A stretch of 64,000 bases of DNA from Deltaproteobacteria bacterium. Lineage in GTDB: Bacteria > Desulfobacterota > Binatia > UBA9968. Position numbers and translations under genes: made by a program. Below the pieces are notes generated by a model. That model saw only the letters and a program-made list of their open reading frames with translations, searched no databases and was not told the origin of the DNA. The stretch is from positions 131 through 64,130 of the forward strand of contig JACQUW010000326.1 of the NCBI GenBank assembly GCA_016210115.1, in the 5' to 3' direction. Positions 1-64,000 of this stretch are shown here, one piece after another (within the stretch, counting starts at the first letter, position 1; each line of letters opens with the position of its first letter).

Positions 1-74
1 GACCGGGTAATCAAGTGAAAGCGAGCAAAGAGTGGGCAGAGGGCAAAGGGCAGAAAAAACTCTGGAGAAGATTC

Positions 75-1055
75 ATGAGAAAAACAATCATTGGCTTCGC
101 GCTTGGCGCCATGCTCTTTGCACTTTGCGTGTCCGCCCACGCGCAGCAGCCGGGGAAGACGCCACGGATAGGTTATTTACAGATCGGCTCTGGACTCGGG
201 CCGGGATCTGAAGCATTCCTCCAAGGCCTGCGCGATCTCGGCTATGTCGAGGGGAGCAACGTCATCATAGAGTACCGGGGAGATCCCCAAAGAAGGGAAG
301 ATCGACTCCCGGAGCTGGCCGCTGATCTGGTCCGTCTCAAAGTGGACGTGATCGTTGCACTGGACCCACCAGCGGCGCGTGCTGCAAGGAACGCAACTAA
401 GACGATCCCCATCGTCATCAGGAGCACGGCAGACCCTGTTCGGGCAGGATTCGTATCCAGCCTTGCACGGCCGGGCGGAAACATCACGGGGATGACCTCG
501 ATCTCCACGGAGTTATATGGCAAGCGTTTGGAGTTGCTCAAAGAGATTATGCTACGACTCTCCCGCGTCGCCGTTATGCGGAATCCGGATCGTGGGGAGG
601 GCGCACACAACTTCAGGGAGATGCAGAATGTAGCCCGAGCGTTGGACCTGCAGCTTCAATCCCTGGAGGTCCGAGATCCAAACGATTTCGAAAATGCATT
701 CAGAGCCGCAGGCAGGGCTCGCGCGCAAGCGCTCATTACCATAAGGACTCCCCTCATCGTTAATCAGCGAAAACAGATTGCCGACTTGGCGGTAAAGAGC
801 CGGTTGCCAGCGATCTATGATGATCGCGCATTTGTAGAATCTGGCGGCCTGATGTCTTACGGTACGGACTTGGCTGATTTGCACCGGCGTGCCGCCATCT
901 ACGTAGACAAAATCCTCAAAGGCGCCAAGCCCGCCGACCTTCCGGTAGAGCAGCCGACGAAATTCGAACTGGTGATCAACCTCAAAACCGCTAAGCAAAT
1001 TGGACTGACGATCCCGCCAAATGTGCTGGCAAGAGCGGATAAGGTCATTAAATAG
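75..1055 (+). CDS. Periplasmic solute-binding protein, ABC_sub_bind (PF04392-like) family
   Basis: ORF 15..1055. Start moved to ATG 75, which has GGAGAAG upstream and gives the signal peptide MRKTIIGFALGAMLFALCVSAHA. Family-typical motifs RIGYLQ and RPGGNITG are present, as is the C-terminus PTKFELVINLKTAKQIGLTIPPNVLARADKVIK. Confidence 0.85.
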   Translation: MRKTIIGFALGAMLFALCVSAHAQQPGKTPRIGYLQIGSGLGPGSEAFLQGLRDLGYVEGSNVIIEYRGDPQRREDRLPELAADLVRLKVDVIVALDPPAARAARNATKTIPIVIRSTADPVRAGFVSSLARPGGNITGMTSISTELYGKRLELLKEIMLRLSRVAVMRNPDRGEGAHNFREMQNVARALDLQLQSLEVRDPNDFENAFRAAGRARAQALITIRTPLIVNQRKQIADLAVKSRLPAIYDDRAFVESGGLMSYGTDLADLHRRAAIYVDKILKGAKPADLPVEQPTKFELVINLKTAKQIGLTIPPNVLARADKVIK

Positions 1056-1560
1056 CAGGGAGCAAGGAGCATGGAGCAGGGGGAAAGAAACAGAATTCAG
1101 AGGTCGGAAATCGGAGGTCAATCTGGCACATGGCGAATGGCGTATGGCAGTAATGGATTCAACTCAGAGGTCAGAGGTCAGCAAAAGCACTCCGCGTAGG
1201 ATATCTGATTTGGGATTTCGGAATGCGGATCCTTCGACTTTTCTCAGGACAGGTTTTGCGTTGAGGAGAAGAACAATGGAACAATGGAAGGAATTTGGCC
1301 ACTCTTGCGGCATTCGGAAATCCGCAATCCCCAATCTCAAATCCGAATGCTACTGAGCCATTTGCTCTTTTCGCTTACCTCATCGGTTCTTCGAGGCGCA
1401 GCCACAAGACAAGCCGCTGAAGATTAGATTCTTACAGGTAAAATGTTGAAGACAATGACTTCAACAAAGTTTTTCGCGCCACAGGACGGCGCTTTGCTCG
1501 AGATGGTTTCTGATTTCGGATTTTCGAATGCGAATTTCGGATTGTGGATGGGGAGAAAGC
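1056..1560. repeat. Intergenic mosaic of short imperfect tandem words
   Basis: Runs include GGAGCA x3-4 (about 1058-1085), CAGAGGTCGGAAATCGGAGGTCA, ATGGCR x4 (1125-1157) and CAGAGGTCAGAGGTCAGC (1165-1182). Further runs are TGATTTGGGATTTCGGAATGCGG (1206-1228), GAACAATGGAACAATGGAAGGAAT and TGATTTCGGATTTTCGAATGCGAATTTCGGATT (1511-1547). Confidence 0.7.
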
Positions 1561-1601
1561 GGGGCAAGAACTGTGAAACAAAATCAGAAGGAGAGTGTGA
1601 T

Positions 1602-3203
1602 ATGAAGCCCAACCAACTGTTTGTAGTCCTGTCCCTCATAGCCCTTGTCTATGCTTCTTTGGGAAGAACACAGGAGCGGGCAACCGAGAAACTCGGGAAG
1701 GTTCACTTTCCAGTCTCCTGCAGTGCTGCGGCACAGAATCAATTCGACCGCGCCGTCGCGCTCTTGCACTCGTTCTCGCTCGATGAGGCGGCCAAGGCGT
1801 TCGCGTCGGTTGCCCAGGCCGATCCCAGCTGCGCGATGGCACACTGGGGCACCGCCGTGACGTTGTTCGGCAACCCGTTCACCTGGCCCTTAAGCGGCAA
1901 AGCGCTGCCCGACGGCTGGGCCGCAGTACAAAAAGCGCAGGCGGCTCAGGCCAAGACCCAGCGCGAGCGCGACTATATTGGTGCGGTCGAGGCGTTCTAC
2001 AAAGACTGGGACAAGGTAGACCACCGTACACGGGCGCTGGCCTACGTGAAGGCGATGGAAGGACTGGCGCAGCGCCATCCTGAAGATACCGAAGCGTCGG
2101 TATTCTATGCGCTGGCGCTCGATGTTACCGCCCTTCCCACCGACAAGACCTATGCCAACCAGTTGAAAGCTGCGAGAATCCTGGAAAAGGTATTCGCCGA
2201 GCAGCCCGACCATCCCGGCGTAGCGCACTACCTGATCCATAGCTACGATTTTCCACCCATTGCGGCACAGGGCCTGAGCGCTGCACGCCGGTACGCCGGC
2301 ATCGCCCCTTCCGCTCCGCACGCCCTGCATATGCCGTCGCACATCTTCACCCGGCGGGGACTGTGGGAGGAATCCATCGAGACGAATCGGCGCTCCGCCG
2401 CGGCGTCAAAAAACCATTTCGACAGCCTGCACGCCATGGATTACCTGGAGTACGCCTATCTGCAGAGCTCGCGGGACCGCGAAGCCAAGCGCGTGCTGGA
2501 CAAGATCAACGCCATCAAGAAAGTAGACCGGGAACATTTCGTCACCGCCTATGCCCTTGCGGCGATACCAGCACGTTACGCGCTTGAACGCGGCCGCTGG
2601 GCGGATGCGGCCGCGCTTTTACCCTACCCAGCCGAGAGGAGTTTCCCATGGGTCAAGTTTCCGCAAAGCATGACCATATTGGTTTATGCTCGCGCGCTGG
2701 GCGCCGCGCGCAGCGGCAACGCTGCCGCAGTGCGCGAGGAGATCGAAAGACTGAAAAGGCTGCGCGAGGCGATGATCGTAGCCAAGATTCCATACTGGGC
2801 ACAACAGACGGATATCCAAATCAAGGTCGCGTCGGCTTGGGCGGCATTTGCGGCGGGAGACAAACAGGAAGCACTTAAGCTCATGCGAGAAGGCGCCGAC
2901 ATGGAGGATGCGAGCGACAAACATCCCGTGACCCCTGGCCACGTCCTGCCGGCGCGTGAGCTACTGGGCGAAATGCTCCTGGAACTCAAGCAGGCCGCAT
3001 TAGCGCTGAAGGAATTCGAGGCGTCGCACAAACTCGAGCCGAACCGCTTCCGCGGCCTCTATGGCGCAGCACGGACGGCTGCGCAGTCGGGCGATATAGC
3101 TAAGGTAAAGACGTATTACGAGAAGCTTGTCGTCCTATCGAAATACGCCGATACCGAAAGGCCGGAACTTAAAGAGGCGAGAGCCTTCTTGTCAAAGAAG
3201 TGA
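1602..3203 (+). CDS. Secreted helical-repeat (TPR-like) protein of unknown function
   Basis: ORF 1443..3203. Start moved to ATG 1602, preceded by AAGGAGAG, giving the signal-like N-terminus MKPNQLFVVLSLIALVYASLG. Conserved-looking motifs are CAMAHWG, HPGVAHYLIHSYD and PHALHMPSHIFTRRGLWEES, and the C-terminal part looks TPR-like. Confidence 0.7.
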   Translation: MKPNQLFVVLSLIALVYASLGRTQERATEKLGKVHFPVSCSAAAQNQFDRAVALLHSFSLDEAAKAFASVAQADPSCAMAHWGTAVTLFGNPFTWPLSGKALPDGWAAVQKAQAAQAKTQRERDYIGAVEAFYKDWDKVDHRTRALAYVKAMEGLAQRHPEDTEASVFYALALDVTALPTDKTYANQLKAARILEKVFAEQPDHPGVAHYLIHSYDFPPIAAQGLSAARRYAGIAPSAPHALHMPSHIFTRRGLWEESIETNRRSAAASKNHFDSLHAMDYLEYAYLQSSRDREAKRVLDKINAIKKVDREHFVTAYALAAIPARYALERGRWADAAALLPYPAERSFPWVKFPQSMTILVYARALGAARSGNAAAVREEIERLKRLREAMIVAKIPYWAQQTDIQIKVASAWAAFAAGDKQEALKLMREGADMEDASDKHPVTPGHVLPARELLGEMLLELKQAALALKEFEASHKLEPNRFRGLYGAARTAAQSGDIAKVKTYYEKLVVLSKYADTERPELKEARAFLSKK

Positions 3204-3411
3204 GCCGATTGAGGCGGCGATCTTGGGTTGAAAGCCGTGAAAAAAACTACCTTCGCTAAGACAGCGAAAACAGGCCGGCCTTAGGATTCCGCGTAACGTG
3301 CTGGTGAGGGCAGCCAGGGTGATCAAATAAGACAACGCAACGGGCAAAGCGTCAAGTGCAAGGCGCAGAAGGCGAGAGGGAGTTAACAATAAAAGGACAG
3401 GAGAATAAAGC

Positions 3412-3860
3412 ATGAGCAGAAGAGGGTTTGTTCTTATCTGGCTGCTGCTTGCTGCCTTTCTGCCTGCTGTTTCTTTAACAGGGGCGCAACAGCCCAAAAA
3501 AATCTGGCGCATCGGTTCTTTCCATGTGGGTTTGGACCACGTCCCTCCTTCGTTCCCTGCTCTTCGCGAGGCCTTAAAGGCTTTAGGATACGAGGAAGGA
3601 AAGAACATCCACCTCGACTGGCGCAATCTGCCCGATGAGGAAGCCGCGCGTCGCTCTTCTCCTATAACCACGACCTTGCCTTCGTCGGCCGAGCCGCCGC
3701 TCCTTATGTGGACAAGATCCTAAAGGGCACCAAGCCAGCGGAGCTTCCCGTGCAACAGCCAAGCAAGTTTGATTTGGTCATCAATCTCAAGACCGCCAAG
3801 CAGATCGGCCTGACGATTCCGCCGAATGTGCTGGCAAGAGCGGACAAGGTCATTAAGTGA
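3412..3860 (+). pseudogene. PF04392-type SBP gene with large internal deletion and frame change
   Basis: The N-terminal roughly 80 codons have a signal peptide plus RIGSFHVGLDHVPP..LKALGYEEGKNIHLDWRNLPDEEAARR. Near 3645 they run into the C-terminal roughly 70 codons in another frame: LFSYNHDLAFVGRAAAPYVDKILKGTKPAELPVQQPSKFDLVINLKTAKQIGLTIPPNVLARADKVIK, stop 3858-3860. About 200 codons of a normal family member are missing. Confidence 0.8.
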
Positions 3861-3960
3861 TAGAAGTCAGAGGTCAGAAGTCTGAGGTCAGCAAAAGCAG
3901 CGCTTGTGATTTCGGATTTCGGAATGCGGCTTTGGAATTTAGGAATGAGAACAAGAAGGT
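3861..3960. repeat. Tandem-word spacer related to 1165-1228
   Basis: TAGAAGTCAGAGGTCAGAAGTCTGAGGTCAGCAAAAGCAG..TGATTTCGGATTTCGGAATGCGGCTTTGGAATTTAGGAATGAG. It shares the GAGGTCAGCAAAAGCA and TGATTTSGGATTTCGGAATGCGG modules with the spacer after the first SBP gene. Confidence 0.75.
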
Positions 3961-3979
3961 GAAATAATAGGTGACGTTT

Positions 3980-5068
3980 ATGCCAAAGAAAATTTTGATC
4001 GTGGATGACGAGCCGTTCAATCTCGACCTTCTGGAGCAGGAGCTTTGTGAGCAGGACTATGAAATCGAAAGGGCTAATGACGGCGTGGAGGCGCTGGAGA
4101 AGGTCCCGACTTTCGAGCCGGACGTCATCCTTCTCGACTATATGATGCCCAAGATGAACGGGCTCGAAGTGGTCCGGCGCCTGAAACAGGAGGAAAAATA
4201 CAGAGGGATCCCGGTGATTTTGCTGACTGCGAAGGCCTCTCAGGAAGACAAGATTAGAGGCCTCGATGCCGGTGCGGACGACTACGTGGTCAAGCCTTTC
4301 GACTCATTCGAGCTTCTTGCCCGGGTTCGCTCGATGCTGCGCATCAAACAGCTGCATGACTCATTGGATGAATGGAATAGGAATTTGAATGAGAAGGTAA
4401 ATCAGCAGGTAACCGAGATCGAGCGGATGGGCCGCCTCAAGCGCTACCTCTCTCCGCAGATCGCCGAGGTGATCCTGAAGAGCGACGACGATGCCCTTTT
4501 TAAGACTCACCGGCGCGAGATTACCGTGGTGTTTTTGGACCTGCGCGGTTTTACCGCATTCTCCGACAGCGCCGAGCCCGAAGAGGTCATCGACCTGCTC
4601 CGAAGCTATCACGCTGAGATGGGAACCCTGATCTTCAAGTTTGAAGGAACAGTGGAACATTTTGCCGGCGATGGGGTCATGGTCTTCTTTAACGACCCGA
4701 TTCCTTGCGATGACCACACGGAAAAGGCGGTCCGTATGGCTTCCGAGATGCGCGCGAGAGTCAAGGAGATCCGCGCCGGCTGGCTCAAGAAGGGTTATGA
4801 GCTCGATTTGGGGGTGGGCGTGGCGCGCGGCTATGCGACGCTCGGCAACATTGGGTTCGAAGGCCGAAGGGACTATGGGGCCGTGGGCAATGTGACTAAC
4901 CTGGCCGCGCGGCTCTGTGATGAGGCAAAAGGAGGCCAGATCCTCATCTCGCAGCGGGCCCTCGCCTCGGTCGAAGCATTGGTGGAGGTTGAGCCGATCG
5001 GCGAGCTTTCTTTAAAGGGATTTCACCGGGCTGTTCCGGCGTATAACGTGCTCGCGCTGAAATCGTAA
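3980..5068 (+). CDS. Response-regulator receiver domain fused to class III adenylate/guanylate cyclase domain
   Basis: The REC domain shows KILIVDDEP, DVILLDYMMPKMNG, LLTAK and DDYVVKPF. A coiled linker follows, then the cyclase domain (ITVVFLDLRGFTAFS, FAGDGVMVFFNDP, GNVTNLAARL). The ORF begins at GTG 3971; ATG 3980 is preferred. Confidence 0.9.
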   Translation: MPKKILIVDDEPFNLDLLEQELCEQDYEIERANDGVEALEKVPTFEPDVILLDYMMPKMNGLEVVRRLKQEEKYRGIPVILLTAKASQEDKIRGLDAGADDYVVKPFDSFELLARVRSMLRIKQLHDSLDEWNRNLNEKVNQQVTEIERMGRLKRYLSPQIAEVILKSDDDALFKTHRREITVVFLDLRGFTAFSDSAEPEEVIDLLRSYHAEMGTLIFKFEGTVEHFAGDGVMVFFNDPIPCDDHTEKAVRMASEMRARVKEIRAGWLKKGYELDLGVGVARGYATLGNIGFEGRRDYGAVGNVTNLAARLCDEAKGGQILISQRALASVEALVEVEPIGELSLKGFHRAVPAYNVLALKS

Positions 5069-5087
5069 GGCTTTCGTAGCCGAACCG

Positions 5088-5888
5088 TCAGAGGCGCAAG
5101 AAATCGCCGTCCTTCAAAACCATCAGCCGCTGGCCTTTGATCTTCTTCAGATCCCTAATGATCTCCTCACGATAGATCGGCTTCAGATGGGTTGCCAGAA
5201 ACGGAGTCGAGGGTCTTCCGAGCTTACCCGCCTCTTCGGCTAAGCTCTGAGGGGTGTGATGGCCGCTCTTGGTCGCGAGTTCCTGAAGCCGGTTAGGATA
5301 GGAGGTCTCCAGCACGACCGCGCAGAGATTCTTTTTGCGCCGGGCCAGAGACCAAATCTGTGCTGTGGGACCGGTGTCGCCGATGTGGAGCAGGGTCTTG
5401 CCTCGGTTAGTGATGAAAAACCCGGTGCTCGGAATGGAGTGATCCACTCGCACCGCGGTCACCACCGAATCGCCCACGGCCGCCGGTTCTTTTTCTCGTA
5501 GCGCGCCAAAGGACAGTATGGGCCTTGTCTGGTCCTCCCCGGTGATACGGGTAAAATCCGGCCATAGCGTATTGTTGAAAAGAGAGGCTTTTAAACCGGA
5601 GATGACGGGCCGGATTCCCCAGACGTGAATCGTAAACCCGTTGCCGTAGAGATTATCGGCGAGAGAAGCAAGCCCTAAGACATGATCCAAATGGCAATGA
5701 GTGATGAGAATGTTTTTGATCTTTCGCTGTTCGTTCAGGCTCAGCACAGAGGCCGCAGAACCCGCATCGATCAACAAAGAGCCGTTAACAAGATACGATG
5801 AAAGGTTCCGCCCCGGAAGTTGACCCCCGGCGCAACCGAGGACACGGAACTCTATGGTTGCATCCCTCATGCGTTTGCAGTAAATCAT
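5088..5888 (-). CDS. MBL-fold hydrolase resembling class II 3',5'-cyclic-nucleotide phosphodiesterase
   Basis: ILITHCHLDHVLGLASL matches the first nine positions of the class II PDE signature HxHLDH[LIVM]x[GS] as I recall it. The MBL-type layout is present (LIDAGS.., HxHxDH, later H and D). The gene is convergent with the cyclase gene. The start could be ATG 5888 or ATG 5870. Confidence 0.65.
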   Translation of the reverse strand: MIYCKRMRDATIEFRVLGCAGGQLPGRNLSSYLVNGSLLIDAGSAASVLSLNEQRKIKNILITHCHLDHVLGLASLADNLYGNGFTIHVWGIRPVISGLKASLFNNTLWPDFTRITGEDQTRPILSFGALREKEPAAVGDSVVTAVRVDHSIPSTGFFITNRGKTLLHIGDTGPTAQIWSLARRKKNLCAVVLETSYPNRLQELATKSGHHTPQSLAEEAGKLGRPSTPFLATHLKPIYREEIIRDLKKIKGQRLMVLKDGDFLRL

Positions 5889-5939
5889 AACCGCAAAAAA
5901 AATGGAATCTCCAATATCTGTTCAGGCCCTGGAGGTTGA

Positions 5940-6926
5940 ATGACCGCAGTGAAGTTCGCCCTGCTCTTATCGGCCATGCTCTTTTTTTCTTTGACGGCTG
6001 ATCGCGCCAGTCGGGCGGCGAATTCAAATCTACTCGTCGGGGTCCTGGTCCCAGAATACCTTCGTTCGGAGTCCCAGGTGATCAAGGGCCTGAAACAAGG
6101 GCTGGAAGAGGCGGGCTACAAAGAAAAGAAAAATCTCTTCATTGAGATGCGCAACGCCAAGGGCAACCGGGGGGCGTTAGATCCCCTGGCGCGGGAGTTG
6201 TTGAGCAGGAAAGTCGCCGCCATCCTCACCACCGGCACAAGGGCTACGCGAGCGGCCCTGTCGGCATCGGCAAACATACCAGTCGTTTTCTGCCATCCCG
6301 CGGACCCTGTCGCGCTGGGCCTTGTTAAAACGATGGAGCGGCCGGGAGGCAATGCGACCGGGGTGGCCGGCCTGGCTCTCCAGGCAACCCATAAGCGCGT
6401 GGAAGTGCTTCGGACGATTGTTCCCGGCACGCGCCGGGTGTTGATTTTTTACGACGCCAACAATCCCAATTCGCAGGAGAATTTCCGCATAGCTCAGACG
6501 GCGGCCAGCAAACAGGGGCTGCAGGTCTCGCCGCACCCGGTGAAGTCCACGGACGAATTGAAGGTTTCGATGAGCGCGCTTCAGGTTAATGACGGTGATG
6601 TTTTGTTTCAAGTATCCGATGACCTCGTGGATGGACAGGCGGCGTTTATTTTCGAAGAGGCACGAAAAAAGAAATTGCCCACTATTTTTAATGACGAAAT
6701 GTGGGCGATCAACGGCGCTATGCTGGCTTACGGCCCGAGCTATTTTGAAATGGGGCATCAAGCGGCCGGATTAGTGACTAAAATCTCGCGCGGGGAAAAG
6801 CCCGCGGCCCTGCCGGTGGAACAAGTCCGCAAGTTCGACCTGGTGATCAACTATCGAGCGGCCAGGGTAATCGGGCAGGATATTCCAAGAGCGTTAGTGA
6901 AAAAAGCCGACCGGGTTATCTGGTAA
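5940..6926 (+). CDS. Periplasmic solute-binding protein, ABC_sub_bind (PF04392-like) family
   Basis: GGAGG lies upstream of ATG 5940. The signal peptide is MTAVKFALLLSAMLFFSLTA. Family motifs are RPGGNATG and the C-terminus PVEQVRKFDLVINYRAARVIGQDIPRALVKKADRVI. It is a paralog of 75-1055. Confidence 0.85.
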   Translation: MTAVKFALLLSAMLFFSLTADRASRAANSNLLVGVLVPEYLRSESQVIKGLKQGLEEAGYKEKKNLFIEMRNAKGNRGALDPLARELLSRKVAAILTTGTRATRAALSASANIPVVFCHPADPVALGLVKTMERPGGNATGVAGLALQATHKRVEVLRTIVPGTRRVLIFYDANNPNSQENFRIAQTAASKQGLQVSPHPVKSTDELKVSMSALQVNDGDVLFQVSDDLVDGQAAFIFEEARKKKLPTIFNDEMWAINGAMLAYGPSYFEMGHQAAGLVTKISRGEKPAALPVEQVRKFDLVINYRAARVIGQDIPRALVKKADRVIW

Positions 6927-6935
6927 TCGTTTTTT

Positions 6936-9605
6936 ATGGCTGACTTAACCGACACCATCAAGGCCATCCCGCTATTTTCCGAACTGCCCCGCAGTGACGT
7001 CGCCAAGATTCTTGGAAAGCTGGAGGAGATCACCTTCACGGCCGGCACCAGGATTTTCTCCCAAGGCGATCCCGGCGACGCCTTCTATCTCATCCAGTCC
7101 GGTAGCGTCAGCGTCGTCCTGGAGGGTGGGGATGGCAGATCCGAAACTATCGCAGTCCTCGGCCCGCATCACTGGTTTGGCGAAATGGCGCTCCTGTCGG
7201 GCGAGCCTCGATCAGCGACGATCAGGGCCATCAAAGACACCACCGCCTGGAGGCTCAACCGCGACAACTGGGATGAACTTATCGAAGGCCATCCGGGCTG
7301 GCTATTTAAGTTTTGCGCTACGCTCAGCAAGAGGCTAACCCGCATAGAGCACCAATATTCGAAGGGAAGGGAAGCCTTTAACCTCCTGGCGGAGGAATAT
7401 TACTCTTCGCGACCCGCCGAGGAGCAGGCGTTTTTGCGCCGCGCCTCGTTGGTTCAAACGCTGGACGTCCGAGTCGTCAGCTTCCTCTTAAAGACTGACA
7501 AAGGCCAGGAATTCTTGAAGGCGCTCCAAAGCAGCCAACTGCCGATGGTGCGCACCCTGAACGACAGCCGATGCGAGCTCCAGCCTCTTTTCAAAGAATT
7601 CCTGATGGAAAAACTGGTCGTCTTGGAGGGGCCTTTTGCCAAAAGGCAGCTGCACGCCCAGTTGGCCACACTCTACGAATCATTGCAGACTTGGGATCAG
7701 GCTATTCAGCACTATCTGGAGGCTGAAGATTGGGGCGGCGCGTCTCATCTTCTCTTAGCGCACAGAGAGGAGCTTTTACAAAGCTCCGCCTCATTTCTGG
7801 AAAGCGCCCTGAACCGGATGCCGCCGGAGTGCATCTCCGCCGAGCTTCGCCTGGTTCACCTCAAGGCGGACCTGCAAATAAAACTCGGGAACCCCGAGGG
7901 CGCGATCCGAACGTACAAGGAAATCCTCGCTCAGAGAACTTCGGGCATCGTGGGAGCGGAATCGATAACTCGTTATCGCGACATGGCGAACGTCATGGCG
8001 CAAAAAAGGGACTATTCCCAGGCTCTCCAGTGCCTCCGCAGCGCTCTCCGCCTGACGGAGCAGGAAACCGCCAACCTCAGCTGGGAGGCGGCCAAGCCCT
8101 ACCGGGTAAACGGAGAAGCAGAGCCGCCGGTCTTCCAATCGGAAGAAAGCGCGCTGAAGCTGCAGGGACGGCAAACTTTGATCCCTCTGGTTTTCAATTG
8201 GGCGGGCAACGCCTCTCCGAGCAAGTGGTTTGGAGCGATATTGGGTCTTTTGGTTTGGGCCTACTTTTGGTTCTGGACACCGGAGATCGGTCTTGAACCC
8301 TATGCAACTAAACAGCTTGGCGTGCTCTGCCTGACATTGATCTATTGGGTCTTTTGGGTATTTCCGGATTACGGCGTGGCCCTCATTTTCGCGCTGACGC
8401 TCGTGCTCACGAAGCTGGCGCCCGTGGAGACGGTACTGGGTGGATTTGCAAGCACCACCTGGTTCATGACGCTGGGAGTTCTGGGACTGGGCGCGGCAAT
8501 CACGAGCTGCGGGCTTTTCTATCGTTTCTCGCTCCAGTTGGTGCGTTTTTTTCCTCTGACATACTATTGGCAAACGATCGCTCTCGGCATCATGGGCGTC
8601 GTGGTGATGGCCCTGATCCCGCAGCAGAGCGCCCGCACGGCCATCATCAGTCAAATGCTCCAAAATCTCTCCGAGAGTCTCAGCTATAAGACACCTTCGA
8701 AGGCATCCACAGGTCTCTTCGTTGCGAGTTTCCTGGGTCTTGGGCAGCTCGGTTTTCTCTTTCTGACGGGATCCACGACAAGCCTCATAGCCTGGGGATT
8801 GCTTCCCGCGGACGTCCGCGCGCAATTCACCTGGGGCTATTGGTTTCTCGCTGCTCTCCCTCCCACCTTAGTCGTTATCGTCTTTGTCCTCTTAGCGACA
8901 GTTTTTCTTTACCGCCCCGAGACACAGCCTCAGCTCTCCTACAAAATGGTTCAAAATCAGCTCGAGGTCCTTGGAGCGCTCTCTTCAAAGGAATGGATCA
9001 CGCTCGGCGCCCTTTTCTTCACTGTCGGCGGATGGCTGACCTTTTCCTACCACGGCATCGATGGCGCCTGGATCTCACTCATTGGATTCTGCGTTCTCAT
9101 CAACACGGGGGTCTTGGGGTGGGGGCTAGTGAAAAAAGCGATCGATTGGGAATTGCTGCTCTACATGGGCGCCACTTTGGGAATACCCGCCCTGCTGACG
9201 CGAGCGAAAATTGATGAGTGGCTTGTCGGGCTGCTCTCGCCTTTTATCCTTCCCTTTGTCGAATATCCCGCTGTTTCCTTTGTCATCATCTGCCTGATCA
9301 GCTACGCGTTTAAGCTGGTGTTCACAAGCTTTCTAACCGTTGTGACGCTCACCGTCGCCTTGCTTCCGCTCTCCATCGACATGGGGATCAGCCCCTGGAT
9401 CATGGCCATGCTCGTTCTCGTGGGATCGGAGGTCTGGTTTTTTCGGTTTCAAGTAGACTGGCACACGCTCGCTTATTCGACGACTGAAGGCAAAGGCTTC
9501 AGCTATCAGTTCATGAACTGGATCAATCCCGTTTACGCCGTGGCCTACATCCTGGCGCTCCTCGCGTCCATCCCTTATTGGAGATATTTGGGGCTGATGG
9601 GGTAA
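6936..9605 (+). CDS. Fusion protein: cyclic-nucleotide-binding domain, MalT-like helical/TPR region and multi-pass ion-transporter (DASS/ArsB-like) permease domain
   Basis: The N-terminus has a canonical cNMP-binding fold with the phosphate-binding cassette FGEMALLSGEPRSATIRA. The middle region resembles MalT/LuxR-type sensor TPRs (LATLYESLQTWDQAIQHYLEAEDWGGASHLLLAHREELL). The C-terminal roughly 460 aa are very hydrophobic with about 10-12 predicted helices and a two-half organisation reminiscent of DASS/IT-superfamily carriers. Confidence 0.85.
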   Translation: MADLTDTIKAIPLFSELPRSDVAKILGKLEEITFTAGTRIFSQGDPGDAFYLIQSGSVSVVLEGGDGRSETIAVLGPHHWFGEMALLSGEPRSATIRAIKDTTAWRLNRDNWDELIEGHPGWLFKFCATLSKRLTRIEHQYSKGREAFNLLAEEYYSSRPAEEQAFLRRASLVQTLDVRVVSFLLKTDKGQEFLKALQSSQLPMVRTLNDSRCELQPLFKEFLMEKLVVLEGPFAKRQLHAQLATLYESLQTWDQAIQHYLEAEDWGGASHLLLAHREELLQSSASFLESALNRMPPECISAELRLVHLKADLQIKLGNPEGAIRTYKEILAQRTSGIVGAESITRYRDMANVMAQKRDYSQALQCLRSALRLTEQETANLSWEAAKPYRVNGEAEPPVFQSEESALKLQGRQTLIPLVFNWAGNASPSKWFGAILGLLVWAYFWFWTPEIGLEPYATKQLGVLCLTLIYWVFWVFPDYGVALIFALTLVLTKLAPVETVLGGFASTTWFMTLGVLGLGAAITSCGLFYRFSLQLVRFFPLTYYWQTIALGIMGVVVMALIPQQSARTAIISQMLQNLSESLSYKTPSKASTGLFVASFLGLGQLGFLFLTGSTTSLIAWGLLPADVRAQFTWGYWFLAALPPTLVVIVFVLLATVFLYRPETQPQLSYKMVQNQLEVLGALSSKEWITLGALFFTVGGWLTFSYHGIDGAWISLIGFCVLINTGVLGWGLVKKAIDWELLLYMGATLGIPALLTRAKIDEWLVGLLSPFILPFVEYPAVSFVIICLISYAFKLVFTSFLTVVTLTVALLPLSIDMGISPWIMAMLVLVGSEVWFFRFQVDWHTLAYSTTEGKGFSYQFMNWINPVYAVAYILALLASIPYWRYLGLMG

Positions 9606-9638
9606 GGTTTTACCGACGATTGATCTGAAGGCATCCCA

Positions 9639-11186
9639 TCAGAGAGGGGCCTTGATGCCATACCGCTTCATCTTTTTAATGAAACCTTGCCGGCTTAAGC
9701 CCAACGCAGCCGCCGCCTGCTGCTGATTATTGCGACTCTGTTCCAGCGCCTCGAGCATCAGACGTTTTTCCAATTCAGCGACGGCCTCTTTCAACGGGCG
9801 TCTTGAGCTCGATATCGACGCGGTTGTCACGCCAAGTCTTCGGACACCCTCAGGTAAATCCGCAGGCGTAATCATTCTCCCAGCAACCGAGAGCACCAAC
9901 CGTTTCATCTCGTTCTCGAGTTCCCTCACATTCCCTGGCCAGGAATACCGCATGAGGGCGCTCATGGCTTCGTGCGTTAAATCCAGGGGTTCCCTGCCGG
10001 CTTCCCGACAGTAACTCGCGAGGAAATAGTTCGTCAAAAGCGGGATATCCTCTCTGATCTCACGAAGCGCCGGCATTTGGATGTGAATTACCTTCAAGCG
10101 ATAGTACAGATCTTCACGAAAAGCGCGCTGCTTGATCTCCGTTTCCAAATCCTTGTTAGTCGCCGATAGAACTCTGACATCCACAGGGATCGATTTCCTC
10201 CCGCCCACGTGCTCGATGATTCTCTCCTGCAAAACCCGCAGCAGCTTGGCTTGCGCTCCGAGACTAAGGTCGCCGACCTCGTCCAGAAACAATGTGCCTC
10301 CATGTGCTGCCTCGAACTTCCCCGTCCGTCTCTCGACGCCGGTTGCCACGCCCCTCTCGATGCCAAACAGCTCGCTTTCCACCAGCGCCTCCGGGAGAGC
10401 GGCGCAATTGAGAGCTACAAACGGCCCCCGGGCCCGCGGGCTCTTGTAGTGAATCGCCTTGGCCGCCAATTCCTTGCCCGTACCGCTCTCCCCGGTAATC
10501 AAGACGTTAACCGAACTGTTACTGATCTGATCGATCACTTTCAGAACCGCCTGGATTTTTTGGCTGGTGCCGATGATGTGTTCAGTAGAAAATCGCCCCT
10601 CAACCTCCTTCCAAAGGTGGCCGATTTGTTCCTGGAGCTGATCTCGATGCCGGCTCATCTCCTCCATCATCTGGGCCGTTTCGATAGCTACGGCGGCTTG
10701 CGCGGCTAGCGCTTTCAGAATCTCTTCGTCTTCATGGCTGAAAACTCCGGTCTTCTTATTTAAAACCTCAAAAGCCCCGATGATTTCCCCTTGATAGTCT
10801 CGCAGCGGGACCGCGAGAAGACTCCGCGTGCGGTAGCCGGTTCGCAGGTCGATCTCGCGATAAAAACGCGGGTCCTGGTGCGCGTCTTCCACGTTAATGG
10901 TCTCGCCCGTCGCGAGCACCGCTCCAGCAATGCCGAAGCGGGCTTCAAACCGCAGGATTCCCTCACTGCCGAGCGCTACCCTGGACGAAAGCTCGTTCTT
11001 TTCCCGATCGAGCAGAAAAAGACTCGCTCGATCCGCTTCCATCAAGTTGGTAGCCTCCTTGGCAATCAAGTCCAACAGAGCCGATAAGTCTCTTTCGGAA
11101 GACATTTTTTGGCAGATATTGAGAATAGGGAAGAGTTTTTCTGCCAAATGGCCTGGTTGGCTCGCAATTGGCTCTCTTGAATCCAT
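9639..11186 (-). CDS. Sigma-54-dependent transcriptional activator with N-terminal GAF domain (GAF, AAA+, Fis-type HTH)
   Basis: Walker A is GESGTGKE. The segment ESELFG..GGTLFLDEVGDL follows, with RVLSATN and a C-terminal HTH (NQQQAAAALGLSRQGFIKKMKRYGI). Start moved to ATG 11186, preceded by GGAGGGGG. The GAFTGA loop reads GVATGV. Confidence 0.9.
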   Translation of the reverse strand: MDSREPIASQPGHLAEKLFPILNICQKMSSERDLSALLDLIAKEATNLMEADRASLFLLDREKNELSSRVALGSEGILRFEARFGIAGAVLATGETINVEDAHQDPRFYREIDLRTGYRTRSLLAVPLRDYQGEIIGAFEVLNKKTGVFSHEDEEILKALAAQAAVAIETAQMMEEMSRHRDQLQEQIGHLWKEVEGRFSTEHIIGTSQKIQAVLKVIDQISNSSVNVLITGESGTGKELAAKAIHYKSPRARGPFVALNCAALPEALVESELFGIERGVATGVERRTGKFEAAHGGTLFLDEVGDLSLGAQAKLLRVLQERIIEHVGGRKSIPVDVRVLSATNKDLETEIKQRAFREDLYYRLKVIHIQMPALREIREDIPLLTNYFLASYCREAGREPLDLTHEAMSALMRYSWPGNVRELENEMKRLVLSVAGRMITPADLPEGVRRLGVTTASISSSRRPLKEAVAELEKRLMLEALEQSRNNQQQAAAALGLSRQGFIKKMKRYGIKAPL

Positions 11187-11273
11187 ACCCCCTCCCGTTT
11201 CTGAGCTTCCATACTCAGAGTTGGTGCCGAGGTGTTTAACAGGTAACGAGATGACCGTCAACAAAGTTCACAT

Positions 11274-11290
11274 TGTAAACTTCGTTTACA
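11274..11290. promoter_or_regulatory. Perfect palindrome TGTAAAC-TTC-GTTTACA, candidate activator binding site (UAS)
   Basis: A 7-bp inverted repeat with a 3-bp spacer lies about 170 bp upstream of the sigma-54 promoter, inside the divergent intergenic region. A second palindrome, ATTCGCGAAT, is at 11418-11427. Confidence 0.3.
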
Positions 11291-11456
11291 GATCGCGAAA
11301 CCCCTTCAGTTGCCGGGCTTTAGATCAACAGGCTCCAATTGTTTCCAATGGGAGCTGACAACGGAGATTCCACTCGCCCTTAGGCGTGTAAGTTCGTTGA
11401 ACGAAAAAACCCTCGTTATTCGCGAATACTTGTTCGTATCCTCCTTGCTATCCGAG

Positions 11457-11472
11457 TGGCATTGCGTTTGCT
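11457..11472 (+). promoter_or_regulatory. Sigma-54 (-24/-12) promoter
   Basis: TGGCATTGCGTTTGCT fits TGGCAC-N5-TTGCW, with GG and GC at the correct 10-nt spacing. It lies about 90 nt upstream of ATG 11561 and is divergent from the sigma-54 activator gene. Confidence 0.6.
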
Positions 11473-11560
11473 CAAATAACTATGGCGGCCGCGAGTTGAG
11501 AGCACCAGGAAAAAGGACCGGCAATGCGTGCATCCGTTCAAAATAAAAGGAGGTAACATT

Positions 11561-12040
11561 ATGGCTAGGCAGATTCTGGTTGCGCTAAAACCTCAACAGC
11601 GACTGGATGAGATCATGCCTTATATTGAGGAGATCGTCCGCCCAGGGGAAAAAGTTATCTTTCTTATGCGTTACCCGGTGAAGCCATGGCTTTGGCTGCA
11701 GGACCACTGGGTGACTACGGAATCGATCACGCAGGCCATGCTGGCAGGGAAAATAATGATGGAAAGATACTCCTGGGAAATGCAAAAGACGTTGGCAGAG
11801 GAAAGAATTGCTCCAGCCCGGCGCGTTTTGCGCAGCAAGGGAGTCGACGTGGCTCCGGAGATTTATACATCCAGCTTAAAGACCGTGGTAGAAACTTATA
11901 CGCGGACCGGAGAAGTCCTGCTGCTGCAGGCGGATAGCGGCCTTCCACTAATGAGGTTCCTTCGCAGTGCGACTGCTTTCTTAGGATTCTTTAGAAAGGC
12001 GAGCTTTCCGCCGGTGCTTCTGCTCCGGCCGGGTCATTGA
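11561..12040 (+). CDS. Small hypothetical protein with weak universal-stress-protein-like pattern
   Basis: A strong RBS, AAAGGAGG, sits 6 nt before ATG 11561. The alternating beta/alpha pattern (ILVALK.., KVIFLMRY.., VLLLQA.., PPVLLLRP) is USP-like, but no ATP-binding G-x2-G-x9-G(S/T) motif is present. Confidence 0.55.
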   Translation: MARQILVALKPQQRLDEIMPYIEEIVRPGEKVIFLMRYPVKPWLWLQDHWVTTESITQAMLAGKIMMERYSWEMQKTLAEERIAPARRVLRSKGVDVAPEIYTSSLKTVVETYTRTGEVLLLQADSGLPLMRFLRSATAFLGFFRKASFPPVLLLRPGH

Positions 12041-12042
12041 AA

Positions 12043-12078
12043 ATCCCTTACTGGAGATATTTCGGGCTGATGGGATGA
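12043..12078 (+). repeat. 36-nt copy of the 3' end (last 11 codons plus stop) of the permease gene 6936-9605
   Basis: ATCCCTTACTGGAGATATTTCGGGCTGATGGGATGA matches 9570-9605 ATCCCTTATTGGAGATATTTGGGGCTGATGGGGTAA at about 31 of 36 positions. It is in frame as IPYWRYFGLMG-stop, against IPYWRYLGLMG-stop. Confidence 0.65.
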
Positions 12079-12082
12079 AAGC

Positions 12083-13317
12083 TCAGGGCCTTTTTTTCAG
12101 CAGGAACTCAGCCTCGCCGTACTCTTCCAGCGCGAGCTTTTTGAGACCTGTTTTTTCATAGATCTCCCCCAGCAGAAAATGGAGCGTCGGTTCGTCAGGG
12201 TCCGCTCTGATTGTCTCCACCAGGGTCTCTCTGGCTTCGTAAAACAACCGATGCGAGATGAAGAGACTTCCCTTAAGAATGGCCGATGTGGTGCTCGTCA
12301 TGCCTTGAGCCTGGCTGAGCGAGGCGAGCTGCTGGTGAATCGGCCTGGCCTCTTCAGGTGACAACAGCGAAAACTGGCCGTCCGGGTTCCGGGGTAGAGC
12401 GACTGCAGCACCGCGGGCCTTTCCATCTTGCCGGAGACGCTGATTTGAACATCACCGCGATTCAGTTTCAGCTCCGTGACAACCGCAGTCCGGTTTCACA
12501 GGCGGAGAGCACCACGGTGTCAGCCTTCAAATGCAAAGAAAACATCTCGCGCGCGCTGAGCTGCCCGTTTTCCTCGCCTTCTCCCGCGAGAAGGAGACCG
12601 GAACCGAGGGGATCATCTTCTTTCAACTCGCCATGAACAGCAAAATGGAGAATCTCATAATTGGGGCTCATGGAGACAGCTTTGGGCTTTGTCGCCTCCT
12701 TCTGAAGATAAAGAGCGCTGTCAGGATAGGCTTCTTGAGGCGCATGCCGGGCGTTTGTCTGTTGAGAAAGGCGAGTTGGTCTTCTAGAAGCGACCGGGAT
12801 CGGGACAGGTGCTCAATAGCCTTTTGCGGCTCTCGCTGGCGCAGCAGGTCCGCGCCCAGTTCTCGAAGAAACAGGGCCTCCATGGTGTGCCAACGCCGGC
12901 GAACTGAATTTGTTTTGTGATCTCGATGCCTCGTTTGATCCATTCCCTCGCTTTGCCACGATCCCCCACAAACCTGTAGCTCAGCGTCAATTGGAGAATA
13001 GCTTGCGACTGGAGCCCGGGATGTTTTGTTTTTTCTGCCGCTTGCAGCGCTTTATCGCCATACGAAACGGCTTTCTGTAACTGGCCACTCATCCTGGCCG
13101 CGTAGGAGGCTTCGCGGTGGGCATTTGACGTCTCGACCCAGTCAGCGTTTTTTTCCGCCCGGAAGGCCCTGGCTTCCATGATTTGTAAAGCTTTCGCCGC
13201 CTCGCCCCGAGCTATGGCTTCACGAGTGGAGACGCCTGTGACGTCATCTTTGAGTTCTTCGACAGACGCTCCCGCAAACAGAAGCAGGGAAAGAACCAGG
13301 CCGGATAGGAACATCAT
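12083..13317 (-). pseudogene. Decayed TPR/CHAT-domain protein gene (multiple frame disruptions and deletions)
   Basis: The N-terminal frame (ATG 13317, AGGAGGG RBS) has a signal-like peptide plus TPR repeats. The reading frame then breaks at least three times (ORFs 12784-13374, 12668-12943, 12468-12671, 12083-12364). A CHAT signature is present (LQKEATKPKAVSMSPNYEILHFAVHG....VVLSACETG). The total length of about 410 codons is far below typical TPR-CHAT proteins. Confidence 0.6.
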
Positions 13318-13419
13318 CGTTGGGATCCCTCCTGCTCGCTTTTCGGATTGGCCTGACCAAGACGGAAAGCGCAATAAAGCGGACAGATGCCCCGCTCAGG
13401 TTAGTTTTAAAAAAGAATC

Positions 13420-14199
13420 TTATCCTGCATGTTGATAAAGTTTCTCCACCAAGGGTTGAGTCAATTCTCTAACCGGGCCGTCAAAAAAGATCCGGCCCTC
13501 TTTGAGACCGACGATCCGGTCCGCATACTCTCTGGTCAATTCCAGCGTGTGAAGGCTGACCAGGGCCGTGATTCCGTCCTCCAGGCAGATCCGCTTCAGG
13601 ATGTCCAGAATCACCCGCGACAGTTTAGGGTCGAGGCTGGAAACCGGCTCATCAGCTAGAATGATGGCCGGATCCTGCATCAGCGTCCGCGCAATCGCCA
13701 CTCTCTGCTGCTCTCCTCCGCTTAGCTCGTCGGCCCGCTTGTACGCATGATCCAAAAGCCCCACTCGCTTGAGATTGGCTAGAGCCCGGCCTTTCTCCTC
13801 ACGAGAGAAGCACTTGAGGCAGGTCCTGAAAACCGGCTGGTAACCCAGGCCGCCGGACAGGACATTTTCTATCACGGATAGACGCTTTACGATGTTGAAT
13901 TGTTGGAAAATCATGCCCACCTTGCGACGTAGATGGCGGAGTTCCCTCTGCTTCATCTTGAGGATATCCATTCTCGAACCGTTCGCCTCCAGATCGAAAA
14001 TGGCCTGCGGAATCAGGATCTCACCCGCCGTCGGCTCAACCAGGCGGTTGATGCAGCGTAGCAGCGTCGATTTTCCTGCGCCGCTCAACCCGATGATCCC
14101 GACGAATTCTCCCTGACGGACCTCGAGACTCACCCCTCGCAGGACATGGGTCGAAGCTCCGTAGGATTTATAAAGATCTTTAATTTCCAGAATCGTCAT
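13420..14199 (-). CDS. phnC: Phosphonate/phosphite ABC transporter ATP-binding protein
   Basis: Walker A is GLSGAGKST. The PhnC-typical N-terminus is LYKSYG..VLRGVSLEVRQGEFVGIIGLSGAGKSTLLRCINRLVEPTAGEI. The signature LSGGEQQRVAIAR and Walker B ILADEP are present. The start overlaps the phnD stop (ATGA). Confidence 0.9.
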   Translation of the reverse strand: MTILEIKDLYKSYGASTHVLRGVSLEVRQGEFVGIIGLSGAGKSTLLRCINRLVEPTAGEILIPQAIFDLEANGSRMDILKMKQRELRHLRRKVGMIFQQFNIVKRLSVIENVLSGGLGYQPVFRTCLKCFSREEKGRALANLKRVGLLDHAYKRADELSGGEQQRVAIARTLMQDPAIILADEPVSSLDPKLSRVILDILKRICLEDGITALVSLHTLELTREYADRIVGLKEGRIFFDGPVRELTQPLVEKLYQHAG

Positions 14200-15104
14200 G
14201 GTTTCTTTTTCTGCAATGCTTCCTTGAGATTGATTCCGGCGATCTTGAAAGCCTCCCGGACTGGATCGTAATCCCGGTCTGACGCCGGCATGAATCCATC
14301 GATCTGATAGAGATCTCTCAACATCTTTTTCCCCGCCGGCTCCTGGCCAAGGTCAAGGAAAAGGGCCTCTACTTTACGAACCAGTTCCGGGTCCGTCTTT
14401 TCACTTGCCACCAGATTATCCGCCGGAATCGGCTCGGAGTAGGCGATGGCTCGAATCTTCTGTTGCTCCGCGGGATCCTTCAAGTACTGGATCCAGGCTG
14501 CGTCTTTTCCGTCCGGGAAATTGGCGAAAGTCGCTCCGGCGTCTACCTTGCGATGAAGAACCGCCAGGACCGTGGCATCATGACCTCCTGAGTAAATGAC
14601 GTTCTTAAAGTCCTTTACCGGGTCGATGCCTTTTCCCTTGAACATCTTTCTGGGAAAGACATGGCCGGTCGTAGAGAGCGGGTCCCCAAAGGCAAAGGTC
14701 CGGTTGCGGAGGTCCTCCAGGGTCTTGATGGGACTATCGCTATGAGTGATAATGGCCGCGTAATAATAAGCGGATCCCTTCCGATGAGATTTCAGGATCA
14801 CCTTGACGCCCGCCTCGCTCTTGGCCAGAACATACGAGGCGGGACTAAGAAAAGCGATATCCAGTTTGCTGGAGCGAAGGGCCTCGACCACCCCGGTATA
14901 GTCCGTCGCGACGAAAGGTTGAACATCCATTCCGAGTTTTTTTTGCAGCAGGTCAACGATCGGTTGCGCATTTTGCGCAACCTGTTGTACGTTCTCCGAG
15001 GGGACGAACCCGATCCGGAGTATTCTTGTCGGGCCTTCCGACCTTCCGCACGCCGAGAACCAACACCACAGGATCATGGCTATCCAAAGACTCTTCTGGC
15101 TCAT
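14196..15104 (-). CDS. phnD: Phosphonate/phosphite ABC transporter substrate-binding protein
   Basis: The PhnD-family pattern is LRIGFVPSENVQQ..PIVDLLQKKLGMDVQPFVATDYTGVVEALRSSKLDIAFLSPASYV. The N-terminus is lipoprotein-like (WCWFSACG). Confidence 0.88.
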   Translation of the reverse strand: MSQKSLWIAMILWCWFSACGRSEGPTRILRIGFVPSENVQQVAQNAQPIVDLLQKKLGMDVQPFVATDYTGVVEALRSSKLDIAFLSPASYVLAKSEAGVKVILKSHRKGSAYYYAAIITHSDSPIKTLEDLRNRTFAFGDPLSTTGHVFPRKMFKGKGIDPVKDFKNVIYSGGHDATVLAVLHRKVDAGATFANFPDGKDAAWIQYLKDPAEQQKIRAIAYSEPIPADNLVASEKTDPELVRKVEALFLDLGQEPAGKKMLRDLYQIDGFMPASDRDYDPVREAFKIAGINLKEALQKKKP

Positions 15105-15246
15105 TTGCGATCATAAATACTCGAACGCTCGAAGCGCTGCAACCTGGAGCTTGCTTCGATGTTGGTCAGAGGATACCTTGGATTCTGTCAGATTTGCCGA
15201 CGGCCACGGGGATTATTTTTTTCTGCGGATGGAATAAGCAAACAGC

Positions 15247-16089
15247 ATGCGTCTGAGGCGGGGTTGGATCTTCTCTTTATTAGGGTTCTTTTTGGGCTGC
15301 GCGGCTATTTCCACCATCCCGCTTCAGAGCCTCCAGGTGGCTCCAGCGGGCAAGCCGATCCGATTCTTCTACCCGAACCACAATGGGAACGTGGAAGGTT
15401 ATCTCATCCGCCCCAGAGGCACAGGTCCCTTTCCTCTGATTGTTTTGCTGCACGGGCACAGCATGATAGGCGAGGGCGCGAGCAGAGTTCTTCCCGCAGC
15501 CGAGGAGTTTTCAAGGGAGCTTTGCTACGCCGCGCTGGCCATATCTCTACCCGGCTATGGAATGACGGAGCTAGGTGCCGACGGGGACAGAGAAATCGTT
15601 GAAAGCGTCGTCTTGGATGGAATCGCGCACGTGACCTCGCTGCCCTGGGTCGATCGCGAACGCCTCTTGGTTTACGGTTTCTCGCGCGGGGCCTTCTTTG
15701 CCGCTGCGCTTTCAGGAAAGCTCCCCAATCTACGAACCGCTGTTCTGCACGCCGGGGCATACGATCTGCAACGGCTCTACGAGGATACTCCAAGTCTGTG
15801 GGTGCGCCAGTCCCTGAGCCCCAATGGAGATCGGAGCTCTCGTCTGGTAACTATTCTTCCCGAGGTAACGGGATGGCGGGCCCCCACGCTCATCCTGCAC
15901 GGCGGCAAAGACCAGTTGATTCCGATCAGCCAGGCGTCTTTCCTGCGGGATCGGCTTGAGGCTTTGGGCAAGCCTCATCGCTTCGTTGTCTTCCCCGATG
16001 CCGGCCATCGTTTGCCTCTGGACGGCGTAAAACAGGAAGTGCTTTCGTTCATCGGTCAGAACGTGGGGACCGCGTGCAGTGCCAGGTAA
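15247..16089 (+). CDS. Alpha/beta hydrolase (dienelactone hydrolase / S9 peptidase-like)
   Basis: It has a signal-like N-terminus and the nucleophile elbow YGFSRGA. The late motifs LILHGGKDQLIP and FPDAGH are typical of the DLH/prolyl-oligopeptidase fold. Confidence 0.8.
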   Translation: MRLRRGWIFSLLGFFLGCAAISTIPLQSLQVAPAGKPIRFFYPNHNGNVEGYLIRPRGTGPFPLIVLLHGHSMIGEGASRVLPAAEEFSRELCYAALAISLPGYGMTELGADGDREIVESVVLDGIAHVTSLPWVDRERLLVYGFSRGAFFAAALSGKLPNLRTAVLHAGAYDLQRLYEDTPSLWVRQSLSPNGDRSSRLVTILPEVTGWRAPTLILHGGKDQLIPISQASFLRDRLEALGKPHRFVVFPDAGHRLPLDGVKQEVLSFIGQNVGTACSAR

Positions 16090-16141
16090 CGAAGCCAGTT
16101 CCTGCTGCTCTCTCCAACTGGCCACCGGCGCCAGCTCTATC

Positions 16142-16178
16142 GAACCTTTGAATCCTTGAACCTTTGAACCTTGAACAC
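16142..16178. repeat. Tandem-word spacer (CCTTTGAA / CCTTGAAC stutter)
   Basis: GAACCTTTGAATCCTTGAACCTTTGAACCTTGAACAC lies between the convergent stops at 16089 and 16194. Confidence 0.7.
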
Positions 16179-16193
16179 TTCAGGCGCCAGCAA

Positions 16194-17039
16194 TCAGCGG
16201 TCTTTGATCTCTTGAAGAAGCTGTCGAGCCGCTTTCTTGTGTTCGGGATCGTCCGAAAAATGGATTGGAAGCTCCAGCGCGGTCGTTAGCGAGCTGAGCG
16301 CCAGTTGCATTTTGCCCATAGCGACATAGCTCTTGCCCAGCTCTAGATGGCTCGCAATTACGCTTGGATTTAACGATATCGCCTTTTTCAAATACTCCGC
16401 AGATTTTTCCAGGCTGCCCTGAGGGATCGTGCGCCACAGAACCATGGACGCGAGCATCCGGCTCATCTGCCCGATCTCTGCCATTCTGCGGTGCCAGATT
16501 CCATAGACGTGATACGCGTACCCATTCTTGGGATCCTGGGCAATCGCCTTTTCCACAGCTTCCCGAACCTCGCCTGCCAGTTCAACCTGTCTGGAAATAG
16601 AAGATAGCGCTGCGATCTTGCCAAGGCTGACCGCTACGTAAAAATGACCCCAGGTTGAGTGAGGATCCGATTTGACCGCCTTCCGCGCATACTCCTCGGC
16701 CTTCTGGTAATGACTGAGCTTTTTCTCTTTTGAGTCGGGCGCGCCTTCAGGGACCATATCGCCAAAATCCACATAGACTCGAGCGATCTTAGACAACGCT
16801 TCGTGATTTTGGGGATCGACTTCCAGGACCTTTTGAAGCTCGCCCAGTGCCTCTTTCGTTTTGAAAGCCGCATAAAGGTCATCCGCCTTTTGCAGCCGGA
16901 TGGACATCTGAGAGCCATCGTTCTTGCATCGAGGGCATCCGATCCTGCCCTCCTCCGCGGCTTCCGCTATCCCCGCCATGCCGGGCAATCCTGCCACGAA
17001 CATACAAATTAGAACAAAGTGAAAAACCCGTTGCCCCAT
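16194..17039 (-). CDS. Secreted TPR-repeat protein
   Basis: The signal peptide is MGQRVFHFVLICMFVAGLPGMAGIAEA, and several TPR-like helical pairs run throughout. Confidence 0.75.
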   Translation of the reverse strand: MGQRVFHFVLICMFVAGLPGMAGIAEAAEEGRIGCPRCKNDGSQMSIRLQKADDLYAAFKTKEALGELQKVLEVDPQNHEALSKIARVYVDFGDMVPEGAPDSKEKKLSHYQKAEEYARKAVKSDPHSTWGHFYVAVSLGKIAALSSISRQVELAGEVREAVEKAIAQDPKNGYAYHVYGIWHRRMAEIGQMSRMLASMVLWRTIPQGSLEKSAEYLKKAISLNPSVIASHLELGKSYVAMGKMQLALSSLTTALELPIHFSDDPEHKKAARQLLQEIKDR

Positions 17040-17041
17040 AA

Positions 17042-17410
17042 TTACCTTACCGATACCGGCCTCCCTTGCCCATCGATAGCGACATAAACCACTTCGGCCT
17101 CGGTGACCCTGACCTTCTGCCTCGGTTCAGTGAACCGCTCGGCTTCCACCTCCACTCGAACTGTCATCGAGGTTCTCCCTTCACGCACCAATTCGGTGTA
17201 AAAACTCACCACATCGCCCACGTAAACGGGCGCGATGAACTCTACGCCTCGCAGCGCCTTGGTGACAAAATTCCTGGCCGCTTGCTGGCGGGCGGCTATC
17301 GCTCCCGCCAGGTCGATATGGCTTAGAATCACACCTCCGAATATCGTTCCGCGGTCATTGGTGTCTCTGGGGAGCATCGTCACCCGCAGTGTAGGCTCTC
17401 GCGCCGTCAT
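17042..17410 (-). CDS. Acyl-CoA thioesterase (hotdog fold, YciA-like)
   Basis: [28 protein letters not shown] is typical of the YciA/Acot family. ATG 17410 with GGGGAG upstream is preferred over GTG 17416. Confidence 0.85.
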
Positions 17411-17439
17411 CCTCACTCCCCACGTTTGCTAAGATAGAC

Positions 17440-17468
17440 CGTTGCCGACGAACCACCGTCGGGCAACG
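17440..17468 (-). terminator. Candidate hairpin downstream of ilvE
   Basis: CGTTGCCGACG-AACCACC-GTCGGGCAACG forms a 10-bp stem with one bulge. On the minus strand only a weak T-rich tail (TCTATCTT) follows. Confidence 0.35.
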
Positions 17469-17519
17469 CTATTCGGTCACGCTTCGCGTGAGCTATGACG
17501 AGGACTGCCAGGCGGATGG

Positions 17520-18437
17520 TCATAAGTAGGTGAGCCAGTGCGTATAGTTCTTTTCCTTTCCCTTCACAATGGCGAAGAAGGTCTCCTGAAGATCTTTGGT
17601 CACCGGACCGGGTTTCCCGCTCCCGATCCTTCGATTATCCACCTCCCGAATAGGAGTCACTTCGGCGGCTGTGCCGGTAAAGAACGCCTCGTCCGCAGTG
17701 TAAAGCTCATCCCGGGTAAAACGCTCCTCCTGAACGTGATATCCTTTGTCGCGCGCCAAGGTCAGCAAGGAATCCCGTGTAATGCCCGGCAGAATGGAGG
17801 TAAAAGGGGTAGTTTTGACTCTGCCGTTCCGAACAACAAAGATGTTTTCTCCGCTCGCTTCCGCCACATAGCCTTCCGTATCGAGCATAATCGCTTCATC
17901 GTAACCGGCCTTTTTAACCTCATTTTTAGCCAGCACCGAATTGACGTAGTTTCCCGAAACCTTGCTCTTGGTCATCATCACGTTCACATGATGGCGGGTA
18001 TAAGAAGACACCTTCGCCCGGATGCCGTTTTTGATTCCTTCATCGCCGAGGTACGCCCCCCAGGGCCAGACGGCGATTATGACATGGATCGGATTATCTG
18101 GAGCGTAAAGTCCCATATCCCCAAATCCCATAAATGCCAGAGGACGGATATAGCATGCTTTGAGCTTGTTGATTTTGATGACATCAATCGTAGCCTGCTG
18201 AATCGCGGCAAGTTCGTAGGGAGGCGGGAACCCCAGGATTAAACCTGAATCAAAGAATCTTCTAATGTGTTCCTCCAGCCGAAAAACAGCCGAACGTCCA
18301 TCTTCCAGGGAATAGCAGCGGATTCCCTCAAAATAAGCTGTGCCGTAATGGAGGGCGTGGGTTAGAACATGAACCTTAGCTTCCTCCCACCGCACCATCT
18401 CCCCATCAAACCAGATTTTCTCACTATTCACTGACAT
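17520..18437 (-). CDS. ilvE: Branched-chain amino acid aminotransferase
   Basis: The segments IWFDGEMVRWEEAKVHVLTHALHYGTAYFEGIRCY and GITRDS..EERFTRDELYTADEAFFTGTAAEVTPI are typical of the class IV aminotransferase IlvE. ATG 18437 has GGGGTGGG upstream. Confidence 0.92.
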   Translation of the reverse strand: MSVNSEKIWFDGEMVRWEEAKVHVLTHALHYGTAYFEGIRCYSLEDGRSAVFRLEEHIRRFFDSGLILGFPPPYELAAIQQATIDVIKINKLKACYIRPLAFMGFGDMGLYAPDNPIHVIIAVWPWGAYLGDEGIKNGIRAKVSSYTRHHVNVMMTKSKVSGNYVNSVLAKNEVKKAGYDEAIMLDTEGYVAEASGENIFVVRNGRVKTTPFTSILPGITRDSLLTLARDKGYHVQEERFTRDELYTADEAFFTGTAAEVTPIREVDNRRIGSGKPGPVTKDLQETFFAIVKGKEKNYTHWLTYL

Positions 18438-18517
18438 CGCCCACCCCAATCATACAATATTGCTGTCGACGTCCGGCTATTCTATGTCCGCAGGCGGTCT
18501 CCATCAAGAGTCTGAAT

Positions 18518-18549
18518 AAAAAAAGGCCACCACGCAGGCCGTGGTGGCC
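18518..18549 (-). terminator. Rho-independent terminator of the HU gene
   Basis: GGCCACCACG-CAGGC-CGTGGTGGCC is a perfect 10-bp stem. On the minus strand a run of 7 T follows it. It lies 24 nt after the HU stop. Confidence 0.8.
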
Positions 18550-18572
18550 CGAAATATCCCGCAGCCTCCCGC

Positions 18573-18842
18573 CTACAGCCCCTTCTTCAAGGTCGGAGCC
18601 GGCTTAAATCCCACGGTTCGACTCGCCTTAATCGAGATTTCAGCTCCCGTCTGGGGATTTCTCCCCTTCCTCGCTTTTCGCGAGCGCACCGTAAATGTTC
18701 CGAAACCGGGAACCTGGAAACGTTTGTCCTTTTTGATCGCCCGCGCCAGAGTCTCAAACGTCGCATCGACCGCGTCCCCTGCTGCTCTCTTGCTGAGCTT
18801 CGCTATTTTGGCCACTGCGATGATCACGTCGGCCTTGGTCAT
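18573..18842 (-). CDS. hup: HU family DNA-binding protein
   Basis: The 89-aa protein carries FGTFTVRSRKARKGRNPQTGAEISIKASRTVGFKPAPTLK, the canonical HU arm. Confidence 0.95.
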   Translation of the reverse strand: MTKADVIIAVAKIAKLSKRAAGDAVDATFETLARAIKKDKRFQVPGFGTFTVRSRKARKGRNPQTGAEISIKASRTVGFKPAPTLKKGL

Positions 18843-19015
18843 GATCCTTCACCTCCCTCCGCATATGATTTGTTGCCGCCTCCTGCATCCGTCAAAAACT
18901 TCCGTTCAAGTTTCACGCAGACGGCATAATTCCGAATTCGGAAACGAAAGTCAATAGAAAAATCTTTCAAAAAATTTTGTCCCGGCAACCGAAAGAAATT
19001 GAACGCGAAAAATTC

Positions 19016-19954
19016 TCATGGGTGCTGTTTTGAAATCATTTCACGCAGCACGCCATAGCGCACCCCTTGGTCGCTGCACAACGCTCCTGGAAATCTGAAA
19101 CGGGCCATGATTCTCTCAATCAGCAATGCTCCTGAAAGAATCACGTCGGCCCGTCCAGGCTCCAAGCCCTGGATTTTCTTGCGCTCAGCCACTGTCTTCG
19201 TTCGAAACATACGGACCTGGCGCTGCACTTCCGGCCGGACGAGAAAAGAGCCGTGAAGGTCCGCGTGCGAATATCGCCTGAGTCGTTTCTCGATCGCGGC
19301 CAAAGTCGTAAACGTAGCCCCTATGCCAACCAGCTTTTGAAACGCAGCCTCTTGCCCCCAATCCCTGGCGAGCGGCGTCAACGCCATATCCACCTCAGCT
19401 TCGAGCCGCAAAAACTCTTCGTCCAGGACCGGATCGGAATGGAGAAATCGCTCTGTCAGTCGAACCGACCCCAGGTCAAGGCTTGCGACACGTTGCACCC
19501 GGCCCTCTTTGCCCCAGACAAATTCAGTGCTTCCTCCTCCCACGTCCACGACCAGCGCCTCCCCGTCGCCGAGCGAAAGCCCCTCCTGAACGGCCCAAAA
19601 AGAGTAGAACGCCTCTTCCGCGCCCGACAATATCCGCAGTTCCAGATCCAGATCTCTTTTCAGCCGCCTGGAGAACTCGCCGGAGTTCTGCGCGTCTCTG
19701 AACACGCTCGTCCCCACTGCCGCGACCTTATTGACCTTGAGCCGGCGACAGATCTCAACGTATTCGGTCAAAACCCCGAGGCCGCGCTTCTCTGCGTCCG
19801 CGCTGATCATCCGGCTATGATCCACCCCTTCTCCAAGCCGGGTAATTTCCGCGCGGTCTTCCAGGACCTCAAACTCTCCACCGCTCTTCACCGCAGCGAT
19901 CAGCAGAAGGATCGTGTTAGTCCCGATGTCAATGGCGGCAAATGTTTTGGACAA
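19016..19954 (-). CDS. Ppx/GppA family phosphatase (exopolyphosphatase-like)
   Basis: AAIDIGTNTILLLIA and DVGGGSTEF are the ASKHA-fold phosphate motifs typical of Ppx/GppA. An apparent TTG start is at 19954. Confidence 0.85.
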   Translation of the reverse strand: MSKTFAAIDIGTNTILLLIAAVKSGGEFEVLEDRAEITRLGEGVDHSRMISADAEKRGLGVLTEYVEICRRLKVNKVAAVGTSVFRDAQNSGEFSRRLKRDLDLELRILSGAEEAFYSFWAVQEGLSLGDGEALVVDVGGGSTEFVWGKEGRVQRVASLDLGSVRLTERFLHSDPVLDEEFLRLEAEVDMALTPLARDWGQEAAFQKLVGIGATFTTLAAIEKRLRRYSHADLHGSFLVRPEVQRQVRMFRTKTVAERKKIQGLEPGRADVILSGALLIERIMARFRFPGALCSDQGVRYGVLREMISKQHP

Positions 19955-20171
19955 TGATTCGCTTCCGATGAGCTAAAACCGTTGTTTCAATTTCGTTTAA
20001 TGGATTCGACCGCGGGCCGCGGACAGGCCCTACGGGGTGGCAGATTGGAAATCTAAAATGGTATTTGAAATCTGAGATCTGCCCTTTGCAATTTCTCGCG
20101 CAGCGAGGATTAGGCCCATCGCCTCCGCCGGAAGGCTCGCTCCCGGAGGGCCGCCCGATGAGCTCAGCGTA

Positions 20172-22469
20172 TCAGTCTGCAACGGCGGCCCTGTAGTGGC
20201 ATTCCTTCTTGTAGCAGTGCCGCACTCGCCCTGCTCTCTTGGTGACCTTTTCCAGCACGATCGGGGCGCCGCACGAAGGGCAGGCCTCAGCCACCGGCCG
20301 GTCCCAGGTCGCGAAATCACATTCGGGGTAACGATCGCAACCGTAAAAAATTTTCCCCCTGCGGGATTTTTTTTCATGCAAGCGGCCTTCCCCACACTGC
20401 GGGCAACCGATCCCCAAATCCACCGGTCGTTCCAGCGGCCGAATGTTTTTGCACTCCGGGTAGCCGCTGCAACCCAGGAACCGGCCATATTTTCCCCATT
20501 TGAGTTGCATGGGCCGGCCGCACAATTCACAGGCCTCATCGACGGTCTCCTCTTCGGCGACCTGAACCTCCCCGTTGGACGCCCGGACGAAGTTCTTAGT
20601 GTTCTTGCACTCTGGATAACGCGGGCAGGCAAGAAACTCCCCGTTTCTTCCCCATTTGACCACCATCAAAGCTCCGCACTTCTCACAGGCGATGTCGGTG
20701 GGAACTTCCTGGCGCTTGACATCCCTCATTTCCGATTCGGCCTTTTTGAGGTCGCGTGAGAACGAGGAGTAAAACCGCTTCATGGCCTTGGTCCAGTTTT
20801 CCTCGCCTTCCTCGATTTTATCGAGAACATTTTCCATGCCTGCTGTGAACTCCACGTTCAGGATATCCGGAAAACTATCGACCAGGAGATCGGTCACTAG
20901 AAATCCCAGCTCTGTCGGCATGAGTGACTTCTTTTCATCGAGGACAACGTATTTCCTGTCCAGGACATTCGAAATGATCGATGCATAGGTCGAGGGACGA
21001 CCGATGCCGTTCTCCTCCAACTCTTTGATAAGAGCAGCCTGTGTGAACCGCGGAGGTGGCTGGGTGAAATGCTGCCGCGGCTCCAAAGAGAGAAGCTTCA
21101 ATGCGTCCCCAGCTTGCAAGTCCGGAAGCATTTTGTCTTCTTTCTCTTCCGGCTCCGCATCGTCCCCGTTGATCTTCTCATCCCGCTCTTCGGCGTAGAC
21201 TCTCATGAATCCGTCGAATTTAAGCTGCTGGCCGTTAGCCCGAAAAAGCGCATCGCCAACCGGGATCTCAAAGGTCGTCTGATCAAAAATTGCCGGAAGC
21301 ATCTGGCTCGCCACGAACCGCGACCAGATCAGCGAATAGAGCGCATGCGCATCCCGGCGAAGATACCTCCGGACCTTATCCGGAGTGTATTCCATCGATG
21401 TGGGACGAATCGCTTCATGCGCGTCCTGAGCGCCTCTCTTAGAACGATAAGTAACCGGCTCTTGGGGAAGGTAGCGGTCGCCATACTGGGCTTTAACAAG
21501 CTGCCGCGCGGCGTCCAACGCGTCGGCCGCGATGCGGGTCGAATCGGTTCGCATGTAAGTAATGAGCCCTACCGAACCTTCAGGCCCGAGTTCCACGCCC
21601 TCGTAGAGCTGCTGGGCCAGTTGCATGGTGCGCTTCGGCTGAAAACCGAGCTTCCTGGCGGCCTCCTGCTGGAGCTTGCTGGTCACGAACGGAGGAGCCG
21701 GATTGCGACGCCGTTCTTTTTTCTCCACGGCTCCGATCTTCCAGGCGGCCCCTTCCAGAGACTTCATGATCTCCTGGACTTGCTGCTCGTTTTCGATCCG
21801 GAGCTTCTTGATGTCGACCTTCTGCCCTCGCCATTCGACGAGTCGCGCCTTGAACGCAGGTAGAATTCTGCCTTCCAAATCGGCGATGAGAGACCAGTAC
21901 TCTTGCGGGATGAAATCGCGTATCTGTTTTTCCCGCTCGCACACCAGCCGCACGGCGACGGATTGAACGCGGCCGGCGCTCAGCCCTCGCCTGACCTTTT
22001 TCCAAAGAATAGGGCTGATCTGATAGCCCACGAGCCGGTCCAAGACTCTGCGGGCCACCTGGGACTCAAATTTATTTTGGTCCAACTCCTGGGGATGGGC
22101 GATCGCCTCCTGCACTGCCTTCCGCGTAATTTCGTTGATCAGCACCCTGTGAACGCTTCGATGATTTTTGCCGATCTGGTCCGCAATGTGCCAGGCAATG
22201 GCCTCGCCTTCGCGGTCAGGATCGGAGGCGAGATAGATCTTCTCTTTGCCTTTCGCCGCCCGCCGCAACTCCTCTACGACCTTCTTTCTTCCCTGGATGA
22301 CGCGAAAATCAGGCTTGAAACCCTTCTTGATGTCCACTCCCAATTTGCTTTTAGGGAGATCCACGATGTGCCCGACGGACGCCTTAACCTGGAAATCCTT
22401 GCCCAGATATTTTTCCAGGGTTTTGGCCTTGGCCGGAGATTCAACGATCACTAAGTTTTTTGCTGCCAT
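20172..22469 (-). CDS. topA: DNA topoisomerase I
   Basis: The TOPRIM N-terminus is LVIVESPAKAKTLEKYLG and DPDREGEAIAWH. The active-site region is TYMRTDS. Four C-terminal zinc ribbons of the CxxC..CPxYPEC type are present. Confidence 0.97.
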   Translation of the reverse strand: MAAKNLVIVESPAKAKTLEKYLGKDFQVKASVGHIVDLPKSKLGVDIKKGFKPDFRVIQGRKKVVEELRRAAKGKEKIYLASDPDREGEAIAWHIADQIGKNHRSVHRVLINEITRKAVQEAIAHPQELDQNKFESQVARRVLDRLVGYQISPILWKKVRRGLSAGRVQSVAVRLVCEREKQIRDFIPQEYWSLIADLEGRILPAFKARLVEWRGQKVDIKKLRIENEQQVQEIMKSLEGAAWKIGAVEKKERRRNPAPPFVTSKLQQEAARKLGFQPKRTMQLAQQLYEGVELGPEGSVGLITYMRTDSTRIAADALDAARQLVKAQYGDRYLPQEPVTYRSKRGAQDAHEAIRPTSMEYTPDKVRRYLRRDAHALYSLIWSRFVASQMLPAIFDQTTFEIPVGDALFRANGQQLKFDGFMRVYAEERDEKINGDDAEPEEKEDKMLPDLQAGDALKLLSLEPRQHFTQPPPRFTQAALIKELEENGIGRPSTYASIISNVLDRKYVVLDEKKSLMPTELGFLVTDLLVDSFPDILNVEFTAGMENVLDKIEEGEENWTKAMKRFYSSFSRDLKKAESEMRDVKRQEVPTDIACEKCGALMVVKWGRNGEFLACPRYPECKNTKNFVRASNGEVQVAEEETVDEACELCGRPMQLKWGKYGRFLGCSGYPECKNIRPLERPVDLGIGCPQCGEGRLHEKKSRRGKIFYGCDRYPECDFATWDRPVAEACPSCGAPIVLEKVTKRAGRVRHCYKKECHYRAAVAD

Positions 22470-22652
22470 AGTTCAATTCAAATGTTGCTGTTTCGAACCT
22501 CACATACGATTCGTCAATTTTGAAGTCCATTCATGGATCCTGCTGAGAGCCGCATCCAACTTCCGTCAGAGTCGGCCTGTTCTCCTGAAAGCGCGAGCGA
22601 CGTTTGACCTTCGTCGCCTTCGCCTCAGAGTCCGAGAGATCAATATCAACCT

Positions 22653-23759
22653 TTACACCTTAAATCGTTTCCCGGGAAGCTGCTTCACGACTCCGCGAAT
22701 CTCCAGATCCAAAAGCAGCTCAGTCACTTTTGCGGGGGAGAGAGAGCTCGCGCTGATGAGTTCATCGATCTGGGCCGGTCCTTCCCGAATCATCTCCCAT
22801 AGCCTCGCTGCGTCCTCGCTCAGCCCGGGAGGAATAGAGGCTTGGGAGTTTTCTGGAACCGCCGCACGCGAGCGCAACTGCGGCGCAATTTCTTCCACGA
22901 CGTCCTGGACGGTTTCCACCAGCTTGGCGCCCTGCCGGATCAACTGATGCGTACCCCGGCTCCGGCTTGACCCGGCCGCTCCGGGAACGGCAAAGACCTC
23001 CCGTCCTTGCTCCAGGGCTAACCTGGCGGTGATCAACGAGCCGCTCCTCTCTGTGGCCTCGACGACTACAACTCCCACAGCGATCCCGCTGATCAGACGA
23101 TTGCGCGACGGAAAGTTGTATGAAAAAGGCGCTCTCCCCATGGCAAGTTCGGAAAAAACCGCTCCACTGCGACAGATGTCCGCATACAGCCCTTCGTGCT
23201 CGGGCGGATAAACCACATCAACCCCGGAGCCTAACACGGCGGCCGTTCTCCCTCCCGCTTGCAAAGCAGCCGCGTGCGCCTCGCCATCGATTCCCCGCGC
23301 CATGCCGCTCACCACGGTAAAGCCAAAAGTCGCCAGGCCGCGAGAAAGATCGCGCGTCACCTTGAGCCCGTATTCGCTGGCGCTTCTGGAACCAACGATG
23401 GCCACCGCGTTTTCGTCGATTGTCTGAAATTCTCCTTTGAGATAAAGGCAGGGAGGCGGGTCATCAATCGAGCGCAGCCGCGCAGGATACCCGGGGGCGT
23501 CAAAAGGCAAAATCGCCGCCCCGAGATCAAGCGCCCGCTGCATCTCCTCCCGGACTTCATTCCAGCCGGCGAAGCTCAGAATTCCGTCGATCGCCTGCCG
23601 ATCGAGTCCCGGAATTTCAGCCAACTCTTTTTCCGGCGCGGTAAAGACGCGCCGGGGATCGCCAAAATGATCGATTAGTTTCTTAAACCCCGCACAGCCC
23701 AAGCCTCTGACACGCCCCAACGCCAGACAGGCAAGACTCGTCTCTTCGCTCGCAGACAA
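22653..23759 (-). CDS. dprA: DNA processing protein DprA (Smf)
   Basis: The Rossmann-like core (AIVGSRSASEYG.., VVSGMARGIDGEAHAAAL, TAAVLGSGVDVVYPPEH) and a C-terminal winged-helix-like tail are present. It sits in the conserved dprA-topA arrangement. Confidence 0.92.
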   Translation of the reverse strand: MSASEETSLACLALGRVRGLGCAGFKKLIDHFGDPRRVFTAPEKELAEIPGLDRQAIDGILSFAGWNEVREEMQRALDLGAAILPFDAPGYPARLRSIDDPPPCLYLKGEFQTIDENAVAIVGSRSASEYGLKVTRDLSRGLATFGFTVVSGMARGIDGEAHAAALQAGGRTAAVLGSGVDVVYPPEHEGLYADICRSGAVFSELAMGRAPFSYNFPSRNRLISGIAVGVVVVEATERSGSLITARLALEQGREVFAVPGAAGSSRSRGTHQLIRQGAKLVETVQDVVEEIAPQLRSRAAVPENSQASIPPGLSEDAARLWEMIREGPAQIDELISASSLSPAKVTELLLDLEIRGVVKQLPGKRFKV

Positions 23760-23912
23760 TAAACCGCCCTCCTCCCACAGATATGCATGGGTGAAGCATA
23801 GTTACTTGCCGTTTGTCAATCGCAGGTTTAGCTCAGAGGGCAATTGCGGTTAGGTTTTATTGTAATTCAAAAACGACCCGAATTCCAGCGTCGGAACAAA
23901 TTTCTCAGCAAT

Positions 23913-24428
23913 TCATGGCCCTCGAGAACGGCTAGATTCGGCGGTAATCTTCTCCAGCCGCAGCAATCTTCTTTTCCACCTCGAGCCGAGCGCAAAGCCG
24001 CCGATCGTGCCGTCACTCCGAACAACCCGATGGCAAGGGATAATAATGGGAACAGGATTTCGCGCAAGGGCATTGCCTACGGCTCTCGTTGCTTTCGGCT
24101 TTCCCAGTTGCTCGGCAATCCAGCGGTAACTTTTTACCTCGCCGTACGGGATCTTTGCGGCGAGTCTTAACACGTTCCGTGTGAAAGGCGGCAAATTGCT
24201 GAGATCACAGGGCGTGGAGAATTCCTGCAGCGATCCAATAAAATAGGCTTCCAACTCTCTTGCCGCAACCCTTTTCCAGCGGCGGATGAGAGCGTTTTGT
24301 TGCGCGTCGATTTTTTGGAATCGAGCAATCCCCCTGCGAGCTAAGCTCAATTGCTTGATCCCGCGCTCCGTGGCTTCAACAAACAGATTCGGCTTCATGA
24401 TCCGCCCTTCTACTTTGACCGTTTCCAT
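23913..24428 (-). CDS. ogt: Methylated-DNA--protein-cysteine methyltransferase
   Basis: The active site is [18 protein letters not shown], with the helix-turn-helix region [26 protein letters not shown]. An alternative start is ATG 24398. The longer form overlaps the der stop by 19 nt. Confidence 0.85.
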
Positions 24429-25807
24429 GCGGCGCCCCTAAAACTCTTCACCCGTTGTTCCCTCCTGGCGCGAAAGATCAGCCGCAAGGGCGAGTTTTCG
24501 AGCCCCAGGTTGAGGCGTAATTGCCGCTCCAGATAGCGTCGATATTCGGCTGCGACCGCCATCGGAAAATTTACAAAAATCACAAAAGTTGGCGGGCGCG
24601 TCGCCGTTTGCGTGGCGTAGAAAAACTTGACTTGCCTGCCCCGGGCAAGCGGTGGAGTATGCTTCTGCACCGCCTCCTGAAGGGCCTGGTTGAGTCGTGA
24701 TGTCTGGACACGGCACTGATAGGCGCTGGCGACCCGCGCCACCGTCTGCATGATGCTGTCGACTCCATAGCCCGTCAGGGCCGAGATAAACGTAACCGGA
24801 GCATAATCTACGAACGCAAGCTTTTCATAAACCCGCTCCCGATAAGATCTCCGGTCGCCCTGATCATGCGAGATCAGATCCGACTTGTTGACCGCCAGGA
24901 CTAAACCCTTGCCACGCTGCGCCGCGTAAGCGAGAATCTGAGCATCTTGATCGGTCACTCCCTCACTGCCATCCAGAAGATGGATCACCACATCGCCCCG
25001 ATCGACTGAACCGAGCGAGCGAATCACACTGTATCTTTCAATGCGATCGACGATTCGCGCCTTGCGGCGAATCCCGGCTGTATCGACGAGAACGTACTCC
25101 TGGCCTCGAAACACGAAGGGACTTTCCAGCGCATCGCGCGTGGTTCCCGGGCCCGCGTCCACCACCGAGCGGCCATAGCCCAACAGCCGGTTTACCAGCG
25201 TCGATTTGCCCACATTGGGCCTCCCCACGACCGCCAGAGACAGAGGTCGCGAAGCTTCTTCTTCGATTCTCTCCTCAACCTCAGCCGGAAACGCGGCCGT
25301 GATGCTATCCATCAACTCCGAAAGTCCGAAGCCATGCTCAGCGGAAAGAGGATACAGGCTCTCCAATCCCAGCGCATAGAACTCGTAGAGGGAATCCTCT
25401 CTGGGTTTGGTGTCGATTTTGTTCACAGCAAAAAAGACCGGCTTGTCCACGCCCCTCAAAAGCTCGACAGCGTCGCGATCCACCGGGCTCAAGCCCGTCT
25501 TCCCATCGAACAAAAAAAGAACAACGTCGGCTTCCTCGAGAGCCAGACGGCTTTGCTCCTGAATTTTTTTCTCCAGATCCGATTCCGGCTCCGGGTCGAA
25601 GCCTCCAGTATCGATCAGCACGAATCGCTTCCCATACCATTCCGCCCGCCCGTAATTGCGGTCCCGCGTGACTCCAGGGAGGTTGTCTACGATCGCTTGT
25701 TTCCTTCCGGATAGGCGGTTGAACAAAGTAGACTTCCCAACGTTGGGACGGCCCACAAGAGCTACGACCGGCAGGCGGGGAATAGGGCTTGAGGTTACTT
25801 TGGCCAT
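24410..25807 (-). CDS. der: Ribosome-biogenesis GTPase Der (EngA)
   Basis: It has two tandem GTPase domains ([20 protein letters not shown] and [20 protein letters not shown]) plus a KH-like C-terminus. ATG 25807 is preferred. Confidence 0.93.
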
Positions 25808-25882
25808 TGTCTCTAAAGTCCGGGAAAGGGCGGAGCGCATAGGGCTAAGAGTTTTTCCGCGCCATGCTCTTAGCTGCTCTGT

Positions 25883-26806
25883 TCACAGGCCCATCTCCGT
25901 CAGCGCGCGCGGGTCTCGAGTCCAGCCTTCGGTCACCCGGATGAAAAGCTCCAGGAAAACCCGACAACCCAGCAGGGTCTCCAACTCCTCCCGGGCTTGC
26001 CTCCCGATCTCTTTGAGCATCGAGCCCTTTTTTCCTATGAGAATCGGTTTATGCGATTCCCGGTCCACGTGGACGGTCGCTTTGATAACAACCAGGTTTT
26101 TTTCCTCTTTTTCGCTGAACTCTTCTATAGTGACGGCGGTCGCGTAGGGAATTTCCTCCCGCGTTAGAACAAAAATCTTTTCGCGGACGATTTCCGAGGC
26201 GATGAAACGTTCCGTTTGATCTGTTACTTCTCCTTCAGGATAGAAACAGGGGCCTTCGGGAAGCATCTTTTCTATTTTGTCCAAAACAAGATCGACGTTT
26301 TCTCCCTTAAGAGCGCTTACCGGAATGATCTCTCTCTCGGGCAGCAGAGCGGCGCAACGCTCCATGATGGGGAGCAGCTTCCCTTTCGATATGAGATCAA
26401 TTTTGTTGAGCAGAACAAGCGTGCGGGGCTGAAGCTCCGCGAGATTCTTGGCGATATCCTCATCTTCAGGGCCCATGCCCGCCCGGGCATCGACCAGCCA
26501 CAGGATGCCATCCACTTCTCTCAACGTCCTGAGGGCAACATCCACCATCCGGCGGTTCATGAGCGAACGGGCCCGGTGAATACCTGGAGTGTCGATAAAA
26601 ACGGTTTGCGAGCTCGGAGTTGTTCTGATTCCTAAGAGCCGGTTGCGAGTGGTTTGGGGCTTTGCCGAAACGATGGCAATCTTCTGTCCCAAAAACTGAT
26701 TGAGGAGGGTCGATTTTCCCACGTTGGGTCTGCCGACGATGGCGATGTACCCGGACCGATGGGAACCTGAGCCCTGATCCACCTTGGTTGCCTGTTCTTT
26801 CTCCAT
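25883..26806 (-). CDS. era: GTPase Era
   Basis: [22 protein letters not shown] and NKID are present, with a C-terminal KH domain (KPILIGKKGSMLKEIG). Confidence 0.95.
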   Translation of the reverse strand: MEKEQATKVDQGSGSHRSGYIAIVGRPNVGKSTLLNQFLGQKIAIVSAKPQTTRNRLLGIRTTPSSQTVFIDTPGIHRARSLMNRRMVDVALRTLREVDGILWLVDARAGMGPEDEDIAKNLAELQPRTLVLLNKIDLISKGKLLPIMERCAALLPEREIIPVSALKGENVDLVLDKIEKMLPEGPCFYPEGEVTDQTERFIASEIVREKIFVLTREEIPYATAVTIEEFSEKEEKNLVVIKATVHVDRESHKPILIGKKGSMLKEIGRQAREELETLLGCRVFLELFIRVTEGWTRDPRALTEMGL

Positions 26807-26850
26807 CCCTGAATCTCTCCCGGTTCATTATGACATGAGCTTCTGATGGA

Positions 26851-27507
26851 TCAAGAACGCACTTTCCTCTCGTCTCCTTCGCAGGTGTAGATGACCGCGA
26901 CCGATTTCGGGCCGAGATCGAAGCGGCGTCGTTCGGCGAGCCACGGGAGGCCGTCTTTAATTTCATCGACGCTCGTGACGCCGGGCGGGCTGAGAAAAAT
27001 GATGGTGACGGTTCGCGGCGATTCGATCACGGATTGACGGATGTTGCCGAATACATCCGCGAGCACGTGTTTGCTGAAAGGATTCCAGAAGTAAATCACC
27101 GTCACCTCAGGTGGAACACGGAAGCTGCGCGCGTCGACGTTGTGCAGCTCGATATCGCGGCAGCGCAGCCGCGGCAACGCCCGCTGCACATTTTTCACGG
27201 CCCGCTCGTTCAGCTCGGGGATCAGCTCGACGCCAATGATTTTCCGGAACGGATAAGTGGCCGCGAGCACGACGGCGCGTCCCATCCCTGAGCCGAAGTC
27301 GAGGAATACGTCTTCGCCCGGGCGGATGTCGATCAGCTTCATCAATTGCCGGAAGCGGATGTAGCTGGTCGCAATATACTGGTGGCAAGCGGCGTCGGTC
27401 ACGCCGTATGTGTCGAGGAAAATTTCCGTGTCGGAAAAGATGCCGAGCCGCCATTCGTAGAAGCGTTCGTAGAGCCGGTACAGAAAATAGCGCAGCCTTC
27501 GAACCAT
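26851..27507 (-). CDS. Class I SAM-dependent methyltransferase
   Basis: Motif I is VFLDFGSGMGRAVVLAA, followed by GVELIPEL. The substrate is unknown. Confidence 0.7.
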   Translation of the reverse strand: MVRRLRYFLYRLYERFYEWRLGIFSDTEIFLDTYGVTDAACHQYIATSYIRFRQLMKLIDIRPGEDVFLDFGSGMGRAVVLAATYPFRKIIGVELIPELNERAVKNVQRALPRLRCRDIELHNVDARSFRVPPEVTVIYFWNPFSKHVLADVFGNIRQSVIESPRTVTIIFLSPPGVTSVDEIKDGLPWLAERRRFDLGPKSVAVIYTCEGDERKVRS

Positions 27508-27863
27508 GGCTATTAGGAAGGCTGAGGTCTACGTGGATACAAAAGGGTTCTGGCCATTCCAAGAGCTGCGATCGATCGTGAAATACTAGTGGAATTGCAT
27601 CCTTCCCCGGATGTCAAAATGTTGCAATCGTTTTCGGATCATGGGACAGACGGAGAAGAGATCGGTCCCTTGAATCTCTGCCGTTTCACCGATTCGGGAT
27701 TATTTAACGCGCCGAGAAAGTCTCGGTGATAGACGAGAAAAGATTATGCCACGCCATAGTGTGATAGGCGAGCGTTCATGGGATAGATCACGACAAGCGG
27801 TTAAATGCGTGGCGCAAAGAGCATGGTGCTGGAAAAGTGGTTGGCACAAAAGTTTGTTTGAGT

Positions 27864-28400
27864 TCAGGATTTCTTTCCCGCCGCGGATGCTTCCAGAACC
27901 GAAAGCGCAATCGCCGGGTAGGCGCCGCACCGGCAAATATTGCCTGAAAGCCATTGGGCAATCTGCTCGCGCGTTGGCGAGGGGTTCTCCAAAAGAAGCG
28001 CCTTGGCTGCCATGATTTGCCCGGGCGTGCAGTAGCCGCACTGGGATCCGACGTTGCGGATGAACGCCTCTTGCAGCGGATCGAGTTTATCCCCTTCTGC
28101 GAGCCCTTCGATGGTGAGCACCGACTTCCCATGCGACTCAAAGGCCAGATAGCTGCACGAGCTCACCGCTCGATTGTCGACAAGAACCGTGCAAGCCCCA
28201 CATACCTCCGATTCACAAGACCGTTTGGTTCCCGTGAGCCTAAGGCGGTATCTTAGAAAATCGAGCAGCACTTCCTCGATCGGCACCTCTCCCCGCCACG
28301 GTTTTCCATTAACCGTGACCGAAAGCTCAAAAACCTGCTGCGTCTTGATGGCATCCAATTCCTTCACAGCTCCTCCATCGGCACTAAATTCGATTTTCAC
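27864..28400 (-). CDS. (2Fe-2S)-binding small subunit of a xanthine-dehydrogenase-family molybdoenzyme (S1)
   Basis: The plant-type cluster motif is SCESEVCGACTV..SC and the second cluster motif is CGYCTPG..CRCGAY. The start is uncertain: GTG 28400, or GTG 28367 with GGAGGAG upstream. Confidence 0.9.
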   Translation of the reverse strand: MKIEFSADGGAVKELDAIKTQQVFELSVTVNGKPWRGEVPIEEVLLDFLRYRLRLTGTKRSCESEVCGACTVLVDNRAVSSCSYLAFESHGKSVLTIEGLAEGDKLDPLQEAFIRNVGSQCGYCTPGQIMAAKALLLENPSPTREQIAQWLSGNICRCGAYPAIALSVLEASAAGKKS

Positions 28401-28418
28401 TCCCTGAGACGAACACGG

Positions 28419-29381
28419 CTATCGCCCGGCCTTTCTTGCGCCTTCAACAAACTGGGGATCGGTGAATCGGGACAGATTCATGGAGCGGATCTCATCTTCG
28501 CTTTTTCCCATCATCCGAAAAGCGGATTGCAACACCTTCACGTCCGGAGAAGGGTCCAATTGCAAGTATTGCTTCACGACCAGGTCGTAGGTTTTGTCCA
28601 GGAGATTGGACTCGTCGATCCGCGTGTACTTTTTGATGACCGCCGTGGTCTTTACGCGCTCCGCTTTCATGAACGAAATTGCGGCGACAAATCCCGCGGC
28701 GAACTTGTTCACCATAGCTGGTTTTTCCCGCAGCAGACGCTGCCGGGCGATGACCGCGTTCATGGGAAAGGCGATGTCCAGATTGGCAAAGTTGAGGAAT
28801 TCCTTGAACCCATATTCGATCGCCTTGAAGCTTGCCGGGTCGGCCAGGACGGCCGCATCGATGTGGCCGGTATGGATCGCCGCTAGTATTTCTCCGATTC
28901 CGCCAACCTGAATAATCTGGACCTGATTGGAAGGTATTTTCCATTGGCGCAGCGCATAGCGAAAAGCGAAGTCGTATAAGCCCCCGAATCGAGTGACGCC
29001 GATTTTTTTTCCCGCGAGATCCTGCGGGGTGCGAATATTCACTGAAGTCACAAGCGAGAAGGCGGGCTTCTTGATGGGGATGGCGATCACCCCGATCTCC
29101 GCTTTTTGCTCGATCGCGCTTAAGATGGCAGCGCCCCCCACCATCCCGAAAGCCACTTCACCCGAAAGGATCGCGGCCAAGCCGATGGGACCCGATCGGA
29201 TATAGGCAAGGTCTACATCCAGCCCCTGCCTCTCAAAAAAGCCCCGGTCCACGGCTACCCAGACAGGAGCCTGTGTTGCCGCCAGCGCAGTGTACGCGAC
29301 GTGGATTTTCTCGGCCAAAACGAGCGCCGGATTCGAAAGAATGATGAAAGCAATGAGCTTTAGAATTCCGTTGAATTTCAC
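28419..29381 (-). CDS. Periplasmic SBP, NMT1/SsuA/TauA-like
   Basis: GTG 29381 with GGGGTGG upstream gives the signal peptide VKFNGILKLIAFIILSNPALVLA. The body is paralogous to the SBPs at 41857, 44675 and 62779 (WVAVDRGFFERQGLDVDL..). The ORF extends to 29465. Confidence 0.8.
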   Translation of the reverse strand: MKFNGILKLIAFIILSNPALVLAEKIHVAYTALAATQAPVWVAVDRGFFERQGLDVDLAYIRSGPIGLAAILSGEVAFGMVGGAAILSAIEQKAEIGVIAIPIKKPAFSLVTSVNIRTPQDLAGKKIGVTRFGGLYDFAFRYALRQWKIPSNQVQIIQVGGIGEILAAIHTGHIDAAVLADPASFKAIEYGFKEFLNFANLDIAFPMNAVIARQRLLREKPAMVNKFAAGFVAAISFMKAERVKTTAVIKKYTRIDESNLLDKTYDLVVKQYLQLDPSPDVKVLQSAFRMMGKSEDEIRSMNLSRFTDPQFVEGARKAGR

Positions 29382-29468
29382 AAAACCACCCCGTTGAAAT
29401 TTTCGCTGCCAGCGGACAAACAAATTTGCAGTCCGGCCCGGTTTCTGACGATTCGATTGATACAAGGC

Positions 29469-31763
29469 TCAGATCTTACCCAGCGCCTGCAAGATCTTTT
29501 CCGCGGTAATCGGCAAAGATCTCACGCGAACCCCGATGGCGTCAAAAATCGCGTTGCCGATCGCCGGCGCAACCGTGACAATTGAAGTCTGAGACATCCC
29601 TTTCGAGCCAAACGGGCCCGGCCCGTCGCCCCTCTCCATCATGGACGAATAAAATGACCGCGGGAGATCGGCTATGACAGGCAACCGGTATTGAAAAGGA
29701 TCGCCGTTTTGCATCTGCCCCTCGCCATAGACGGTCTCTTCAAAGAGCGCGTGTCCTAACCCCATCACGGCCCCGCCGTCCATTTGTGCTTTGGCCGAAA
29801 GGTGATGCAGCGCCTTGCCCGCATCCGTGACAACCGAGAACCGGAGCACGCGCAACTCACCGGTCTCACAATCGACTTCAACTTCCGCGGCCCCGGCACT
29901 CGGGGCCCAGTGATCCATGCCGCTGAAAGCCGAATCTTTCTGCGTGGGGCGAGGCGCATGATGACCCACCGCTTGAATCACCGCATCTTCTCCTGACGCC
30001 CTCGCGACATCGCCGAAAGAGTAGCTCTCTTCGGCGTGCAACAGCCGCCCTCCGACTACTCGCCATTCTTCGGGATTTCCCCCCATTGTTCGACATGCGG
30101 TGAGAATCAGCTCTCGTTTGAGATTCTCGCACGTAATTTTTACGGCATTCCCCATCTGCATCGTTGTGCGTTGAGAATGCACGCCGATAAACGGCAGATC
30201 AACCGCCGTATCCGGCTGCCCAACCACGATCCGGCTCTGCGGAATTTCCAGCGACTTCGAGGCGATAATGCTGATGAGATTATGAACACCCTGGCCCAAA
30301 TCCGGAGCGTTGTGCTCAATCCTCACAACCCCGGAAGCATCCACGCTCGCCATGGCGGACGTCTTGGTGCCGCCCTGGGAGCCATGCCGGAGGCTAAGGG
30401 CCATCCCTTTCCCGCGCGCGACGCCGCGCCGGATTACCGGAGTCTTTTGTTCCAGCGACGAACGACCATCCCAACCCATTGCCGCGATGGCGCTCTCCAT
30501 CAGATCCAGGTAATCCGTGTCCATCAAAGGAGTTCCCTTGGCCACGAACTGGCCGCGCAGAAGAACGTTTTTTCTTCTGAATTCAGTCGGATCGATCCCC
30601 ATCTGCCGGGCTACGCTGTCAATGGCGCACTCTATTCCCCAGGTGGTTTGCACTTTGCCCGTTGCCCGGGTATGCCCCGCGGGCACTTTGTTCGTGTACG
30701 CGCAGCGGGCATGAATACTCACATGCGGAATGCGATAGCAACCCCAGGCCGAGATGACCGCGTTGTGGGTGGCGGTCGGCGCGCCGGTGGTATAAGCTCC
30801 CGTGTCCACGACGAGATCGACCTTCAAAGCCGCCAGCGTCCCGTCCGATTTCACGCCTATCTTTGCTTTGTAGACCATGGCATGGCGGGCATTCTGCCGG
30901 AAGCTAAGCTCCGCTGTGGGAATTAATCGTATCGGCCGGCCGATCTGGCGTGATAGAAACAACGTCGCGAGGATGGAGTTTGTCAGCGTTTTTGAGCCGA
31001 AGCCTCCTCCAACATAAGGAACCCGCACTCGAACGCGCCTGGGATCAACTCCAAAGATTTCCGCGATCTCTTCTGACTCGCGAAACGGAGAACTGGTGGG
31101 CGCCCAGAGGTCGATCTCATCATTCAGGAATCGGCCGAGACAACCGCCGACATTTTCCATGGGATGATGAAACATGGAAGGCGAACTATAAGTCTCTTCA
31201 AATATGCGGTCGGCTTGCTTGAATCCCTCTTCCACATCGCCCCACTCTAGCTTGTCCTCAAAAAGAAGATTGCTGCCTTTGCTCTCGTGAAGAACAGGCG
31301 CTCCGGGAGACAAAGCCTCGGTGGCATCAAAAACAGCCGGCAACACCTCGTACTCGACTTCGATCAATTCGATCGCCCGCCGGGCGGTGCGCAGATCCTC
31401 TGCGGCCACCAGGGCGACGAGCTCGCCGTCAAACCGGACCTTATCCACTGCGATAAAGCTCTCATCACTCATGGGTTTCCACGAAAGATAAGCCGTTGGG
31501 GCGGGAACCGGCAGGGCCGGGTTAAAGCCGTTCAAGTGCTCCCGATCCAGGATACCGACCACGCCCGGAAGCGCTGCGGCCCTGGATGAATCTATGGAGA
31601 GAATCCGGGCGTGCGAATACGGGCTGATCAGGGGAGCAGCGAAGGCCGTGCCCGGCAGATCCGGCAGGTCCTCAATATACTTCGCCTGTCCCGTCACCTT
31701 GTCCTTCGCATCAATACGCGGCTGCTCTTGCCAGCCGTGCACGGTCTCAGAAGTTTTGGCCAT
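29469..31763 (-). CDS. Molybdopterin-binding large subunit of a xanthine-dehydrogenase-family enzyme (L1), atypical active site
   Basis: The N-terminus is KVTGQAKYIEDLP, with VPYVGGGFGSK and the C-terminus GPGPFGSKGMSQTS..APAIGNAI. The position that is Glu in L2 (GMGE) and L3 (GIAE) is Gln here. Confidence 0.9.
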   Translation of the reverse strand: MAKTSETVHGWQEQPRIDAKDKVTGQAKYIEDLPDLPGTAFAAPLISPYSHARILSIDSSRAAALPGVVGILDREHLNGFNPALPVPAPTAYLSWKPMSDESFIAVDKVRFDGELVALVAAEDLRTARRAIELIEVEYEVLPAVFDATEALSPGAPVLHESKGSNLLFEDKLEWGDVEEGFKQADRIFEETYSSPSMFHHPMENVGGCLGRFLNDEIDLWAPTSSPFRESEEIAEIFGVDPRRVRVRVPYVGGGFGSKTLTNSILATLFLSRQIGRPIRLIPTAELSFRQNARHAMVYKAKIGVKSDGTLAALKVDLVVDTGAYTTGAPTATHNAVISAWGCYRIPHVSIHARCAYTNKVPAGHTRATGKVQTTWGIECAIDSVARQMGIDPTEFRRKNVLLRGQFVAKGTPLMDTDYLDLMESAIAAMGWDGRSSLEQKTPVIRRGVARGKGMALSLRHGSQGGTKTSAMASVDASGVVRIEHNAPDLGQGVHNLISIIASKSLEIPQSRIVVGQPDTAVDLPFIGVHSQRTTMQMGNAVKITCENLKRELILTACRTMGGNPEEWRVVGGRLLHAEESYSFGDVARASGEDAVIQAVGHHAPRPTQKDSAFSGMDHWAPSAGAAEVEVDCETGELRVLRFSVVTDAGKALHHLSAKAQMDGGAVMGLGHALFEETVYGEGQMQNGDPFQYRLPVIADLPRSFYSSMMERGDGPGPFGSKGMSQTSIVTVAPAIGNAIFDAIGVRVRSLPITAEKILQALGKI

Positions 31764-31787
31764 ACTGACGCTCTCTATCGCGACTCC

Positions 31788-33248
31788 TTACTCTTTGGGA
31801 CTGACAAGAAATCCCCACTTCTTCCTCGCTCTCGCCATTCTCTCAGGATCTGTCTTGACCGCTTGCGGAAAAGAATGAATTCTCTCATACGGTTTGCAGG
31901 CATCCAAAACCAATCGGGAGCTGTGAACAGCGTTCGGCAAAACCCCGGTATCGAGAGGACTGCTGAAAGAGCGACGGATGACTTGAGCCGACCGCTCAGG
32001 GTCGCTTCGGGTGCAGATGGCCCACACCACTTCCTCCAGATCGGCCGGATCGATATCATCATCGACGACAACGACATATCTCCCGTTTCTAATCCCCACC
32101 CCGCACTGCGCGGCCACGATTCCGACCTGCGTTGCATGCCCCGGATATTTCTGGCGCACCGAGATCACGGAAAAAAGGCTCCCACCGCCTGCCTCGTGGA
32201 GCCATACGCCTTTGATTCCTGTCAGACCGGCGCTCTCTAAATAGTTCCACAAAAGAGCCGAACGGAGTAGTCCCTGCGTATGCGCTTGTGAAGAGGGTGG
32301 CTTGATCGGAGGCCGCCCAAAAATAATCGGTTCATCGCGATACAAAATGGACTTGATTCGGATAACCGGCTGGGGCGATCTCTCACTGCCGTAGTAGCCG
32401 GTCCACTCGCCGAAAGGTCCTTCGGCCAAAAGATCGCCTTCCGCCGATTCGCCCGCGATGACGCATTCAGCGCTCGCAGGAACCGGTAGGCCGGTCATGG
32501 GCTCCTCGATGGTCTCGACAGGCTCGCCTTTTATGCCGCCGGCGTAATCCAACTCACACGTGCCGGCGGGCAGATTGAGCGACGATACGATAAAAACGAG
32601 CGGATCACATCCCAAAACGACGGCGACAGGACAGGGCTTTCCCTGCTTCCACCACTGCTCCCGGTGGAGTCGCCCGTGTCTGCCGGGTTCGGCATAAAAG
32701 CCGAGAGCATCCGGGCCATGAAGCATCGCCCTGTAAGTGCCGACATTGACCCACCCATCCTCGGGAGACCGGGTAATGACGCAGCAGCCGGTTCCAATAT
32801 AGGGACCGCCATCGTGCAGGTTCCATGTGGGAGCAGGGAATCTGCGAATGTCGATGTCTTTTCCCATGACCCGGTTTTTCGTGACGGGACTACTCTCCAC
32901 CTTCACATGGGGGATCAACGAAATGGTTTTGACTTTCTCCTTCCAAAGACGAACAAAATGGACTTCATCTTCCGGAAGCGGCAGGCGCAACGACAGGGAC
33001 AGCCTCCTCCGGGATCCGAGAGCGTTTAGAAGAACGCGATATCCACCCTCTACTCCCTTCAGCCGATCGCAGAGAACCGCCGGGTTATTCCGCGAGTGGC
33101 ACACCAGCGAAGCAAGCTCTCCGATCTCGAGATCGGGTTCCACCCCATCCACACAGCGCAGCTCGCCGGCTTTTTCGACCAAGGACAGCCATTCGCGCAA
33201 GTCCTTGTAAGATTCAGCCGCGCTTATCGAGGCTTCGGTCCCGCTCAT
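31788..33248 (-). CDS. UbiD-family (prenylated-FMN-dependent) decarboxylase, paralog 1
   Basis: EGPFGEWTGYYGS is present, with a typical UbiD length and N-terminus (DLREWLSLVEKAGELRCV). The start overlaps the GntR stop (ATGA). Confidence 0.9.
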   Translation of the reverse strand: MSGTEASISAAESYKDLREWLSLVEKAGELRCVDGVEPDLEIGELASLVCHSRNNPAVLCDRLKGVEGGYRVLLNALGSRRRLSLSLRLPLPEDEVHFVRLWKEKVKTISLIPHVKVESSPVTKNRVMGKDIDIRRFPAPTWNLHDGGPYIGTGCCVITRSPEDGWVNVGTYRAMLHGPDALGFYAEPGRHGRLHREQWWKQGKPCPVAVVLGCDPLVFIVSSLNLPAGTCELDYAGGIKGEPVETIEEPMTGLPVPASAECVIAGESAEGDLLAEGPFGEWTGYYGSERSPQPVIRIKSILYRDEPIIFGRPPIKPPSSQAHTQGLLRSALLWNYLESAGLTGIKGVWLHEAGGGSLFSVISVRQKYPGHATQVGIVAAQCGVGIRNGRYVVVVDDDIDPADLEEVVWAICTRSDPERSAQVIRRSFSSPLDTGVLPNAVHSSRLVLDACKPYERIHSFPQAVKTDPERMARARKKWGFLVSPKE

Positions 33249-33937
33249 CCTGCCTTCCTTCTAAGATAGAGGATCAGGTTCTGCCTCCCCTCTTGAATAT
33301 GCTGCCGGATCAATTTTCTCGCGCCGGCAACGTTCTGTTTCATAATGCAGTCCAGTATCATTTCATGTTCTTTGTAAACTTTTTTCCCTCTTTGCGGAAA
33401 ACCCTCCAGGCTGCGCTTGAGGATCAATCGTTCGAAGATCTTCTCCAGAGCGTTTTTGATAAATCGATTGTGACAGGCCTCTGCTATTCTCAGATGAAAC
33501 TCTTGATCGGCCCGCAATCTTTCCATCGAAATCGGCTGCTGGACCGCCCGATGATATTTTATTGTGATCTCTTTTAGATCTCTTATGAGCTCCTCGTCCT
33601 TTATAGAGGAAGCTTTCTCCACCGTGTAGGCCTCAATAATCTCCCGAAACGAATATAATTCATCCGCCTCATCGACGGTGATTTCATTGAGGTAGTAGCC
33701 TTTTCTCGCAACGCTCCTGACGTAACCTTCCTGAACCAGCCGGTTGATCGCCTCTCGTACGGGCGTCGTGCTCACGCCCAGCTTTTCGCTGAGATATTCA
33801 TGTTGCAGTTTCTGTCCTGGAACGATCTGCTGCGTAAAGATCAAATCTTTGATCTTGAAATAAACCTGGTCCGTCAGGCTGAGCGAATAAGGCGACCAGC
33901 CATCTTCTTTGAATGCGGGGTAAAGAGTTTGGTCCAT
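33245..33937 (-). CDS. GntR-family transcriptional regulator (FadR/FCD subfamily)
   Basis: The winged HTH is LQHEYLSEKLGVSTTPVREAINRLVQEGYV, with a helical C-terminal FCD-like domain. ATG 33937 with GAAGG upstream is preferred over the long ORF start 34129, which would overlap the upstream gene. Confidence 0.85.
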   Translation of the reverse strand: MDQTLYPAFKEDGWSPYSLSLTDQVYFKIKDLIFTQQIVPGQKLQHEYLSEKLGVSTTPVREAINRLVQEGYVRSVARKGYYLNEITVDEADELYSFREIIEAYTVEKASSIKDEELIRDLKEITIKYHRAVQQPISMERLRADQEFHLRIAEACHNRFIKNALEKIFERLILKRSLEGFPQRGKKVYKEHEMILDCIMKQNVAGARKLIRQHIQEGRQNLILYLRRKAG

Positions 33938-33959
33938 TATGATTTTACCTTCAGCGCGC

Positions 33960-34931
33960 TCAGGTAAGATACCCGTTTTGCCGGTAATATCTCCTGGCGC
34001 CGGCGTGCAGCGGAATTCCAAGCGCCGCGTCCTCCGTATCTCGACACAGCTTTTCCATGTCCAAAGAGCCGCTGTCGACGGGTATGAAATCTCTCCGCCT
34101 GTCGATCGCCTCGCAAATGGAATAGGCAACGCCCTCGTCCAGCCATTTATGCGTGATCAGGGGCCAGCCGCTGAAATCGATCGTCCTCACGTCTCTCGGG
34201 AGACTCTTAAAACGGGTTTTCGGTATGGCGGCGCCTTTAAAACCATACCTTTCCATCTCCCGTATGATCTTGGGTTCAAGCTCTACAAGTTCATAGCCGT
34301 TCGCGAGCGCCTCGTCTAACCATTTGGATATTCCTTCATCGAAAACCGCCCCTACTTGTCTGTTCAGGATGCTTTGCATGCGCCGGGGCGACGAGGGACG
34401 ATCGCATTCCTCTATCTCTCCGCCCCACTGCTTGATCCTTGCCGGAGAAAGCCCATAGAGAGAAAGAATCTTTGACACAGCATAGTAGGTCGCGTTATCA
34501 ACCCCGGCCAATCGAGTCGACACCCTCAGAGGAATCTTCCTGGCCGCGATCTCATAAAGAGACCTGATTTTCAAATCTCTGGAGACAGCAAAGGCAATCC
34601 TGTCCCAGGAGGGAAAACACGCCAGCGCCCGCAGAGGCAGTTTCTGCTTATAAATTCCCTTCCCCCGATACGCCATCGTAGCGATCGCCGACGGATTCAC
34701 GTAGGCGATATCCACGCGCCTCCTCGCGACCTCCAGCGGCGCCCGCATCCCACCCATGAGCCGCCCATTAACGGCCAGGCTCAAGCTCAGAGGCCTGTTG
34801 GCGCGACTGTCTTTTGAAGTGAAGGAGATCTTTAACTCGTCGCCCAAACTTGACATTTGTCTGGCGTACAACTCGGCGGCGATTTCGAGAGCTCCTTTAA
34901 CCCTGATCATGTTCGCTCTTAGTTTAACCAT
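33960..34931 (-). CDS. TAXI/NMT1-like SBP-fold protein without signal peptide
   Basis: Its internal pattern and the C-terminal LHAGARRYYRQNGYL resemble TAXI-type TRAP solute receptors. The N-terminus MVKLRANMIRVKGALEIAAEL is not hydrophobic. Confidence 0.6.
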   Translation of the reverse strand: MVKLRANMIRVKGALEIAAELYARQMSSLGDELKISFTSKDSRANRPLSLSLAVNGRLMGGMRAPLEVARRRVDIAYVNPSAIATMAYRGKGIYKQKLPLRALACFPSWDRIAFAVSRDLKIRSLYEIAARKIPLRVSTRLAGVDNATYYAVSKILSLYGLSPARIKQWGGEIEECDRPSSPRRMQSILNRQVGAVFDEGISKWLDEALANGYELVELEPKIIREMERYGFKGAAIPKTRFKSLPRDVRTIDFSGWPLITHKWLDEGVAYSICEAIDRRRDFIPVDSGSLDMEKLCRDTEDAALGIPLHAGARRYYRQNGYLT

Positions 34932-34935
34932 CGCG

Positions 34936-35523
34936 CTACGAGATCTTAATGGAATTCGCGTTCGCTACCCTGACGTTAAAATTGTAGGCGGACGACCTGA
35001 ACTGGCTGAGAGCAAAGACTTGCCCTTCGGGCCGGATGGCGTGGATGCAATCCTCCGGCACGACGACAAAGTAGTTCCTGATGCTGAACCCGATGACTGC
35101 ATGGTAAACACAGTTGCTCGATCCTATCCCCGTCACGACGATGGTGTCGCGGCAGGGCTGTAAGTCCAGATTCTGCAATACCGCCTCCATCCGGGTTCTG
35201 TAGAAGCAATCATGCGATGATTTTTGGACGACGGTTTCCGTCGGGAGAGGCTTCAGTTCTTCAACGAACTCCACGCCCGGATTGCCCTCGAGAAGATGAA
35301 CCTTCCTTCCAAAGACGGTAAATTCCGGATGGTCCACAGCGCGCACCGACTGCACGTGAATGATTTTTCCATCCGCTTCGCGAAACCGGTTGAGAAGTGA
35401 CTGTATCTTGTGAATGACCGGCCGAACCCCCGGCCCGTGCTTCTCACAACCTTCCTCCTGCATATCGACGATGACCAGTCCGAAGGAGCCCTTCGGAAGG
35501 TTCATGCGTGTTTCATTATTCAT
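34936..35523 (-). CDS. Isochorismatase-family cysteine hydrolase (amidase-type)
   Basis: The D-K-C triad context is FGLVIVDMQ, VVQKSSHD and VTGIGSSNCV. The start overlaps the upstream stop (ATGA). Confidence 0.85.
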   Translation of the reverse strand: MNNETRMNLPKGSFGLVIVDMQEEGCEKHGPGVRPVIHKIQSLLNRFREADGKIIHVQSVRAVDHPEFTVFGRKVHLLEGNPGVEFVEELKPLPTETVVQKSSHDCFYRTRMEAVLQNLDLQPCRDTIVVTGIGSSNCVYHAVIGFSIRNYFVVVPEDCIHAIRPEGQVFALSQFRSSAYNFNVRVANANSIKIS

Positions 35524-38500
35524 AAACTCTCTCCGATCCCGTCCCGTCTCCGGCGGAGAACGCCCCGACGTTCTTCTGTGGCTTCCAAATCGACCTGCTG
35601 GCCACCGTCAGTCAACGCGACTCCGTAAATCGCATAGGCCGCCTCGCGCGACACCAGTCCGTCTCTGATGTCTTTCAGTACCGCGTCAGGCGCCCTCTCT
35701 AGGGGGTCCCCGTATCCACCGCCCATGGCGACTCGCATGTAGAGGACGTCGTTCTTAGTTAATTCGAAATCACAACACCCCAGTTCTCTCGCCCGGCCGT
35801 TGATCTCAGCCATATTCACCGGCGCCTTATTCGCGGCAATCAAGCGCTCCACGTTGGTATCTTCCCACAAAGTCAGCACGCTCGGAGCGCCCGCCCAACC
35901 GCCAAAGATCCCCTGTCCGGAGTTGCCCGATCCGGTTACGCCGTAAGCAACGCCCGTGATCTTTCCTTCCGGAGCCTTGTGCAAGATATGCGCTGTTTCC
36001 GCTCCCGCGCCGCCGCGAAATTTTCCCGCGCCACCGCCGTCCACCACATGGCGCCGAAACAGGTACAGGATGGGAAAGTTGAGCTCGAACCATTCGACAT
36101 TGGGACAGCTCATAAAATTCCCGCCCCCAGAGTCTATGCCGTCCGCGAAGGAGCGCGCCCCGGTGCCGTCGAGCGCGCCATGCGCCATATTGAACACGCA
36201 GTACTTGCCGGCCTGATTGAGGCCCGCATGTTTTGCGTTGCGATGGCCTGCGTTCACCGCCATCACCTCCTTTTTCCACTTTTCGCTCCTCGCGAGCATT
36301 TGCATCAATGCAGACCTCGCGAGGTATCGAACGGTGTGGCCGGAAGACGTCGTGTTCAAAGAGACCGGGCCGGGGTAGCGGACATTGACGAGCGTTCCTT
36401 CCGGAGCCGCGATATCCAAAGGCCGCAAGAGCCCGTGATTTTTCGGAATATCGTATGCCAGAACAGGCAAGAGCGCCGCGAAGCACCAGCCAAAGGTGGC
36501 GTGGCGGGCGAGATTGACCCCTCGTTTTGCCTGTCTGTCCGTGCCTTCGAAGTCGAACAGCAAATGGTCGCCTTGTTTGTGGAGTGTCAACGTGACATTC
36601 AACGGTTCGTCCGCCTCGACCACGCTGCGCTCGGTCCACGAGCCGTCCGGCGCCTCTCTGATCCGTCCTCTGAGAACAATTTCCGAGTAGCGGATCATTT
36701 CGCTCGCCACGGCATCCAGAAGTTCGGCTCCGTAACGGCCGTACATCTCTTGCATCCTCGATCTCGCGACGTTATTTGCGGCGATTTCACACTTGAGATC
36801 GAGTCCGACCATCACGGGATGGCGGGTCATATGGATGATCGTCTCGAAGACATCTCTCCTAAGCGTTCCTTTCTCCACCAGTTTAAGGCCGGGTATTCTG
36901 ATTCCCTCGTGAAAAATTTCCGTTGCGCCCGGTGAATCGCCGCCGGGAGACATCGCCCCGATATCCGTGACATGCACGAATGTAGCGCTCCACGCAACGA
37001 GGCGGTCTCCAACATGGATAGGTGATATCATGTAGACGTCGCTCTGATGGATGGCCGCAAGGTAAGGATCATTGAGGAGAAACAGATCGTCAGGAAAAAT
37101 TTCTCCATCAAATCGTTCGATAATTTTTTTTACGGCAAAGCCGGCGCAGGCGACATGCTGCCCCATCGTGCTGCCCCCGGCCAAAATGTCCCCGTTGGCC
37201 CGGTAAAGCGCGGCCATGTAGTCGCGCTGTTGCGTCGTATTGACGGTGCCGCCCACGCGCTCGAGCGTTGTCGCCGTTTCATTGGCGATCTGATGGAGCC
37301 TGTGGGAAATGACTTCGAACGTGATCGGATCGATATCTTTAAGGAAGGAATCCATGCCTGCCTCATAAGCGCCTACCGATATCCGCACGTTTCGAAATTC
37401 GTCGAGAGTTGCGCAGTCCGGCGGGTTGATGACGATCGTGGTCACGGGAGTTTCAATCACCGCCGGCCCCGCGATTTCCGCTCCCGGCGTCAAGCGCCCG
37501 AAGTCGTAAATCGCCGTCTGGACAAAATCTCTATATTCCTCAAAGTATACGGGCCTGTTCGTTTTGAGCGCATCGCGCGCCGCCGCGCCCGTCGATCGTT
37601 GCCTGCAAATCGCGGGCTTTTTTAATCTGCCGGCCGCAGCCAGCCGGAAATTCATGATCTCCTTGCCCGCCTCGCGATAGGCCGAGCCCTTGCCATAAAG
37701 CATCTCATAGGCCGTGTCAAAGCGCTCGTACAGTTCCTCCAGGTTCTGTTCTGTCAGCTCTGCACCTCCTGGATCGAGACTCACGTTCACCTCGTGAACC
37801 TGGTGACGATAGCGCATATCCACGCTTCGAGAGATCGTGATCTCTTCATTACGGAAACCGGCGGCCGTAAGATCACTCAACGCCTTGCCGATAAGACCGG
37901 AAAAATTCTCATTGACCTTTCTCACGTCGGCCGGAACGAGAAGGTGATCGGATTTACCGTATTGATAGACGACGTCCGATGTGACAAGGCCACTGGCTCC
38001 GTGCACGGAAGCCGTCAAGGGAATGATCACCCGCAGGATTCCGAGTTCCGCGGCGTATCGACTTGCGTGAACGGGCCCGGCGCCGCCATAAGCAAACAGG
38101 ACATATTTTCTCGGATCACGGCCTTTCTCGACGGTGGCCTTCCGAATGAGATCGCTCATGTGCGAATTAGCGATCAGATAAATACCGCGCGCGGCCTCGA
38201 CTTCGTTTAGCCCCAGCGGCCTGGCAATTTTCTCCTTGAGAATTTCGACCGCTCTGCTCTTATCCAACCGTATCTTACCGCCCAGGAAGTAAGCTTCATT
38301 GAGATACCCCAGGATCAGAGCAGCGTCTGAAACGGTCGGCTCTGTTCCTCCCCGGCCATAACAGACGGGTCCCGGCTTGGCGCCCGCCCCTTGAGGGCCG
38401 ACCTTCAGGAGCCGCCCCTCCGGATCAATCCACGCGATGCTCCCCCCGCCGGCGCCGATGGACTCGATCCAAATTTTCGTGGATAAGATATTGTGCCTGG

Positions 38501-39467
38501 CGATAACGGGTTTGTAGTCCTTCTCGATCATTCCATCCGTCACCAGACTGACCTTGAAAGTTGTCCCTCCCATGTCGGTCGCAAGGATATTGGGCTCTCC
38601 GAGAAGCTGCCCCAGAAACTGGCTTCCCACGACCCCTGCGGCAGGGCCCGATTCGATGCTGCCGACGGCGTTTTTGCAGCTTGCGTCGATGCCCAAAACG
38701 CCCCCATAGGCCTGCATCACCAGCGGCTCCGCGCGAAGTCCCTTGTTTTCCAACAGCCCTTTGAGATTGCGCAGGTATACGGAAATTTTCGGACCGATAT
38801 ACGCGTTTATCACGGTGGTGGCCGTGCGCTCGTACTCACCAAGATAAGGAGCGACCTCGCTCGACAAGCTGACGAAAAGAGACGGATGATCCTCTTTGAT
38901 CCTGTCTCCTACCAGCTTTTCGTGGGAAGCATTGGCGATCGACCACAGGAGAGACACGGCAACGGACTCCACTCGCTTTGCCAGGAGCCTTTCGATAGCT
39001 TCGCGGATCTCATCGGTACTGAGGCGGATCAACACGGTCCCCTGGTGATCCACCCGTTCGGTAATCTCTTCGATAAGGGATTTCGGCACGATCGGCTCGG
39101 GCTTGCACAACGCCGACAAGTGGGCCGCCTCGGTCTCGCTGAGTCCATCCCAGGTCTTGCCGCGCATCATCAGAATGATGTCCCCAAACCCTCTAGTTGT
39201 GACGAGGCCGGTCTTGGCGCCGGCGCGGGTAATAATCGTATTGTCCCCGACAGTACAGGCGTGAAAAAAAATGAGCGTCGATTGAACCAGCTCGTTCTCG
39301 CTGCGCAATCCAAGAATCCTGGCCGCTTCGCGAACGGCATCGATGACCCCAACCGAAAAGTCGTCCGGCGTTGAAAGGGCCTTCGCGATCGTTTGATTCC
39401 CCGCTTCATCGAGAACCACGCAATCGGTAAAAGTCCCGCCGATATCAACGCCGACAATATAATTCAT
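35520..39467 (-). CDS. Fused hydantoinase/oxoprolinase A (HyuA) and B (HyuB), ATP-dependent lactam/ketone-activating enzyme family
   Basis: The N-terminus VGVDIGGTFTDCVV starts the HyuA domain, and DPITFEVISHRLHQIANE starts the HyuB domain mid-protein. The product is 1315 aa from ATG 39467. The ORF extension to GTG 39557 is encoded by a REP-like hairpin and was rejected. Confidence 0.9.
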   Translation of the reverse strand: MNYIVGVDIGGTFTDCVVLDEAGNQTIAKALSTPDDFSVGVIDAVREAARILGLRSENELVQSTLIFFHACTVGDNTIITRAGAKTGLVTTRGFGDIILMMRGKTWDGLSETEAAHLSALCKPEPIVPKSLIEEITERVDHQGTVLIRLSTDEIREAIERLLAKRVESVAVSLLWSIANASHEKLVGDRIKEDHPSLFVSLSSEVAPYLGEYERTATTVINAYIGPKISVYLRNLKGLLENKGLRAEPLVMQAYGGVLGIDASCKNAVGSIESGPAAGVVGSQFLGQLLGEPNILATDMGGTTFKVSLVTDGMIEKDYKPVIARHNILSTKIWIESIGAGGGSIAWIDPEGRLLKVGPQGAGAKPGPVCYGRGGTEPTVSDAALILGYLNEAYFLGGKIRLDKSRAVEILKEKIARPLGLNEVEAARGIYLIANSHMSDLIRKATVEKGRDPRKYVLFAYGGAGPVHASRYAAELGILRVIIPLTASVHGASGLVTSDVVYQYGKSDHLLVPADVRKVNENFSGLIGKALSDLTAAGFRNEEITISRSVDMRYRHQVHEVNVSLDPGGAELTEQNLEELYERFDTAYEMLYGKGSAYREAGKEIMNFRLAAAGRLKKPAICRQRSTGAAARDALKTNRPVYFEEYRDFVQTAIYDFGRLTPGAEIAGPAVIETPVTTIVINPPDCATLDEFRNVRISVGAYEAGMDSFLKDIDPITFEVISHRLHQIANETATTLERVGGTVNTTQQRDYMAALYRANGDILAGGSTMGQHVACAGFAVKKIIERFDGEIFPDDLFLLNDPYLAAIHQSDVYMISPIHVGDRLVAWSATFVHVTDIGAMSPGGDSPGATEIFHEGIRIPGLKLVEKGTLRRDVFETIIHMTRHPVMVGLDLKCEIAANNVARSRMQEMYGRYGAELLDAVASEMIRYSEIVLRGRIREAPDGSWTERSVVEADEPLNVTLTLHKQGDHLLFDFEGTDRQAKRGVNLARHATFGWCFAALLPVLAYDIPKNHGLLRPLDIAAPEGTLVNVRYPGPVSLNTTSSGHTVRYLARSALMQMLARSEKWKKEVMAVNAGHRNAKHAGLNQAGKYCVFNMAHGALDGTGARSFADGIDSGGGNFMSCPNVEWFELNFPILYLFRRHVVDGGGAGKFRGGAGAETAHILHKAPEGKITGVAYGVTGSGNSGQGIFGGWAGAPSVLTLWEDTNVERLIAANKAPVNMAEINGRARELGCCDFELTKNDVLYMRVAMGGGYGDPLERAPDAVLKDIRDGLVSREAAYAIYGVALTDGGQQVDLEATEERRGVLRRRRDGIGESL

Positions 39468-39492
39468 AGAATCATCTGCCCCTTTGACTCCG

Positions 39493-39527
39493 AGATCCCC
39501 TCTTTGAAAAAGAGGCGATAGGGGATT
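39493..39527. repeat. REP-like palindromic element
   Basis: GAGATCCCC-TCTTTGAAAAAGAGG-CGATA-GGGGATTTTC has an inner 7-bp stem CCTCTTT/AAAGAGG and an outer stem ATCCCC/GGGGAT. Confidence 0.5.
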
Positions 39528-39553
39528 TTCCGAGCTCCGCTGCGATTCATACG

Positions 39554-40633
39554 TCACTTATAGTACTTCGCCATCTGGTTCTCGACCCTCGATTTCGCGC
39601 AGGCCTCCTCGAACATCCGGCGCACGACTGGATCTTCGTCTTCATATTCGATTTGCAGTCCGCCTGTCTTGACGTCCGCATCCATCTCCCCGGGGTCGGA
39701 TGTCATGCCGTAGTATTTCTTGCTTCCCCATCGCAGTGCGAGATACCGCGCCGGCTCGGCTCCGGCGTTAAAATGCTGGTGAAACCAGTTGTTGGGAGGA
39801 ACAATCAAGCTTCCCGGGCCCCAATCGAACCGTTGATTGGGTTGACCCTGCGGCCACATGAGCGAGTACCCGCGGCCGCTGAGGATGATCACGTGAGCTC
39901 CGGGACCGTGGTAATGGGCTTTCTTGTAAGTTCCCACCGGAAACTGAGCCACGTGACCGCACAAGGTATTTTGCGAAATCTCCAGGCGGACCTGCGAGCC
40001 ACCGGCCCCTCTCTCCTTCCATTCGATCAGGTCCATGTTTCTTACATCCGCAACAAAATTCGTCTCCCACATCCGGCCCTCATACCAGAGTCCGGGACGC
40101 GAGAAATAATCCTCTTCCGAGCTGTAGCGATCTTTGAAAACAAAGTCGCAGTTGAAGATAAAATCCAAATTGTGAATCAGGTTGATCATGATCGGCGCGC
40201 TGGTCACAGCGATATAGCGGGCCGGCTCGCTGCCGCTCCCGTTGAAATGCTGGTGCCATGCGTTCAGCGGCGCGGAAAAGAGCGCGCCCTCCTGCCATTC
40301 GAACGTGCGCTTCGGCCCGCCCTGATTCCAGACGGTAGTGGCGCCCTTCCCGCTGATGACATAGATCAGCTCTTCGAAGAAATGCTTTTGCGGCTTGAGA
40401 CCCTGACCCGGAGCGATCTCACAGACGTAGGCGTCGTTCGTCTCGCCGGCGCCTTCTAGACAGATGCGCGCCGCAAGCCCGCCTTTGCGGCCCCACGGCT
40501 GCAGCGGAACCTTTTTGAGGTCCTCCATGAAAAATCCTTCGATCAAGGGGATTCCCTCAAGCTCCAGCCACTTCCGATAGGAGCTCTTCTTCTCGGGAAG
40601 CGGCGGCTTTTTAGCAAAGTTGGATTCGGACAT
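39554..40633 (-). CDS. Bicupin protein, gentisate 1,2-dioxygenase-like
   Basis: There are two cupin modules, each ending W(F)HQHFN. The C-terminal module has HYH..H..WFHQH, while the N-terminal one reads QKH. ATG 40633 with GAGGGGG upstream is preferred over the ORF start 40825. Confidence 0.8.
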   Translation of the reverse strand: MSESNFAKKPPLPEKKSSYRKWLELEGIPLIEGFFMEDLKKVPLQPWGRKGGLAARICLEGAGETNDAYVCEIAPGQGLKPQKHFFEELIYVISGKGATTVWNQGGPKRTFEWQEGALFSAPLNAWHQHFNGSGSEPARYIAVTSAPIMINLIHNLDFIFNCDFVFKDRYSSEEDYFSRPGLWYEGRMWETNFVADVRNMDLIEWKERGAGGSQVRLEISQNTLCGHVAQFPVGTYKKAHYHGPGAHVIILSGRGYSLMWPQGQPNQRFDWGPGSLIVPPNNWFHQHFNAGAEPARYLALRWGSKKYYGMTSDPGEMDADVKTGGLQIEYEDEDPVVRRMFEEACAKSRVENQMAKYYK

Positions 40634-40721
40634 TTTTCCCCCTCTTAATGCTGCCGTCGGTCGGGCGCCACGGAATGATCCTGCTATGTCGTCTCGACGG
40701 AGACCGTCTCGTTGAATATGC

Positions 40722-41783
40722 CTATTTTTGCAGGCCGAATAGCGATCGGAAGCGATCCATATGCCCTTTGATGTTCTCTCCTTGCTCCAGCCGGAGCGGC
40801 GTAAGCTTGAGGCGACGCCTATCAAGCTTGGGCGTGAGAGGTTTCAGGTCTGATCTGGAAGGTATCCGCTGCAGCCTCTGAAGCACCTGCTGCCCCTCAC
40901 TCGACAGGACATAATCGATAAGAAGCTTTGCAGCGTTCGGATGTTGCGGTTTTGCCCCCAGACCAATCACCCCGGTCGAGGAAATGATCGGATCCATGGT
41001 GGAGACCCACTCGATGGGGGCTCCTTGCGTCTTCATGAACTCGACGCGATGGACATAAGCGAACGCCATGGGCATTTCGCCCGCGACGACGAGCTGAGAA
41101 AGAAGCGTGTGCCCTTTGCGAAACTGAATATCCTGGCCGGCAAGCCTTTGGAAGTAAGCGAGAGCCTTCTCAGCGCCCCGCCTGTTTTCGAGTCCCAGAT
41201 ACAATTCATAGTCTGCGGGGTCCATTCCGATGTTGCCCTTCCACCTCGGATGGAGAAGATCGTCCCAATCTTTGGGAGCGTCGAGCTCCGAAATGAGTCG
41301 TGTGTTATAGGCGAGCACCGTGATCCTGTCGTCGGTGGACGTCCACAGCCCGTTTTCATCTTTCCAGCCCCGCCCGTAAGCCTTTCGCTCGGGCGAATCG
41401 TACGACTGCAAAAGTCCCATTTTGATCGCCGGATACATATCGACCCCGGTCGCTCTGATGACGTCGTACCCGTAATTTCCAGATCGCGCCTCCGCAAACA
41501 CTCTGTTTAGAAACTTCTCAGTGCTCAACCTGAGTACTTCAACCCTGACAAACGGGTATCTATTTTGGAAATGTTTTGCCAGATCATTGGCTTCGGTGAC
41601 GGTGCTGTACCAAACAACTTTACCCTCGCGCCTTGCCCCCTCTTCCCACGGATTTGAGGCAAACACAGATTGCGAGAAGAAGATTGTCTCAGGCAGAAAA
41701 ATATAAACGAAAAAAAGAACAAGAGCCCCTCGACCGAAAATCGCCGCCTCTGACCTCATCCGTCTTCTGAAAATACAATGCAT
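40722..41783 (-). CDS. Periplasmic SBP, family 1 (iron(III)/polyamine-type, SBP_bac_6-like)
   Basis: It has a hydrophobic N-terminus. The segment EGKVVWYSTVTEANDLAKHFQNRYPFVRVEVLRLST is typical of FbpA/PotD-like binding proteins. Confidence 0.7.
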   Translation of the reverse strand: MHCIFRRRMRSEAAIFGRGALVLFFVYIFLPETIFFSQSVFASNPWEEGARREGKVVWYSTVTEANDLAKHFQNRYPFVRVEVLRLSTEKFLNRVFAEARSGNYGYDVIRATGVDMYPAIKMGLLQSYDSPERKAYGRGWKDENGLWTSTDDRITVLAYNTRLISELDAPKDWDDLLHPRWKGNIGMDPADYELYLGLENRRGAEKALAYFQRLAGQDIQFRKGHTLLSQLVVAGEMPMAFAYVHRVEFMKTQGAPIEWVSTMDPIISSTGVIGLGAKPQHPNAAKLLIDYVLSSEGQQVLQRLQRIPSRSDLKPLTPKLDRRRLKLTPLRLEQGENIKGHMDRFRSLFGLQK

Positions 41784-41856
41784 ATCGCCTCCTTAGTCAA
41801 TGCGTATTCACGGCAACCCGGAGCAACGCCTGGAGGTATTCTTTAACGGCGGTAAG

Positions 41857-42828
41857 CTATCGCGAACCTTTGGCAACTTTTTCGATGAACCCTTCGTCAA
41901 TTAGTTCCTGAACAAGCGCGTTATCGTAAAACTCCTCGGCCCGGCGCCCGCCCGCCTTTATCTCGGGCGCGGCATTGTAGACACTGATCGAGTCCGTTAG
42001 CGGGACCAGAGCAGTATTGGCCGCGTAATAGTGATGGGTTCGGGAGAGCTGCTCCGGATCATTCATTTTCGTATATTTTTGGGTGACCCGGACTGAAAAA
42101 TCCGTCTTTTGTTTGTAAAGAGCGAGCCCCTCGACAAAACTCATAAGAAATCTCTTTGCTTGAGGCCTGTTCTGGGCCAGGTAAGAACGTTTGGCGACTA
42201 TCACCGAGGCGGGATATTTGATGCCTAGGCTTCCGAGATCGGCCAGGACCTTGAGGCCCAACGAGTTTACTTCAAAGAGAACTGGAGGCGCGAAAACGGT
42301 CGCCGCGACTTGCCCGGACCGCAGCGCCATAATCCTTTGAGCGTCGGGGCCTCCCTGAAGAAATGTCATATCGTTAGGGCCAAGACCTAACTTTTCAAAT
42401 GCCAGACGGGCCGCCAGTTCCGTAATGCCGCCGAGGCGCGAAACCGCGATCCGTTTACCTTTGAGATCTCCGGCAGAGCGAATGTCTTTGTGGACAACGA
42501 AGCTGTAAGGCATATAGCCGTAAGACGTAGCGATGATCGTCAGGTCTGCACCGCGAAGCGCGGCAAGAACCGGCAGGGTTCCCGAAAGGTTGGCAAACTG
42601 AAGCTCGTTGGCCAATAAAGCCTGAAGGTTAAGTGTGCCGCCGGAGATCATAATGAGATCTGCGTTGAAGCCATATTTTTTGAACAGATCGCCTTCCTGA
42701 GTGACCCACAATGGAGCATTGTATCCGGATGTGCCGGCATAGCTGATGCGAAGCGTCCGGGTCTGAGCACAAAGCGATCCGGTCAGCAAACTCCATGTCA
42801 TCGTGAGAATCAGGAACCGTAACAGCAT
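41857..42828 (-). CDS. Periplasmic SBP, NMT1/SsuA/TauA-like
   Basis: ATG 42828 gives the signal peptide MLLRFLILTMTWSLLTGSLCAQ. It is a paralog of 28419, 44675 and 62779. Confidence 0.8.
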   Translation of the reverse strand: MLLRFLILTMTWSLLTGSLCAQTRTLRISYAGTSGYNAPLWVTQEGDLFKKYGFNADLIMISGGTLNLQALLANELQFANLSGTLPVLAALRGADLTIIATSYGYMPYSFVVHKDIRSAGDLKGKRIAVSRLGGITELAARLAFEKLGLGPNDMTFLQGGPDAQRIMALRSGQVAATVFAPPVLFEVNSLGLKVLADLGSLGIKYPASVIVAKRSYLAQNRPQAKRFLMSFVEGLALYKQKTDFSVRVTQKYTKMNDPEQLSRTHHYYAANTALVPLTDSISVYNAAPEIKAGGRRAEEFYDNALVQELIDEGFIEKVAKGSR

Positions 42829-42920
42829 ATAAGTGCCTCGCTTTGTACGACCGTCACGGCCGTCCTTCCGTCTGCCAGTCCACATTATTCAGCTCTGTGC
42901 TTGAGACCGGCGCAGAACTT

Positions 42921-44378
42921 TCATCTGGACTCAGCGGGCGAGCCGAATAAAACCTCTCCCCATCGCGACATCGCTTCGTCGAGAACCTCTTTGTCAGCCG
43001 CGCAACGCCGCGGAGCACGATCCCGCCAACCGTACGGCCAGCATGCGTCTATAATCGCGCGCGAGCTAAGCCCTTTGTTGCCGGGCTCGATCGCGGGGTC
43101 CATCTCCGAGCTCCAGCATCCCTTGACGATCTCAACGGATCTTTCCGGATCTGACCGGGTCAGCACGGCCCACAAAACATCGTCGAAATTCCGGATGTCG
43201 ATATCGTCGTCCACGACGATGATGTAGCGGCCCATGAATCCCCCGGTGCGGCATCCCATCGCGGCAAAAGCCGCCTGCCGCGAGTGACCCGGATATTTCT
43301 GGCTGATACCGATCACCATTAGAAAGCGGCTGCCTCCGGCCGGATGGTACCAGACTCCCCGGACTCCAGGCACCCCGGCTTTGCGCAAAAAATCTTCCAC
43401 CGACATCGCCCTCAGCAGGCGCTGGGACCACGTCACTTCCATCGGAGGCCTGCAGGGCGGCGACCCTAAGAGTATCGGATCGTTTCGGTGATAGAGCGCT
43501 TTGACTTTGATCAAGGGCTCTTCACGACACGGGCTCGTATAGTAGCCGGTCCATTCTCCAAAAGGACCTTCCGGAGCCGTTTCCGTGGGCGAGATCTCCC
43601 CTTCGATCGCCAGCTCGGAAAATGCCGGGATGGGAAGGCCTGTCACTGGTCCGCGGATCACCTCTATCGGCTCTCCCGCAATGCCGCCGATGAATTCGTA
43701 CTCCGAGAGTTGTTCCGGAATCGTGTTTCCCGCGATCAAAAAAACCAGTGGATGATGGCCGAACGAGATCGCGATCGGGCAGGCCTTACCACGACGGAAG
43801 TACTTTTCCCGGTGAAAATAACCGTCTTTGCCTTTGATGAACCAGCCCACCAGGCAATCGGGTCTGTTGGTCAGCATGACCCGATACGTGCCCAGGTTCA
43901 CGGCCCCTGTATCCGGGTCAGCCGTTATGTTGGCGTTCGCGGTGCCTATGTACCTCCCGCCATCTTCGCGATGCCATTTCGGAGCCGGAAAGAGAAGAAG
44001 ATCGATCTTCTCGCCTTCGAGCGTATTCTCCATGATCGGACCGTCATTGACATACCGCGGCGCGATCGGCGCAGCATTCTCCAGCTTCTCTCGCCACCGT
44101 CGTTGGAAGGCAGCCAGCGCCGGTTCCGGACCAAAGCCGCAGCTTAAGCTCAGCCGTCGTAGCGATCCGGTCGAGTTCGTAAGCACGCGATACCCTTTCG
44201 GGTAACCGGGAATCTCGTCAAATAGAACCGCAGGACCGTTTTCCTTCTGCTGGGCGAGATCGGTAACCGCTCCGATCTGCTCGTCCCAGTGAGCTCCGCG
44301 GATGAGTCTGACCTCGCCCAGGGAGCGGACGTCTTCTACCCATTTTCGCAGATCCGACCAGTCATCCGTCATCGGCAT
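42921..44378 (-). CDS. UbiD-family decarboxylase, paralog 2
   Basis: EGPFGEWTGYYTS is present. It is closest to paralog 1 over its full length. The start could be TTG 44384, ATG 44378 or ATG 44372. Confidence 0.9.
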   Translation of the reverse strand: MPMTDDWSDLRKWVEDVRSLGEVRLIRGAHWDEQIGAVTDLAQQKENGPAVLFDEIPGYPKGYRVLTNSTGSLRRLSLSCGFGPEPALAAFQRRWREKLENAAPIAPRYVNDGPIMENTLEGEKIDLLLFPAPKWHREDGGRYIGTANANITADPDTGAVNLGTYRVMLTNRPDCLVGWFIKGKDGYFHREKYFRRGKACPIAISFGHHPLVFLIAGNTIPEQLSEYEFIGGIAGEPIEVIRGPVTGLPIPAFSELAIEGEISPTETAPEGPFGEWTGYYTSPCREEPLIKVKALYHRNDPILLGSPPCRPPMEVTWSQRLLRAMSVEDFLRKAGVPGVRGVWYHPAGGSRFLMVIGISQKYPGHSRQAAFAAMGCRTGGFMGRYIIVVDDDIDIRNFDDVLWAVLTRSDPERSVEIVKGCWSSEMDPAIEPGNKGLSSRAIIDACWPYGWRDRAPRRCAADKEVLDEAMSRWGEVLFGSPAESR

Positions 44379-44494
44379 ATCCAACCTGGCAGAGGGTTCA
44401 TACGTAACTTAGCGGTTCTAAAAAGGCGCCGAGAAGGCCTGTTCTCTCGCTCTTCTTGCGAAATCCGGCCGCTCTCCGTCATGTCCGCGCAGAG

Positions 44495-44574
44495 CCTGCC
44501 CCCGCGAAAGCGTGGGGCGGGTATCCAGTCCGTTTCTGCCCCGCGCCTGGATTCCCGCTTTCGCGGGAATGACG
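44495..44574. repeat. Inverted pair of REP-like elements (CCCGCGAAAGCG core)
   Basis: GCCTGCCCCCGCGAAAGCGTGGGGCGGGTATCCAG (44495-44527) faces CTGGATTCCCGCTTTCGCGGGAATGACG (44547-44574). The second contains the perfect hairpin ATTCCCGC-TTTC-GCGGGAAT. Confidence 0.65.
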
Positions 44575-44674
44575 AAAAGGCCCGTCGCGTCGCCTCCAAT
44601 GTCTACTGCCTAGTGAAAACTCAAACCAACTTTAGAAATCGTGAGGCAGCGTCAAAGCTACAATCACACGCCGT

Positions 44675-45661
44675 CTATCGATGAGCGCCTCCGAGCTCTC
44701 TTAGAGCTTCCATTAAGTAACTTTGGTCCACAAACTTTTCGGGCGAGGGCATGCGCCCTTTGGCCTGGATCTGCTCCTCATAAATCTGGACCACGGTTCG
44801 TATTCCCTCCACGTTGACTCGCGCATCCGGATCCCAGACTCGATTTTGGACGTAATACTCCCAACCCTTGCGGGCGTGCTCGGGCTTGAGATTGACCTCT
44901 GTGGCCAGAAGACTGACCGCTGCCTCTTTGTTCTCGTGCACCCAGCGCATGGCCATAACCATCGCTTTCATGAAACGCACCAGCAACGGCCGGTTTCGTT
45001 CGGCCCAGGAACGCCTTGCCGAGACCGCGCTGAGCACGTAGTTTGGAACGACGTCCACCGCTTTGCCGATGGCATTGAATCCCATTTCTTCCGCGGCATA
45101 ACTGGTGGGAATCGAGAGCAGCGCCGCGCCGATCTGGCCCGAGGACAAAGCGGCCAATGCCAGAGGAGATCCTCCGACATTGATCAGCTTATAGTCTGCC
45201 GGATACTCCAGGCCCTTGGCCTTCAGCACGCGCTTTAATAGAAACGCGACGCCGGAAGCCAGACCCGAGGAGCCGATGGTCGCTCCCCGAAGATCCTCGT
45301 AGGTCTTGTAGCCTTTGCCCCCGATGACGATGTGAGTCGACTTGTTCGACATTCCCCCGATTACCGCGAGATCCAATCCTTGCTCCACCGCCGCCACCGT
45401 CACGTCCGGCGTGGAGACCGCCGCATACACCGAGCCGCCCACCAGGGCCTGGACCGCTTTGTCCCCGCCGCGCATGAGCACGACCTGCGCCTCGAGCCCC
45501 TGCTGATCGAAAAAGCCACGCTTCGCCGCGATCCAGAGCGGCGCGTAACCGAGAATCTTGCTTGAAGCGCTTACCGGAAATTTGATCTTCTCCTGGGCTG
45601 CAGATCCGGATGAAAACCCAATCACGAGTATGAAAACCAATAACCAGTTCCGCCGCAGCAT
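44675..45661 (-). CDS. Periplasmic SBP, NMT1/SsuA/TauA-like
   Basis: ATG 45661 with GGCAGGAG upstream gives MLRRNWLLVFILVIGFSSGSAAQ. It is a paralog of the other NMT1-like SBPs. Confidence 0.8.
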   Translation of the reverse strand: MLRRNWLLVFILVIGFSSGSAAQEKIKFPVSASSKILGYAPLWIAAKRGFFDQQGLEAQVVLMRGGDKAVQALVGGSVYAAVSTPDVTVAAVEQGLDLAVIGGMSNKSTHIVIGGKGYKTYEDLRGATIGSSGLASGVAFLLKRVLKAKGLEYPADYKLINVGGSPLALAALSSGQIGAALLSIPTSYAAEEMGFNAIGKAVDVVPNYVLSAVSARRSWAERNRPLLVRFMKAMVMAMRWVHENKEAAVSLLATEVNLKPEHARKGWEYYVQNRVWDPDARVNVEGIRTVVQIYEEQIQAKGRMPSPEKFVDQSYLMEALRELGGAHR

Positions 45662-45683
45662 GGATCTCCTGCCTTTCTCTTCG

Positions 45684-46382
45684 TTATATCCGAGCATCCC
45701 TTTTCACCCGCCTGACAAAATAATCCCACATGGGTCGCAAGCGTTCTCCGGTGTAACTCAGATGAAATTTCGCTTCTGCCTCATCATCGCTGCACCAGGA
45801 AGGTTCGCCCGAAGCGCTCGCAAGGAGTTGGGCGCGAACCGCCTTTTCCAAAAAGACCCCGAACAACGTTGCCTCCTCCACCGAGCTTCCCACCACCGTC
45901 ACTCCGTGGTTTCTCATCAGCACGGCCCGGCCGTCTTGTAAGGTCTTGGCCAGCTCGGCACCCAGCTCAGGCGTACGGATGAGAGCGGTTGTAGACTCGA
46001 ACAACGGAAGCCGGGAGGAAAAAATAGCGCCCTCATAGCTGATGGGGCGGAACGTCTGGCCGAGAGAGCCAAAGGCAGTCGCAAACGGCGGATGCGTATG
46101 AATCACACAGTTCACATCGGGCCGGACCTTATAGATCTCCGTGTGAATGAAAATTTCCAGATGAACGCCTGCTTCCCCTTCCAGCTTTCTTCCTTCAAAG
46201 TCACAGACGATCAGATCCCGGGCCTCGATCTCCTCGAGGCCAAAGCCGCTCGGCTTGATCAGGATCTTCTCTTGGTTCTCGACACGCGCGGAGACGTGGC
46301 CTAAAATATTATCCTGATGGCCTTCACGGGCCAGAATCCTGCATGCGTAAGCGACCTTTTCTCTTAGCTCATTGAGATTCAT
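45684..46382 (-). CDS. Class II aldolase/adducin-family protein
   Basis: REKVAYACRILAREGHQDNILGHVSARV and VIHTHPPFATAF are typical of the family. Confidence 0.85.
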   Translation of the reverse strand: MNLNELREKVAYACRILAREGHQDNILGHVSARVENQEKILIKPSGFGLEEIEARDLIVCDFEGRKLEGEAGVHLEIFIHTEIYKVRPDVNCVIHTHPPFATAFGSLGQTFRPISYEGAIFSSRLPLFESTTALIRTPELGAELAKTLQDGRAVLMRNHGVTVVGSSVEEATLFGVFLEKAVRAQLLASASGEPSWCSDDEAEAKFHLSYTGERLRPMWDYFVRRVKRDARI

Positions 46383-46414
46383 AGACGCGCTGACCCTGTT
46401 TGAAATGTGTCTTT

Positions 46415-46508
46415 TCCTCCCCCCTTGCGGGGGAAGATTAAAGTGGGGGGATTGTGGTTTTCCTCATTCGCCCCCCCATCCTGGCCTTCCCCCGCGAGGG
46501 GGGAAGGA
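46415..46508. repeat. Two G/C-run hairpin elements
   Basis: TCCTCCCCCC-TTGC-GGGGGAAGA lies at 46415-46437. CCTTCCCCC-GCGAGG-GGGGAAGG lies at 46487-46508, with a perfect 9-bp stem. Confidence 0.5.
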
Positions 46509-46624
46509 ACTAAATCCGTTACCAGCAGCCATTGCGATACTGTCGCTGACCGAGGAATCAGGTCAGAGTCGCCGAAGTTTGCAGGCTCCCTTCACTCTCG
46601 CCCTGTCGCATCATAGTTGAAATC

Positions 46625-48934
46625 TCAGACCTCTTTCTTTTTGGACTCTGCGCCCTGCACCGCCCGCCAAACTCGTTCTCCTTTTAAAGGGATCTGGTGT
46701 GGTCGCATACCGGTCGCGTCGTGCACCGCATTGCAGATCGCAGGAGCTGCCGCCAATATCCCTCCTTCCCCCATCCCCTTCGCCCCATAAGGACCAGGAC
46801 CCCCGCCCTGCTCCAAAATCCGCGTCGTGAAAGACCGCGGAAGATCACGAAACCGCGGAAGCCGGTAATCCACCAGATTCGGATTCATGAGCCGCCCCTC
46901 CGTATAAACCAGCTCTTCACAAAGACCGAGCCCGATCCCGAACATCGCCGCCCCTTCGTCCTGACCACGACAGTGCAGCGGATGGATCATCTTTCCCGCA
47001 TCGGTAACCGAAGCGTACTTCAAAAGCTTTACTTCCCCCGTCATCTCGTCCACCTCAACCTCGGCCCCCGCTAATCCAATTTCCCAGAAGGGAGACGGGT
47101 ATCCGAGCGGCACCTCGCGGCTGGGATAGACTTTGAAAAATCCGCGGCCGACAATTTCAGTTCCCGTATCGGCGAAGGCGGATCGCATGACTTCGCGGAA
47201 GCTCAAAGTTCGATCCCGACAAACAACTTTCCCCTCCTTCAGCTCGACGTCTCCCGGATCCGCCTGCAGAGCCTGCGCCGCAGCGGCAATGAACTGCTCC
47301 CGCGCATGCCTTGCCGCCTTTTGCACCGCCTGGCCCATGATGGAAACAGCGCTGCTGGCGTTGGTCCCTTTATCGAAAGGCGTGTGTTGGGTATCCAGCT
47401 CAGCGACGCGCATCTCCTCGGGATTCATTGCCAGCTCTTCGGCGACCACCTGGAGCAGCGCGGTGCGAATGCCCTGGCCAATTTCGACCGATCCGGTCGC
47501 CAAAACCACGCTGCCATCCGAAAGGATTTTAACCAGAGCATGCGCCGGCTTGTTGGTCCCTCCGCCATCTTTAACGGCGCACGCGATTCCCTTCCCTCTC
47601 TTGAGCCCGTTCGCAGCTCCGTCTTCCCTGTTTTGCCACTGGATCATGTCCGCCACTTCAAGCAACCCGCCCTTGAGGTCGCAGTCCAGTCGCGTGTCAC
47701 CGGGAGCGAACTCCTCGCCTTTTTCTAGAATATTTTTGATCCTGAGCTCCAGGGGATCCATGTTGAGACGAAGCGCGATTGAATCGAGATGAGACTCGTA
47801 GGCAAAGACCACCTGGGTCGCGCCAAAGCCGCGAAAGGCGCCGGCGGGCACCGTATTCGTATAAACGTGAAAAGAGTCAGTGAGAACGTGAGGTATGCGG
47901 TAGGGCCCGTGCGCACGATATCCGGCCTTTTCCGCCACCGACGGCCCGGACGTCGCATAAGCTCCGCCGTTGAGGTAGACCTCGCAGCGGCGCGCGATAA
48001 ACCGGCCATCTTTGCTGACACCCGTCTTGATGGTGAGCTTCGCTCCCGGCTGGCAAACGGTTAGGAAGGTCTCGTCGGCGCTGAGCGCCAGCCTCACCGG
48101 CCGCCGGGAAAGGCGAGAAAGGGCTGCGGCGAGAGCCTCGGTCTTTATCCCGCCCTTGCCTCCATAACCTCCGCCGACATACGGAACCACTACTCGAACG
48201 TGGCTTAGCGAAATTCCGAACATCTGAGAGAGCTCCTGCCGGACGGGAAACGGCATCTGGGTTGAGCTCACAACCGTAAGGCTTTTGCCCTCGAAGCTGG
48301 CGACGCTGATGTGCGGCTCGAGCGGATAGTGCTGCGCGCTTGGGAACAAAAACGTGTCCTCGATAATATGATCCGACGCCGCGAATCCCTCTTGGATATC
48401 TCCCCGTTGATAACGGAAATGGAGACCGACGTTGCTTTTCTCATGAACGATATGGCTTGCGCCCCTGCCGTAGCTCGGTTCCTTGAAGCCTCGGAGGTTT
48501 TCATGAATGAGGGGAGCATTCTCCGCAAGAGCTTCTTCAATCGTCGTCGCCGCCGGCAGTTCGTCGTAGTCGACCTCGATCTTCTTAAGCGCCTCCTCCG
48601 CGATATCCTCTTCCACCGCAACCACAGCCGCGACAATATCCCCGGCGTAGCGCGCTTTATCGATCGCGACGATCGGCTGATCCTTGATGAATTGCCCGTA
48701 GAAAGGAAAAGCAACCTGCAAATTATCCCTGGTCAGAACGGCCAGGACTCCCGGCACCGATTGGGCTCCGCGACCGTCCACGCGACGGATATGGGCGTGA
48801 GCCAAAGGGCTTCGCAGCACCTTTGCGTACGCCATTCCCGGGAGTCTGAAATCATGGGTAAAAACGGCTCTCCCCGTGACTTTTTCTTCGCCGTCCACCC
48901 GGAGCAGGCTCTGCCCTACGGTCGCTCTTGACAT
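46625..48934 (-). CDS. Molybdopterin-binding large subunit of xanthine-dehydrogenase-family enzyme (L2)
   Basis: EEKVTGRAVF, VPYVGGGYGGKG, VYTNTVPAGAFRGFGATQ and GPGPYGAKGMGEGG are present. Confidence 0.92.
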   Translation of the reverse strand: MSRATVGQSLLRVDGEEKVTGRAVFTHDFRLPGMAYAKVLRSPLAHAHIRRVDGRGAQSVPGVLAVLTRDNLQVAFPFYGQFIKDQPIVAIDKARYAGDIVAAVVAVEEDIAEEALKKIEVDYDELPAATTIEEALAENAPLIHENLRGFKEPSYGRGASHIVHEKSNVGLHFRYQRGDIQEGFAASDHIIEDTFLFPSAQHYPLEPHISVASFEGKSLTVVSSTQMPFPVRQELSQMFGISLSHVRVVVPYVGGGYGGKGGIKTEALAAALSRLSRRPVRLALSADETFLTVCQPGAKLTIKTGVSKDGRFIARRCEVYLNGGAYATSGPSVAEKAGYRAHGPYRIPHVLTDSFHVYTNTVPAGAFRGFGATQVVFAYESHLDSIALRLNMDPLELRIKNILEKGEEFAPGDTRLDCDLKGGLLEVADMIQWQNREDGAANGLKRGKGIACAVKDGGGTNKPAHALVKILSDGSVVLATGSVEIGQGIRTALLQVVAEELAMNPEEMRVAELDTQHTPFDKGTNASSAVSIMGQAVQKAARHAREQFIAAAAQALQADPGDVELKEGKVVCRDRTLSFREVMRSAFADTGTEIVGRGFFKVYPSREVPLGYPSPFWEIGLAGAEVEVDEMTGEVKLLKYASVTDAGKMIHPLHCRGQDEGAAMFGIGLGLCEELVYTEGRLMNPNLVDYRLPRFRDLPRSFTTRILEQGGGPGPYGAKGMGEGGILAAAPAICNAVHDATGMRPHQIPLKGERVWRAVQGAESKKKEV

Positions 48935-49413
48935 GATTTCCTCATCATTTCGGCCGCGCGCAAAATGGATTCAATGATCATCTGATATCCGGTGCAGCGA
49001 CAGATGTTCGCATCCATGTACTCCTGCACTTCTTCCCAACTCGGGTCCGGTTTTTCGTCCAGCAGAGCCTTGGCCAGGAGAATCATCCCGGGAGTGCAAA
49101 AGCCACACTGAAAACCGCCATGCTCGATGAAGGCTTCCTGAAGCGGATGCAATCGATTGCCTTGAGCCAGACCCTCGATGGTCGTCACATCTTTCCCGTC
49201 GATCTCGAAGGCAAACAAGGAGCATGAGCTCATCGCCTTGCCGTCGATCAAGACGGTGCACGAGCCGCAGATTTCTATATCGCAGGACTTTTTGGTTCCT
49301 GTGAGACCCAGCCGGTCACGGATAAAATCGATCAATAACTCATTGGTCTTTGCTTCCGCCTGGCATTCTCTTCCATTCAGGCGAAAGCGAACAGAAACGA
49401 GAGATTCACCCAC
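48916..49413 (-). CDS. (2Fe-2S)-binding small subunit (S2)
   Basis: SCDIEICGSCTV..SC and CGFCTPG..CRCTGY are present. The start is GTG. Confidence 0.92.
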   Translation of the reverse strand: MGESLVSVRFRLNGRECQAEAKTNELLIDFIRDRLGLTGTKKSCDIEICGSCTVLIDGKAMSSCSLFAFEIDGKDVTTIEGLAQGNRLHPLQEAFIEHGGFQCGFCTPGMILLAKALLDEKPDPSWEEVQEYMDANICRCTGYQMIIESILRAAEMMRKSCQERP

Positions 49414-50284
49414 GCGTTCGCTCCTTTCTTTGGCACAACTGCCTCAAACCCCGGCCCACCAGGACCTTTACAATATGCCGCTTGTACTCTACGGAGCCCC
49501 AGAGGTCCTCCAAAGGATCAGACAAAAGGGTAGCCTTTTCCCCGGCCTCCATGGCCGTATCAAAAATCTCGTCGACCCCTTTTCCTTTGAGATCTTCCTC
49601 CACCTCCCTGGCCCGTACCGGTTTCGGGCCCACACAGCCTAACGCGATTCTTATCTCATCGGCGACCGAGCCGTTCCCACGCACCAGGACCGCAGCGGTA
49701 ACCGTAGGCCTCTCTCCCGGGCAGAAGCGAAGATAGGCGCCGCGAAAGTTGTCCGGAAGTTTTGGAATTTGCACTTCGGTCAAGATCTCATCCGGATCGA
49801 GAGCGGTTTTATAATAGTCCACGAAGAAATCATCCACGCTGAGGCTTCTTTCCCTTTTTGCATTCCGGGCCTTGATGCTGGCGCCGTAAGCCAGGAGGAG
49901 AGTTCCCGGATCAGCTTTGGGCTCCGCGAAACAAAGATTTGCGGCCAGCGTGCCGGCGTTTCGAATCCTCACGTTGGCCAACTGGCGCTCCATGTCTCTC
50001 ACAAGCGGAAAATGCTCCTGGACAATAGAGGACAGCTCCAGGGCGCGATGCGTCACCAGGGCGCCGATGCGCAATTTCTTATCCGCAGGGTCGTAGTCCA
50101 GAAAATCCAGCCCGGGAATTTTTTTTATATCGACCAGGTGACCGTAACTCGCCAAGCCCATCTTCAGTAGCAAGATGAGCTCGCTTCCACCGGCAAGGAT
50201 TTTGGCCTCCCCGCCATAGCGATCCAGCAGAGACGCGGCAGACTCAACAGAATCAGGCCTGTGCAGAGTAAAAGGTAGAATCAA
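49406..50284 (-). CDS. FAD-binding medium subunit (M2, CoxM/XdhB-like)
   Basis: FTLHRPDSVESAASLL..AKILAGGSELILLLK and NVRIRNAGTLAANL are present. An apparent TTG start has AAGGGGGG upstream. Confidence 0.88.
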   Translation of the reverse strand: MILPFTLHRPDSVESAASLLDRYGGEAKILAGGSELILLLKMGLASYGHLVDIKKIPGLDFLDYDPADKKLRIGALVTHRALELSSIVQEHFPLVRDMERQLANVRIRNAGTLAANLCFAEPKADPGTLLLAYGASIKARNAKRERSLSVDDFFVDYYKTALDPDEILTEVQIPKLPDNFRGAYLRFCPGERPTVTAAVLVRGNGSVADEIRIALGCVGPKPVRAREVEEDLKGKGVDEIFDTAMEAGEKATLLSDPLEDLWGSVEYKRHIVKVLVGRGLRQLCQRKERTRG

Positions 50285-50345
50285 AACCAGCCCCCCTTAG
50301 TTGATAGAATCTTGTAGAAAATCTTAGTCCTGGAATGCCCTTTTT

Positions 50346-51380
50346 TCACGTATCCAAAGTGCTGCGGTAAAAGAGATCCTCGACCCGGAGGGGCTTTGGG
50401 ATTAAGCCCTCTTCGTGGGACCCGCGGATCAGTATCTCAAGCATGGTTCTGTTCTTTGCCAGCCCGAACACGTAGGGATCCGGGCCGAAAACAGCCTCCT
50501 GCCGCTTGTAATCGTCACCTTCAAAAAGGAGATAGGCAGACGCCCAGCGCCGGGCCCTTTCGTAAGCGACTTCTTTGGAGCGCTGAAAGGCCCGGTAGAG
50601 CTCCAAAGCCGCCCATGGATGTTCTTTCAGGACGCGATTTTGCACGACGACCACGTGATTTACGGGAAGGACATGGATTTTGCTGAAGTACTCGCGAATG
50701 ATTGCCTGCCCGCGGTCGGGAAACAATCTTCGTATGCGCGGATTTCCCTCAATCCGAGTGCCGCCATAGCGGTCAAAGTCAGGAAACTTTCCCAGCCGAG
50801 CCCGGGGCGCGGGGACAATCCAGAAGGCGGCATCGAGCTCACCGTTCTCCAGCATCCGATCGAGAGTTTGATTCTCATTGAGCCAGTTCAGCGAAACGCC
50901 GGCGGGAGGATTTTTGTCGAGGCCAAAGACTCCGCCGTGGCTCGCTTCTTTCGCTCTGCCGATGTGCCAGCAGATATCTGACGCCTTGAGCCCGTAAAGC
51001 TCTTTCAAAACGATTCTCATCCATAAAGAAGCCGTCATAGGATAATCCGGCACGCCGACGCGCTTGCCCTTAAGATCCGCGGCATTCTCTATCCCGGCTT
51101 CAACATGGACACACAGGTTCAACCAATTAAAAGCTTTGCGCGGAAAGACAGGCAGCGCGCTCCATTGCCATTTTGACGGTTCAGGGGTCGCCTTCACCAT
51201 CAAGTATTCGGAGATCGACATCTCGAAGACGTCAAATTCATCGTGTTCGAGATTCCGGTAGAAGAGCTCTCCCGGCGAAGCCGTGACAAATTCCAGCTCG
51301 ATCCCCTGCGGCTTGACCGCGCCATCGATCAGAGGCTCCAGCCGAAGGTTCTCCGAAAACCCAACTCTCAGTCGCAGCAT
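50346..51380 (-). CDS. Cytoplasmic SBP-fold protein resembling 4,5-dihydroxyphthalate decarboxylase (PhtD/Pht5-like)
   Basis: It has no signal peptide. The N-terminus LRVGFSENLRLEPLIDGAVKPQGIELEFVTASPGELFYRNLEHDEFDVFEMSISEYL matches my recollection of that family's pattern. Confidence 0.65.
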   Translation of the reverse strand: MLRLRVGFSENLRLEPLIDGAVKPQGIELEFVTASPGELFYRNLEHDEFDVFEMSISEYLMVKATPEPSKWQWSALPVFPRKAFNWLNLCVHVEAGIENAADLKGKRVGVPDYPMTASLWMRIVLKELYGLKASDICWHIGRAKEASHGGVFGLDKNPPAGVSLNWLNENQTLDRMLENGELDAAFWIVPAPRARLGKFPDFDRYGGTRIEGNPRIRRLFPDRGQAIIREYFSKIHVLPVNHVVVVQNRVLKEHPWAALELYRAFQRSKEVAYERARRWASAYLLFEGDDYKRQEAVFGPDPYVFGLAKNRTMLEILIRGSHEEGLIPKPLRVEDLFYRSTLDT

Positions 51381-51390
51381 GGATCACCCA

Positions 51391-51470
51391 TGACTTTTCA
51401 CTTTTGACTATTGACCATTGGCCATTGACTATTTACTTTTCACGTTTCACGTTTCACTTTTCACTTCTTA
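51391..51470. repeat. Tandem-word spacer (TGACCATTG and TTTCAC words) overlapping the 3' end of S3
   Basis: TGACTTTTCACTTTTGACTATTGACCATTGGCCATTGACTATTTACTTTTCACGTTTCACGTTTCACTTTTCACTTCTTACTTC. The last codons of S3 (REVRSEK-stop) are encoded by the repeat. Confidence 0.7.
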
Positions 51471-51954
51471 CTTCCCTTAATTGCTTCGCGGCAGCAATTA
51501 CGGATTCAACGATCTTCTTATAACCGGTGCAGCGGCACAGGTTTCCCATCAGTTCTTCCCGCACGTCCTCCGGAGTAGGGTCCGGGTTGATCTCCAACAA
51601 CTCTACAGCAGTGAGAACCATCCCTGGAGTGCAATAACCACACTGGAGTCCCCAGTTATTGAGAAAGGCCTGTTGGACAGGGTGAAGCCTTCCATCCTTT
51701 TGCAGCCCCTCGATCGTTAAGAGCCGGCGGCCATCGATTCTAGCGGCAAGCATGAGGCACGCGCTCACGCTTTTGCCGTCCATCAGCACCGTACATGAGC
51801 CGCAGACTCCGATATCGCAGCTCCGCTTGGTGCCCGTGAGGTGCAGGTCGTCGCGCAGAACATCGATGAGCAGTCGATAGATCGGGATCTCCAACCGGTA
51901 CTCCTCGCCATTGACCCAAAAATGGAGCGGCCGCCGCTCAATCATGGAGTTCAC
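51454..51954 (-). CDS. (2Fe-2S)-binding small subunit (S3)
   Basis: SCDIGVCGSCTV..AC and CGYCTPG..CRCTGY are present. The start is GTG 51954 or ATG 51945. Confidence 0.92.
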   Translation of the reverse strand: MNSMIERRPLHFWVNGEEYRLEIPIYRLLIDVLRDDLHLTGTKRSCDIGVCGSCTVLMDGKSVSACLMLAARIDGRRLLTIEGLQKDGRLHPVQQAFLNNWGLQCGYCTPGMVLTAVELLEINPDPTPEDVREELMGNLCRCTGYKKIVESVIAAAKQLREVRSEK

Positions 51955-52810
51955 CCCCGCGCGCCCAGGCCTGCCGTAGCGCGCGCGGCACCAGGACCCG
52001 GATCATATCGCGCTTATACGATTCCGAACCCCGGCTGTCCGAGACCGGCTGGGCCGCGCCGGCGTATCGCTCCGCCAGTCTCTCCAGAACCCCGCCATCG
52101 ATCGCCTGCCCCCGCGCCTCAGAGTCAGCGTCAGGAAGAGCGAGAGGCGCCGGTCCCGCCGCTCCGACAACGACCCTGGCTTCGGCGCAGGCGCCGTTTT
52201 CGGCGGGCCGAGCCAGCGCCGCTACCCCAAGCACCGGCTTATCGGCTTTGGATTGGGGCGTGAACTTGATGTAGGAAACTCCAGAGCCGGGCGATGGAGG
52301 TGACACTTTGATTTCGGTCATGATCTCATCGGATTCGAGCGTCGTAGTGAAATAATCCAGAAACAGGTCGCGCATCCGCACGCGCCGCTCCCCGCGCGCG
52401 CTGCGGATCGTGACTTCCGCATCCAGCAGCACCAGAACTGCCGGTGGATCCGATGCGGCCTCCGCCCAGCAGACGTTGCCGCCGAGAGTGGCCACGTTCC
52501 GAATTCGGCGGCTCGCCACCTGTTTAAGGACTTCGGCCAATATGGGGACGCGCTCGCTCACAACGGGATGATCCGCGAGAATTTGTAAACTCGTCATCGC
52601 GCCCACGTGGAGAGCGCCGTTCTGCCAGGTAACATAATCCAGGCCCAGCCGCTCGAGGCTCACAAGACGCGCGGCATGGATGAGACCTTCTTTCAACAGG
52701 ATCGTCAGGGCCGTGCCACCTGCGGATATGCGAGCCTCGGGACCATGTTGGGCAAGAAACTCCAACGCTTCCTCGAGCGTATCCGGCGCACGATACTCCA
52801 AAATCCTCAT
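51938..52810 (-). CDS. FAD-binding medium subunit (M3)
   Basis: YRAPDTLEEALEFL..ISAGGTALTILLK and RIRNVATLGGNV are present. The start overlaps the L3 stop (ATGA). Confidence 0.9.
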   Translation of the reverse strand: MRILEYRAPDTLEEALEFLAQHGPEARISAGGTALTILLKEGLIHAARLVSLERLGLDYVTWQNGALHVGAMTSLQILADHPVVSERVPILAEVLKQVASRRIRNVATLGGNVCWAEAASDPPAVLVLLDAEVTIRSARGERRVRMRDLFLDYFTTTLESDEIMTEIKVSPPSPGSGVSYIKFTPQSKADKPVLGVAALARPAENGACAEARVVVGAAGPAPLALPDADSEARGQAIDGGVLERLAERYAGAAQPVSDSRGSESYKRDMIRVLVPRALRQAWARGGELHD

Positions 52811-55116
52811 TTATCTTTCACGGCGCGCAGCGCCGCGTGTATTTTTTCCGGAGTTATGGGCAGATCCCGGATGCGAACCCCGGTGGCATCCGCTACGGCG
52901 TTAGCGATTGCTGGAGCAACCGGAATGACTCCGGGTTCCGCAATGCCTTTTGCTCCGAAAGGGCCGTGAGGGTCTCGGCTCTCTATCAATAGGATTTCAA
53001 TCTCGGCAGGCAGATCGGCAGCCGCCGGAATCTTATAATCCTGCATATTCGAGAGGAGCGTTTGCCCGCCATCGGCGAACATGTTTTCAACAAGCGCGAA
53101 ACCGATCCCTTGCGCGATTCCTCCTTCCACCTGCCCCTGGGCGCCAAGAGGATTGATCACGCGGCCGACGTCGTGAGCCGCAACCATCCGGAGCACTCGC
53201 ACTTCGCCTGTTTCCTGATCCACGTCAACCTCCGCGCCATGAAATCCGAAAGAATACGCGGCCGATTTGTTGCCATGTCCTGTGGAATCAGGCTCCTCAG
53301 TGGGGGGATCGTAGAAGTGCTCCGCCATGAGCACGCTTCCGTCTCGACGGTAGTGCGCTGCTTTGGCCACCTCGGCGATGCTCACGCTTCTATCCGGCTC
53401 TCGTTGAATCCACACGCGTCCTGCTCCGACCTCTAGGTAATCCGGGTTTTCGGCATTCAACAGTTCCGCCGCAACCTCGATAATCCGGGATCTCAGCTTT
53501 TTCGCCGCTCCGATCACGGCGTTCCCGGACACAAAAGTATTGCGGCTTCCATGGGTTCCCAAATCCCACGGGATCAAATTCGTGTCGGAGCTCTCGACGC
53601 GGACCGCCTCGTAGGTCAGACCCAACGCCTCCGCGGCGATCTGAGCGATTGCGGTCGCTCCGCCCTGGCCGATTTCCTGCCCTCCGATCAGGATCTGGAG
53701 CGTGCCGTCATCTTCGATCTTTAGCATTGCGCCGCAGCCGTCGCTGTTTCCGTGGACCCGGGTTCCGCCGCCGGGGTTGAAAAGCCCGGCAATACCTATG
53801 CCGCGGCCGCGCCCTCTTTTTTGATGCGGCTTCAGCGCCCGCACAACGGCCTCCAGACACTCCCGCTGCGCGCAGGACTCCAGGCGGTACCCGAGCACGG
53901 TCTCATCGCCGGCGTTGTGGAGATTTCTCCTGCGCAATTCGAAGCGATCGATTCCCAGCTCGAGCGCAGCTTCATCCAAGAGTCCTTCGATCGCAAAGGT
54001 CCCTTGCGGATTGCCATATCCCCGATAAGCGCCTCCGTAAGGCTTATTGGTATAAACCGCTGTTCCTTCGAACCGAAATGCAGGCACTTTGTAGATAGAA
54101 AATGGATTTGTGCCTGCTACAGTCGCTTCCCCGGGCGCCTGACTGAGGTATGCGCCGGAGTCGACCAGAGTCTTCACTTCGAGGGCGGTAATGCGGCCGC
54201 TTCGGGTCAGGCCGAGACGACAATCAAAAGACATCGGGTGGCGAAAGCGCGTTGCCTGAAACTCCTCGGTCCTGCTGTAAACAATCCGTACGGGACGATG
54301 GGTCTTAAGGGAAAGCAGGGCGGCTATCGGATCGGGAGCATGCATCTCCATGCGGCTGCCAAAGCCCGCGCCCATAACGGTTTTGATGATGTGGACTTTC
54401 GCTTCGGGGATTCCCAAGACGTCGGCCAGTTCCCGCCGGAGTTGAAAGGGCATCTGGGTCGACGACCAAAGAGTCACCACCCCGGAAGCGGGATCGAAAT
54501 TGGCCACCGCCTGATGCGGCTCGAGACAACATGGGGCAACCGCCTGCGTAGAATAATGACGTTCCAACACAACCTCTGCCTGGCGCCAGCCCTGTTCGAT
54601 GTCCCCGGCCCCACGGCGAACGATCGCCGCCACGTTGCCGGACGCCTTTTCGTGAACAAGCGGCGCCCCGGATTTGAGCGCCTCCTCCGGGCTAAACACC
54701 GCCGGCAGATCCTCGTAATCGACCTCGATCAGAGCGAGAGCCTCCAGCGCGGCTTCCTCGTCCACGGCGGCGACCGCTGCGACTTCGTCGCCGATGAAGC
54801 GAACCTTTTCGGTTTCTAGAGGCAGCTTGTCCGCATAACGAGGGTTCTGGTGCTTGAAGAAACCGTACTTTATTCCCGGCGTGTCAGCCCCGGTCATGAC
54901 GGCGCGCACACCAGGCACGCGCCGGGCCCGTTCCGTACTGATATTTTGAATCCTTGCGTGGGCCAGCGGACTACGAAGAACTTTGCCGGCGAGCATGCCG
55001 GGAAAGTGAACGTCTACGCCGTAGAGCGCTTGTCCCGTGAGCTTTTGAACCCCGTCGATCCGGGGCACACCCGTGCCGACAATTCTTAATGGCTCAGGCG
55101 AAAACGGCTCAGCCAT
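52807..55116 (-). CDS. Molybdopterin-binding large subunit (L3)
   Basis: ATG 55116 with AGGAG upstream gives MAEPFSPEPLRIVGTGVPRIDG. MGAGFGSR, VYTNKPYGGAYRGYGNPQ and GPFGAKGIAEPG are present. Confidence 0.92.
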   Translation of the reverse strand: MAEPFSPEPLRIVGTGVPRIDGVQKLTGQALYGVDVHFPGMLAGKVLRSPLAHARIQNISTERARRVPGVRAVMTGADTPGIKYGFFKHQNPRYADKLPLETEKVRFIGDEVAAVAAVDEEAALEALALIEVDYEDLPAVFSPEEALKSGAPLVHEKASGNVAAIVRRGAGDIEQGWRQAEVVLERHYSTQAVAPCCLEPHQAVANFDPASGVVTLWSSTQMPFQLRRELADVLGIPEAKVHIIKTVMGAGFGSRMEMHAPDPIAALLSLKTHRPVRIVYSRTEEFQATRFRHPMSFDCRLGLTRSGRITALEVKTLVDSGAYLSQAPGEATVAGTNPFSIYKVPAFRFEGTAVYTNKPYGGAYRGYGNPQGTFAIEGLLDEAALELGIDRFELRRRNLHNAGDETVLGYRLESCAQRECLEAVVRALKPHQKRGRGRGIGIAGLFNPGGGTRVHGNSDGCGAMLKIEDDGTLQILIGGQEIGQGGATAIAQIAAEALGLTYEAVRVESSDTNLIPWDLGTHGSRNTFVSGNAVIGAAKKLRSRIIEVAAELLNAENPDYLEVGAGRVWIQREPDRSVSIAEVAKAAHYRRDGSVLMAEHFYDPPTEEPDSTGHGNKSAAYSFGFHGAEVDVDQETGEVRVLRMVAAHDVGRVINPLGAQGQVEGGIAQGIGFALVENMFADGGQTLLSNMQDYKIPAAADLPAEIEILLIESRDPHGPFGAKGIAEPGVIPVAPAIANAVADATGVRIRDLPITPEKIHAALRAVKDK

Positions 55117-55945
55117 GAATTTTCGTCTCCGCTCCTTTAAGCAAATCGGCCATGTTGTCGCCCATGATCCGCTCGACATCGGCTTCCGGAAGATTGATCC
55201 CCATCGGCGGTTTCCATGCCAGAACCTCGAGAGGTCGAAGCTGGCTGCCGATTTCCTGGATCGGACAGTCGCTCCCGAAGATCAGCTTTCTCGCCCCAAC
55301 CGCCTGCACGGCCTCTTTGATTCGCGGCAGCGGTCCCCACCCGGTCTCGAGCCAGACGTTGTCATTTTTTCGCGCTACGTAGATCGCTTCATCGGCATAG
55401 CAGATCTTCTGCGTCCCTAAATGCGCGAGGATGATGATGGCTTGCGGATGAGCTTCCGCCAGCGGCGCCATCAATACCGGGATCGCGAACGGAGTATCTC
55501 CCATATGGACAATGATCGGAAGGCTGAGACGAGCGGAGGTCTCGAAGATCGGATCCAGCAGCGCGCGCGAGCGCGGCGGCATGTAGCCATGGAGGCTCGG
55601 ATTCAGTTTTACGACCCGGTACCCATCCTCTCGAACCAGCCGCTCGAGTTCCTTGAGCGCTGCTTCCACACCGAAGTGCGGATTGATGTGCATACAGCCT
55701 ACGAGGCGGTCGGGATATTTTTTTACGACCTGGCTCACGTAAGCATGCTGCTCCCGGAAGCTCAGGTCGGCTCGCAGCGTCTCGCCTGAGTGCGGCTGGA
55801 CCACCGCGCGATCGACGCGGCGATCCACTCCGAGAATCGGAAACGGCCCATCCATGAGACGCAGGAGTTCTTCCGCAGTAAAGGGCGGGTGATTCCACAC
55901 GCCGGTTGTCTTGTCGGAGATATGGATGTGTCCATCGATAATCAT
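55109..55945 (-). CDS. Amidohydrolase_2-family metal-dependent hydrolase/decarboxylase (ACMSD-like)
   Basis: MIIDGHIHIS, IIVHMGD, ILAHLG and FGSDCP are the TIM-barrel metal ligands typical of PF04909. The gene overlaps the L3 start by 8 nt. Confidence 0.8.
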   Translation of the reverse strand: MIIDGHIHISDKTTGVWNHPPFTAEELLRLMDGPFPILGVDRRVDRAVVQPHSGETLRADLSFREQHAYVSQVVKKYPDRLVGCMHINPHFGVEAALKELERLVREDGYRVVKLNPSLHGYMPPRSRALLDPIFETSARLSLPIIVHMGDTPFAIPVLMAPLAEAHPQAIIILAHLGTQKICYADEAIYVARKNDNVWLETGWGPLPRIKEAVQAVGARKLIFGSDCPIQEIGSQLRPLEVLAWKPPMGINLPEADVERIMGDNMADLLKGAETKIHG

Positions 55946-55960
55946 GGCCGAATCTCACTT

Positions 55961-56350
55961 TCAGTCGAGGGCGGCGATACAGTCGATCTCGATCATCCAG
56001 TCCGGATCGACGAAACGGTTGACCTCCATAAAGGTGCTGGCCGGCAGATCGCCTTTGAAATACTCTTGCCTGACCTCATTGATTGTTTTCCAATGCGCCA
56101 TATCGCGGACGAGAAACTGGACCTTTACAATCTGGTCCATCCGTCCGCCGGCGGCTTCCACGATCGCTTTGATGTTTTCCAGGGCCTGCCGGGTTTGCGC
56201 CACGATATCTCCCTTCGCTACGCGCTCATTCCGATCTCTTCCCACCTGTCCCGACAGGAAAAGAAGCCGGCCTCCGGTCACTTCAACCGCCTGGACATAG
56301 AGGCTCTTTGGCACGGGCGCCTTTTCCGTTGTGATTATTTTTCTCGCCAT
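55961..56350 (-). CDS. RidA (YjgF/UK114) family reactive-enamine/imine deaminase
   Basis: The 129-aa protein has YVQAVEVTGGRLLFLSGQV and a C-terminal ..MIEIDCIA pattern. Confidence 0.88.
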   Translation of the reverse strand: MARKIITTEKAPVPKSLYVQAVEVTGGRLLFLSGQVGRDRNERVAKGDIVAQTRQALENIKAIVEAAGGRMDQIVKVQFLVRDMAHWKTINEVRQEYFKGDLPASTFMEVNRFVDPDWMIEIDCIAALD

Positions 56351-56411
56351 ATGATTTCCTCTCTTGCTTGTTTAGTTGTTGAGACGACGCTAACTGCCGA
56401 TAGGGTCTCCC

Positions 56412-56494
56412 TGGTCAATGGTCAAAAGTCATTAGTCAATGGTAGTTCGGCCTGATGGTCAATAGTTAATAGTCATTGGTCAATGGTAGTTCAG
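56412..56494. repeat. Two tandem copies (period about 44 nt) of a GGTCAATGG-word unit
   Basis: TGGTCAATGGTCAAAAGTCATTAGTCAATGGTAGTTCGG aligns with TGGTCAATAGTTAATAGTCATTGGTCAATGGTAGTTCAG. The word is the reverse complement of TTGACCATTG at 51411-51420. Confidence 0.75.
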
Positions 56495-56543
56495 CACCGG
56501 GAAATCCCATAATTTTCGCTGCATCACTTTGCCGATCAAAGCT

Positions 56544-56682
56544 GTTCCCGAAGGGGCAGGCCTGTAGGTCGCAGACGTAGGACCGTGCAGGTTCTGGGAG
56601 CCATAGACCGGGGATTAATCGACTCGCAGCCTCGATGTATTGACCCATCGGCTGCTGCCGGAAGGCCTGCCCCTTCGGGAAC
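56544..56682. repeat. 139-nt element bounded by 20-bp perfect inverted repeats
   Basis: GTTCCCGAAGGGGCAGGCCT (56544-56563) is the exact reverse complement of AGGCCTGCCCCTTCGGGAAC (56663-56682). The interior is 99 nt. Confidence 0.75.
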
Positions 56683-56751
56683 CGACGTTCCACCTAAGCT
56701 CAGGGCCTGCAGCATTTTGCCCTGCTTGAAAATGGCAAATCGCAACATATC

Positions 56752-58116
56752 TCACCACTTGACCCGATCCGCCCCCGGCACCCGAATCCGCTCGTAGCGC
56801 CATCGCTCTTCGCCCAACGGAATCGTCGCATCGATCCCGAGCTTCGAGGTTTGGTTGGGAAGCGACGCCGAAGGGTCCAGAGGCGCTCCAATCATTGTCG
56901 GGAATATATGAACGTCTCGATGAGGCTGCGCCCGTGTATTGATCGCCCAGGCAACCTGTTGCGGATCGAAGACGTCAATGTCCTCGTCAACCACCACGCA
57001 GTATTTGACCAGCGAATTGCCGCTGAGGACGTGCGATATGACACTCCATACTTCCGTCTCGAGCCGCTTGCGGAGCGCTATCACAGCCTGGTAGACGCCC
57101 CCATCGGCAACCGCCCAGTTGACTGCCACAATCTCAGGATGCACCCGGCGCGCGTCCTCGGCGATGGCCACGGTTCGCGGGAGCCACATCAACGTCTGAT
57201 CCTCAGTCATGGGAACGCCGGTCAGGGCATCCTGAAACAGGGGATTTTGCCGCGTTGTGATGGCCCTTACTTCCATGACGGGCGCCGTTCGGGTGCCGCT
57301 ATAACAGCCGGTAAATTCTCCGAACGGTCCTTCCTCTTCTCGCACTCCGGACAGAAGCACTCCTTCGAGGACGACCTCCGCCACCGGGACATCGACGTCG
57401 ATGGTAAGACAGCGATAAACCTCTAAAGGCCGGCCGAGGAGGGCGCCCGCAATACCGGTTTTATCGATTTGATGGGAGACCCGCGCGGTGGCAGCGATCG
57501 TAAACGCGGGAGGGCCACCCAGCACCACCGCAATTTCAGTCTCGACTCCGCGTTCTTCGTTGGCGAGAAGAGTTCGGGTGATGCGCCGCTGGTTCGCGCC
57601 CCAAAACCCCAGGCGCCGCGGCCCCTTCACCTGCATGCGGTGAATACCCAAATGCTGTATCTCGGATCTTGCGTCTTTAACCACCTCGACTCCGGCGGTT
57701 ATGTAAGGAGCCGCATCGAGTTCGGAGTGAGTCGTAATCGGCAAGCGAGCCAGGTCAACATCCGCCCCTTCCCACCTGATCGCCTGGTGCGGCGCTGCAC
57801 CTGAAACCTGCGCAGGAGCAACGGGTTTACCAATCGCTTCCCGATAGCGTTCTATTGCTTCCTTCTGATCGCATCCCAGCGCGCGGAGTAACCGTCGCAG
57901 CACGCCGTAGCCGCCAGCGACAACTCGCCAGTTCGGATAGCCCGCAACCTGCTCGAATATGAAGGCGGGTCCCTTCAGGTCGCAACTGCGACGGGCGTAT
58001 GCTGAAATTTCGAAGCGAGGATCAACCGGTTCCTTGATTCGGATTAAGTCTCCCTCCCTCTCGATCAGGCCGAGGAATTCCCGATAATCCTCTGCAGCGG
58101 GAACATCCGGCTTCAT
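56752..58116 (-). CDS. UbiD-family decarboxylase, paralog 3 (divergent)
   Basis: EGPFGEFTGCYSG is present, with the N-terminus YREFLGLIEREGDLIRIKEPVD. ATG 58116 overlaps the M20 stop by 1 nt (TGATG). Confidence 0.9.
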   Translation of the reverse strand: MKPDVPAAEDYREFLGLIEREGDLIRIKEPVDPRFEISAYARRSCDLKGPAFIFEQVAGYPNWRVVAGGYGVLRRLLRALGCDQKEAIERYREAIGKPVAPAQVSGAAPHQAIRWEGADVDLARLPITTHSELDAAPYITAGVEVVKDARSEIQHLGIHRMQVKGPRRLGFWGANQRRITRTLLANEERGVETEIAVVLGGPPAFTIAATARVSHQIDKTGIAGALLGRPLEVYRCLTIDVDVPVAEVVLEGVLLSGVREEEGPFGEFTGCYSGTRTAPVMEVRAITTRQNPLFQDALTGVPMTEDQTLMWLPRTVAIAEDARRVHPEIVAVNWAVADGGVYQAVIALRKRLETEVWSVISHVLSGNSLVKYCVVVDEDIDVFDPQQVAWAINTRAQPHRDVHIFPTMIGAPLDPSASLPNQTSKLGIDATIPLGEERWRYERIRVPGADRVKW

Positions 58117-59384
58117 CAACGCTCCGCTCCCTTCCCAAGAAAATCAAAAGCGACGGCGGCATAAAGGCATGCCGTCTGCACAATCTCTTCCACGTTGAAG
58201 CGCTCGTTCGGGACGTGCCCTCCGCTGCCGTCGTGTCCGAGAACTACGCTCGGAATCCCGCCGCGCTGGAGATGACGGCAATCGTTGAAACTCCCCTTAA
58301 ACACCGGATACGGTTCGGCGCAGATCCCCAGCTCGCGCAGCGCGTTGATCGAGATCTGCACGATTTCCGCTTTGACGTCTTGATAGAAGGGCTCGAAATC
58401 GAAGGCCACCTCCATCGTAAGCCCGTCCGCTTTCAGGCCCTGAAGCAGTTTTTCCACCTGCGCCCGGACCTCCCCCCCTGTGACTCCCGGCGGATAGCGG
58501 AGATCCAGCTCAGCCACTGCCGTATCGGCGACCACGTTCCGTTTCGTTCCCCCGCGGAATGTGCCGACATTCACGGTCGTGTGTCCGAGAGACCAGAGGT
58601 AGAGATCTACCGGCACGTTGCGCTTTTTAGCGTTCTCCTCGTGAAAGGGACGAGACAGCTCTATAATCTCTCTTACCTCAGCCGGCAGATCCGGCTCCCA
58701 TGATTCCAGCTCACGAAAGCGCGGCAACAGGGCCGCCAGACGCTCGACGGCATTATCCCCTTCGAACGGCCGCGCGGCATGCGCCGAACGTCCCGTAAGC
58801 TTGAGGTCAACGCCAAGCGAGCCTTTGTTCGCGACACCGTAGTGGCGGCCGGCGCCTTCTCCTACGATGACGGCGTCCGCCTGCACGAGATTCTGCTCGA
58901 CCAACCATTTGGTTCCATCCTCGCCGCCGGTTTCCTCATCCGGCACAAGCATGACCGTCCAGCTTCCCGGGAGCGGCATGTCCTTTTCTTTGAGGATACG
59001 GGCGAGCACCATCGCAGCGGCAATTTTGCTTTTCATATCCGCTGATCCCCTGCCCCAGAGCTCTCCATCGATGATCTCACCGCCGTAGGGGTCCACCCTC
59101 CACGTGCTTAGATTCCCGGCCGGCACCACATCGAGATGACCGTTGAACGCGAGCTTCCGCGGTCCTTTTCCCTGCAAGGTGGCTATCAAGCTGATCCGGC
59201 CGGTCACAGGCTCGTAGCGCTGGACCGGAATTCCCGCATCGCGAAAGTAAGCCTCTGCGAAGCCGGCAATTTCAGTCATGTCACAGGGCGGATTCTCGGT
59301 TTTTATGCGGACCAGCGCCTGCGTCAATTGCACAAGCTCATCGCGCCGTTTTTTTACCTCGGAAATGAGCGCGGATTTGTCCAT
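58116..59384 (-). CDS. M20-family metallopeptidase/deacylase (ArgE/DapE/CPG2-like)
   Basis: FNGHLDVVP, GRGSADMKS and VPDEETGG are present. ATG 59384 overlaps the upstream stop (TAATG). The long ORF extension to 59588 is unsupported. Confidence 0.85.
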   Translation of the reverse strand: MDKSALISEVKKRRDELVQLTQALVRIKTENPPCDMTEIAGFAEAYFRDAGIPVQRYEPVTGRISLIATLQGKGPRKLAFNGHLDVVPAGNLSTWRVDPYGGEIIDGELWGRGSADMKSKIAAAMVLARILKEKDMPLPGSWTVMLVPDEETGGEDGTKWLVEQNLVQADAVIVGEGAGRHYGVANKGSLGVDLKLTGRSAHAARPFEGDNAVERLAALLPRFRELESWEPDLPAEVREIIELSRPFHEENAKKRNVPVDLYLWSLGHTTVNVGTFRGGTKRNVVADTAVAELDLRYPPGVTGGEVRAQVEKLLQGLKADGLTMEVAFDFEPFYQDVKAEIVQISINALRELGICAEPYPVFKGSFNDCRHLQRGGIPSVVLGHDGSGGHVPNERFNVEEIVQTACLYAAVAFDFLGKGAER

Positions 59385-61138
59385 TACTCCAAAGCTCCAA
59401 CTGCTGCGTCGGCCGTTTCCACAGCCTCCTTCAGGCAGTCTGCGATCCAGTTGCGATTCCGGATGAGCCTGGTCCGCAGCAGCCTGGTCTCCAACGCTTC
59501 GGGGTCCATTCGAGACAATTCTTCGACCGGATAGAGCGAGGGAAACACGGTTCGCAACGTAGTAAGCCCATAGAGATCCTGGTCCCACTTTCCGTTGATC
59601 GCGGAGCCGGGAGCGTTAAGCGCGCGCGAGAGGCGCATGAGCGAGCGGTTGGTTGACAAGACCTTCGGCGAAAGGGGCCATCCCTCCTTTTCTCGCAAAG
59701 CTTGCACTCTTTTCTCCAGGTCTTTGGCAAGAGAATCGAACCGGCGGGCGCGATCCTGCAACTCGCCGAGACCAAATTCTTTGGGCGCCTTGTCGGCAAG
59801 CTCATCGAGACGCTTTACCATCTCCTGGCCGACGGGCGTAAAATCATACGGGAGAACCGGTTCGTTGCTGAGGCGCCCGACCAATCCGACGTAGACAGCC
59901 AGATCCTTTTGGAGAACTTTCATATCGACCGTATCGAGTGTCATCTCGATGCTGTGATGCCACGGCCCAAGGTCAGCGCCATTCCAGGCTTTCACCTGCT
60001 CCTCGGAATAGGCCATCCGCGGCGACAACGTCGGAACTCCAAGACCGACGAATGACATGTCCCCTATGCGCGTTAGTCGCACGCGGCGGCAGTGAACTCC
60101 CGGAAGGAGCTTTGCCTCGACCTCTTTATGGAAACGCAGAAGCTCAGACGAGCTTCGGGTGTTATATTCGGTCGCGCCGACGAGCCCGGGAGAGTCGACG
60201 TTGATGTAGGTCAGAGCTTTCCGGTCGAGCTCGTCCCAAAAGTGATCGCAAAACCATGTGGAACCCGTCATGGTGCCTGTCTCATGGCCCGACCATAACG
60301 TAAACCAGACGCTGCGCTTTACCTTATCTCGATGTTTGGCGAATGCCCGCGCGAGCTCCAAAACTCCGGAGTTCCCTATGGCGTTGCAGGAAACCCCACC
60401 ACCCCAGGCGTCCATGTGCCCTCCGATAAGGATGGCCTTGTCCGGCTCTTCCGAGCCCTCGAGCCGCCCGACCGTAATTTGTGTAGTGCGCCACTCCTCG
60501 GGTGAATGCGCTGACATCCGGACGCGGACGGGGCCACGCTTGCATAGATCGCGCAGATACTCTCCTGTGGCGCGCGATACCGTAAGGCAAGGTGTGGACG
60601 GCATGTTCTTGATCGTTTCCGGTGTCGGGTTTCCCCACACGGCTTTCACTGAGCCATAGGCGATGATCTCGCAATCCGACGGGCCCCAGTTCATCATCAC
60701 GTGGCCGATGGCCCCCCTGGCGGAGCCGATCCGCTCCTTTTCCTGGCGCGGTGGAGAATACGAAAGCTCGGAAAGCGTAATCTTTCCCCGCACGTCTTTT
60801 CCCTCGTAGTCCTTCTCGGTCCCCGCGCCGACGAAAACCAGATCGCCTTCGATGCCCTTTTCATCGGTGGAGCGGATATGGCAGAAGGGAAGGCAGCGAA
60901 AATCTCGCGTCTCGGGCGTGAGTAACTTTAGAGACGCTTCTCCGGGGAAGCTGACCAGCGCGTCCAGGTCATAGACGGTCGCCGGCACCCCGACCGCTTC
61001 CATCGCATCCCGAACGTAGTGCGCCATCCATTTTAGCTCGGGGCTCCCCGCCAGCCTTTGCGGAACCTTTTTCGTGATGTTTACGATATGCTCGTGGGCC
61101 CGATCGGCCGAAATCTCATCCAAAATTTCTTTGATCAT
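59384..61138 (-). CDS. M28-family metallopeptidase with PA (protease-associated) insert
   Basis: GGHMDAW, WSGHETG and a PA-like insert (DLVFVGAGTEKDYEGKDVRGKITL) are present. ATG 61138 is preceded by GGGAGGA. Confidence 0.8.
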   Translation of the reverse strand: MIKEILDEISADRAHEHIVNITKKVPQRLAGSPELKWMAHYVRDAMEAVGVPATVYDLDALVSFPGEASLKLLTPETRDFRCLPFCHIRSTDEKGIEGDLVFVGAGTEKDYEGKDVRGKITLSELSYSPPRQEKERIGSARGAIGHVMMNWGPSDCEIIAYGSVKAVWGNPTPETIKNMPSTPCLTVSRATGEYLRDLCKRGPVRVRMSAHSPEEWRTTQITVGRLEGSEEPDKAILIGGHMDAWGGGVSCNAIGNSGVLELARAFAKHRDKVKRSVWFTLWSGHETGTMTGSTWFCDHFWDELDRKALTYINVDSPGLVGATEYNTRSSSELLRFHKEVEAKLLPGVHCRRVRLTRIGDMSFVGLGVPTLSPRMAYSEEQVKAWNGADLGPWHHSIEMTLDTVDMKVLQKDLAVYVGLVGRLSNEPVLPYDFTPVGQEMVKRLDELADKAPKEFGLGELQDRARRFDSLAKDLEKRVQALREKEGWPLSPKVLSTNRSLMRLSRALNAPGSAINGKWDQDLYGLTTLRTVFPSLYPVEELSRMDPEALETRLLRTRLIRNRNWIADCLKEAVETADAAVGALE

Positions 61139-61169
61139 CAAATCCTCCCTTGTATGTATAGACTATATA

Positions 61170-61185
61170 GCGAGTCATGTGCCTC
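61170..61185 (-). promoter_or_regulatory. Weak candidate sigma-54 promoter upstream of the M28 gene
   Basis: The minus strand reads AGGCACATGACTCGCT. GG and GC have the correct spacing, but -24 is AGGCAC and -12 is TCGC rather than TTGC. It lies about 30 nt upstream of the start codon. Confidence 0.25.
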
Positions 61186-61422
61186 CCGCAGAGCCGGAGG
61201 CTTGATTGTTGAACCGCTCAAGGCGGTGCCCGGCTACGCCGGCATCGAAATCCCCCACGCGTCGTCTTCCTTCCTCTCCCTCGACGGGAGAAGGAACTCA
61301 TACTTGATGCGCTGGAGCCGTGTCGAAACGCAAAGCGTCCTACCAGCGACGTCGCAAAGCATACTCCCGTAAAGTCAAACTCTGCGAGTCCCGCAGCAGA
61401 GCTGGGGTTTGCCCGCGATTAA

Positions 61423-62454
61423 TTACTGCGCGCCAAGGACCTCCCTGAGCTTTGCGACCAGAGAGGGATTGAGCTGAAAAAAGCCCGCGGCGGTCTTTTC
61501 CAGCTCTTCTCCCGTCATCGGGTCGATGTTCAAATTAGACTTTTTCGCATCCGCCAAAAAATCCCTATCGTGCATGGTATCCGAAAAGGACCGCCGCAGG
61601 ACCTGGACCAATTCTTTTGGCGTGCCAGGCGGAAAACCATAGGCGAAAATCATGTTGCTGATGTCATGGATGCCCGATTGAATGAGCTGGCGCGCCTCAT
61701 CGGTCTTGGCAAAATCGATTGCCAGCGGAATTCCAGGCAGGTCTCGGAGAGGCTTCGGCAATAACTGCAGCACCACCACCGCGTCGCCCGATTCGATTGC
61801 TCTTCTCCAGGTCGCTTTGATCGATTCCCAGGTCCAACATCCTCCGGCTACTTCCCCTCCTTCAGCGGCGAGCCGAATCTCGGCCGTGCCTTTGTAGCCC
61901 GAGACAAGCTGGATCGGCAGCCCCAGAGCGGTCTGAAGTATTCTTATGTGATCGTAAACTACAGACCCGGGAGCGATCCCGCCTATTTTCACCGGCGTCT
62001 TCGAGGCGATCCATTTTTCCATGCTCGTGATGCCGCTCCTCCTCGTAAAAGCGCAAACAGGATTGTCCTTGACGACCACGCCCACGTATTCAAAGCGACG
62101 GGCGTCGTATTCAACCCCCGATCGTTTCAGAATCTGCGCCACGATCAGAGGGCCCACCTGGAGGTTACCCAGCGTGAGGCCGTCGGGTTTGGCGATTTTG
62201 TAAACATAGTTGGCGGAAATGAGCCCCCCGGCCCCGGTCATATTCTCGACGACGATAGTGGGATTGCCCGGAATATGCCTTCCCAAATGTCGCGCCAGAG
62301 TCCGAGAGTAAGTATCGAAGCCGCCGCCGGCCGCAAACCCGACGATGATCTTGAGAGTCTTACCTTTAAAGAACTCCTGGGCAAACACAGGGAGATCGGC
62401 CGTGAGCCCAAAAATGGCCATTGCGACGATGAGGGTGCTAATCTTGTTGCGCAT
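61423..62454 (-). CDS. Tripartite tricarboxylate transporter substrate-binding protein (Bug/TctC family)
   Basis: It has a signal peptide, and KIIVGFAAGGGFDTYSRTLARHLGRHIPGNPTIVVENMTGAGGLISANY is typical of the Bug family. The start is ATG 62454 or GTG 62463. Confidence 0.88.
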   Translation of the reverse strand: MRNKISTLIVAMAIFGLTADLPVFAQEFFKGKTLKIIVGFAAGGGFDTYSRTLARHLGRHIPGNPTIVVENMTGAGGLISANYVYKIAKPDGLTLGNLQVGPLIVAQILKRSGVEYDARRFEYVGVVVKDNPVCAFTRRSGITSMEKWIASKTPVKIGGIAPGSVVYDHIRILQTALGLPIQLVSGYKGTAEIRLAAEGGEVAGGCWTWESIKATWRRAIESGDAVVVLQLLPKPLRDLPGIPLAIDFAKTDEARQLIQSGIHDISNMIFAYGFPPGTPKELVQVLRRSFSDTMHDRDFLADAKKSNLNIDPMTGEELEKTAAGFFQLNPSLVAKLREVLGAQ

Positions 62455-62484
62455 GTTTCTCACCTTGTGAGATGACTCCTCCCT

Positions 62485-62712
62485 GCGTCATTCCGCCGAA
62501 AGCACTTCCTCCGAGCGGCCAGCAGGGCATCCGCAGCTTCGAAGTCGGAACTGGACCCCCGATAAAAACGTTCGGGGGTGACGTTCGATGCGGAAACGAC
62601 CTCGAGTGTTCTCGAAACGCGTCTCTTTGGTCGTCATTCCTCCGAAAGCCTACTTCTGTTTGTTAAAGCCAGGCCTCTCCCTTCGTCGTTCCCGCGAAAG
62701 CGGGAACCCAGG
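62485..62712. repeat. Array of REP-like palindromic elements
   Basis: The elements are GCGTCATTCCGCCGAAAGC (62485-62503), CTGGACCCCCGATAAAAACGTTCGGGGGTGACG (62551-62583, 7-bp stem), GGTCGTCATTCCTCCGAAAGCC (62629-62650) and CGTCGTTCCCGCGAAAGCGGGAACCCAGG (62684-62712). The last matches the element at 44547-44574 in the opposite orientation. Confidence 0.7.
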
Positions 62713-62778
62713 CTCTTTCTCCCGTCTTCTTACGCCAATCATTCGCAGCTCTCGTGCAATGCTCACCTCCAACTCCCT

Positions 62779-63753
62779 TCATCGTAGATCCTTGCCAAAG
62801 ACTTTTTCCAGGAACTTTTCCTTGGCGAGCCGATCGACGAAGCTGTTATCGATGAACTGTTCCGCAAGCGCCTCCGGCTTTACATCTTTGATATTCGAGG
62901 ACTCCAAAACCGTTGCAACACTGCGGGTGTCCACCTGCGGGATTCGATCCGTGTACTTTCGGGCGATCTCATAGCTCTCTTCCAAAAACGGCCGATCCGT
63001 GCGGTTGAGATACCTGGAAAGCATTTTGATCGTCCTTTCCTTTTCATGCACCAGGGCACCCGCCCCTTCGACCAGCGCCCGGAGAACGCGCAGAACCGTG
63101 TCCGGATTCTCGCGGGCGTATTTGCGCGTGGTCGTAAACCAGTTATACCCGAGCGGGATATCGAGGTCGGCCGCGTTCAGGAGGGCTCGCGCAGCGCCTT
63201 TAGGCCGCACCAGGGTCATAAAGCCGGCGACGACTTTCTGTTCAAAGGCGGCCTGTCTCTGCGGCACACCGCCCACCGCACGCAACGACACATCTTTTTC
63301 CAGGCCGAATTTCCGCAGCACAAGAACGGTTACGGCGTGGCCCGAGGAACCAAAGCTGCTGATGGCCAGAGACTTTCCCCTCAGGTCCTCGACTTTATTG
63401 ATTTCGGGCTGCACGTAAAGCGTGACGGGCGGCCGGTTCATGCCCGAGGCAACGGCAACGATGTCGGCGCCGCGGGCCGCCGCCGTGACAACGCCGGTCG
63501 CTCCGGTGCCCGCGAAATGCAGGCTTCCACCCAACAGGGCCTGAACGTTCGTCCCGCTGGAGGAGATGTAAATAAGTTGCACGTCAAGGCCATGTTTCTT
63601 AAACGCGCCAATCTCCTCCGCCATCCAGGTGCTGGCGGACGAAGGCGAGATGGCGGAGTAAGAAATGATAACGGGCGCCGCCCGCGTCGAATCGACCCAG
63701 AGGAAAACTGCTAGAACCAGAACAAGTGCCGCTTTCAAAACGAAACGATTCAT
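62779..63753 (-). CDS. Periplasmic SBP, NMT1/SsuA/TauA-like
   Basis: ATG 63753 with GGAGG upstream gives MNRFVLKAALVLVLAVFLWVDSTRA. It is a paralog of the other NMT1-like SBPs. The ORF extension to 63942 runs through a repeat hairpin. Confidence 0.8.
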   Translation of the reverse strand: MNRFVLKAALVLVLAVFLWVDSTRAAPVIISYSAISPSSASTWMAEEIGAFKKHGLDVQLIYISSSGTNVQALLGGSLHFAGTGATGVVTAAARGADIVAVASGMNRPPVTLYVQPEINKVEDLRGKSLAISSFGSSGHAVTVLVLRKFGLEKDVSLRAVGGVPQRQAAFEQKVVAGFMTLVRPKGAARALLNAADLDIPLGYNWFTTTRKYARENPDTVLRVLRALVEGAGALVHEKERTIKMLSRYLNRTDRPFLEESYEIARKYTDRIPQVDTRSVATVLESSNIKDVKPEALAEQFIDNSFVDRLAKEKFLEKVFGKDLR

Positions 63754-63784
63754 AATTCCTCCGTACCTCCGATTTAAAACGTAG

Positions 63785-63806
63785 GGGCAGGCCTGTGTGC
63801 CTGCCC
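63785..63806. repeat. GC-rich hairpin GGGCAGGC-CTGTGT-GCCTGCCC
   Basis: It has a perfect 8-bp stem. It shares the GGGGCAGGCCTGT core with the terminus of the 56544-56682 element. A related CAGGCCTGCCTGCCCTCCGA follows at 63821-63840. Confidence 0.55.
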
Positions 63807-64000
63807 TCCGTGAAGGCCACCAGGCCTGCCTGCCCTCCGAGGGGCCGCCAGGCCCGTGCGGCCTATTTCCCCCCGTAACTGCTGTAGGCCGGTCGATAAA
63901 TCCGCTTTCGTCCAGCTTCGAGATGATCCTGCCATCGACCAAAGTTTTCCAGTTTGTTGGGCCCTGTCAAATTCCGCCCCAAGATCAGGTCGCCATATAA

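What the first reader, a model, noticed from the sequence alone, without database searches (positions are those of the whole stretch)
3980..9605. Compact cyclic-nucleotide module: maker, breaker, binding protein and cNMP-binding permease side by side
Four adjacent genes encode a receiver-domain class III cyclase (3980-5068), a convergent MBL hydrolase with a class II cNMP-phosphodiesterase-like HCHLDHVLG motif (5088-5888), a periplasmic PF04392-type SBP (5940-6926), and a membrane protein whose N-terminus is a canonical cNMP-binding domain (6936-9605). Synthesis, degradation and an effector that looks like a transporter therefore sit within 5.6 kb. This suggests a self-contained second-messenger circuit controlling solute uptake or efflux. 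No cognate histidine kinase for the receiver domain is in the window. I also cannot tell cAMP from cGMP: the residue aligned to the specificity Lys appears to be His in EHFAGDG.
Basis: partly seen in the sequence, partly recalled or inferred. Interest (0 to 1): 0.75.

Follow-up and report, generated by a model that had tools for sequence, protein, structure and literature searches.

The report
Cyclic-nucleotide-gated DASS permease with its own binding protein
A soil bacterium of the uncultured Binatia group keeps a cyclic-nucleotide maker, a likely breaker and a periplasmic binding protein next to a transporter that carries its own cyclic-nucleotide sensor; comparison with about 80 related genomes shows the grouping is conserved, not chance, and suggests an undescribed kind of binding-protein-assisted, second-messenger-controlled transporter.

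Summary
All four ORFs lie at the stated coordinates and have the stated domains. The permease has three parts: a cNMP-binding domain, a MalT-like winged-helix/TPR arm, and a DASS/SLC13 elevator-type transporter.

It belongs to a large uncharacterised family, with at least 772 close homologues, mostly from Binatia.

In 74 related loci:
- The PF04392 binding-protein orthologue lies directly upstream in 46 of 59 loci, usually 4-30 bp away.
- An MBL hydrolase is present in 28 of 50 loci.
- The receiver-cyclase orthologue is present in 19 of 50 loci.
- Class III cyclase genes are at least 10-fold denser within 2 kb of the permease than 4-10 kb away.

The linkage to cyclases or MBL hydrolases recurs in a 32%-identical paralogous clade and in a Firmicute. 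There, a binding-protein domain is fused to the periplasmic C-terminus of the permease. This fusion argues that binding protein and permease work together.

Still open: cAMP versus cGMP (the specificity pair is His/Arg-Gly), the transported substrate, and the kinase that feeds the receiver. No activity was tested.

Verdict: a real, conserved, modular cNMP-transport cassette and a new variant of known kinds. Interest 0.65.

The parts
3388..3860 (+). Remnant of a second PF04392 binding-protein gene (SBP'). In related loci the intact gene sits directly upstream of the receiver-cyclase.
   Evidence: tblastn with intact orthologues from L013, L027 and L023 matches only their N-terminal ~78 aa (window 3388-3624) and C-terminal ~68 aa (3654-3857, stop 3858-3860). 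The two pieces are in different frames and about 190 residues are missing.
3971..5068 (+). Response-regulator receiver fused to a class III nucleotidyl cyclase (365 aa from GTG 3971, or 362 aa from ATG 3980).
   Evidence: Pfam Response_reg and Guanylate_cyc. Best solved relative of the catalytic domain is P. aeruginosa CyaB, 3R5G, E 1.4e-36. The receiver segments DDEPFN, ILLDYMMP, LLTAKAS and DDYVVKPF, and the cyclase segments FLDLRGF (metal Asp), GDG (metal Asp) and NLAAR (Asn, Arg), are conserved in 22 orthologues. The base-specifying pair is His-Gly here and Arg-Gly/Ser/Asp in the orthologues.
5088..5888 (-). Cytoplasmic metallo-beta-lactamase-fold hydrolase resembling class II 3',5'-cNMP phosphodiesterases (266 aa).
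   Evidence: Pfam PDEase_II at 56.4 bits against a cut-off of 23.7. The best PDB match by sequence and by orthologue profile is yeast PDE1 (4OJV), E 7e-6 and 2e-9, sharing HxHLDHxxGL...WG...FN..WPD.T. Candidate metal ligands H64, H66, D68, H69, H150, D171, H210 and H234 are invariant in 6 orthologues.
5940..6926 (+). Secreted PF04392 (ABC_sub_bind) solute-binding protein, the dedicated partner of the permease (328 aa).
   Evidence: Pfam 2.5e-56. An N-terminal signal-peptide-like sequence is visible by eye. An orthologue of 44-62% identity lies directly upstream on the same strand in 46 of 59 related loci, with a gap of mostly 4-30 bp. The window gap is 9 bp. Solved relatives are 3LKV, 6HNI and 3LFT.
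6936..9605 (+). Permease of 889 aa. CNB domain at nt 7029-7289 (aa 32-118). MalT-like winged-helix/TPR arm at about nt 7374-8060 (aa 147-375). Variable low-confidence linker at aa 379-422. DASS/SLC13 transporter domain at nt 8223-9596 (aa 430-887).
   Evidence: Pfam. NCBIfam MalT positions 251-419 match aa 147-314. PF25873 WHD_MalT is present in homologues. AF2 model mean pLDDT 69; Foldseek TM-score (normalised to target) 0.75-0.77 to AtDiT2.1, NaCT and VcINDY. Phosphate-binding cassette FGEMALLSGEPRSA: 10 of 12 positions invariant and 2 at 90% or more in 50 homologues.
9639..11264 (-). GAF-sigma54 enhancer-binding protein, convergent with the permease. A possible accessory gene, only loosely linked.
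   Evidence: Pfam GAF, Sigma54_activat and HTH_8. A 74% orthologue sits at the same place in L049. Weaker relatives occur in L030, L042 and L069. A GAF-sigma54 activator also lies beside a clade-2 permease in L081.

Best explanation
A modular cyclic-nucleotide cassette built around a regulated, binding-protein-assisted secondary transporter.

Shown by sequence and comparative genomics:
1. A phosphorylatable receiver is fused to a catalytically intact class III cyclase.
2. A cytoplasmic MBL hydrolase of the class II PDE type is present.
3. A secreted PF04392 binding protein is operon-coupled to the permease.
4. The permease has a DASS elevator fold and an N-terminal CNB domain with a near-invariant phosphate-binding cassette.

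Inferred:
1. A histidine kinase encoded elsewhere phosphorylates the receiver and switches the cyclase.
2. The product, most likely cAMP, is removed by the MBL phosphodiesterase.
3. The nucleotide binds the cytoplasmic CNB domain. That domain is tethered through a MalT-like winged-helix/TPR arm and a flexible linker of about 45 residues. Binding releases or imposes a block on the elevator movement of the DASS domain.
4. The periplasmic binding protein captures the substrate and docks on the outward face of the DASS dimer, as in TRAP, TTT and TAXI-GltS systems. Uptake would then need both external substrate and the internal second messenger.

The substrate is unknown. PF04392 proteins with solved ligands bind aromatic amino acids. 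The first hairpin motif of the permease (PxxSAR) resembles that of plant DiT dicarboxylate exchangers.
For: - Domains.
- Intact catalytic and receiver residues.
- Class II PDE affinity of the MBL. Its metal ligands are invariant.
- DASS fold. The SAR hairpin motif is shared with DiT1 and DiT2.
- CNB cassette nearly invariant (10 of 12 positions invariant, 2 at 90% or more).
- Binding protein to permease coupling in 46 of 59 loci, with gaps of a few bases.
- Cyclase genes are at least 10-fold enriched within 2 kb of the permease. Their input domains vary (REC, CHASE2, sCache-HAMP, HAMP, GAF), so the linkage is to the cyclase function and not to one gene.
- An MBL sits beside the binding-protein and permease genes in 28 of 50 loci. 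This includes 12 loci that lack the receiver-cyclase orthologue upstream (several have another cyclase nearby).
- Linkage is repeated in a paralogous clade of about 32% identity.
- In D. gibsoniae a CHASE2-cyclase lies next to a CNB-DASS-Peripla_BP_6 fusion. The binding domain follows the last transmembrane helix directly, on the periplasmic side. A related cluster has the same parts as separate genes.
- For cAMP: canonical Lys-Thr or Lys-Asp cyclases neighbour family members in L017, L023, L074, L075, L079 and L080. L017 and L023 carry both an Arg-Gly receiver-cyclase and a Lys-Thr CHASE2-cyclase around one permease.
- The Lys/Glu position decides ATP versus GTP in Cya2: PMC5995499.
Against: - No activity, ligand binding or transport was measured.
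- The base-specifying pair is non-canonical (His-Gly; Arg-Gly in orthologues). The second residue matches the guanylate cyclase Cya2 (Glu-Gly), so cGMP or another cNMP is possible.
- Some neighbouring cyclases carry Asp-Gly, Asn-Gly or Glu-Gly.
- In most loci the MBL is a different, RNase-Z-like family with no detectable class II PDE signal. Its role as a cNMP phosphodiesterase rests on context alone.
- The window's MBL matches only the first 10 of the 15 positions of the class II PDE signature and covers profile positions 79-282 of 340.
- The permease scores below the NCBIfam DASS cut-off (130 against 198.6) and lacks the Ser-Asn-Thr motifs.
- The AF2 model has moderate confidence only (pLDDT 69, pTM 0.44).
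- No binding-protein-dependent DASS has been demonstrated.
- The paralogous clade has no adjacent binding protein.
- 7 of 50 loci have none of the partner genes upstream.
Confidence: 0.6

Rival explanations
1. The membrane protein is a sensor or transceptor and not a working transporter. The binding protein reports an external ligand. The DASS domain transmits this inward. The CNB/TPR arm integrates it with cNMP and recruits partners. The output is signalling, not flux.
For: TPR and MalT-like arms are typical protein-interaction or ligand-sensing modules. The domain scores below the NCBIfam DASS cut-off and lacks SNT motifs. Regulators are frequent neighbours: a GAF-sigma54 activator in the window and L081, and a GAF kinase plus response regulator in L076. 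Binding proteins are known to feed receptors as well as transporters (PMC10443332).
Against: The whole DASS fold, with both hairpins, is retained. It is highly conserved, including the PxxSAR hairpin motif shared with working DiT exchangers. Unfused relatives of 465-510 aa exist, as expected for ordinary transporters.
Confidence: 0.15
2. The MBL hydrolases are not cNMP phosphodiesterases. They act on the transported compound, for example a phosphodiester or sulfate ester. The binding protein, permease and MBL would then form a catabolic uptake unit that merely lies near cyclases.
For: An MBL accompanies the binding-protein and permease genes in 12 loci without the receiver-cyclase orthologue upstream. 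The commoner MBL2 family is closest to RNase Z and shows no PDE1 signal. The window's MBL profile also matches an MBL-fold arylsulfatase (8GYG) over nearly its full length, E 4.8e-6. The Pfam family of the permease is named after sulfate symport.
Against: The window's MBL passes the PDEase_II gathering score, and its best solved relative is a class II PDE with family-specific motifs. It is also related to the cNMP-degrading Apyc1. MBL2 is translationally coupled to the cyclase, with gaps of a few bases, in 16 loci. Two unrelated MBL families occupy the same slot, which fits a shared simple task such as cNMP turnover. MBL2 overlaps the start of a clade-2 permease that has no binding protein.
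Confidence: 0.12
3. The PF04392 protein serves an ABC transporter encoded elsewhere, or is an orphan receptor. Its position upstream of the permease reflects co-regulation only.
For: PF04392 is defined as an ABC-transporter binding-protein family. These genomes hold many orphan paralogues, three in the first 7 kb of the window and several per related locus. The paralogous permease clade works without an adjacent binding protein.
Against: One specific orthologous group (44-62% identity, against 27-38% for the other paralogues) sits 4-30 bp upstream in 46 of 59 loci. No ABC membrane-component gene was identified within about 6 kb of it in the window; the only ABC_tran ATPase (13420-14199) lies beside a phosphonate-type binding protein about 6.5 kb downstream. 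A binding-protein domain of the same Pfam clan (clan membership from my own knowledge) is covalently fused to the periplasmic end of related permeases, including one in an isolate genome.
Confidence: 0.15
4. Chance juxtaposition of abundant signalling genes in a genome rich in cyclases and binding proteins.
For: Binatia-type loci contain many cyclases and PF04392 paralogues. The exact four-gene arrangement is rare, seen only in the window and L002.
Against: Cyclase ORF density falls from 13.8 to about 0.5-1.3 per 100 kb beyond 4 kb from the permease. The linkage recurs across clades and phyla.
Confidence: 0.03

Closest known systems
DASS/SLC13 transporters (VcINDY, LaINDY, human NaCT/NaS1, plant plastid DiT1/DiT2.1)
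   Same: The C-terminal 460 aa adopt the DASS elevator fold: Foldseek TM-score (normalised to target) 0.75 to AtDiT2.1 and 0.77 to NaCT, and Pfam PF00939 covered end to end. The first hairpin motif P-x-x-S-A-R matches DiT1 and DiT2.1.
   Different: About 430 extra N-terminal residues (CNB plus MalT-like arm). No Ser-Asn-Thr motifs. An invariant Glu in the GSEVWFF segment, which aligns near the DiT2.1 'NT' motif (my reading: the second hairpin). Below the NCBIfam DASS cut-off. A dedicated periplasmic binding protein, which no characterised DASS member uses as far as I know.
Prokaryotic cyclic-nucleotide-gated channels (MloK1, SthK)
   Same: A canonical CNB domain is covalently attached to a membrane transport protein, so the second messenger acts directly on the transport machine. 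The CNB is homologous: MloK1 E 1e-12, SthK 6e-11.
   Different: Those are tetrameric channels with a C-terminal CNB joined by a C-linker. Here the CNB is N-terminal, separated by a WHD/TPR arm and a flexible linker, and the target is an elevator-type carrier.
Binding-protein-dependent secondary transporters: TRAP (DctPQM, TAXI), TTT (TctABC) and the proposed TAXI-GltS class (PMC12344293)
   Same: A periplasmic binding protein is genetically coupled to an elevator-type secondary transporter. TRAP membrane components share the DASS fold (PMC12344293). Fused and split versions both exist.
   Different: The binding protein belongs to PF04392 or Peripla_BP_6, not to DctP, TAXI or TctC. The membrane part is a DASS protein that probably dimerises (inferred from the family), with no Q-like subunit. 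A cytoplasmic cNMP sensor is added. Dependence of transport on the binding protein is not demonstrated.
Class II 3',5'-cyclic-nucleotide phosphodiesterases (yeast Pde1, Vibrio fischeri CpdP; Pfam PF02112)
   Same: MBL fold, HxHLDHxxG metal motif, and the downstream WG...FN..WPD.T block. Passes the Pfam gathering score. PDE1 is the best solved relative.
   Different: Shorter: 266 aa, covering positions 79-282 of the 340-position profile. Only partial agreement with the 15-position signature. Also resembles RNase Z, Apyc1 and an MBL arylsulfatase at lower scores.
Class III cyclases with receiver domains, and Synechocystis Cya2 / P. aeruginosa CyaB catalytic domains
   Same: Class IIIb-like catalytic core. 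Closest solved structures are CyaB (3R5G) and Cya2 (2W01). Control by phosphorylation of a fused receiver is known from cyanobacterial CyaC (my own knowledge).
   Different: The base-specifying pair is His-Gly (Arg-Gly in orthologues). CyaB has Lys-Thr and Cya2 has Glu-Gly. No kinase is fused or adjacent.

Membership tests
Class III nucleotidyl cyclase (Pfam PF00211) | Profile match above the curated cut-off | tested here: met
   71.9 bits against 21.9. CyaB 3R5G E 1.4e-36.
Class III nucleotidyl cyclase (Pfam PF00211) | Two metal-binding Asp, and the transition-state Asn and Arg | tested here: met
   D in FLDLRGF, D in AGDG, and N and R in NLAAR. Conserved in all REC-cyclase orthologues.
Adenylate cyclase specifically | Lys plus Asp/Thr base-specifying pair | tested here: not met
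   His-Gly in the window and Arg-Gly/Ser/Asp in 21 orthologues. CyaB has Lys-Thr and the guanylate cyclase Cya2 has Glu-Gly. E488K switches Cya2 to ATP (PMC5995499).
Response-regulator receiver (PF00072) | Acidic pocket (Asp-Asp), phospho-acceptor Asp, and the conserved Thr and Lys | tested here: met
   The conserved segments DDEPFN, ILLDYMMP, LLTAKAS and DDYVVKPF carry these residues in 22 sequences. Pfam 112.6 bits.
Response-regulator receiver (PF00072) | Cognate histidine kinase | tested here: not met
   No HisKA or HATPase_c domain in the larger ORFs scanned across the 64 kb window (most non-overlapping ORFs of 150 aa or more).
Class II cNMP phosphodiesterase (PF02112; PROSITE PS00607) | Profile match above the curated cut-off | tested here: met
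   56.4 bits against 23.7, covering profile positions 79-282 of 340. The L002 and L074 orthologues also match.
Class II cNMP phosphodiesterase (PF02112; PROSITE PS00607) | Signature H-x-H-L-D-H-[LIVM]-x-[GS]-[LIVMA]-[LIVM](2)-x-S-[AP]. Pattern recalled from memory; yeast PDE1 as aligned fits it. | tested here: not met
   HCHLDHVLGLASLAD agrees at the first 10 positions and fails at [LIVM](2), S and [AP] (sequence).
Class II cNMP phosphodiesterase (PF02112; PROSITE PS00607) | Closer to a class II PDE than to RNase Z or lactamases | tested here: met
   Orthologue profile against PDB: PDE1 (4OJV) E 2.2e-9 and 40.5 bits; RNase Z 4.5e-6 and 29.6 bits. All NCBIfam RNase Z hits are far below their cut-offs.
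Class II cNMP phosphodiesterase (PF02112; PROSITE PS00607) | Hydrolysis of 3',5'-cAMP or cGMP | not testable with these tools
   Needs an enzyme assay.
DASS / SLC13 (PF00939; TIGR00785) | Profile match and fold | tested here: met
   PF00939 117.4 bits against 27, profile positions 3-471 of 472. Foldseek TM-score (normalised to target) 0.75-0.77 to DiT2.1, NaCT and VcINDY.
DASS / SLC13 (PF00939; TIGR00785) | NCBIfam DASS subfamily cut-off | tested here: not met
   130.4 bits against 198.6.
DASS / SLC13 (PF00939; TIGR00785) | Ser-Asn-Thr motifs at the two hairpin tips of the Na+-coupled members (my own knowledge) | tested here: not met
   The first motif is PQQSAR, as in DiT1 and DiT2.1 (SAR). 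The second region is GSEVWFF.
Cyclic-nucleotide-binding domain (PF00027) | Profile match and a phosphate-binding cassette with Gly-Glu and Arg-Ser/Thr | tested here: met
   90.4 bits against 27.5. FGEMALLSGEPRSA: 10 of 12 positions invariant and 2 at 90% or more in 50 homologues.
Cyclic-nucleotide-binding domain (PF00027) | Binding of cAMP or cGMP | not testable with these tools
   Needs ITC or a similar binding assay.
Binding-protein-dependent secondary transporter (TRAP / TTT) | DctP/TAXI or TctC binding protein with DctQM or TctAB membrane subunits | tested here: not met
   The binding protein is PF04392 and the membrane protein is PF00939. No DctQ, DctM, TctA or TctB lies beside it. A weak DctM hit occurs only in a distant relative, P0140.
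Binding-protein-dependent secondary transporter (TRAP / TTT) | Genetic coupling or fusion of a binding protein to the secondary transporter | tested here: met
   46 of 59 loci, gaps mostly 4-30 bp. C-terminal Peripla_BP_6 fusions in P0180 and in P0271 from D. gibsoniae.
Binding-protein-dependent secondary transporter (TRAP / TTT) | Transport requires the binding protein | not testable with these tools
   Needs reconstitution.

The most novel reading that the evidence does not exclude
PF04392 or Peripla_BP_6 binding proteins together with these DASS permeases form a further, undescribed class of binding-protein-dependent secondary transporters, alongside TRAP, TTT and TAXI-GltS. Their elevator movement is gated from inside the cell by a cyclic nucleotide through an N-terminal CNB/MalT-like arm. 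This would be the first carrier, as opposed to channel, shown to be directly cNMP-gated, with dedicated cyclases and MBL phosphodiesterases as local signal source and sink.
Probability: 0.3. Interest if true: 0.8.

Novelty: new variant of a known kind. Interest (0 to 1): 0.65.

Why it matters
In bacteria, direct second-messenger control of solute carriers is well documented for c-di-AMP. For cAMP and cGMP the established direct membrane targets are channels.

This family is large. It has at least 772 close homologues. In a library clustered at 50% identity, 602 cluster representatives match the permease below E 1e-30; many are CNB-DASS fusions, others are unfused DASS or multi-CNB proteins. 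It would place an elevator-type carrier under direct cNMP control and give a function to some of the many orphan cyclases of soil bacteria.

The conserved pairing, and occasional fusion, with periplasmic binding proteins suggests another route by which binding proteins feed secondary transporters. That topic was reopened only in 2025 by the TAXI-GltS work.

The cassette is compact, and every part can be expressed and tested in vitro.

Tried and rejected
- Exact look-up of the window's permease in the contig index found nothing. Context therefore came from homologues.
- Full-text searches found no paper:
  - CNB plus SLC13/DASS.
  - Binatota plus adenylate cyclase.
  - A broader search on cNMP-binding transporters gave only a 2005 census, where the term appears in one reference title.
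- Sigma-70 promoter and terminator scans of 3300-11600 were at or below shuffle expectation and say nothing about operon structure.
- Rfam and tRNA scans of the window were empty.
- The AF2 model of the permease reached only pLDDT 69 and pTM 0.44. I used it only for fold assignment, not for residue-level or domain-packing claims.
- No multimer prediction tool was available, so docking of the binding protein on the permease could not be modelled.
- I considered that the RNase-Z-like MBL2 might be the genome's true RNase Z. I rejected this because it scores 88.8 bits against a cut-off of 293.
- I considered that the 586-aa TPR-like protein (1443-3203) belongs to the cassette. I rejected this because tblastn found no counterpart in any related locus.
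- I considered deciding cAMP versus cGMP from the Arg-Ser of the CNB cassette. I rejected this as not diagnostic.

Full report
**1.

The four ORFs are at the stated coordinates. Pfam gives these domains:
- 3971/3980-5068 (+): Response_reg plus Guanylate_cyc.
- 5088-5888 (-): PDEase_II at 56.4 bits against a gathering score of 23.7, plus Lactamase_B_2 and Lactamase_B.
- 5940-6926 (+): ABC_sub_bind (PF04392).
- 6936-9605 (+): cNMP_binding at aa 32-118, TPR hits, and Na_sulph_symp at aa 430-887.

The quoted motifs HCHLDHVLG and EHFAGDG are present.

The stretch between the CNB and transporter domains is a MalT-like winged-helix/TPR arm. NCBIfam MalT positions 251-419 match aa 147-314. PF25873 WHD_MalT is precomputed for all homologues.

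I scanned the larger ORFs across the window, most of the non-overlapping ORFs of 150 aa or more, with Pfam. None carries a histidine kinase domain.

**2. Organism and family**

The permease has at least 772 homologues with E of 0.001 or better. The 120 listed are 64-70% identical, 880-897 aa long and share the same architecture. Their sources name them 'SLC13 family permease' or 'anion transporter', and they come from Candidatus Binatia or 'Deltaproteobacteria' MAGs. A scan of one genome per species returned 73 loci, nearly all labelled Binatia or unclassified Deltaproteobacteria.

**3. The neighbourhood is conserved but modular**

I searched the loci with the window's proteins by tblastn.
- Binding protein: a specific orthologue (44-62% identity, against 27-38% for other PF04392 paralogues) lies directly upstream on the same strand in 46 of 59 loci that have enough sequence. 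The gap is mostly 4-30 bp, and 9 bp in the window.
- Receiver-cyclase: an orthologue of 69-80% identity lies 2-3 kb upstream in 19 of 50 loci.
- Between cyclase and binding protein sits an MBL hydrolase in 28 of 50 loci.
  - In 5 loci it is the window's PDEase_II-like type, on the minus strand (L001, L002, L003, L049, L074).
  - In 23 loci it is a different protein of about 310 aa on the plus strand, which I call MBL2 (motif FWGVRGSYP).
- MBL2 is often only a few bases from the cyclase stop codon.
- All three partners occur together in 16 of 50 loci.
- The window's exact arrangement recurs only in L002.

Other loci carry other class III cyclases next to the permease: CHASE2-cyclases, an sCache-HAMP-cyclase, HAMP-cyclases and a zinc-ribbon-cyclase-AAA-TPR protein.

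Cyclase-domain ORFs occur at 13.8 per 100 kb within 2 kb of the permease. The density is 2.8 per 100 kb at 2-4 kb and 0.5-1.3 per 100 kb at 4-10 kb. This rules out chance juxtaposition.

**4. The linkage extends beyond the close family**

A search of 1.84 billion cluster representatives found 602 proteins with E of 1e-30 or better. They include:
- full-length relatives of 26-32% identity with the same length and architecture;
- many 610-670-aa CNB-DASS proteins without the arm;
- unfused DASS relatives of 465-510 aa;
- a CstA-CNB-DASS fusion;
- P0180, a CNB-DASS protein with a Peripla_BP_6 domain fused to its C-terminus.

The same fusion, P0271, is encoded in the complete genome of Desulfoscipio gibsoniae. 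There the binding domain follows the last transmembrane helix after about 20 residues. The helix is homologous (PFWKHLDL against PYWRYLGL in the window).

The C-terminus of DASS proteins is extracytoplasmic (my own knowledge, from VcINDY and NaDC1 topology). The fused domain is therefore where a binding protein must be.

In D. gibsoniae a CHASE2-cyclase lies 1.7 kb upstream. In a related Desulfotomaculum MAG the Peripla_BP_6 protein and the CNB-DASS are separate genes of one cluster.

In a paralogous clade with the full architecture (about 32% identity), all three loci I examined have a cNMP-related neighbour:
- a convergent cyclase 190 bp downstream (L079);
- a GAF-cyclase 2 kb upstream (L080);
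- an MBL2 whose stop overlaps the permease start (L081).

No binding protein is adjacent in that clade.

**5. The parts**

*Cyclase.* The closest solved catalytic domains are P. aeruginosa CyaB (E 1.4e-36) and Synechocystis Cya2. The metal-binding Asp residues and the transition-state Asn and Arg are intact. The receiver's Asp-Asp, Asp, Thr and Lys are conserved.

The base-specifying position is His in the window and Arg in 21 orthologues. It is Lys in CyaB, Glu in the guanylate cyclase Cya2, and Lys in the E488K adenylate-cyclase variant (6FHT). The second position is Gly, as in Cya2. PMC5995499 states that this single residue switches Cya2 between GTP and ATP.

Canonical Lys-Thr or Lys-Asp cyclases neighbour family members in L017, L023, L074, L075, L079 and L080. 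L017 and L023 have both an Arg-Gly receiver-cyclase and a Lys-Thr CHASE2-cyclase flanking one permease. I therefore favour cAMP, at roughly 60%. Asp-Gly, Asn-Gly and Glu-Gly neighbours also exist, so the question stays open.

*MBL hydrolase.* The best solved relative is yeast class II PDE1. E is 7e-6 with the single sequence and 2.2e-9 with a six-orthologue profile, ahead of RNase Z at 4.5e-6. The two share HxHLDHxxGL, WG and FN..WPD.T. The candidate metal ligands are invariant. It matches only the first 10 of 15 positions of the PROSITE class II signature as I recall it. It also resembles Apyc1 and an MBL arylsulfatase at lower scores.

MBL2 is related to it only at superfamily level: 28% identity over 43 aa, and hhalign probability 89%. 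MBL2 is closest to RNase Z, with no PDE1 signal. Its phosphodiesterase role is inferred from position alone.

*Binding protein.* The N-terminus looks like a signal peptide (by eye). Solved relatives are 3LKV, 6HNI and 3LFT. PF04392 structures with ligands hold Trp, Tyr or Phe (PMC10443332).

*Permease.* The phosphate-binding cassette FGEMALLSGEPRSA is invariant at 10 of 12 positions, and at 90% or more at the other two, in 50 homologues.

The AF2 model has mean pLDDT 69 and a very low-confidence linker at aa 379-422. It matches AtDiT2.1, NaCT and VcINDY with TM-scores (normalised to target) of 0.75-0.77. The best sequence matches in PDB are the plant exchangers DiT1 and DiT2.1, which share the PxxSAR hairpin motif. 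Ser-Asn-Thr motifs are absent. The NCBIfam DASS score is below its cut-off.

**6. Mechanism**

Steps shown and steps inferred are listed under the best explanation. In short, an unidentified kinase sets cyclase activity through the receiver. The MBL phosphodiesterase resets the signal. The nucleotide binds the cytoplasmic CNB domain. Through the tethered MalT-like arm, that domain controls the elevator movement of the DASS dimer. The periplasmic binding protein supplies the substrate.

Rivals:
- a non-transporting sensor;
- MBLs that act on the cargo and not on the nucleotide;
- a binding protein that only shares regulation with the permease;
- chance juxtaposition.

**7. Comparison and novelty**

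Each part belongs to, or resembles, a known family. The combination appears undescribed. Searches for CNB plus SLC13/DASS found no paper. [quoted passage not shown] The passages I retrieved from it do not mention binding-protein-coupled DASS proteins.

I rate this a new variant of known kinds: a cNMP-gated membrane transport protein and a binding-protein-dependent secondary transporter. Interest is 0.65. The evidence is comparative only, but it is consistent across clades and phyla, and every step can be tested in vitro.

Noticed in passing
window 3388-3860: Deleted remnant of a PF04392 binding-protein gene. Only about 78 N-terminal and 68 C-terminal residues remain, in different frames. In many related loci the intact gene sits directly upstream of the receiver-cyclase, so the ancestral cassette probably had two binding proteins.
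   Followed up: yes
window 15-1055 and 1443-3203: A third PF04392 binding protein is followed by a 586-aa protein with only faint TPR hits and no family assignment. Neither has a counterpart next to the cassette in related loci.
   Followed up: partly
window 9639-11264 (-); L049:13471-15012; L081:4865-6400: A GAF-sigma54 enhancer-binding protein recurs beside CNB-DASS genes, with a 74% orthologue in L049 and another in a clade-2 locus. GAF domains can bind cyclic nucleotides, so this could be a transcriptional output of the same signal.
   Followed up: partly
window 27864-58119: A large minus-strand catabolic island with paralogous gene sets:
- Three xanthine-dehydrogenase/CO-dehydrogenase-type molybdenum hydroxylase large subunits (29469-31763, 46625-48934, 52807-55179), with 2Fe-2S and FAD subunits.
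- Three UbiD-family decarboxylases (31788-33248, 42921-44384, 56752-58119).
- A fused hydantoinase A/B (35520-39557).
- A cupin and an amidohydrolase.
   Followed up: no
window 28419-29465, 33960-34931, 41857-42885, 44675-45697, 61423-62463, 62779-63942: Many apparently orphan NMT1-type and TctC-type binding-protein genes lie in the catabolic island with no adjacent transporter membrane genes. This echoes the orphan PF04392 genes near the cassette.
   Followed up: no
L075 (Desulfoscipio gibsoniae CP003273.1) and L077: In Firmicutes the CNB-DASS, with a fused or separate Peripla_BP_6, sits in clusters with an HlyD-like protein and C39-peptidase ABC exporters. In L075 there are also small NHase_alpha-like (NHLP-type) precursor genes and a radical SAM enzyme. 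These are RiPP/bacteriocin export cassettes. The window's CNB also weakly matches TIGR03896, 'bacteriocin-type transport-associated protein'.
   Followed up: partly
L004, L008, L010, L014, L055, L058, L070; L001, L003, L005, L031; L006: CHASE2- and HAMP-cyclases next to CNB-DASS genes carry unusual base-specifying pairs: Asp-Gly, Asn-Gly, and a Cya2-like Glu-Gly in L006. All catalytic residues are kept. Their products may not be cAMP.
   Followed up: partly
L076:6099-9890: Two tandem CNB-DASS paralogues of about 630 aa, without the arm, in a Geobacteraceae MAG. They are followed with overlapping stops and starts by a GAF histidine kinase and a NarL-type response regulator.
   Followed up: no
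P0160 (1380 aa, metagenomic representative): A triple fusion CstA - cNMP_binding - DASS, which joins two different transporter domains through a CNB domain.
   Followed up: no
L044:12856-15270: Directly downstream of one CNB-DASS gene lies an 804-aa pyridine-nucleotide-disulfide oxidoreductase with two cNMP-binding domains and 4Fe-4S clusters. This is another candidate cNMP effector in the same neighbourhood.
   Followed up: no

Follow-up and report, generated by a model that had tools for sequence, protein, structure and literature searches.

The genes at 5940-6926 and 6936-9605, on the plus strand of the 64,000-nucleotide stretch from a Deltaproteobacteria bacterium that we analysed (the window), encode a secreted PF04392 solute-binding protein (SBP, here SBP2) and a permease with a DASS membrane domain and a cyclic-nucleotide-binding (cNMP) domain, and the two genes are kept side by side across related genomes. 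We propose, with a probability of about one half, that they encode a cAMP-gated, SBP-assisted DASS elevator carrier, which, on sequence grounds, would add a class to TRAP, TTT and TAXI-GltS.

Briefly, the two genes would constitute one uptake system. SBP2 would be exported to the periplasm, capture a solute and deliver it, on the periplasmic side, to a DASS-type elevator carrier acting as a dimer, the role of DctP, TctC and TAXI proteins for TRAP, TTT and GltS carriers; the contact between the two proteins and the inward direction of transport are inferred. The N-terminal cytoplasmic module of the permease, composed of the cNMP domain and a MalT-like winged-helix (WHD) and TPR region, would make carrier activity dependent on cAMP, which would be made by the neighbouring REC-cyclase (in many genomes under a dCache histidine kinase and a REC protein) and removed by the neighbouring phosphodiesterase. 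A fuller version of this proposal is put forward more tentatively: the pair may be the first case of a class I PF04392 SBP serving a DASS (SLC13-type) elevator, with a large set of paralogous SBPs, comparable to the Bug proteins, supplying one carrier that is switched post-translationally by cAMP from a dedicated kinase/REC-cyclase/phosphodiesterase cassette of the same operon. We found no publication on the pairing of a PF04392 SBP with a DASS carrier.

The two proteins and their junction

SBP2 (328 aa) is a class I periplasmic binding protein that matches PF04392 (ABC_sub_bind) over residues 43-326 with an E-value of 2.5e-56 and 191.5 bits. It carries a Sec-type signal peptide, MTAVKFALLLSAMLFFSLTADRASRA, cleaved before ANS, and 105 of 120 SBP2 orthologues pass a signal-peptide test based on a crude hydrophobicity criterion. 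The closest solved structures (3lkv, E 7e-35; 6hni; 3lft) are aromatic-amino-acid binders. The TrpX equivalog model NF041285 gives 168.8 bits, under its cut-off of 390. An aromatic or heterocyclic organic anion is our low-confidence guess for the substrate of the pair.

The permease (889 aa) was described from domain matches, homologues and an AlphaFold2 model (mean pLDDT 80.9), and its 120 best homologues are all full length, with 64-70% identity. The cNMP domain (aa 32-118, 7029-7289, plus strand; PF00027 cNMP_binding, E 7.5e-26) resembles in fold CRP-family domains, including CRP and GlxR, in a Foldseek search. Its phosphate-binding cassette, FGEMALLSGEPRSA, is intact and follows the G-E ... 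R-[ST]-A pattern, G82 and E83 being invariant and R92, S93 and A94 at least 90% conserved, relatives down to about 27% identity included. The cytoplasmic MalT-like WHD and TPR helical region (aa 147-380, 7374-8075, plus strand) was recognised through NF003420 (MalT; residues 251-419, E 2.6e-12), and PF25873 (WHD_MalT) is listed for permease homologues; behind this region runs a linker modelled with low confidence (aa 379-422, with pLDDT below 50 at 379-418).

The elevator membrane domain (aa 430-887, 8223-9596, plus strand) matches PF00939 (Na_sulph_symp) with an E-value of 1.1e-33 and 117.4 bits against a cut-off of 27, which places it in the DASS (SLC13-type) family. The stricter TIGR00785 'dass' model gives 130.4 bits, under its cut-off of 198.6, and the permease therefore represents a divergent DASS subfamily. 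A profile of the permease family matches AtDiT1 (9e-23), LaINDY (7e-22) and VcINDY (5e-7), and the model shows the DASS fold of scaffold and transport domain with both re-entrant hairpins kept, at target-normalised Foldseek TM-scores of 0.84 (AtDiT2.1), 0.83 (VcINDY) and 0.78 (NaCT). In a profile alignment against VcINDY, Ser-Asn-Thr motifs are absent at both hairpin tips, which read IPQQSAR567T and FTSFL: QQS stands opposite the first SNT of VcINDY, and SFL opposite SNV (in FTSNVATT), its second motif. SEVWFFRFQVDWH is located at the TM10 break. Of the two residues typical of exchangers (PMC7553777), the Arg occurs here and the His does not. Proteins of the cNMP-DASS type form a large family (405 clusters at E <= 1e-30 in a representative search), and no report of such a fusion was found in the literature. 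The large membrane subunits of TTT and DASS carriers both belong to the ion-transporter (IT) superfamily. A kinship of the permease with TRAP and TTT membrane components, as put forward in the original prediction, is sound in view of the shared DASS fold (PMC12344293) and of a weak DctM match in one permease orthologue.

The stop codon of SBP2 (TAA, 6924-6926) is separated from the permease ATG (6936) by 9 nt (6927-6935, plus strand; TCGTTTTTT), and the two ORFs are in the same frame; these coordinates and the identity of both products agree with the original prediction. Co-transcription, which had been deduced from the short gap, is plausible, as is translational coupling. The sequence places a GGAGG Shine-Dalgarno (5931-5935, plus strand) 4 nt before the start codon of SBP2 and nothing comparable within the 9-nt gap before the permease start, an arrangement that would fit expression of the SBP in excess.

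Conservation of the pair and the question of an ABC partner

Conservation was assessed in 44 species-representative loci, mostly from Candidatus Binatia, with at least 1 kb of upstream sequence, an SBP gene being counted when it ended less than 400 nt upstream of the permease. The adjacency is widely kept, and its loss in relatives, named beforehand as a refutation of the original prediction, is clearly not what was seen: an SBP2-type orthologue lies upstream on the same strand in 36 of the 44 loci, with a median gap of 12 nt and a spacer of 1-19 nt in 30 of the 36, and start codons and spacer are retained among orthologous loci. The adjoining SBP is always of the SBP2 type (43-59% identity to SBP2 of the window, versus 26-38% to SBP1). 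The SBP1 type is represented in the window by a paralogue 35% identical to SBP2 (75-1055, plus strand; PF04392, E 4.8e-49). Reciprocal look-ups from SBP2-type proteins found the permease 3-14 nt downstream in five of five cases, and no ABC component next to any of these five genes. SBP2 is the most conserved neighbour of the permease (26 of 31 loci, versus 10 of 31 for the cyclase), and the SBP2-permease junction is retained while the other neighbours are reshuffled. The distance matrices of SBP and permease are correlated (r = 0.90, n = 36). The binomial tail for the pairing, which ignores the shared descent of the loci, is 2e-18 even if 20% of genes are SBPs. The pairing is more than chance, and the conserved genetic and translational coupling of an SBP gene to a carrier gene is that of SBP-dependent secondary transporters.

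The association has limits. The SBP is missing in one paralogue clade of four loci and in three single loci, and the SBP-less proteins are barely set apart by substitutions in their membrane domain. Among distant cNMP-DASS loci, only 3 of 80 have a PF04392-like neighbour, so that in most lineages carriers of this type function with no SBP gene linked to them. In favour of the pairing, a distant (cNMP-)DASS gene is followed by a PF04392-like gene in L076, L102 and L128.

Both limits would be expected if SBP2 were an orphan feeding a shared ABC importer encoded elsewhere, with the DASS carrier working alone and the adjacency reflecting co-regulation and the same or a related substrate, an explanation that we consider unlikely. 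Characterised PF04392 proteins are indeed all encoded in ABC operons, and they bind aromatic amino acids for ABC importers (PMC9382623, PMC6816091). The window has at least 12 orphan SBP genes, from six families, next to catabolic genes, so that it is not uncommon in this genome for an SBP gene to stand next to a gene that is not its partner; SBP1-type paralogues similarly adjoin xanthine-dehydrogenase-type genes in a related locus (L146). The earlier statement that no ABC permease or ATPase is nearby stood for the permease, since none occurs in the 64 kb, where the DASS protein is the only polytopic membrane protein, but failed for the ATPase, a gene for which lies 3.8 kb downstream of the pair (13420-14199, minus strand). 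This ATPase belongs to a different, PhnD-type system and is paired with the SBP encoded at 14196-15104. No cognate operon of ABC permease and ATPase (TrpXYZ type) for SBP2 was found in the 64 kb. A survey of 863 kb of related loci, containing 90 PF04392 genes, recognised no ABC permease of the class expected for PF04392 among its polytopic ORFs, only 10 of which were Pfam-scanned. On the other side of the balance, nine loci of one subclade have a BPD_transp_1 ABC permease gene about 1.7 kb upstream, encoded on the opposite strand. Further points against a shared importer are the orthologue-specific 1-19 nt junction in 30 of the 44 genomes, maintained despite reshuffled neighbours where the other orphan SBPs are only loosely placed, and the outcome of the reciprocal look-ups.

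Signalling genes around the pair

In related loci, the pair is often the last part of a seven-gene cassette with the order dCache histidine kinase, REC, PF04392 SBP, REC-cyclase, phosphodiesterase, SBP and cNMP-DASS. In the window, a REC-class III nucleotide cyclase (3971-5068, plus strand; Response_reg 1.4e-32, Guanylate_cyc 6.6e-20) is the likely source of the cNMP signal, and in 10 of 31 loci an orthologue 70-80% identical to it precedes the pair. The class II cAMP phosphodiesterase of MBL fold (5088-5888, minus strand; PDEase_II 3.5e-15) is devoid of a signal peptide and its gene is divergent from that of SBP2; the same or an MBL-type gene holds this position in ten related loci. Regulation of the permease by cNMP, already part of the original prediction, is thus strongly suggested by the conserved phosphate-binding cassette and by the dedicated cyclase and phosphodiesterase genes. 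Directly upstream of the cyclase, tblastn revealed what is left of an internally deleted SBP1-type PF04392 gene (3430-3857, plus strand), which matches the SBP encoded at 75-1055 over aa 4-77 and aa 257-326 (79% identity); an intact SBP1-type copy is found there in nine related loci. The SBP1-type family is a very large expansion (at least 8000 scored candidates at E <= 1e-10), and PF04392 genes form Bug-like arrays beside the cassette in L145, L148 and L141. Finally, a GAF-sigma54 activator identified by domain matches (AAA+, HTH_8; 9639-11264, minus strand) is convergent with the permease. It is possibly the transcriptional arm of the locus, its membership being uncertain; the arrangement also occurs in L038 (74% identity) and L060, and REC-sigma54 activators are encoded downstream of the pair in five other loci.

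These surroundings bear on a second explanation, which we regard as distinctly improbable, namely that the pair is a sensing device in which loaded SBP2 docks on a DASS-like transceptor and the WHD/TPR region relays the signal, integrated with that of cAMP, to a partner, for instance the neighbouring sigma54 activator. Kinases and chemoreceptors are known to use SBPs as co-sensors, the MalT-like WHD/TPR region in the cytoplasm is a module for sensing and protein interaction, and the canonical SNT substrate and Na+ motifs are replaced; moreover, the neighbourhood consists wholly of signalling genes, with GAF- or REC-sigma54 activator genes beside the permease in several loci. However, sigma54 activator genes are rarely kept as neighbours (2 of 31 loci) and no output domain is fused to the permease. 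In addition, the membrane domain, with its full DASS fold and both hairpins, is the most conserved part of the permease (mean p-distance 0.26, versus 0.55 for the middle region), which is what a working carrier would show.

There is very little chance that SBP2 and its SBP1-type paralogues are instead co-sensors of the dCache histidine kinase that drives the cyclase, controlling cAMP production and not substrate delivery. LuxP-LuxQ and TorT-TorS are established SBP-kinase partnerships, an SBP1-type gene separates the REC gene from the REC-cyclase gene, and arrays of PF04392 genes adjoin that of the kinase. This reading suits the SBP1-type genes better than SBP2. The kinase, however, is found neither in the window nor in many of the loci that retain the SBP2-permease junction, it already has its own dCache sensor domain, and SBP2 is coupled to the start codon of the permease and not to the kinase. 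A fortuitous adjacency or an assembly or annotation artefact, for which one could invoke the very high frequency of SBP genes in this genome and the many records that are metagenome-assembled genomes, is effectively refuted by the conservation in 36 of 44 loci and the binomial tail (2e-18 or less at SBP frequencies up to 20%), the pairing recurring with conserved start codons and spacer in independent assemblies from many studies.

Significance and comparison with known systems

Before 2025, the use of a soluble binding protein was known for TRAP and TTT carriers only. The SBP-assisted DASS carrier was originally put forward as a possible third solution combining an SBP with an IT carrier; it would be the fourth, because TAXI-GltS was published in 2025. 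DASS is the structurally best-understood elevator family (VcINDY, LaINDY, NaCT, NaDC, DiT) and, to our knowledge, has so far been treated as SBP-independent. The TAXI-GltS study put forward a link between SBP use and the elevator mechanism and called for further classes as a test (PMC12344293). The DASS elevator fold class is common to every known SBP-dependent secondary carrier (PMC12344293). If our proposal is correct, an SBP-assisted DASS carrier would directly test this idea, a class I binding protein from a family associated with ABC systems can be recruited by a secondary carrier, and part of the very large orphan PF04392 repertoire of Binatia and related soil bacteria could be accounted for. 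Independently of the SBP, the cNMP-DASS protein with its own two-component/cyclase/phosphodiesterase cassette would be a clear instance, so far uncharacterised, of a carrier controlled at the protein level by a second messenger.

By sequence and fold, the closest solved relatives of the permease are the DASS-E exchangers (LaINDY, plant DiT1/DiT2). Arg159 of LaINDY, which replaces Na1, corresponds to the invariant R567, whereas the second surrogate, His392, is a Val in the permease; both SNT motifs are altered here (QQS, SFL), and the exchangers have neither an N-terminal regulatory module nor an SBP. The ABC importers TrpXYZ of streptococci and CD0873 of C. difficile have the SBP family in common with SBP2, but their SBP genes form an operon with an ABC permease and ATPase, and not with a coupled secondary carrier. 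For cyclic-nucleotide-binding domains fused to transporters, a review mentions MFS proteins only, and it describes UspA-transporter fusions as experimentally uncharacterised (PMC10710835). The MFS fusions resemble the permease in bearing a plug-in cNMP-binding regulatory domain on a membrane transport protein.

The Bug SBPs of TTT systems, as orphan genes and in arrays, massively outnumber the membrane components, and PF04392 has undergone a similar expansion here (90 ORFs in 863 kb, 11 in 17 kb in L145); TTT differs in its TctC-family SBP, its TctB small subunit and its TctA carrier, which is not DASS. TRAP systems (DctPQM, SiaPQM) perform SBP-dependent secondary uptake with a periplasmic SBP, as is proposed for our pair, and their membrane component has a DASS-like elevator fold (PMC12344293, PMC9971032). 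They differ in being monomeric, in needing a Q subunit or domain (no small membrane ORF occurs in the window), in using SBPs of the DctP or TAXI families and in not being cAMP-gated. A TRAP or TTT system proper is ruled out by the PF04392 SBP, the lack of a small subunit or second polytopic protein, and the PF00939 carrier.

TAXI-GltS of Bordetella pertussis (BP0403/BP0402; PMC12344293), in which the ligand of BP0403 is known, combines a TAXI SBP with a GltS (ESS family) carrier, in place of the PF04392 class I binding protein and DASS carrier found here. Natural TAXI-GltS fusions exist, whereas the 150 best representatives include no fusion of an SBP to DASS, and the cyclic-nucleotide domain and signalling cassette of our pair have no counterpart there. 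As in our pair, an SBP gene is translationally coupled to that of a stand-alone elevator-type secondary carrier, the relatives of which are mostly SBP-free, and the association is limited to certain clades and was first inferred from gene context.

Conservation of the SBP2-permease junction

The PF04392 solute-binding protein (SBP) gene SBP2 (5940-6926, + strand) encodes 328 aa with a match to 'ABC_sub_bind' (E 2.5e-56) and is followed by the gene of an 889-aa, three-part permease (6936-9605, + strand). The two ORFs share one frame and are separated by 9 nt, which confirms the arrangement described in the original prediction. A GGAGG ribosome-binding site can be read 4 nt 5' of the SBP2 ATG, and a Sec-type signal peptide is predicted for the product, the mature SBP2 comprising aa 27-328. 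The nearest solved structures (3lkv, 6hni and 3lft; E 7e-35 to 3e-28) are the sole characterised members of the family and bind Phe, Tyr or Trp for ABC importers (PMC10443332, PMC6816091, PMC9382623). Against the NCBI TrpX equivalog, SBP2 scores 169 bits, far under the 390-bit cut-off.

Full-length homologues of the permease number in the hundreds; the top 120 are all 64-70% identical and labelled mostly as Candidatus Binatia or 'Deltaproteobacteria' MAGs. Retaining one genome per species gave 58 loci, 44 of them with a complete permease N-terminus and at least 1 kb of upstream sequence. A same-strand SBP gene ends less than 400 nt 5' of the permease in 36 of these 44 loci, with a gap of 1-19 nt in 30 of the 36 and a median gap of 12 nt. 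The adjoining SBP is always of the SBP2 type (43-59% identity to SBP2 versus 26-38% to SBP1, the paralogue type found at 75-1055). The junction is also seen on three truncated contigs, and in two loci the SBP gene is convergent and 3' of the permease. Near-complete assemblies with the pair include those of contigs CAWDMI010000002.1 (3.57 Mb), CAVYDL010000009.1, CBDCDW010000005.1 and CAVYTU010000014.1. Reciprocally, all five SBP2-type proteins looked up from the SBP search have a cNMP-DASS gene 3-14 nt downstream, so that the co-occurrence proposed as a check on the pairing is conserved in both directions. Of the 31 loci with 4.5 kb or more of upstream sequence, 26 have SBP2, 10 have the cyclase, seven have an SBP1-type gene and two have a close homologue of the phosphodiesterase; the junction has therefore outlived the rearrangements that displaced everything else. 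Taken together, functional coupling of the SBP2 and permease genes is strongly supported by these genomic comparisons.

Distance matrices of SBP and permease correlate with r = 0.90 (n = 36), but the control with the cyclase gives a high value too (r = 0.77); the correlation therefore reflects co-inheritance and was set aside as a sign of contact. Orthologous spacers lack a conserved hairpin and, in most cases, a Shine-Dalgarno sequence, features that would fit translational coupling with the SBP produced in excess. In the window, a weak hairpin ACCGGGTTATCTGGT with a T-run after it (6910-6935) overlaps the SBP2 stop codon and the spacer. We rejected an intercistronic attenuator at this position, as other loci do not conserve the element and the 12 terminator-like matches are about as many as chance predicts (9.8).

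The carrier and its signalling cassette

Residues 32-118 of the permease match a cyclic-nucleotide-binding domain (E 7.5e-26) and residues 430-887 a DASS/Na_sulph_symp membrane domain (E 1.1e-33); between them, a MalT-like winged-helix/TPR region spans residues 147-380. In an AlphaFold2 model built from 59 sequences (mean pLDDT 80.9, linker at aa 379-422 disordered), the membrane part superposes on AtDiT2.1 and VcINDY (target-normalised TM-scores of 0.84 and 0.83) and the N-terminus on CRP-type domains. The cNMP phosphate-binding cassette FGEMALLSGEPRSA persists in relatives sharing only ~27% identity. With the membrane-domain profile, the best matches fall in the exchanger branch (AtDiT1 9e-23, LaINDY 7e-22), VcINDY reaching only 5e-7. 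Of the two Ser-Asn-Thr motifs found in DASS proteins coupled to Na+, neither is kept: in the profile alignment, IPQQSART stands opposite VcINDY WISNTATA and FTSFL opposite FTSNV. In LaINDY, Arg159 and His392 take the place of two Na+ ions (PMC7553777). The counterpart of Arg159 is invariant in the permease family (R567), whereas the His392 position is Val. The TM10 break of the family is marked by an invariant SEVWFFxFQVDWH motif. TRAP transport is made effectively unidirectional by its binding protein. An SBP could give direction as well as affinity to an exchanger-like carrier.

Some copies of the permease depart from this organisation. One locus (L143, 7038-9711) carries it as separate genes for the cNMP-WHD part (342 aa) and the DASS part (540 aa), which would be either a genuine split or an assembly frameshift. 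Two other orthologues contain in-frame stops (L001, one at codon 412; L042, five at codons 234-293) and are hence pseudogenes or assembly errors.

Upstream of the pair lie a REC-class III cyclase gene (3971-5068, + strand) and a class II cAMP phosphodiesterase gene (5088-5888, - strand); a GAF-sigma54 activator gene (9639-11264, - strand) is convergent with the permease. A second PF04392 gene, of the SBP1 type (75-1055, + strand), encodes a protein 35% identical to SBP2. An SBP1-type remnant with an internal deletion (3430-3857, + strand) retains ~75 aa of the N-terminus and 70 aa of the C-terminus (79% identity to the 75-1055 copy) without the middle, and occupies the place of the intact SBP found 5' of the REC-cyclase in other genomes. 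Between these two SBP1-type genes, 1443-3203 (+ strand) encodes a 586-aa protein without family assignment, with a hydrophobic N-terminal segment and weak C-terminal TPR matches. Positions 1-18 encode ...DRVIK-stop, resembling the PF04392 C-terminus (ADKVIK / ADRVIW); judging from these five residues, another SBP gene probably ends there.

In many related loci (among them L041, L141, L144, L149 and L150), seven genes form a single-strand cassette encoding, in order, a dCache-HAMP-GAF-GAF histidine kinase, a REC protein, an SBP1-type PF04392 SBP, a REC-cyclase, an MBL-fold phosphodiesterase, SBP2 and the cNMP-WHD/TPR-DASS permease. The simplest reading of this cassette is a private signalling path, in which the kinase would act through the cyclase and cAMP (or cGMP) on the carrier, gated at the protein level by the cyclic nucleotide, and the phosphodiesterase would reset the path.

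Orphan SBPs and alternative partners

The window contains at least 12 SBP genes from six Pfam families, and a hydropathy scan of all ORFs found the 889-aa permease to be its only polytopic membrane protein. Eight further SBP genes, all on the - strand (14196-15104, 28419-29465, 33960-34931, 40722-41783, 41857-42885, 44675-45697, 61423-62463 and 62779-63942; PhnD-type, four NMT1, NMT1_3, SBP_bac_6 and TctC), are interspersed with UbiD-type decarboxylase, Mo-hydroxylase and hydantoinase genes. With these eight genes and no further permease gene across 64 kb, the window is an extreme case of orphan-SBP organisation. The original prediction had placed no ABC permease or ATPase nearby: this holds for permeases throughout the 64 kb, but not for ATPases, one being encoded at 13420-14199 (- strand) and partnered with the PhnD-type SBP.

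SBP1-type PF04392 proteins are hugely expanded, all 8000 candidates scored having E <= 1e-10 (hence at least 8000). Their genes are arrayed beside the cassette, with 11 of them within 17 kb up to a dCache histidine-kinase gene (L145, 4321-16766) and four between REC and REC-cyclase genes (L148, 827-6038), and no membrane transporter gene is interleaved. Such a background cuts both ways: it is reminiscent of the Bug/TctC proteins, expanded around a small number of TTT carriers, but also shows how commonplace SBP genes with no partner beside them are in these genomes.

We estimate a probability of about one half that the pair forms a DASS carrier assisted by the SBP and gated by cAMP. Its main rival, which we consider unlikely, is that SBP2 is an orphan serving an ABC system encoded elsewhere, as the characterised family members do. 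In 863 kb of related DNA we counted 90 PF04392 ORFs, 63 DASS ORFs and 44 other polytopic ORFs. Among these 44 (10 scanned with Pfam, the rest assessed by eye), no permease of BPD_transp_2, which we take to be the ABC class expected for PF04392, was recognised. Nine loci of one subclade (L008, 2301-4910, - strand; L014, L016, L021, L043, L044, L046, L047 and L055) do carry a BPD_transp_1 permease gene on the opposite strand, some 1.7 kb upstream. It lies, with a 5'-nucleotidase/CpdB-like gene (Metallophos + 5_nucleotid_C), divergent and upstream of the SBP gene; its product has a long N-terminal extension, and no ATPase gene was seen beside it in these loci. Sensing roles take most of the remaining probability.

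Reach of the SBP link

In a search of 1.8 billion representatives, the permease orthologue group is a single representative at 64% identity, followed by a sharp fall to relatives of ~33% identity with varied N-terminal extensions. This search returned 405 clusters at E <= 1e-30, and 8 of the 10 long relatives scanned have an N-terminal cNMP-binding domain; cNMP-DASS is thus a large family, for which we found no description in the literature searched. No SBP-DASS fusion occurs among the 150 best representatives, nor any SBP domain in the 10 long ones scanned. One representative (P0198, 1380 aa) joins CstA (carbon starvation transporter), cNMP-binding and DASS domains. Elsewhere, a separate small cNMP-binding protein gene adjoins an AI-2E-family transporter gene (L059, 18685-20372; L060, 16170-17835; L011, 3779-5477), a pairing that may represent a second membrane transporter linked to cAMP in these genomes.

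A narrower alignment recovered, from metagenomes, 80 loci of a distant clade, of which just three (L076, L102 and L128) have a PF04392-like neighbour, directly 3' of the DASS gene, and one (L099) an SBP_bac_3 neighbour. SBP linkage as a general trait of cNMP-DASS proteins is ruled out; the link is therefore a trait of one clade with rare independent recurrences. In L102 (2068-3111) and L128 (3640-4692), the PF04392-like proteins are membrane-anchored, of ~350 aa and very divergent (30-33 bits), and their genes follow a short cNMP-DASS gene with a 57-nt gap and a 21-nt overlap, respectively; these pairs look like an independent association with reversed gene order. Within the clade, the SBP is absent from one paralogue group (L011, L017, L032 and L036) and three single loci. 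SBP-less and SBP-linked paralogues share one contig in L032/L033 and L036/L042; in L011/L040 and L017/L026, each pair from one MAG, L040 and L026 are possibly linked, their upstream sequence being too short to confirm an SBP. Just 11 otherwise conserved positions differ between SBP-less and SBP-linked permeases, and, as they form no pattern, they were discarded as pointers to a docking surface.

Before the SBP-dependent TAXI-GltS carrier was published in 2025, TRAP and TTT alone were known as such systems according to its authors, who called for further classes (PMC12344293). We found no paper pairing PF04392 with a secondary carrier in the literature searched, and the SBP2-permease pair merits experimental follow-up. 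The confinement of the SBP link to one clade resembles that of TAXI-GltS among GltS carriers.

Follow-up and report, generated by a model that had tools for sequence, protein, structure and literature searches.

A conserved fusion of a cyclic-nucleotide-binding domain, a STAND-type winged-helix/TPR arm and a DASS-fold carrier in Candidatus Binatia: a candidate cyclic-nucleotide-gated transporter

The locus, its neighbours and its conservation

We have analyzed a fusion gene and its surroundings in a 64,000-nucleotide stretch of a Binatia contig (JACQUW010000326.1), referred to here as the window. The gene and its parts, together with the three genes that precede it, are as follows (coordinates are those of the window; the evidence is given in brackets).

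3971..5068, plus strand: receiver-domain class III nucleotidyl cyclase (Response_reg and Guanylate_cyc)
5088..5888, minus strand: metallo-beta-lactamase-fold class II cyclic-nucleotide phosphodiesterase, PDE (PF02112, E 3.5e-15; Lactamase_B_2)
5940..6926, plus strand: exported PF04392 (ABC_sub_bind) solute-binding protein, SBP (Pfam E 2.5e-56)
6936..9605, plus strand: CNB / WHD-TPR / DASS fusion gene (889-aa ORF, ATG start)
6936..7340, plus strand: cyclic-nucleotide-binding (CNB) domain, residues 1-135 (PF00027, E 7.5e-26; PKA RI-alpha, E 4e-26)
7176-7229, plus strand: phosphate-binding cassette F81-A98 (E83 and R92 invariant in 45/45)
7341..7631, plus strand: long C-helix and MalT/STAND-type winged-helix domain (WHD), residues 136-232 (PF25873; PRK04841; Foldseek 8bob)
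7632..8090, plus strand: TPR-like helical-repeat arm of about 7 helices, residues 233-385 (sub-threshold TPR_2/7/12/14; Foldseek 6mfv)
8091..8210, plus strand: linker to the first membrane helix, residues 386-425 (pLDDT 28-42; 12% mean identity)
8211..9602, plus strand: predicted DASS (exchanger-branch) elevator carrier, residues 426-889 (PF00939, E 1.1e-33; Foldseek)
8619..8636, plus strand: hairpin-1 (HPin) tip P562-Q-Q-S-A-R567 (alignment, conservation, helix break at 561-563)
9321..9341, plus strand: hairpin-2 (HPout) tip F796-T-S-F-L-T-V802 (alignment, V802 in 45/45, helix break at 796-797)

The 889-aa fusion is encoded by a genuine gene that has been conserved widely among uncultured soil bacteria of the Binatia type. 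Its relatives at E<=1e-5 form 746 clusters, and full-length colinear relatives, 64-72% identical to it, are found in more than 100 clusters and 73 GTDB loci. Altogether over 700 relatives of full length are known, spread over 73 GTDB species of which the majority belong to Candidatus Binatia; most of these loci match residues 1-889 colinearly, including some on contigs longer than 1 Mb, and assemblies from JGI, ENA, NCBI and Logan supply over 100 independent relatives of full length (880-897 aa). The preliminary description had allowed for a chimeric assembly with breakpoints near 7400 or 8200. GC content is 0.54-0.57 across the gene and flat near both positions, and neither the GC profile nor the relatives in the 73 GTDB loci gave any evidence favouring a chimera. 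The colinear full-length relatives and the uniform composition lead us to reject an assembly chimera or a gene fusion created by sequencing error, to which we attach practically no probability. The parts of the protein are conserved to different degrees: mean identity to relatives is highest in the carrier (79%), followed by the CNB domain (71%), the WHD/TPR region (about 50%) and the linker (12%). The possibility that the architecture was already common and annotated proved half right, since it is indeed common but its members carry only generic database names, "SLC13 family permease" or "anion transporter". A literature search found no published carrier with a CNB domain plus a MalT-type module, as had been supposed, and no paper on a CNB-DASS fusion.

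The SBP gene is tightly linked to the carrier gene, with 9 nt separating its stop codon from the carrier ATG. The same arrangement, with the SBP immediately upstream on the same strand, is seen in 43 of 56 species loci; the median gap is 12 nt, and 41 of 47 gaps are 30 nt or shorter. The N-termini of these SBPs resemble signal peptides. The PDB relatives of the SBP are 3lkv, 6hni and 3lft, and solved PF04392 members bind L-Trp, L-Tyr and L-Phe. A directly upstream PF04392 gene is missing in 10 of the 39 well-flanked loci, and no SBP-carrier fusion was seen among the relatives of 880-897 aa. These operon partners (SBP, PDE and cyclase) were overlooked in the preliminary description.

Among the 39 well-flanked species loci, 23 have a cyclase within 3 kb of the carrier and 23 a PDE homologue, corresponding to 13.6-fold and 55-fold the density found in the 3-10 kb flanks, although the loci share descent and these enrichments overstate their independence. 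One or both enzymes lie within 3 kb in 30 of the 39 loci, and in 11 loci the order cyclase, PDE, SBP, carrier is colinear on one strand. The neighbouring cyclases carry inputs that vary with the genome (REC, HAMP, CHASE2 or sCache). Most of them have non-canonical specificity residues (R/G, D/G, N/G, R/D, H/G); the pair in the cyclase at 3971..5068 is His/Gly, likewise non-canonical. Cyclase, PDE and SBP are all absent, within the distances tested, from 7 of the 39 well-flanked loci, which belong to the 10 that have no PF04392 gene directly upstream, and none of the three lies near the carrier of the distant member L087. The five partnerless loci that could be scored, out of seven, keep the binding-site motifs at HPin (5/5) and HPout (3/5). 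The wider synteny of the locus is housekeeping in character (TopA, Ppx, an aminotransferase, a Phn-like ABC system) and is shared with the locus L002.

Domains of the fusion protein

The three-part architecture originally proposed (CNB, MalT-like region, carrier) is borne out by domain, profile and structure matches. The Pfam cNMP_binding family covers residues 32-118 with 90.4 bits against a gathering cut-off of 27.5, and the best solved relatives, PKA RI-alpha, make this a PKA-like CNB. The phosphate-binding cassette, FGEMALLSGEPRSAT, is intact, as had been noted earlier, and its Glu83 and Arg92 are kept in all 45 relatives compared. On these grounds the domain is predicted to bind a cyclic nucleotide. 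NCBIfam CRP matches are confined to the CNB part.

The middle region is a STAND-protein winged-helix domain with the first TPR-like repeats, from which the ATPase is absent. Residues 147-314 align with residues 251-419 of MalT (NCBIfam PRK04841, E 2.6e-12), with a score far under the family cut-off, and the precomputed Pfam assignment for the region is PF25873 WHD_MalT. Modelled alone, residues 136-400 reach a pLDDT of 86.6, with the TPR arm at about 90. The top Foldseek neighbour of this model in the PDB is MalT (8bob), which superposes on it with an rmsd of 2.4 A across 156 columns; a Pyrococcus STAND-TPR protein (6mfv; 239 columns) comes next and then generic TPRs. The Pfam TPR_2/7/12/14 matches within residues 233-385 are all sub-threshold. 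The sequence relatives of the module are STAND proteins of the type AAA_16/AAA_22 + TPR_MalT + BTAD, matched at approximately their residues 250-490 with E-values reaching about 1e-15 against the full-length proteins. These relatives carry Walker A/B; searches of the fusion protein with Pfam and NCBIfam found no P-loop NTPase (AAA_16, AAA_22 or NB-ARC) and no LuxR HTH or BTAD/Trans_reg_C output domain. The earlier reading of this region as about 280 aa of MalT-like helical sensor repeats was thus correct in its likeness to MalT but not in its composition, which includes a winged-helix domain and is not made of repeats alone. Ligand gating through the TPRs, also suggested earlier, finds no support: the repeats span only about 150 aa, and the WHD/TPR region is much less conserved than either the CNB domain or the carrier. 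The linker that follows is variable and modelled with low confidence.

By sequence the carrier belongs to the exchanger branch of the DASS family, with AtDiT1 and AtDiT2.1 as its closest members. The Na_sulph_symp profile matches residues 430-887 over profile positions 3-471 of 472 (117.4 bits against a cut-off of 27); the score for NCBIfam TIGR00785 'dass', 130.4, lies under its cut-off of 198.6. The PDB sequence-profile search reaches only AtDiT1 (2.2e-20) and AtDiT2.1. These two are also the top Foldseek matches, and the target-normalised TM against AtDiT2.1, NaCT and VcINDY is 0.75-0.79. HMM and structure comparison thus agree in upholding the carrier fold suggested in the preliminary description. 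Its two-half organisation is a different matter: the complete DASS elevator fold is present, but the halves are not detectable as repeats by sequence (an hhalign comparison of the N-half and the C-half, in which the profiles were shallow, gave E 0.19), and the inverted repeat would be implied by the fold match only.

Helix breaks at 561-563 and 796-797 in the predicted model mark two re-entrant hairpins. The Ser-Asn-Thr motifs reported missing in the preliminary description are indeed absent at both tips, which read QQS and S-F-L, both family-conserved. The motif IPQQSARTAII had been placed correctly at the hairpin-1 tip; LPLSIDMGISP, taken for its counterpart, is the TM10a/TM10b loop bearing the family-wide Pro820, and the true hairpin-2 tip is FTSFLTV. 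At hairpin-1 the S-N is replaced by Q-Q, and the exchanger-type Arg567, which aligns with the A-R of CitT, TtdT, YbhI and AtDiT1/2.1, is kept in 45/45 relatives. This Arg after the tip substitutes for Na1 in exchangers (PMC7553777). Hairpin-2 retains its F and S; the His/Tyr that exchangers have at the Na2 site is Val802 in 45/45 relatives. In an alignment of eight sequences, R530, E686, P562/A566/R567, F796/S798 and P820 are invariant between the target, CitT, TtdT, YbhI and AtDiT1/2.1; the arm residues Arg530 and Glu686 are the equivalent of the R122-E283 salt bridge of LaINDY (PMC7553777). Functional exchangers may also lack SNT, with AtDiT1 reading PSVSAR and AtDiT2.1 PSTTAR. These residues point to a putative Na+-independent carrier, whose altered tips make a standard di- or tricarboxylate probably not its substrate. 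The Q-Q of hairpin-1 and the Val of hairpin-2 may also signal a change or loss of transport function. However, the carrier is the best-conserved part of the protein and its elevator residues are invariant, which argues for an active carrier.

A proposed cyclic-nucleotide-regulated carrier and competing readings

We consider the protein most likely to be a cNMP-gated, Na+-independent carrier that may be fed by the SBP and acts as effector for a cyclase/PDE module encoded nearby, and give this reading a probability of roughly 55%. The cNMP-gated transporter, one of two functions offered in the preliminary description, is the best-supported of the readings in view of the frequency and enrichment of cyclases and PDEs beside the carrier. 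The nucleotide would be made by the neighbouring sensor-linked class III cyclases and removed by the metallo-beta-lactamase PDE; it would be a 3',5'-cyclic nucleotide, probably cAMP, although the non-canonical specificity residues of most of these cyclases make its identity less certain. That these cyclases carry their own varied input domains suggests that the nucleotide acts upstream of the carrier and that the carrier is the effector. The established DASS topology, as in the VcINDY structures, has the N-terminus inside, so that an N-terminal fusion is cytoplasmic. There the nucleotide would bind the CNB domain through Glu83 and Arg92 of the cassette, and binding would, by analogy with CRP and PKA, shift the long C-helix and with it the MalT-type winged-helix/TPR arm; the unit of CNB domain, C-helix and winged helix does align with whole CRP-family structures. 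The arm, which a flexible stretch of some 40 residues connects to the first membrane helix, could then dock on the cytoplasmic face of the carrier or leave it, locking or freeing the elevator movement of the transport domain, so that regulation might be inhibitory or activating. A variable, low-confidence linker fits docking rather than a rigid mechanism; in the full-length model (pTM 0.47) the arrangement of the domains, including that of the regulatory module against the carrier, is unreliable. Transport would be Na+-independent, as Arg567 lies where exchangers place the Na1 surrogate, and the exported PF04392 SBP, translationally coupled upstream, probably cooperates with the carrier.

A more far-reaching and decidedly tentative proposal is a new class of SBP-dependent secondary transporter, in which the PF04392 protein would hand its ligand to a DASS elevator and cNMP, set by the operon-encoded cyclase and PDE, would gate uptake post-translationally. 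The switch would be the CRP-like CNB/winged-helix unit, borrowed in part from STAND proteins. Possible ligands are aromatic amino acids or related monocarboxylates, since one hairpin tip is polar and the other hydrophobic.

The other function offered earlier was a transceptor. Here the DASS domain and SBP would sense an external solute without net transport, the CNB domain would give feedback, and the TPR arm would recruit a partner such as the neighbouring cyclase, the PDE or a sigma-54 activator. Protein-protein contacts are a common role of TPR modules, and SBPs are known to stimulate signalling receptors as well as transporters (PMC10443332). No characterised DASS carrier has hairpin tips like either of these, and the Na2 site no longer has its His/Tyr. 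The missing SNT is nevertheless weak evidence for a transceptor, as AtDiT1/2.1 are functional without it and the protein keeps the exchanger-specific Arg, the salt-bridge residues of the arm and the Pro of TM10b. The elevator hallmarks, including the hairpin Pro/Ala/Arg, are invariant in the part of the protein that is best conserved, Pfam and NCBIfam show no output domain within the fusion protein, and the neighbouring cyclases already carry varied sensor domains; we regard a transceptor or scaffold as unlikely. That the protein is an ordinary carrier whose module answers a different small molecule, for which NtcA, CooA and trypanosome PKA are precedents, or is structural or dimerising, seems to us quite improbable. 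In some families CNB folds do bind other ligands, such as the nucleosides of trypanosomatid PKA (PMC10959531), most neighbouring cyclases are non-canonical, and some family members have no cyclase or PDE neighbour. Yet the cassette Glu and Arg, which hold the ribose and cyclic phosphate, are invariant, the closest CNB relatives are genuine cAMP/cGMP binders (E 1e-26), and cyclases and PDEs are strongly enriched beside the carrier.

Two further readings take the CNB part in other directions. The CNB domain, C-helix and winged helix align with whole CRP-family structures over 227-246 N-terminal columns in Foldseek, which might suggest a membrane-tethered transcription factor binding DNA, with the DASS domain as its anchor or sensor. 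The TM of these alignments is only 0.44-0.51, however, with an rmsd of 10-15 A, and Pfam found no HTH_Crp match in the fusion protein; moreover this winged helix belongs to the MalT/STAND kind, and the TPRs come after it in just the order that STAND proteins show. The MalT winged helix is part of an oligomerisation module and not a DNA-binding domain, and we hold this reading to be very improbable. We find it extremely improbable that the locus is a Pycsar-like anti-phage system, in which a cyclase and a CNB membrane effector would kill the cell on infection. The layout of cyclase plus CNB-membrane protein is the same, the cyclase specificity residues are non-canonical, PADLOC matches the cyclase core to PycC (5e-21) and the CNB part to PycTIR (8e-12), and the neighbouring PDEs give weak Apyc1 Pfam matches. 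These PADLOC and Pfam matches are, however, generic domain-level similarity; the cyclases are sensor-linked and not minimal, the effector is a complete and highly conserved 889-aa carrier instead of a small CNB protein, and the conserved housekeeping synteny and phylum-wide inheritance are not those of a variable defence island.

It is recognised that fused 'plug-and-play' sensor domains can control bacterial secondary carriers post-translationally, yet this mode of control has hardly been characterised; a 2023 review mentions CNB fusions to MFS carriers in passing and describes no regulatory function for them (PMC10710835). The switching of a carrier by a second messenger through a fused module would be a form of regulation without characterised precedent. 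As a self-contained operon of writer (cyclase), eraser (PDE) and effector (carrier), the locus could show how a messenger throttles metabolite flux, and it re-uses a STAND winged-helix/TPR arm without its own ATPase, with a CNB domain in its place. Should the PF04392 protein prove a genuine partner, the system would join the secondary transporters that depend on an SBP (TRAP, TTT and, as a proposal, TAXI-GltS) and would support the view that an elevator mechanism predisposes carriers to SBP use (PMC12344293). Candidatus Binatia (Binatota) is an uncultured, globally distributed phylum with methylotrophs and alkane degraders (PMC8262859), and the wide occurrence of the fusion family there gives it ecological reach.

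Relation to known systems

The closest sequence relatives, at only about 20% identity, are the DASS exchangers AtDiT1/AtDiT2.1 of plants, CitT/TtdT of E. coli and LaINDY. They share with the target the elevator fold, the Arg after hairpin-1, the arm Arg-Glu pair and the TM10b Pro. The target differs in having QQS at hairpin-1 in place of SN[TS], one residue fewer after the Arg, and Val instead of His/Tyr at the Na2-surrogate position, and the exchangers have neither the cytoplasmic regulatory domain nor the partner SBP of the target locus. The yeast phosphate carriers Pho90, Pho87 and Pho91 resemble the target in carrying an N-terminal cytoplasmic small-molecule sensor fused to a DASS-fold carrier, and the Pho90 structures 8r33-8r35 are among its Foldseek matches. 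Their sensor is SPX, which senses inositol pyrophosphates, instead of CNB and WHD-TPR; kingdom and substrate differ, and they have no operon with signal-making and signal-breaking enzymes.

The bacterial CNB-gated channels MloK1 and SthK, like the target, join a CNB domain to a membrane transport protein, and their CNB domains match that of the target with E 1e-12 to 1e-10 and have the same PRSAT type of cassette. They form tetrameric ion channels in which the CNB lies at the C-terminus and is attached via a C-linker, whereas the target is a carrier, of a typically dimeric family, with an N-terminal CNB attached via the WHD-TPR arm and a flexible linker. MalT and other STAND NTPases (AAA_16 + WHD + TPR_MalT + BTAD or LuxR) have a WHD and first TPR repeats homologous to those of the target, which is without their P-loop NTPase, helical domain, long sensor domain and DNA-binding output; the CNB sits in the place of the NTPase.

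In TRAP, TTT and the proposed TAXI-GltS systems, as here, the genes of an exported SBP and of an elevator-type secondary carrier are tightly coupled. The SBP family of the target, PF04392, is unlike those of the three systems, and about one fifth of the family members are without an SBP. The membrane components of TRAP transporters have the DASS fold (PMC12344293), and the coupling of SBP and carrier genes at the target locus is the same kind of evidence as was used for TAXI-GltS.

Domain architecture and distribution of the fused carrier

The protein considered here, which we call the fused carrier, is encoded in the window by the following open reading frame:

6936..9605, + strand: fused carrier ORF, 889 codons

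A preliminary description had divided this 889-aa protein into a cyclic-nucleotide-binding (CNB) domain, a MalT-like TPR region and an IT-superfamily permease, and Pfam and NCBIfam matches far beyond chance bear out this tripartite make-up. A search for the same architecture in other genomes, proposed at that stage, was productive. In a collection of 5.8 billion proteins, 746 clusters matched the fused carrier with E<=1e-5; the best 120 of these, drawn from JGI, ENA, NCBI and Logan assemblies, are all 880-897 aa long, with 100% query coverage and 64-70% identity, and have in common the precomputed Pfam set PF00027, PF25873 (WHD_MalT) and PF00939. The scan of GTDB species representatives yielded 73 loci with the fused carrier, overwhelmingly MAGs labelled Candidatus Binatia or 'Deltaproteobacteria'; most are colinear with residues 1-889 and several lie on contigs >1 Mb. 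The architecture is common; its database entries bear generic names and no others: 'SLC13 family permease', 'anion permease' or 'anion transporter'. Five distant representatives from a protein search with the middle module (P0124, P0133, P0160, P0172 and P0173) are merely 24-37% identical in the middle region yet keep all three parts, CNB, middle module and DASS domain, so the architecture is old. The GC content is even along the whole ORF (0.54-0.57), and this evenness, together with the many full-length colinear relatives from separate assemblies, refutes an assembly chimera or a fusion of two genes, to which we give virtually no chance. Two genomes harbour two paralogous fused carriers: L047 and L048, about 40 kb apart on one contig, and L055 and L061.

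The CNB domain is matched by cNMP_binding at residues 32-118 (Pfam, E 7.5e-26). Its closest solved relatives are the PKA RI-alpha subunits (E 4e-26), followed by PKG, CRP-family regulators and the CNB domains of the MloK1 and SthK channels. The cassette F81-G-E-M-A-L-L-S-G-E-P-R-S-A-T95 is essentially invariant among 45 relatives, including Glu83 and Arg92, the residues by which this fold, as established for PKA and CRP, engages the 2'-OH of the ribose and the cyclic phosphate. By these residues the domain appears to be a normal cyclic-nucleotide binder, of a base specificity that the sequence does not reveal.

The middle module is less readily placed. Pfam gives scattered TPR matches between residues 240 and 375, each sub-threshold, and NCBIfam locally aligns residues 147-314 with MalT model positions 251-419 (E 2.6e-12). 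Since phmmer against PDB sequences gave only chance-level matches for this region, structure prediction and Foldseek were needed. Modelled alone (pLDDT 86.6, pTM 0.79), residues 136-400 have MalT (8bob) as the top PDB neighbour, with an rmsd of 2.4 A over 156 columns and 22% identity; next is the Pyrococcus STAND-TPR protein 6mfv (239 columns), and the remainder are generic TPRs. An exhaustive HMMER search with the same residues found 680 representatives at E<=1e-3, which outside the family itself are mostly 1050-1130 aa long and are matched at about residues 250-490. Forty of these long relatives were sampled; their consensus has Walker A/B motifs and their Pfam content is AAA_16/AAA_22 with TPR_MalT (35/40) and BTAD (28/40); they are MalT/AfsR-type STAND regulators. 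The middle module is therefore best described as the winged-helix and TPR arm of a STAND protein minus its ATPase; Pfam and NCBIfam found neither a P-loop domain nor a DNA-binding output in the fused carrier. Whole chains of the CRP family align with the full-length model over 227-246 columns (CNB, C-helix and winged helix) at low TM. The N-terminal half is thus predicted to be laid out like CRP, with a winged helix that is STAND-type and runs on into about seven TPR-like helices. No other output domain on this CNB, winged-helix (WHD) and TPR module was found among the middle-module search representatives; three shorter CNB-bearing matches considered as such (P0134, P0137 and P0194) are apparently members of this family, represented by truncated metagenomic fragments. 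Conservation among relatives is highest in the carrier (79%), lower in the CNB domain (71%) and far lower in the middle module (about 50%), and hardly anything is conserved in the linker of 40 residues that leads to the membrane (12%, pLDDT about 30).

The carrier domain

Residues 430-887 match Na_sulph_symp over profile positions 3-471 of 472 (Pfam, E 1.1e-33), and the related CitMHS is also matched. Foldseek with the full model retrieved AtDiT1, AtDiT2.1, LaINDY, NaCT, NaS1, VcINDY, NaDC3, Drosophila INDY and yeast Pho90; the target-normalised TM is 0.79 at its highest. By sequence, AtDiT1 (2.2e-20) and AtDiT2.1, both chloroplast exchangers, are all that the family profile reaches. The placement that had been suggested for this domain by HMM, structure prediction and Foldseek thus gives a DASS fold, while the NCBIfam DASS model TIGR00785 is matched below its cut-off (130 vs 198.6 bits). 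By Pfam and fold the carrier is a divergent DASS member, nearest the exchanger clade. Comparison of its two halves with hhalign gave no significant internal repeat.

In DASS carriers, Ser-Asn-Thr (SNT) motifs at both hairpin tips bind substrate carboxylates, a salt bridge between an arm-helix Arg and a TM7 Glu is conserved, and the exchangers have permanent stand-ins for Na1, an Arg (R159 in LaINDY), and for Na2, a His (H392) (Sauer et al., PMC7553777). Substrate-contact residues were inferred from this work on LaINDY and by aligning the domain with CitT, TtdT and YbhI of E. coli; with AtDiT1 and AtDiT2.1 the carrier alignment comprised eight sequences.

Hairpin tips in DASS-E and in the fused carrier
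Hairpin-1 tip: DASS-E, P-S-N-[TS]-A-R-x-G-G (AtDiT1 PSVSAR, AtDiT2.1 PSTTAR); fused carrier, P562-Q-Q-S-A-R567-T-A, one residue shorter
Hairpin-2 tip: DASS-E, F-A-S-x-[ST/A]-[AG]-[HY]; fused carrier, F796-T-S-F-L-T-V802

Both tips fall on helix breaks of the structure model. IPQQSARTAII had been correctly placed at hairpin-1, but LPLSIDMGISP, proposed as the second motif, is actually the TM10a/b loop. Eight residues (R530, E686, P562, A566, R567, F796, S798 and P820) are invariant in 8/8 aligned sequences, and R567 and V802 are each found in 45/45 family relatives. The elevator machinery and the Na1-surrogate Arg are thus kept; the would-be substrate-contact residues are altered on both tips, and the Na2 surrogate is lost. 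This pattern points to a Na+-independent carrier of a non-standard substrate; a monocarboxylate whose side chain is hydrophobic would fit a pair of tips of which one is polar and the other hydrophobic. The altered tips do not imply a dead domain, because the functional exchangers AtDiT1 and AtDiT2.1 also lack SNT.

Gene neighbourhood and the solute-binding protein

The neighbourhood is the strongest functional clue to the fused carrier. Upstream of it in the window are:

3971-5068, + strand: receiver-domain class III cyclase
5088-5888, - strand: metallo-beta-lactamase class II cNMP phosphodiesterase (PDE)
5940-6926, + strand: PF04392 solute-binding protein (SBP)

The SBP stop codon is 9 nt ahead of the carrier ATG, and a ribosome-binding site (GGAGG) precedes the SBP gene but not the carrier. 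Annotated homologous loci have the same partners, with varying cyclase input domains (HAMP, sCache, CHASE2, REC). A PF04392 gene lies directly upstream on the same strand in 43/56 GTDB loci with enough flank, with a median gap of 12 nt (<=30 nt in 41/47), and the SBPs have signal-peptide-like N-termini. Among loci with >=3 kb on both sides, a PDE is found within 3 kb in 23/39, a cyclase in 23/39, either in 30/39 and both in 16/39; eleven GTDB loci have the order cyclase, PDE, SBP, carrier on one strand. Near the carrier the density of cyclases is 13.6-fold that found 3-10 kb away at these loci; for PDEs the factor is 55 and for PF04392 genes 3.1. The P-values are inflated by the common descent of the loci. 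Promoter and terminator scans around the cluster gave counts not above shuffled sequence.

Seven well-flanked loci lack all three partners; the hairpin-1 motif is kept in 5/5 of those scored and the hairpin-2 motif also in 3/5. Three of the seven (L047, L055 and L073) occupy a syntenic position beside HemN/Meth_synt_2 genes, without PDE and SBP, and their hairpin-1 motif is unchanged where scored. In both paralogous pairs, one copy has PDE and SBP upstream and the other is at this position without them. Neither an SBP nor a cyclase or PDE lies near the carrier of L087, a distant member of the architecture, and in L086, another such member, the upstream fragment is not SBP-like, so the operon association is specific to the Binatia-type subfamily.

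The nearest solved relatives of the window SBP are 3lkv, 6hni and 3lft; solved PF04392 proteins bind L-Trp, L-Tyr and L-Phe, and SBPs can serve as sensors too (PMC10443332). Six annotated loci have an SBP, and in none of them is it accompanied by a cognate ABC permease of the usual kind. Until TAXI-GltS was proposed in 2025, TRAP and TTT were the only secondary carriers known to use SBPs; that proposal rests on co-localisation, translational coupling and fusions, and elevator carriers were suggested to be predisposed to SBP use (PMC12344293). Co-localisation and coupling are seen for PF04392 and DASS as well; no SBP-carrier fusion was found among our relatives. Given this similar evidence and the presumed predisposition of elevator carriers, a PF04392-DASS partnership is a plausible and novel extension. 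Against it count the missing fusions and the possible sensor role of SBPs; moreover, the SBP is absent from a fifth of family members, and PF04392 genes are abundant in these genomes, with 31 further matches, one in every 19 kb or so, in 577 kb of distal flank (L009-L081, 3-10 kb from the carrier). For the majority of these no obvious ABC partner is in view. That the carrier is both SBP-dependent and cNMP-gated we consider possible, but less likely than not.

A decayed second PF04392 gene lies directly upstream of the REC-cyclase at window 3430-3857 (ORF 3412-3723 and the following frame). The stretch 3430-3624 aligns with residues 4-69 of the SBP at L056, and 3654-3857, read in another frame, with residues 258-325; the gene has lost about 190 codons and undergone a frameshift. 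At L056 the order SBP, REC-cyclase, carrier is intact.

Other genes recur nearby. Phn-like ABC genes recur around the carrier (window 13420-15104, - strand; L002 6000-6953 and 12660-14362; L005 4138-5076 and 16925-18639; L046; L068): the genes for a PhnC-like ABC ATPase and for a lipoprotein SBP of PhnD-like type (Phosphonate-bd) lie close downstream of it, and in L002 and L005 the matching BPD_transp_1 permease is on the carrier's opposite side, as if the cluster had been inserted into a Phn-like ABC operon. A convergent regulator with GAF, sigma-54 activator and HTH_8 domains follows the carrier (window 9639-11264, - strand; L003 10746-12287), and several further loci have similar genes at a distance of 3.6-7.8 kb. 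Since cyclic nucleotides are among the ligands that GAF domains can bind, this regulator could respond to the same messenger as a second effector. A conserved 170-174-aa protein without a Pfam family comes after the cluster (window 11528-12040, + strand; L001 12973-13497; L003 12631-13155). Stand-alone CNB proteins of about 180 aa are found beside an AI-2E_transport (PF01594) membrane protein in L001 (18685-20372) and L003 (14170-15835), and in L019 (7776-9477) beside an unscanned 398-aa ORF, perhaps AI-2E_transport. These pairs, a few kb from the fused carrier and in L019 immediately beside it, look like a 'split' cyclic-nucleotide sensor/transporter arrangement.

Proposed control by cyclic nucleotide and comparison with known systems

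We propose that the local cyclases and PDE would set the level of a cyclic nucleotide, which would bind the CNB domain. The C-helix and the attached WHD-TPR arm may then shift, as in CRP and PKA, and the arm, on its flexible tether, could dock on or leave the cytoplasmic face of the carrier and thereby control elevator movement. What is established of this mechanism is the domain content, the fold, and the conservation of residues and of the operon. Because the cyclases bear diverse sensor domains of their own, the nucleotide would act upstream, with the carrier as effector. Most carrier-adjacent class III cyclases (window 3971-5068; L005, L007, L009-L075) are non-canonical at both substrate-specifying positions: the pairs are D/G in 9, R/G in 7, N/G in 4, R/D in 4, K/T in 3, E/T in 2 and K/A in 1, with H/G in the window, so that the canonical adenylate-cyclase pair K/T is limited to a few. 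With specificity residues mostly non-canonical, the product could be cAMP, cGMP or a pyrimidine cNMP; the nucleotide is best called a cNMP, probably cAMP.

The DASS domain might instead sense rather than transport, making the protein a transceptor, as the preliminary description had allowed; the fused protein lacks an output domain, and no part of it is better conserved than the carrier, which makes this unlikely. That the CNB domain binds another ligand or is structural is quite improbable in view of the intact cassette and the enrichment of cyclase and PDE nearby. A membrane-tethered transcription factor is very hard to reconcile with a winged helix of STAND type. A Pycsar-like defence system is harder still to credit: PADLOC matches do occur but reflect generic CNB and cyclase-core similarity, and the window locus lies within housekeeping synteny conserved with L002 (Phn-like ABC, S9 peptidase, aminotransferase, Ppx, TopA).

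For control of a carrier by cyclic nucleotide, the unusually complete operon makes a direct test feasible. The fused carrier is already in databases under generic names. The preliminary statement that no carrier with a MalT-type TPR and a CNB domain was known to have been described agrees with our literature search, which found no paper describing such a fusion; in a review of 2023, CNB fusions to MFS carriers come up only in passing and are given no function (PMC10710835). Within DASS, the fused carrier has neither SNT motifs nor the Na2 His and falls below the TIGR00785 cut-off. It does not belong to the MalT/STAND family, nor probably to the CRP family, its WHD-TPR being merely borrowed. 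Its proposed mode of action is that of carriers with fused cytoplasmic sensors, and it is comparable to the SPX-DASS protein Pho90 and to CNB-gated channels.
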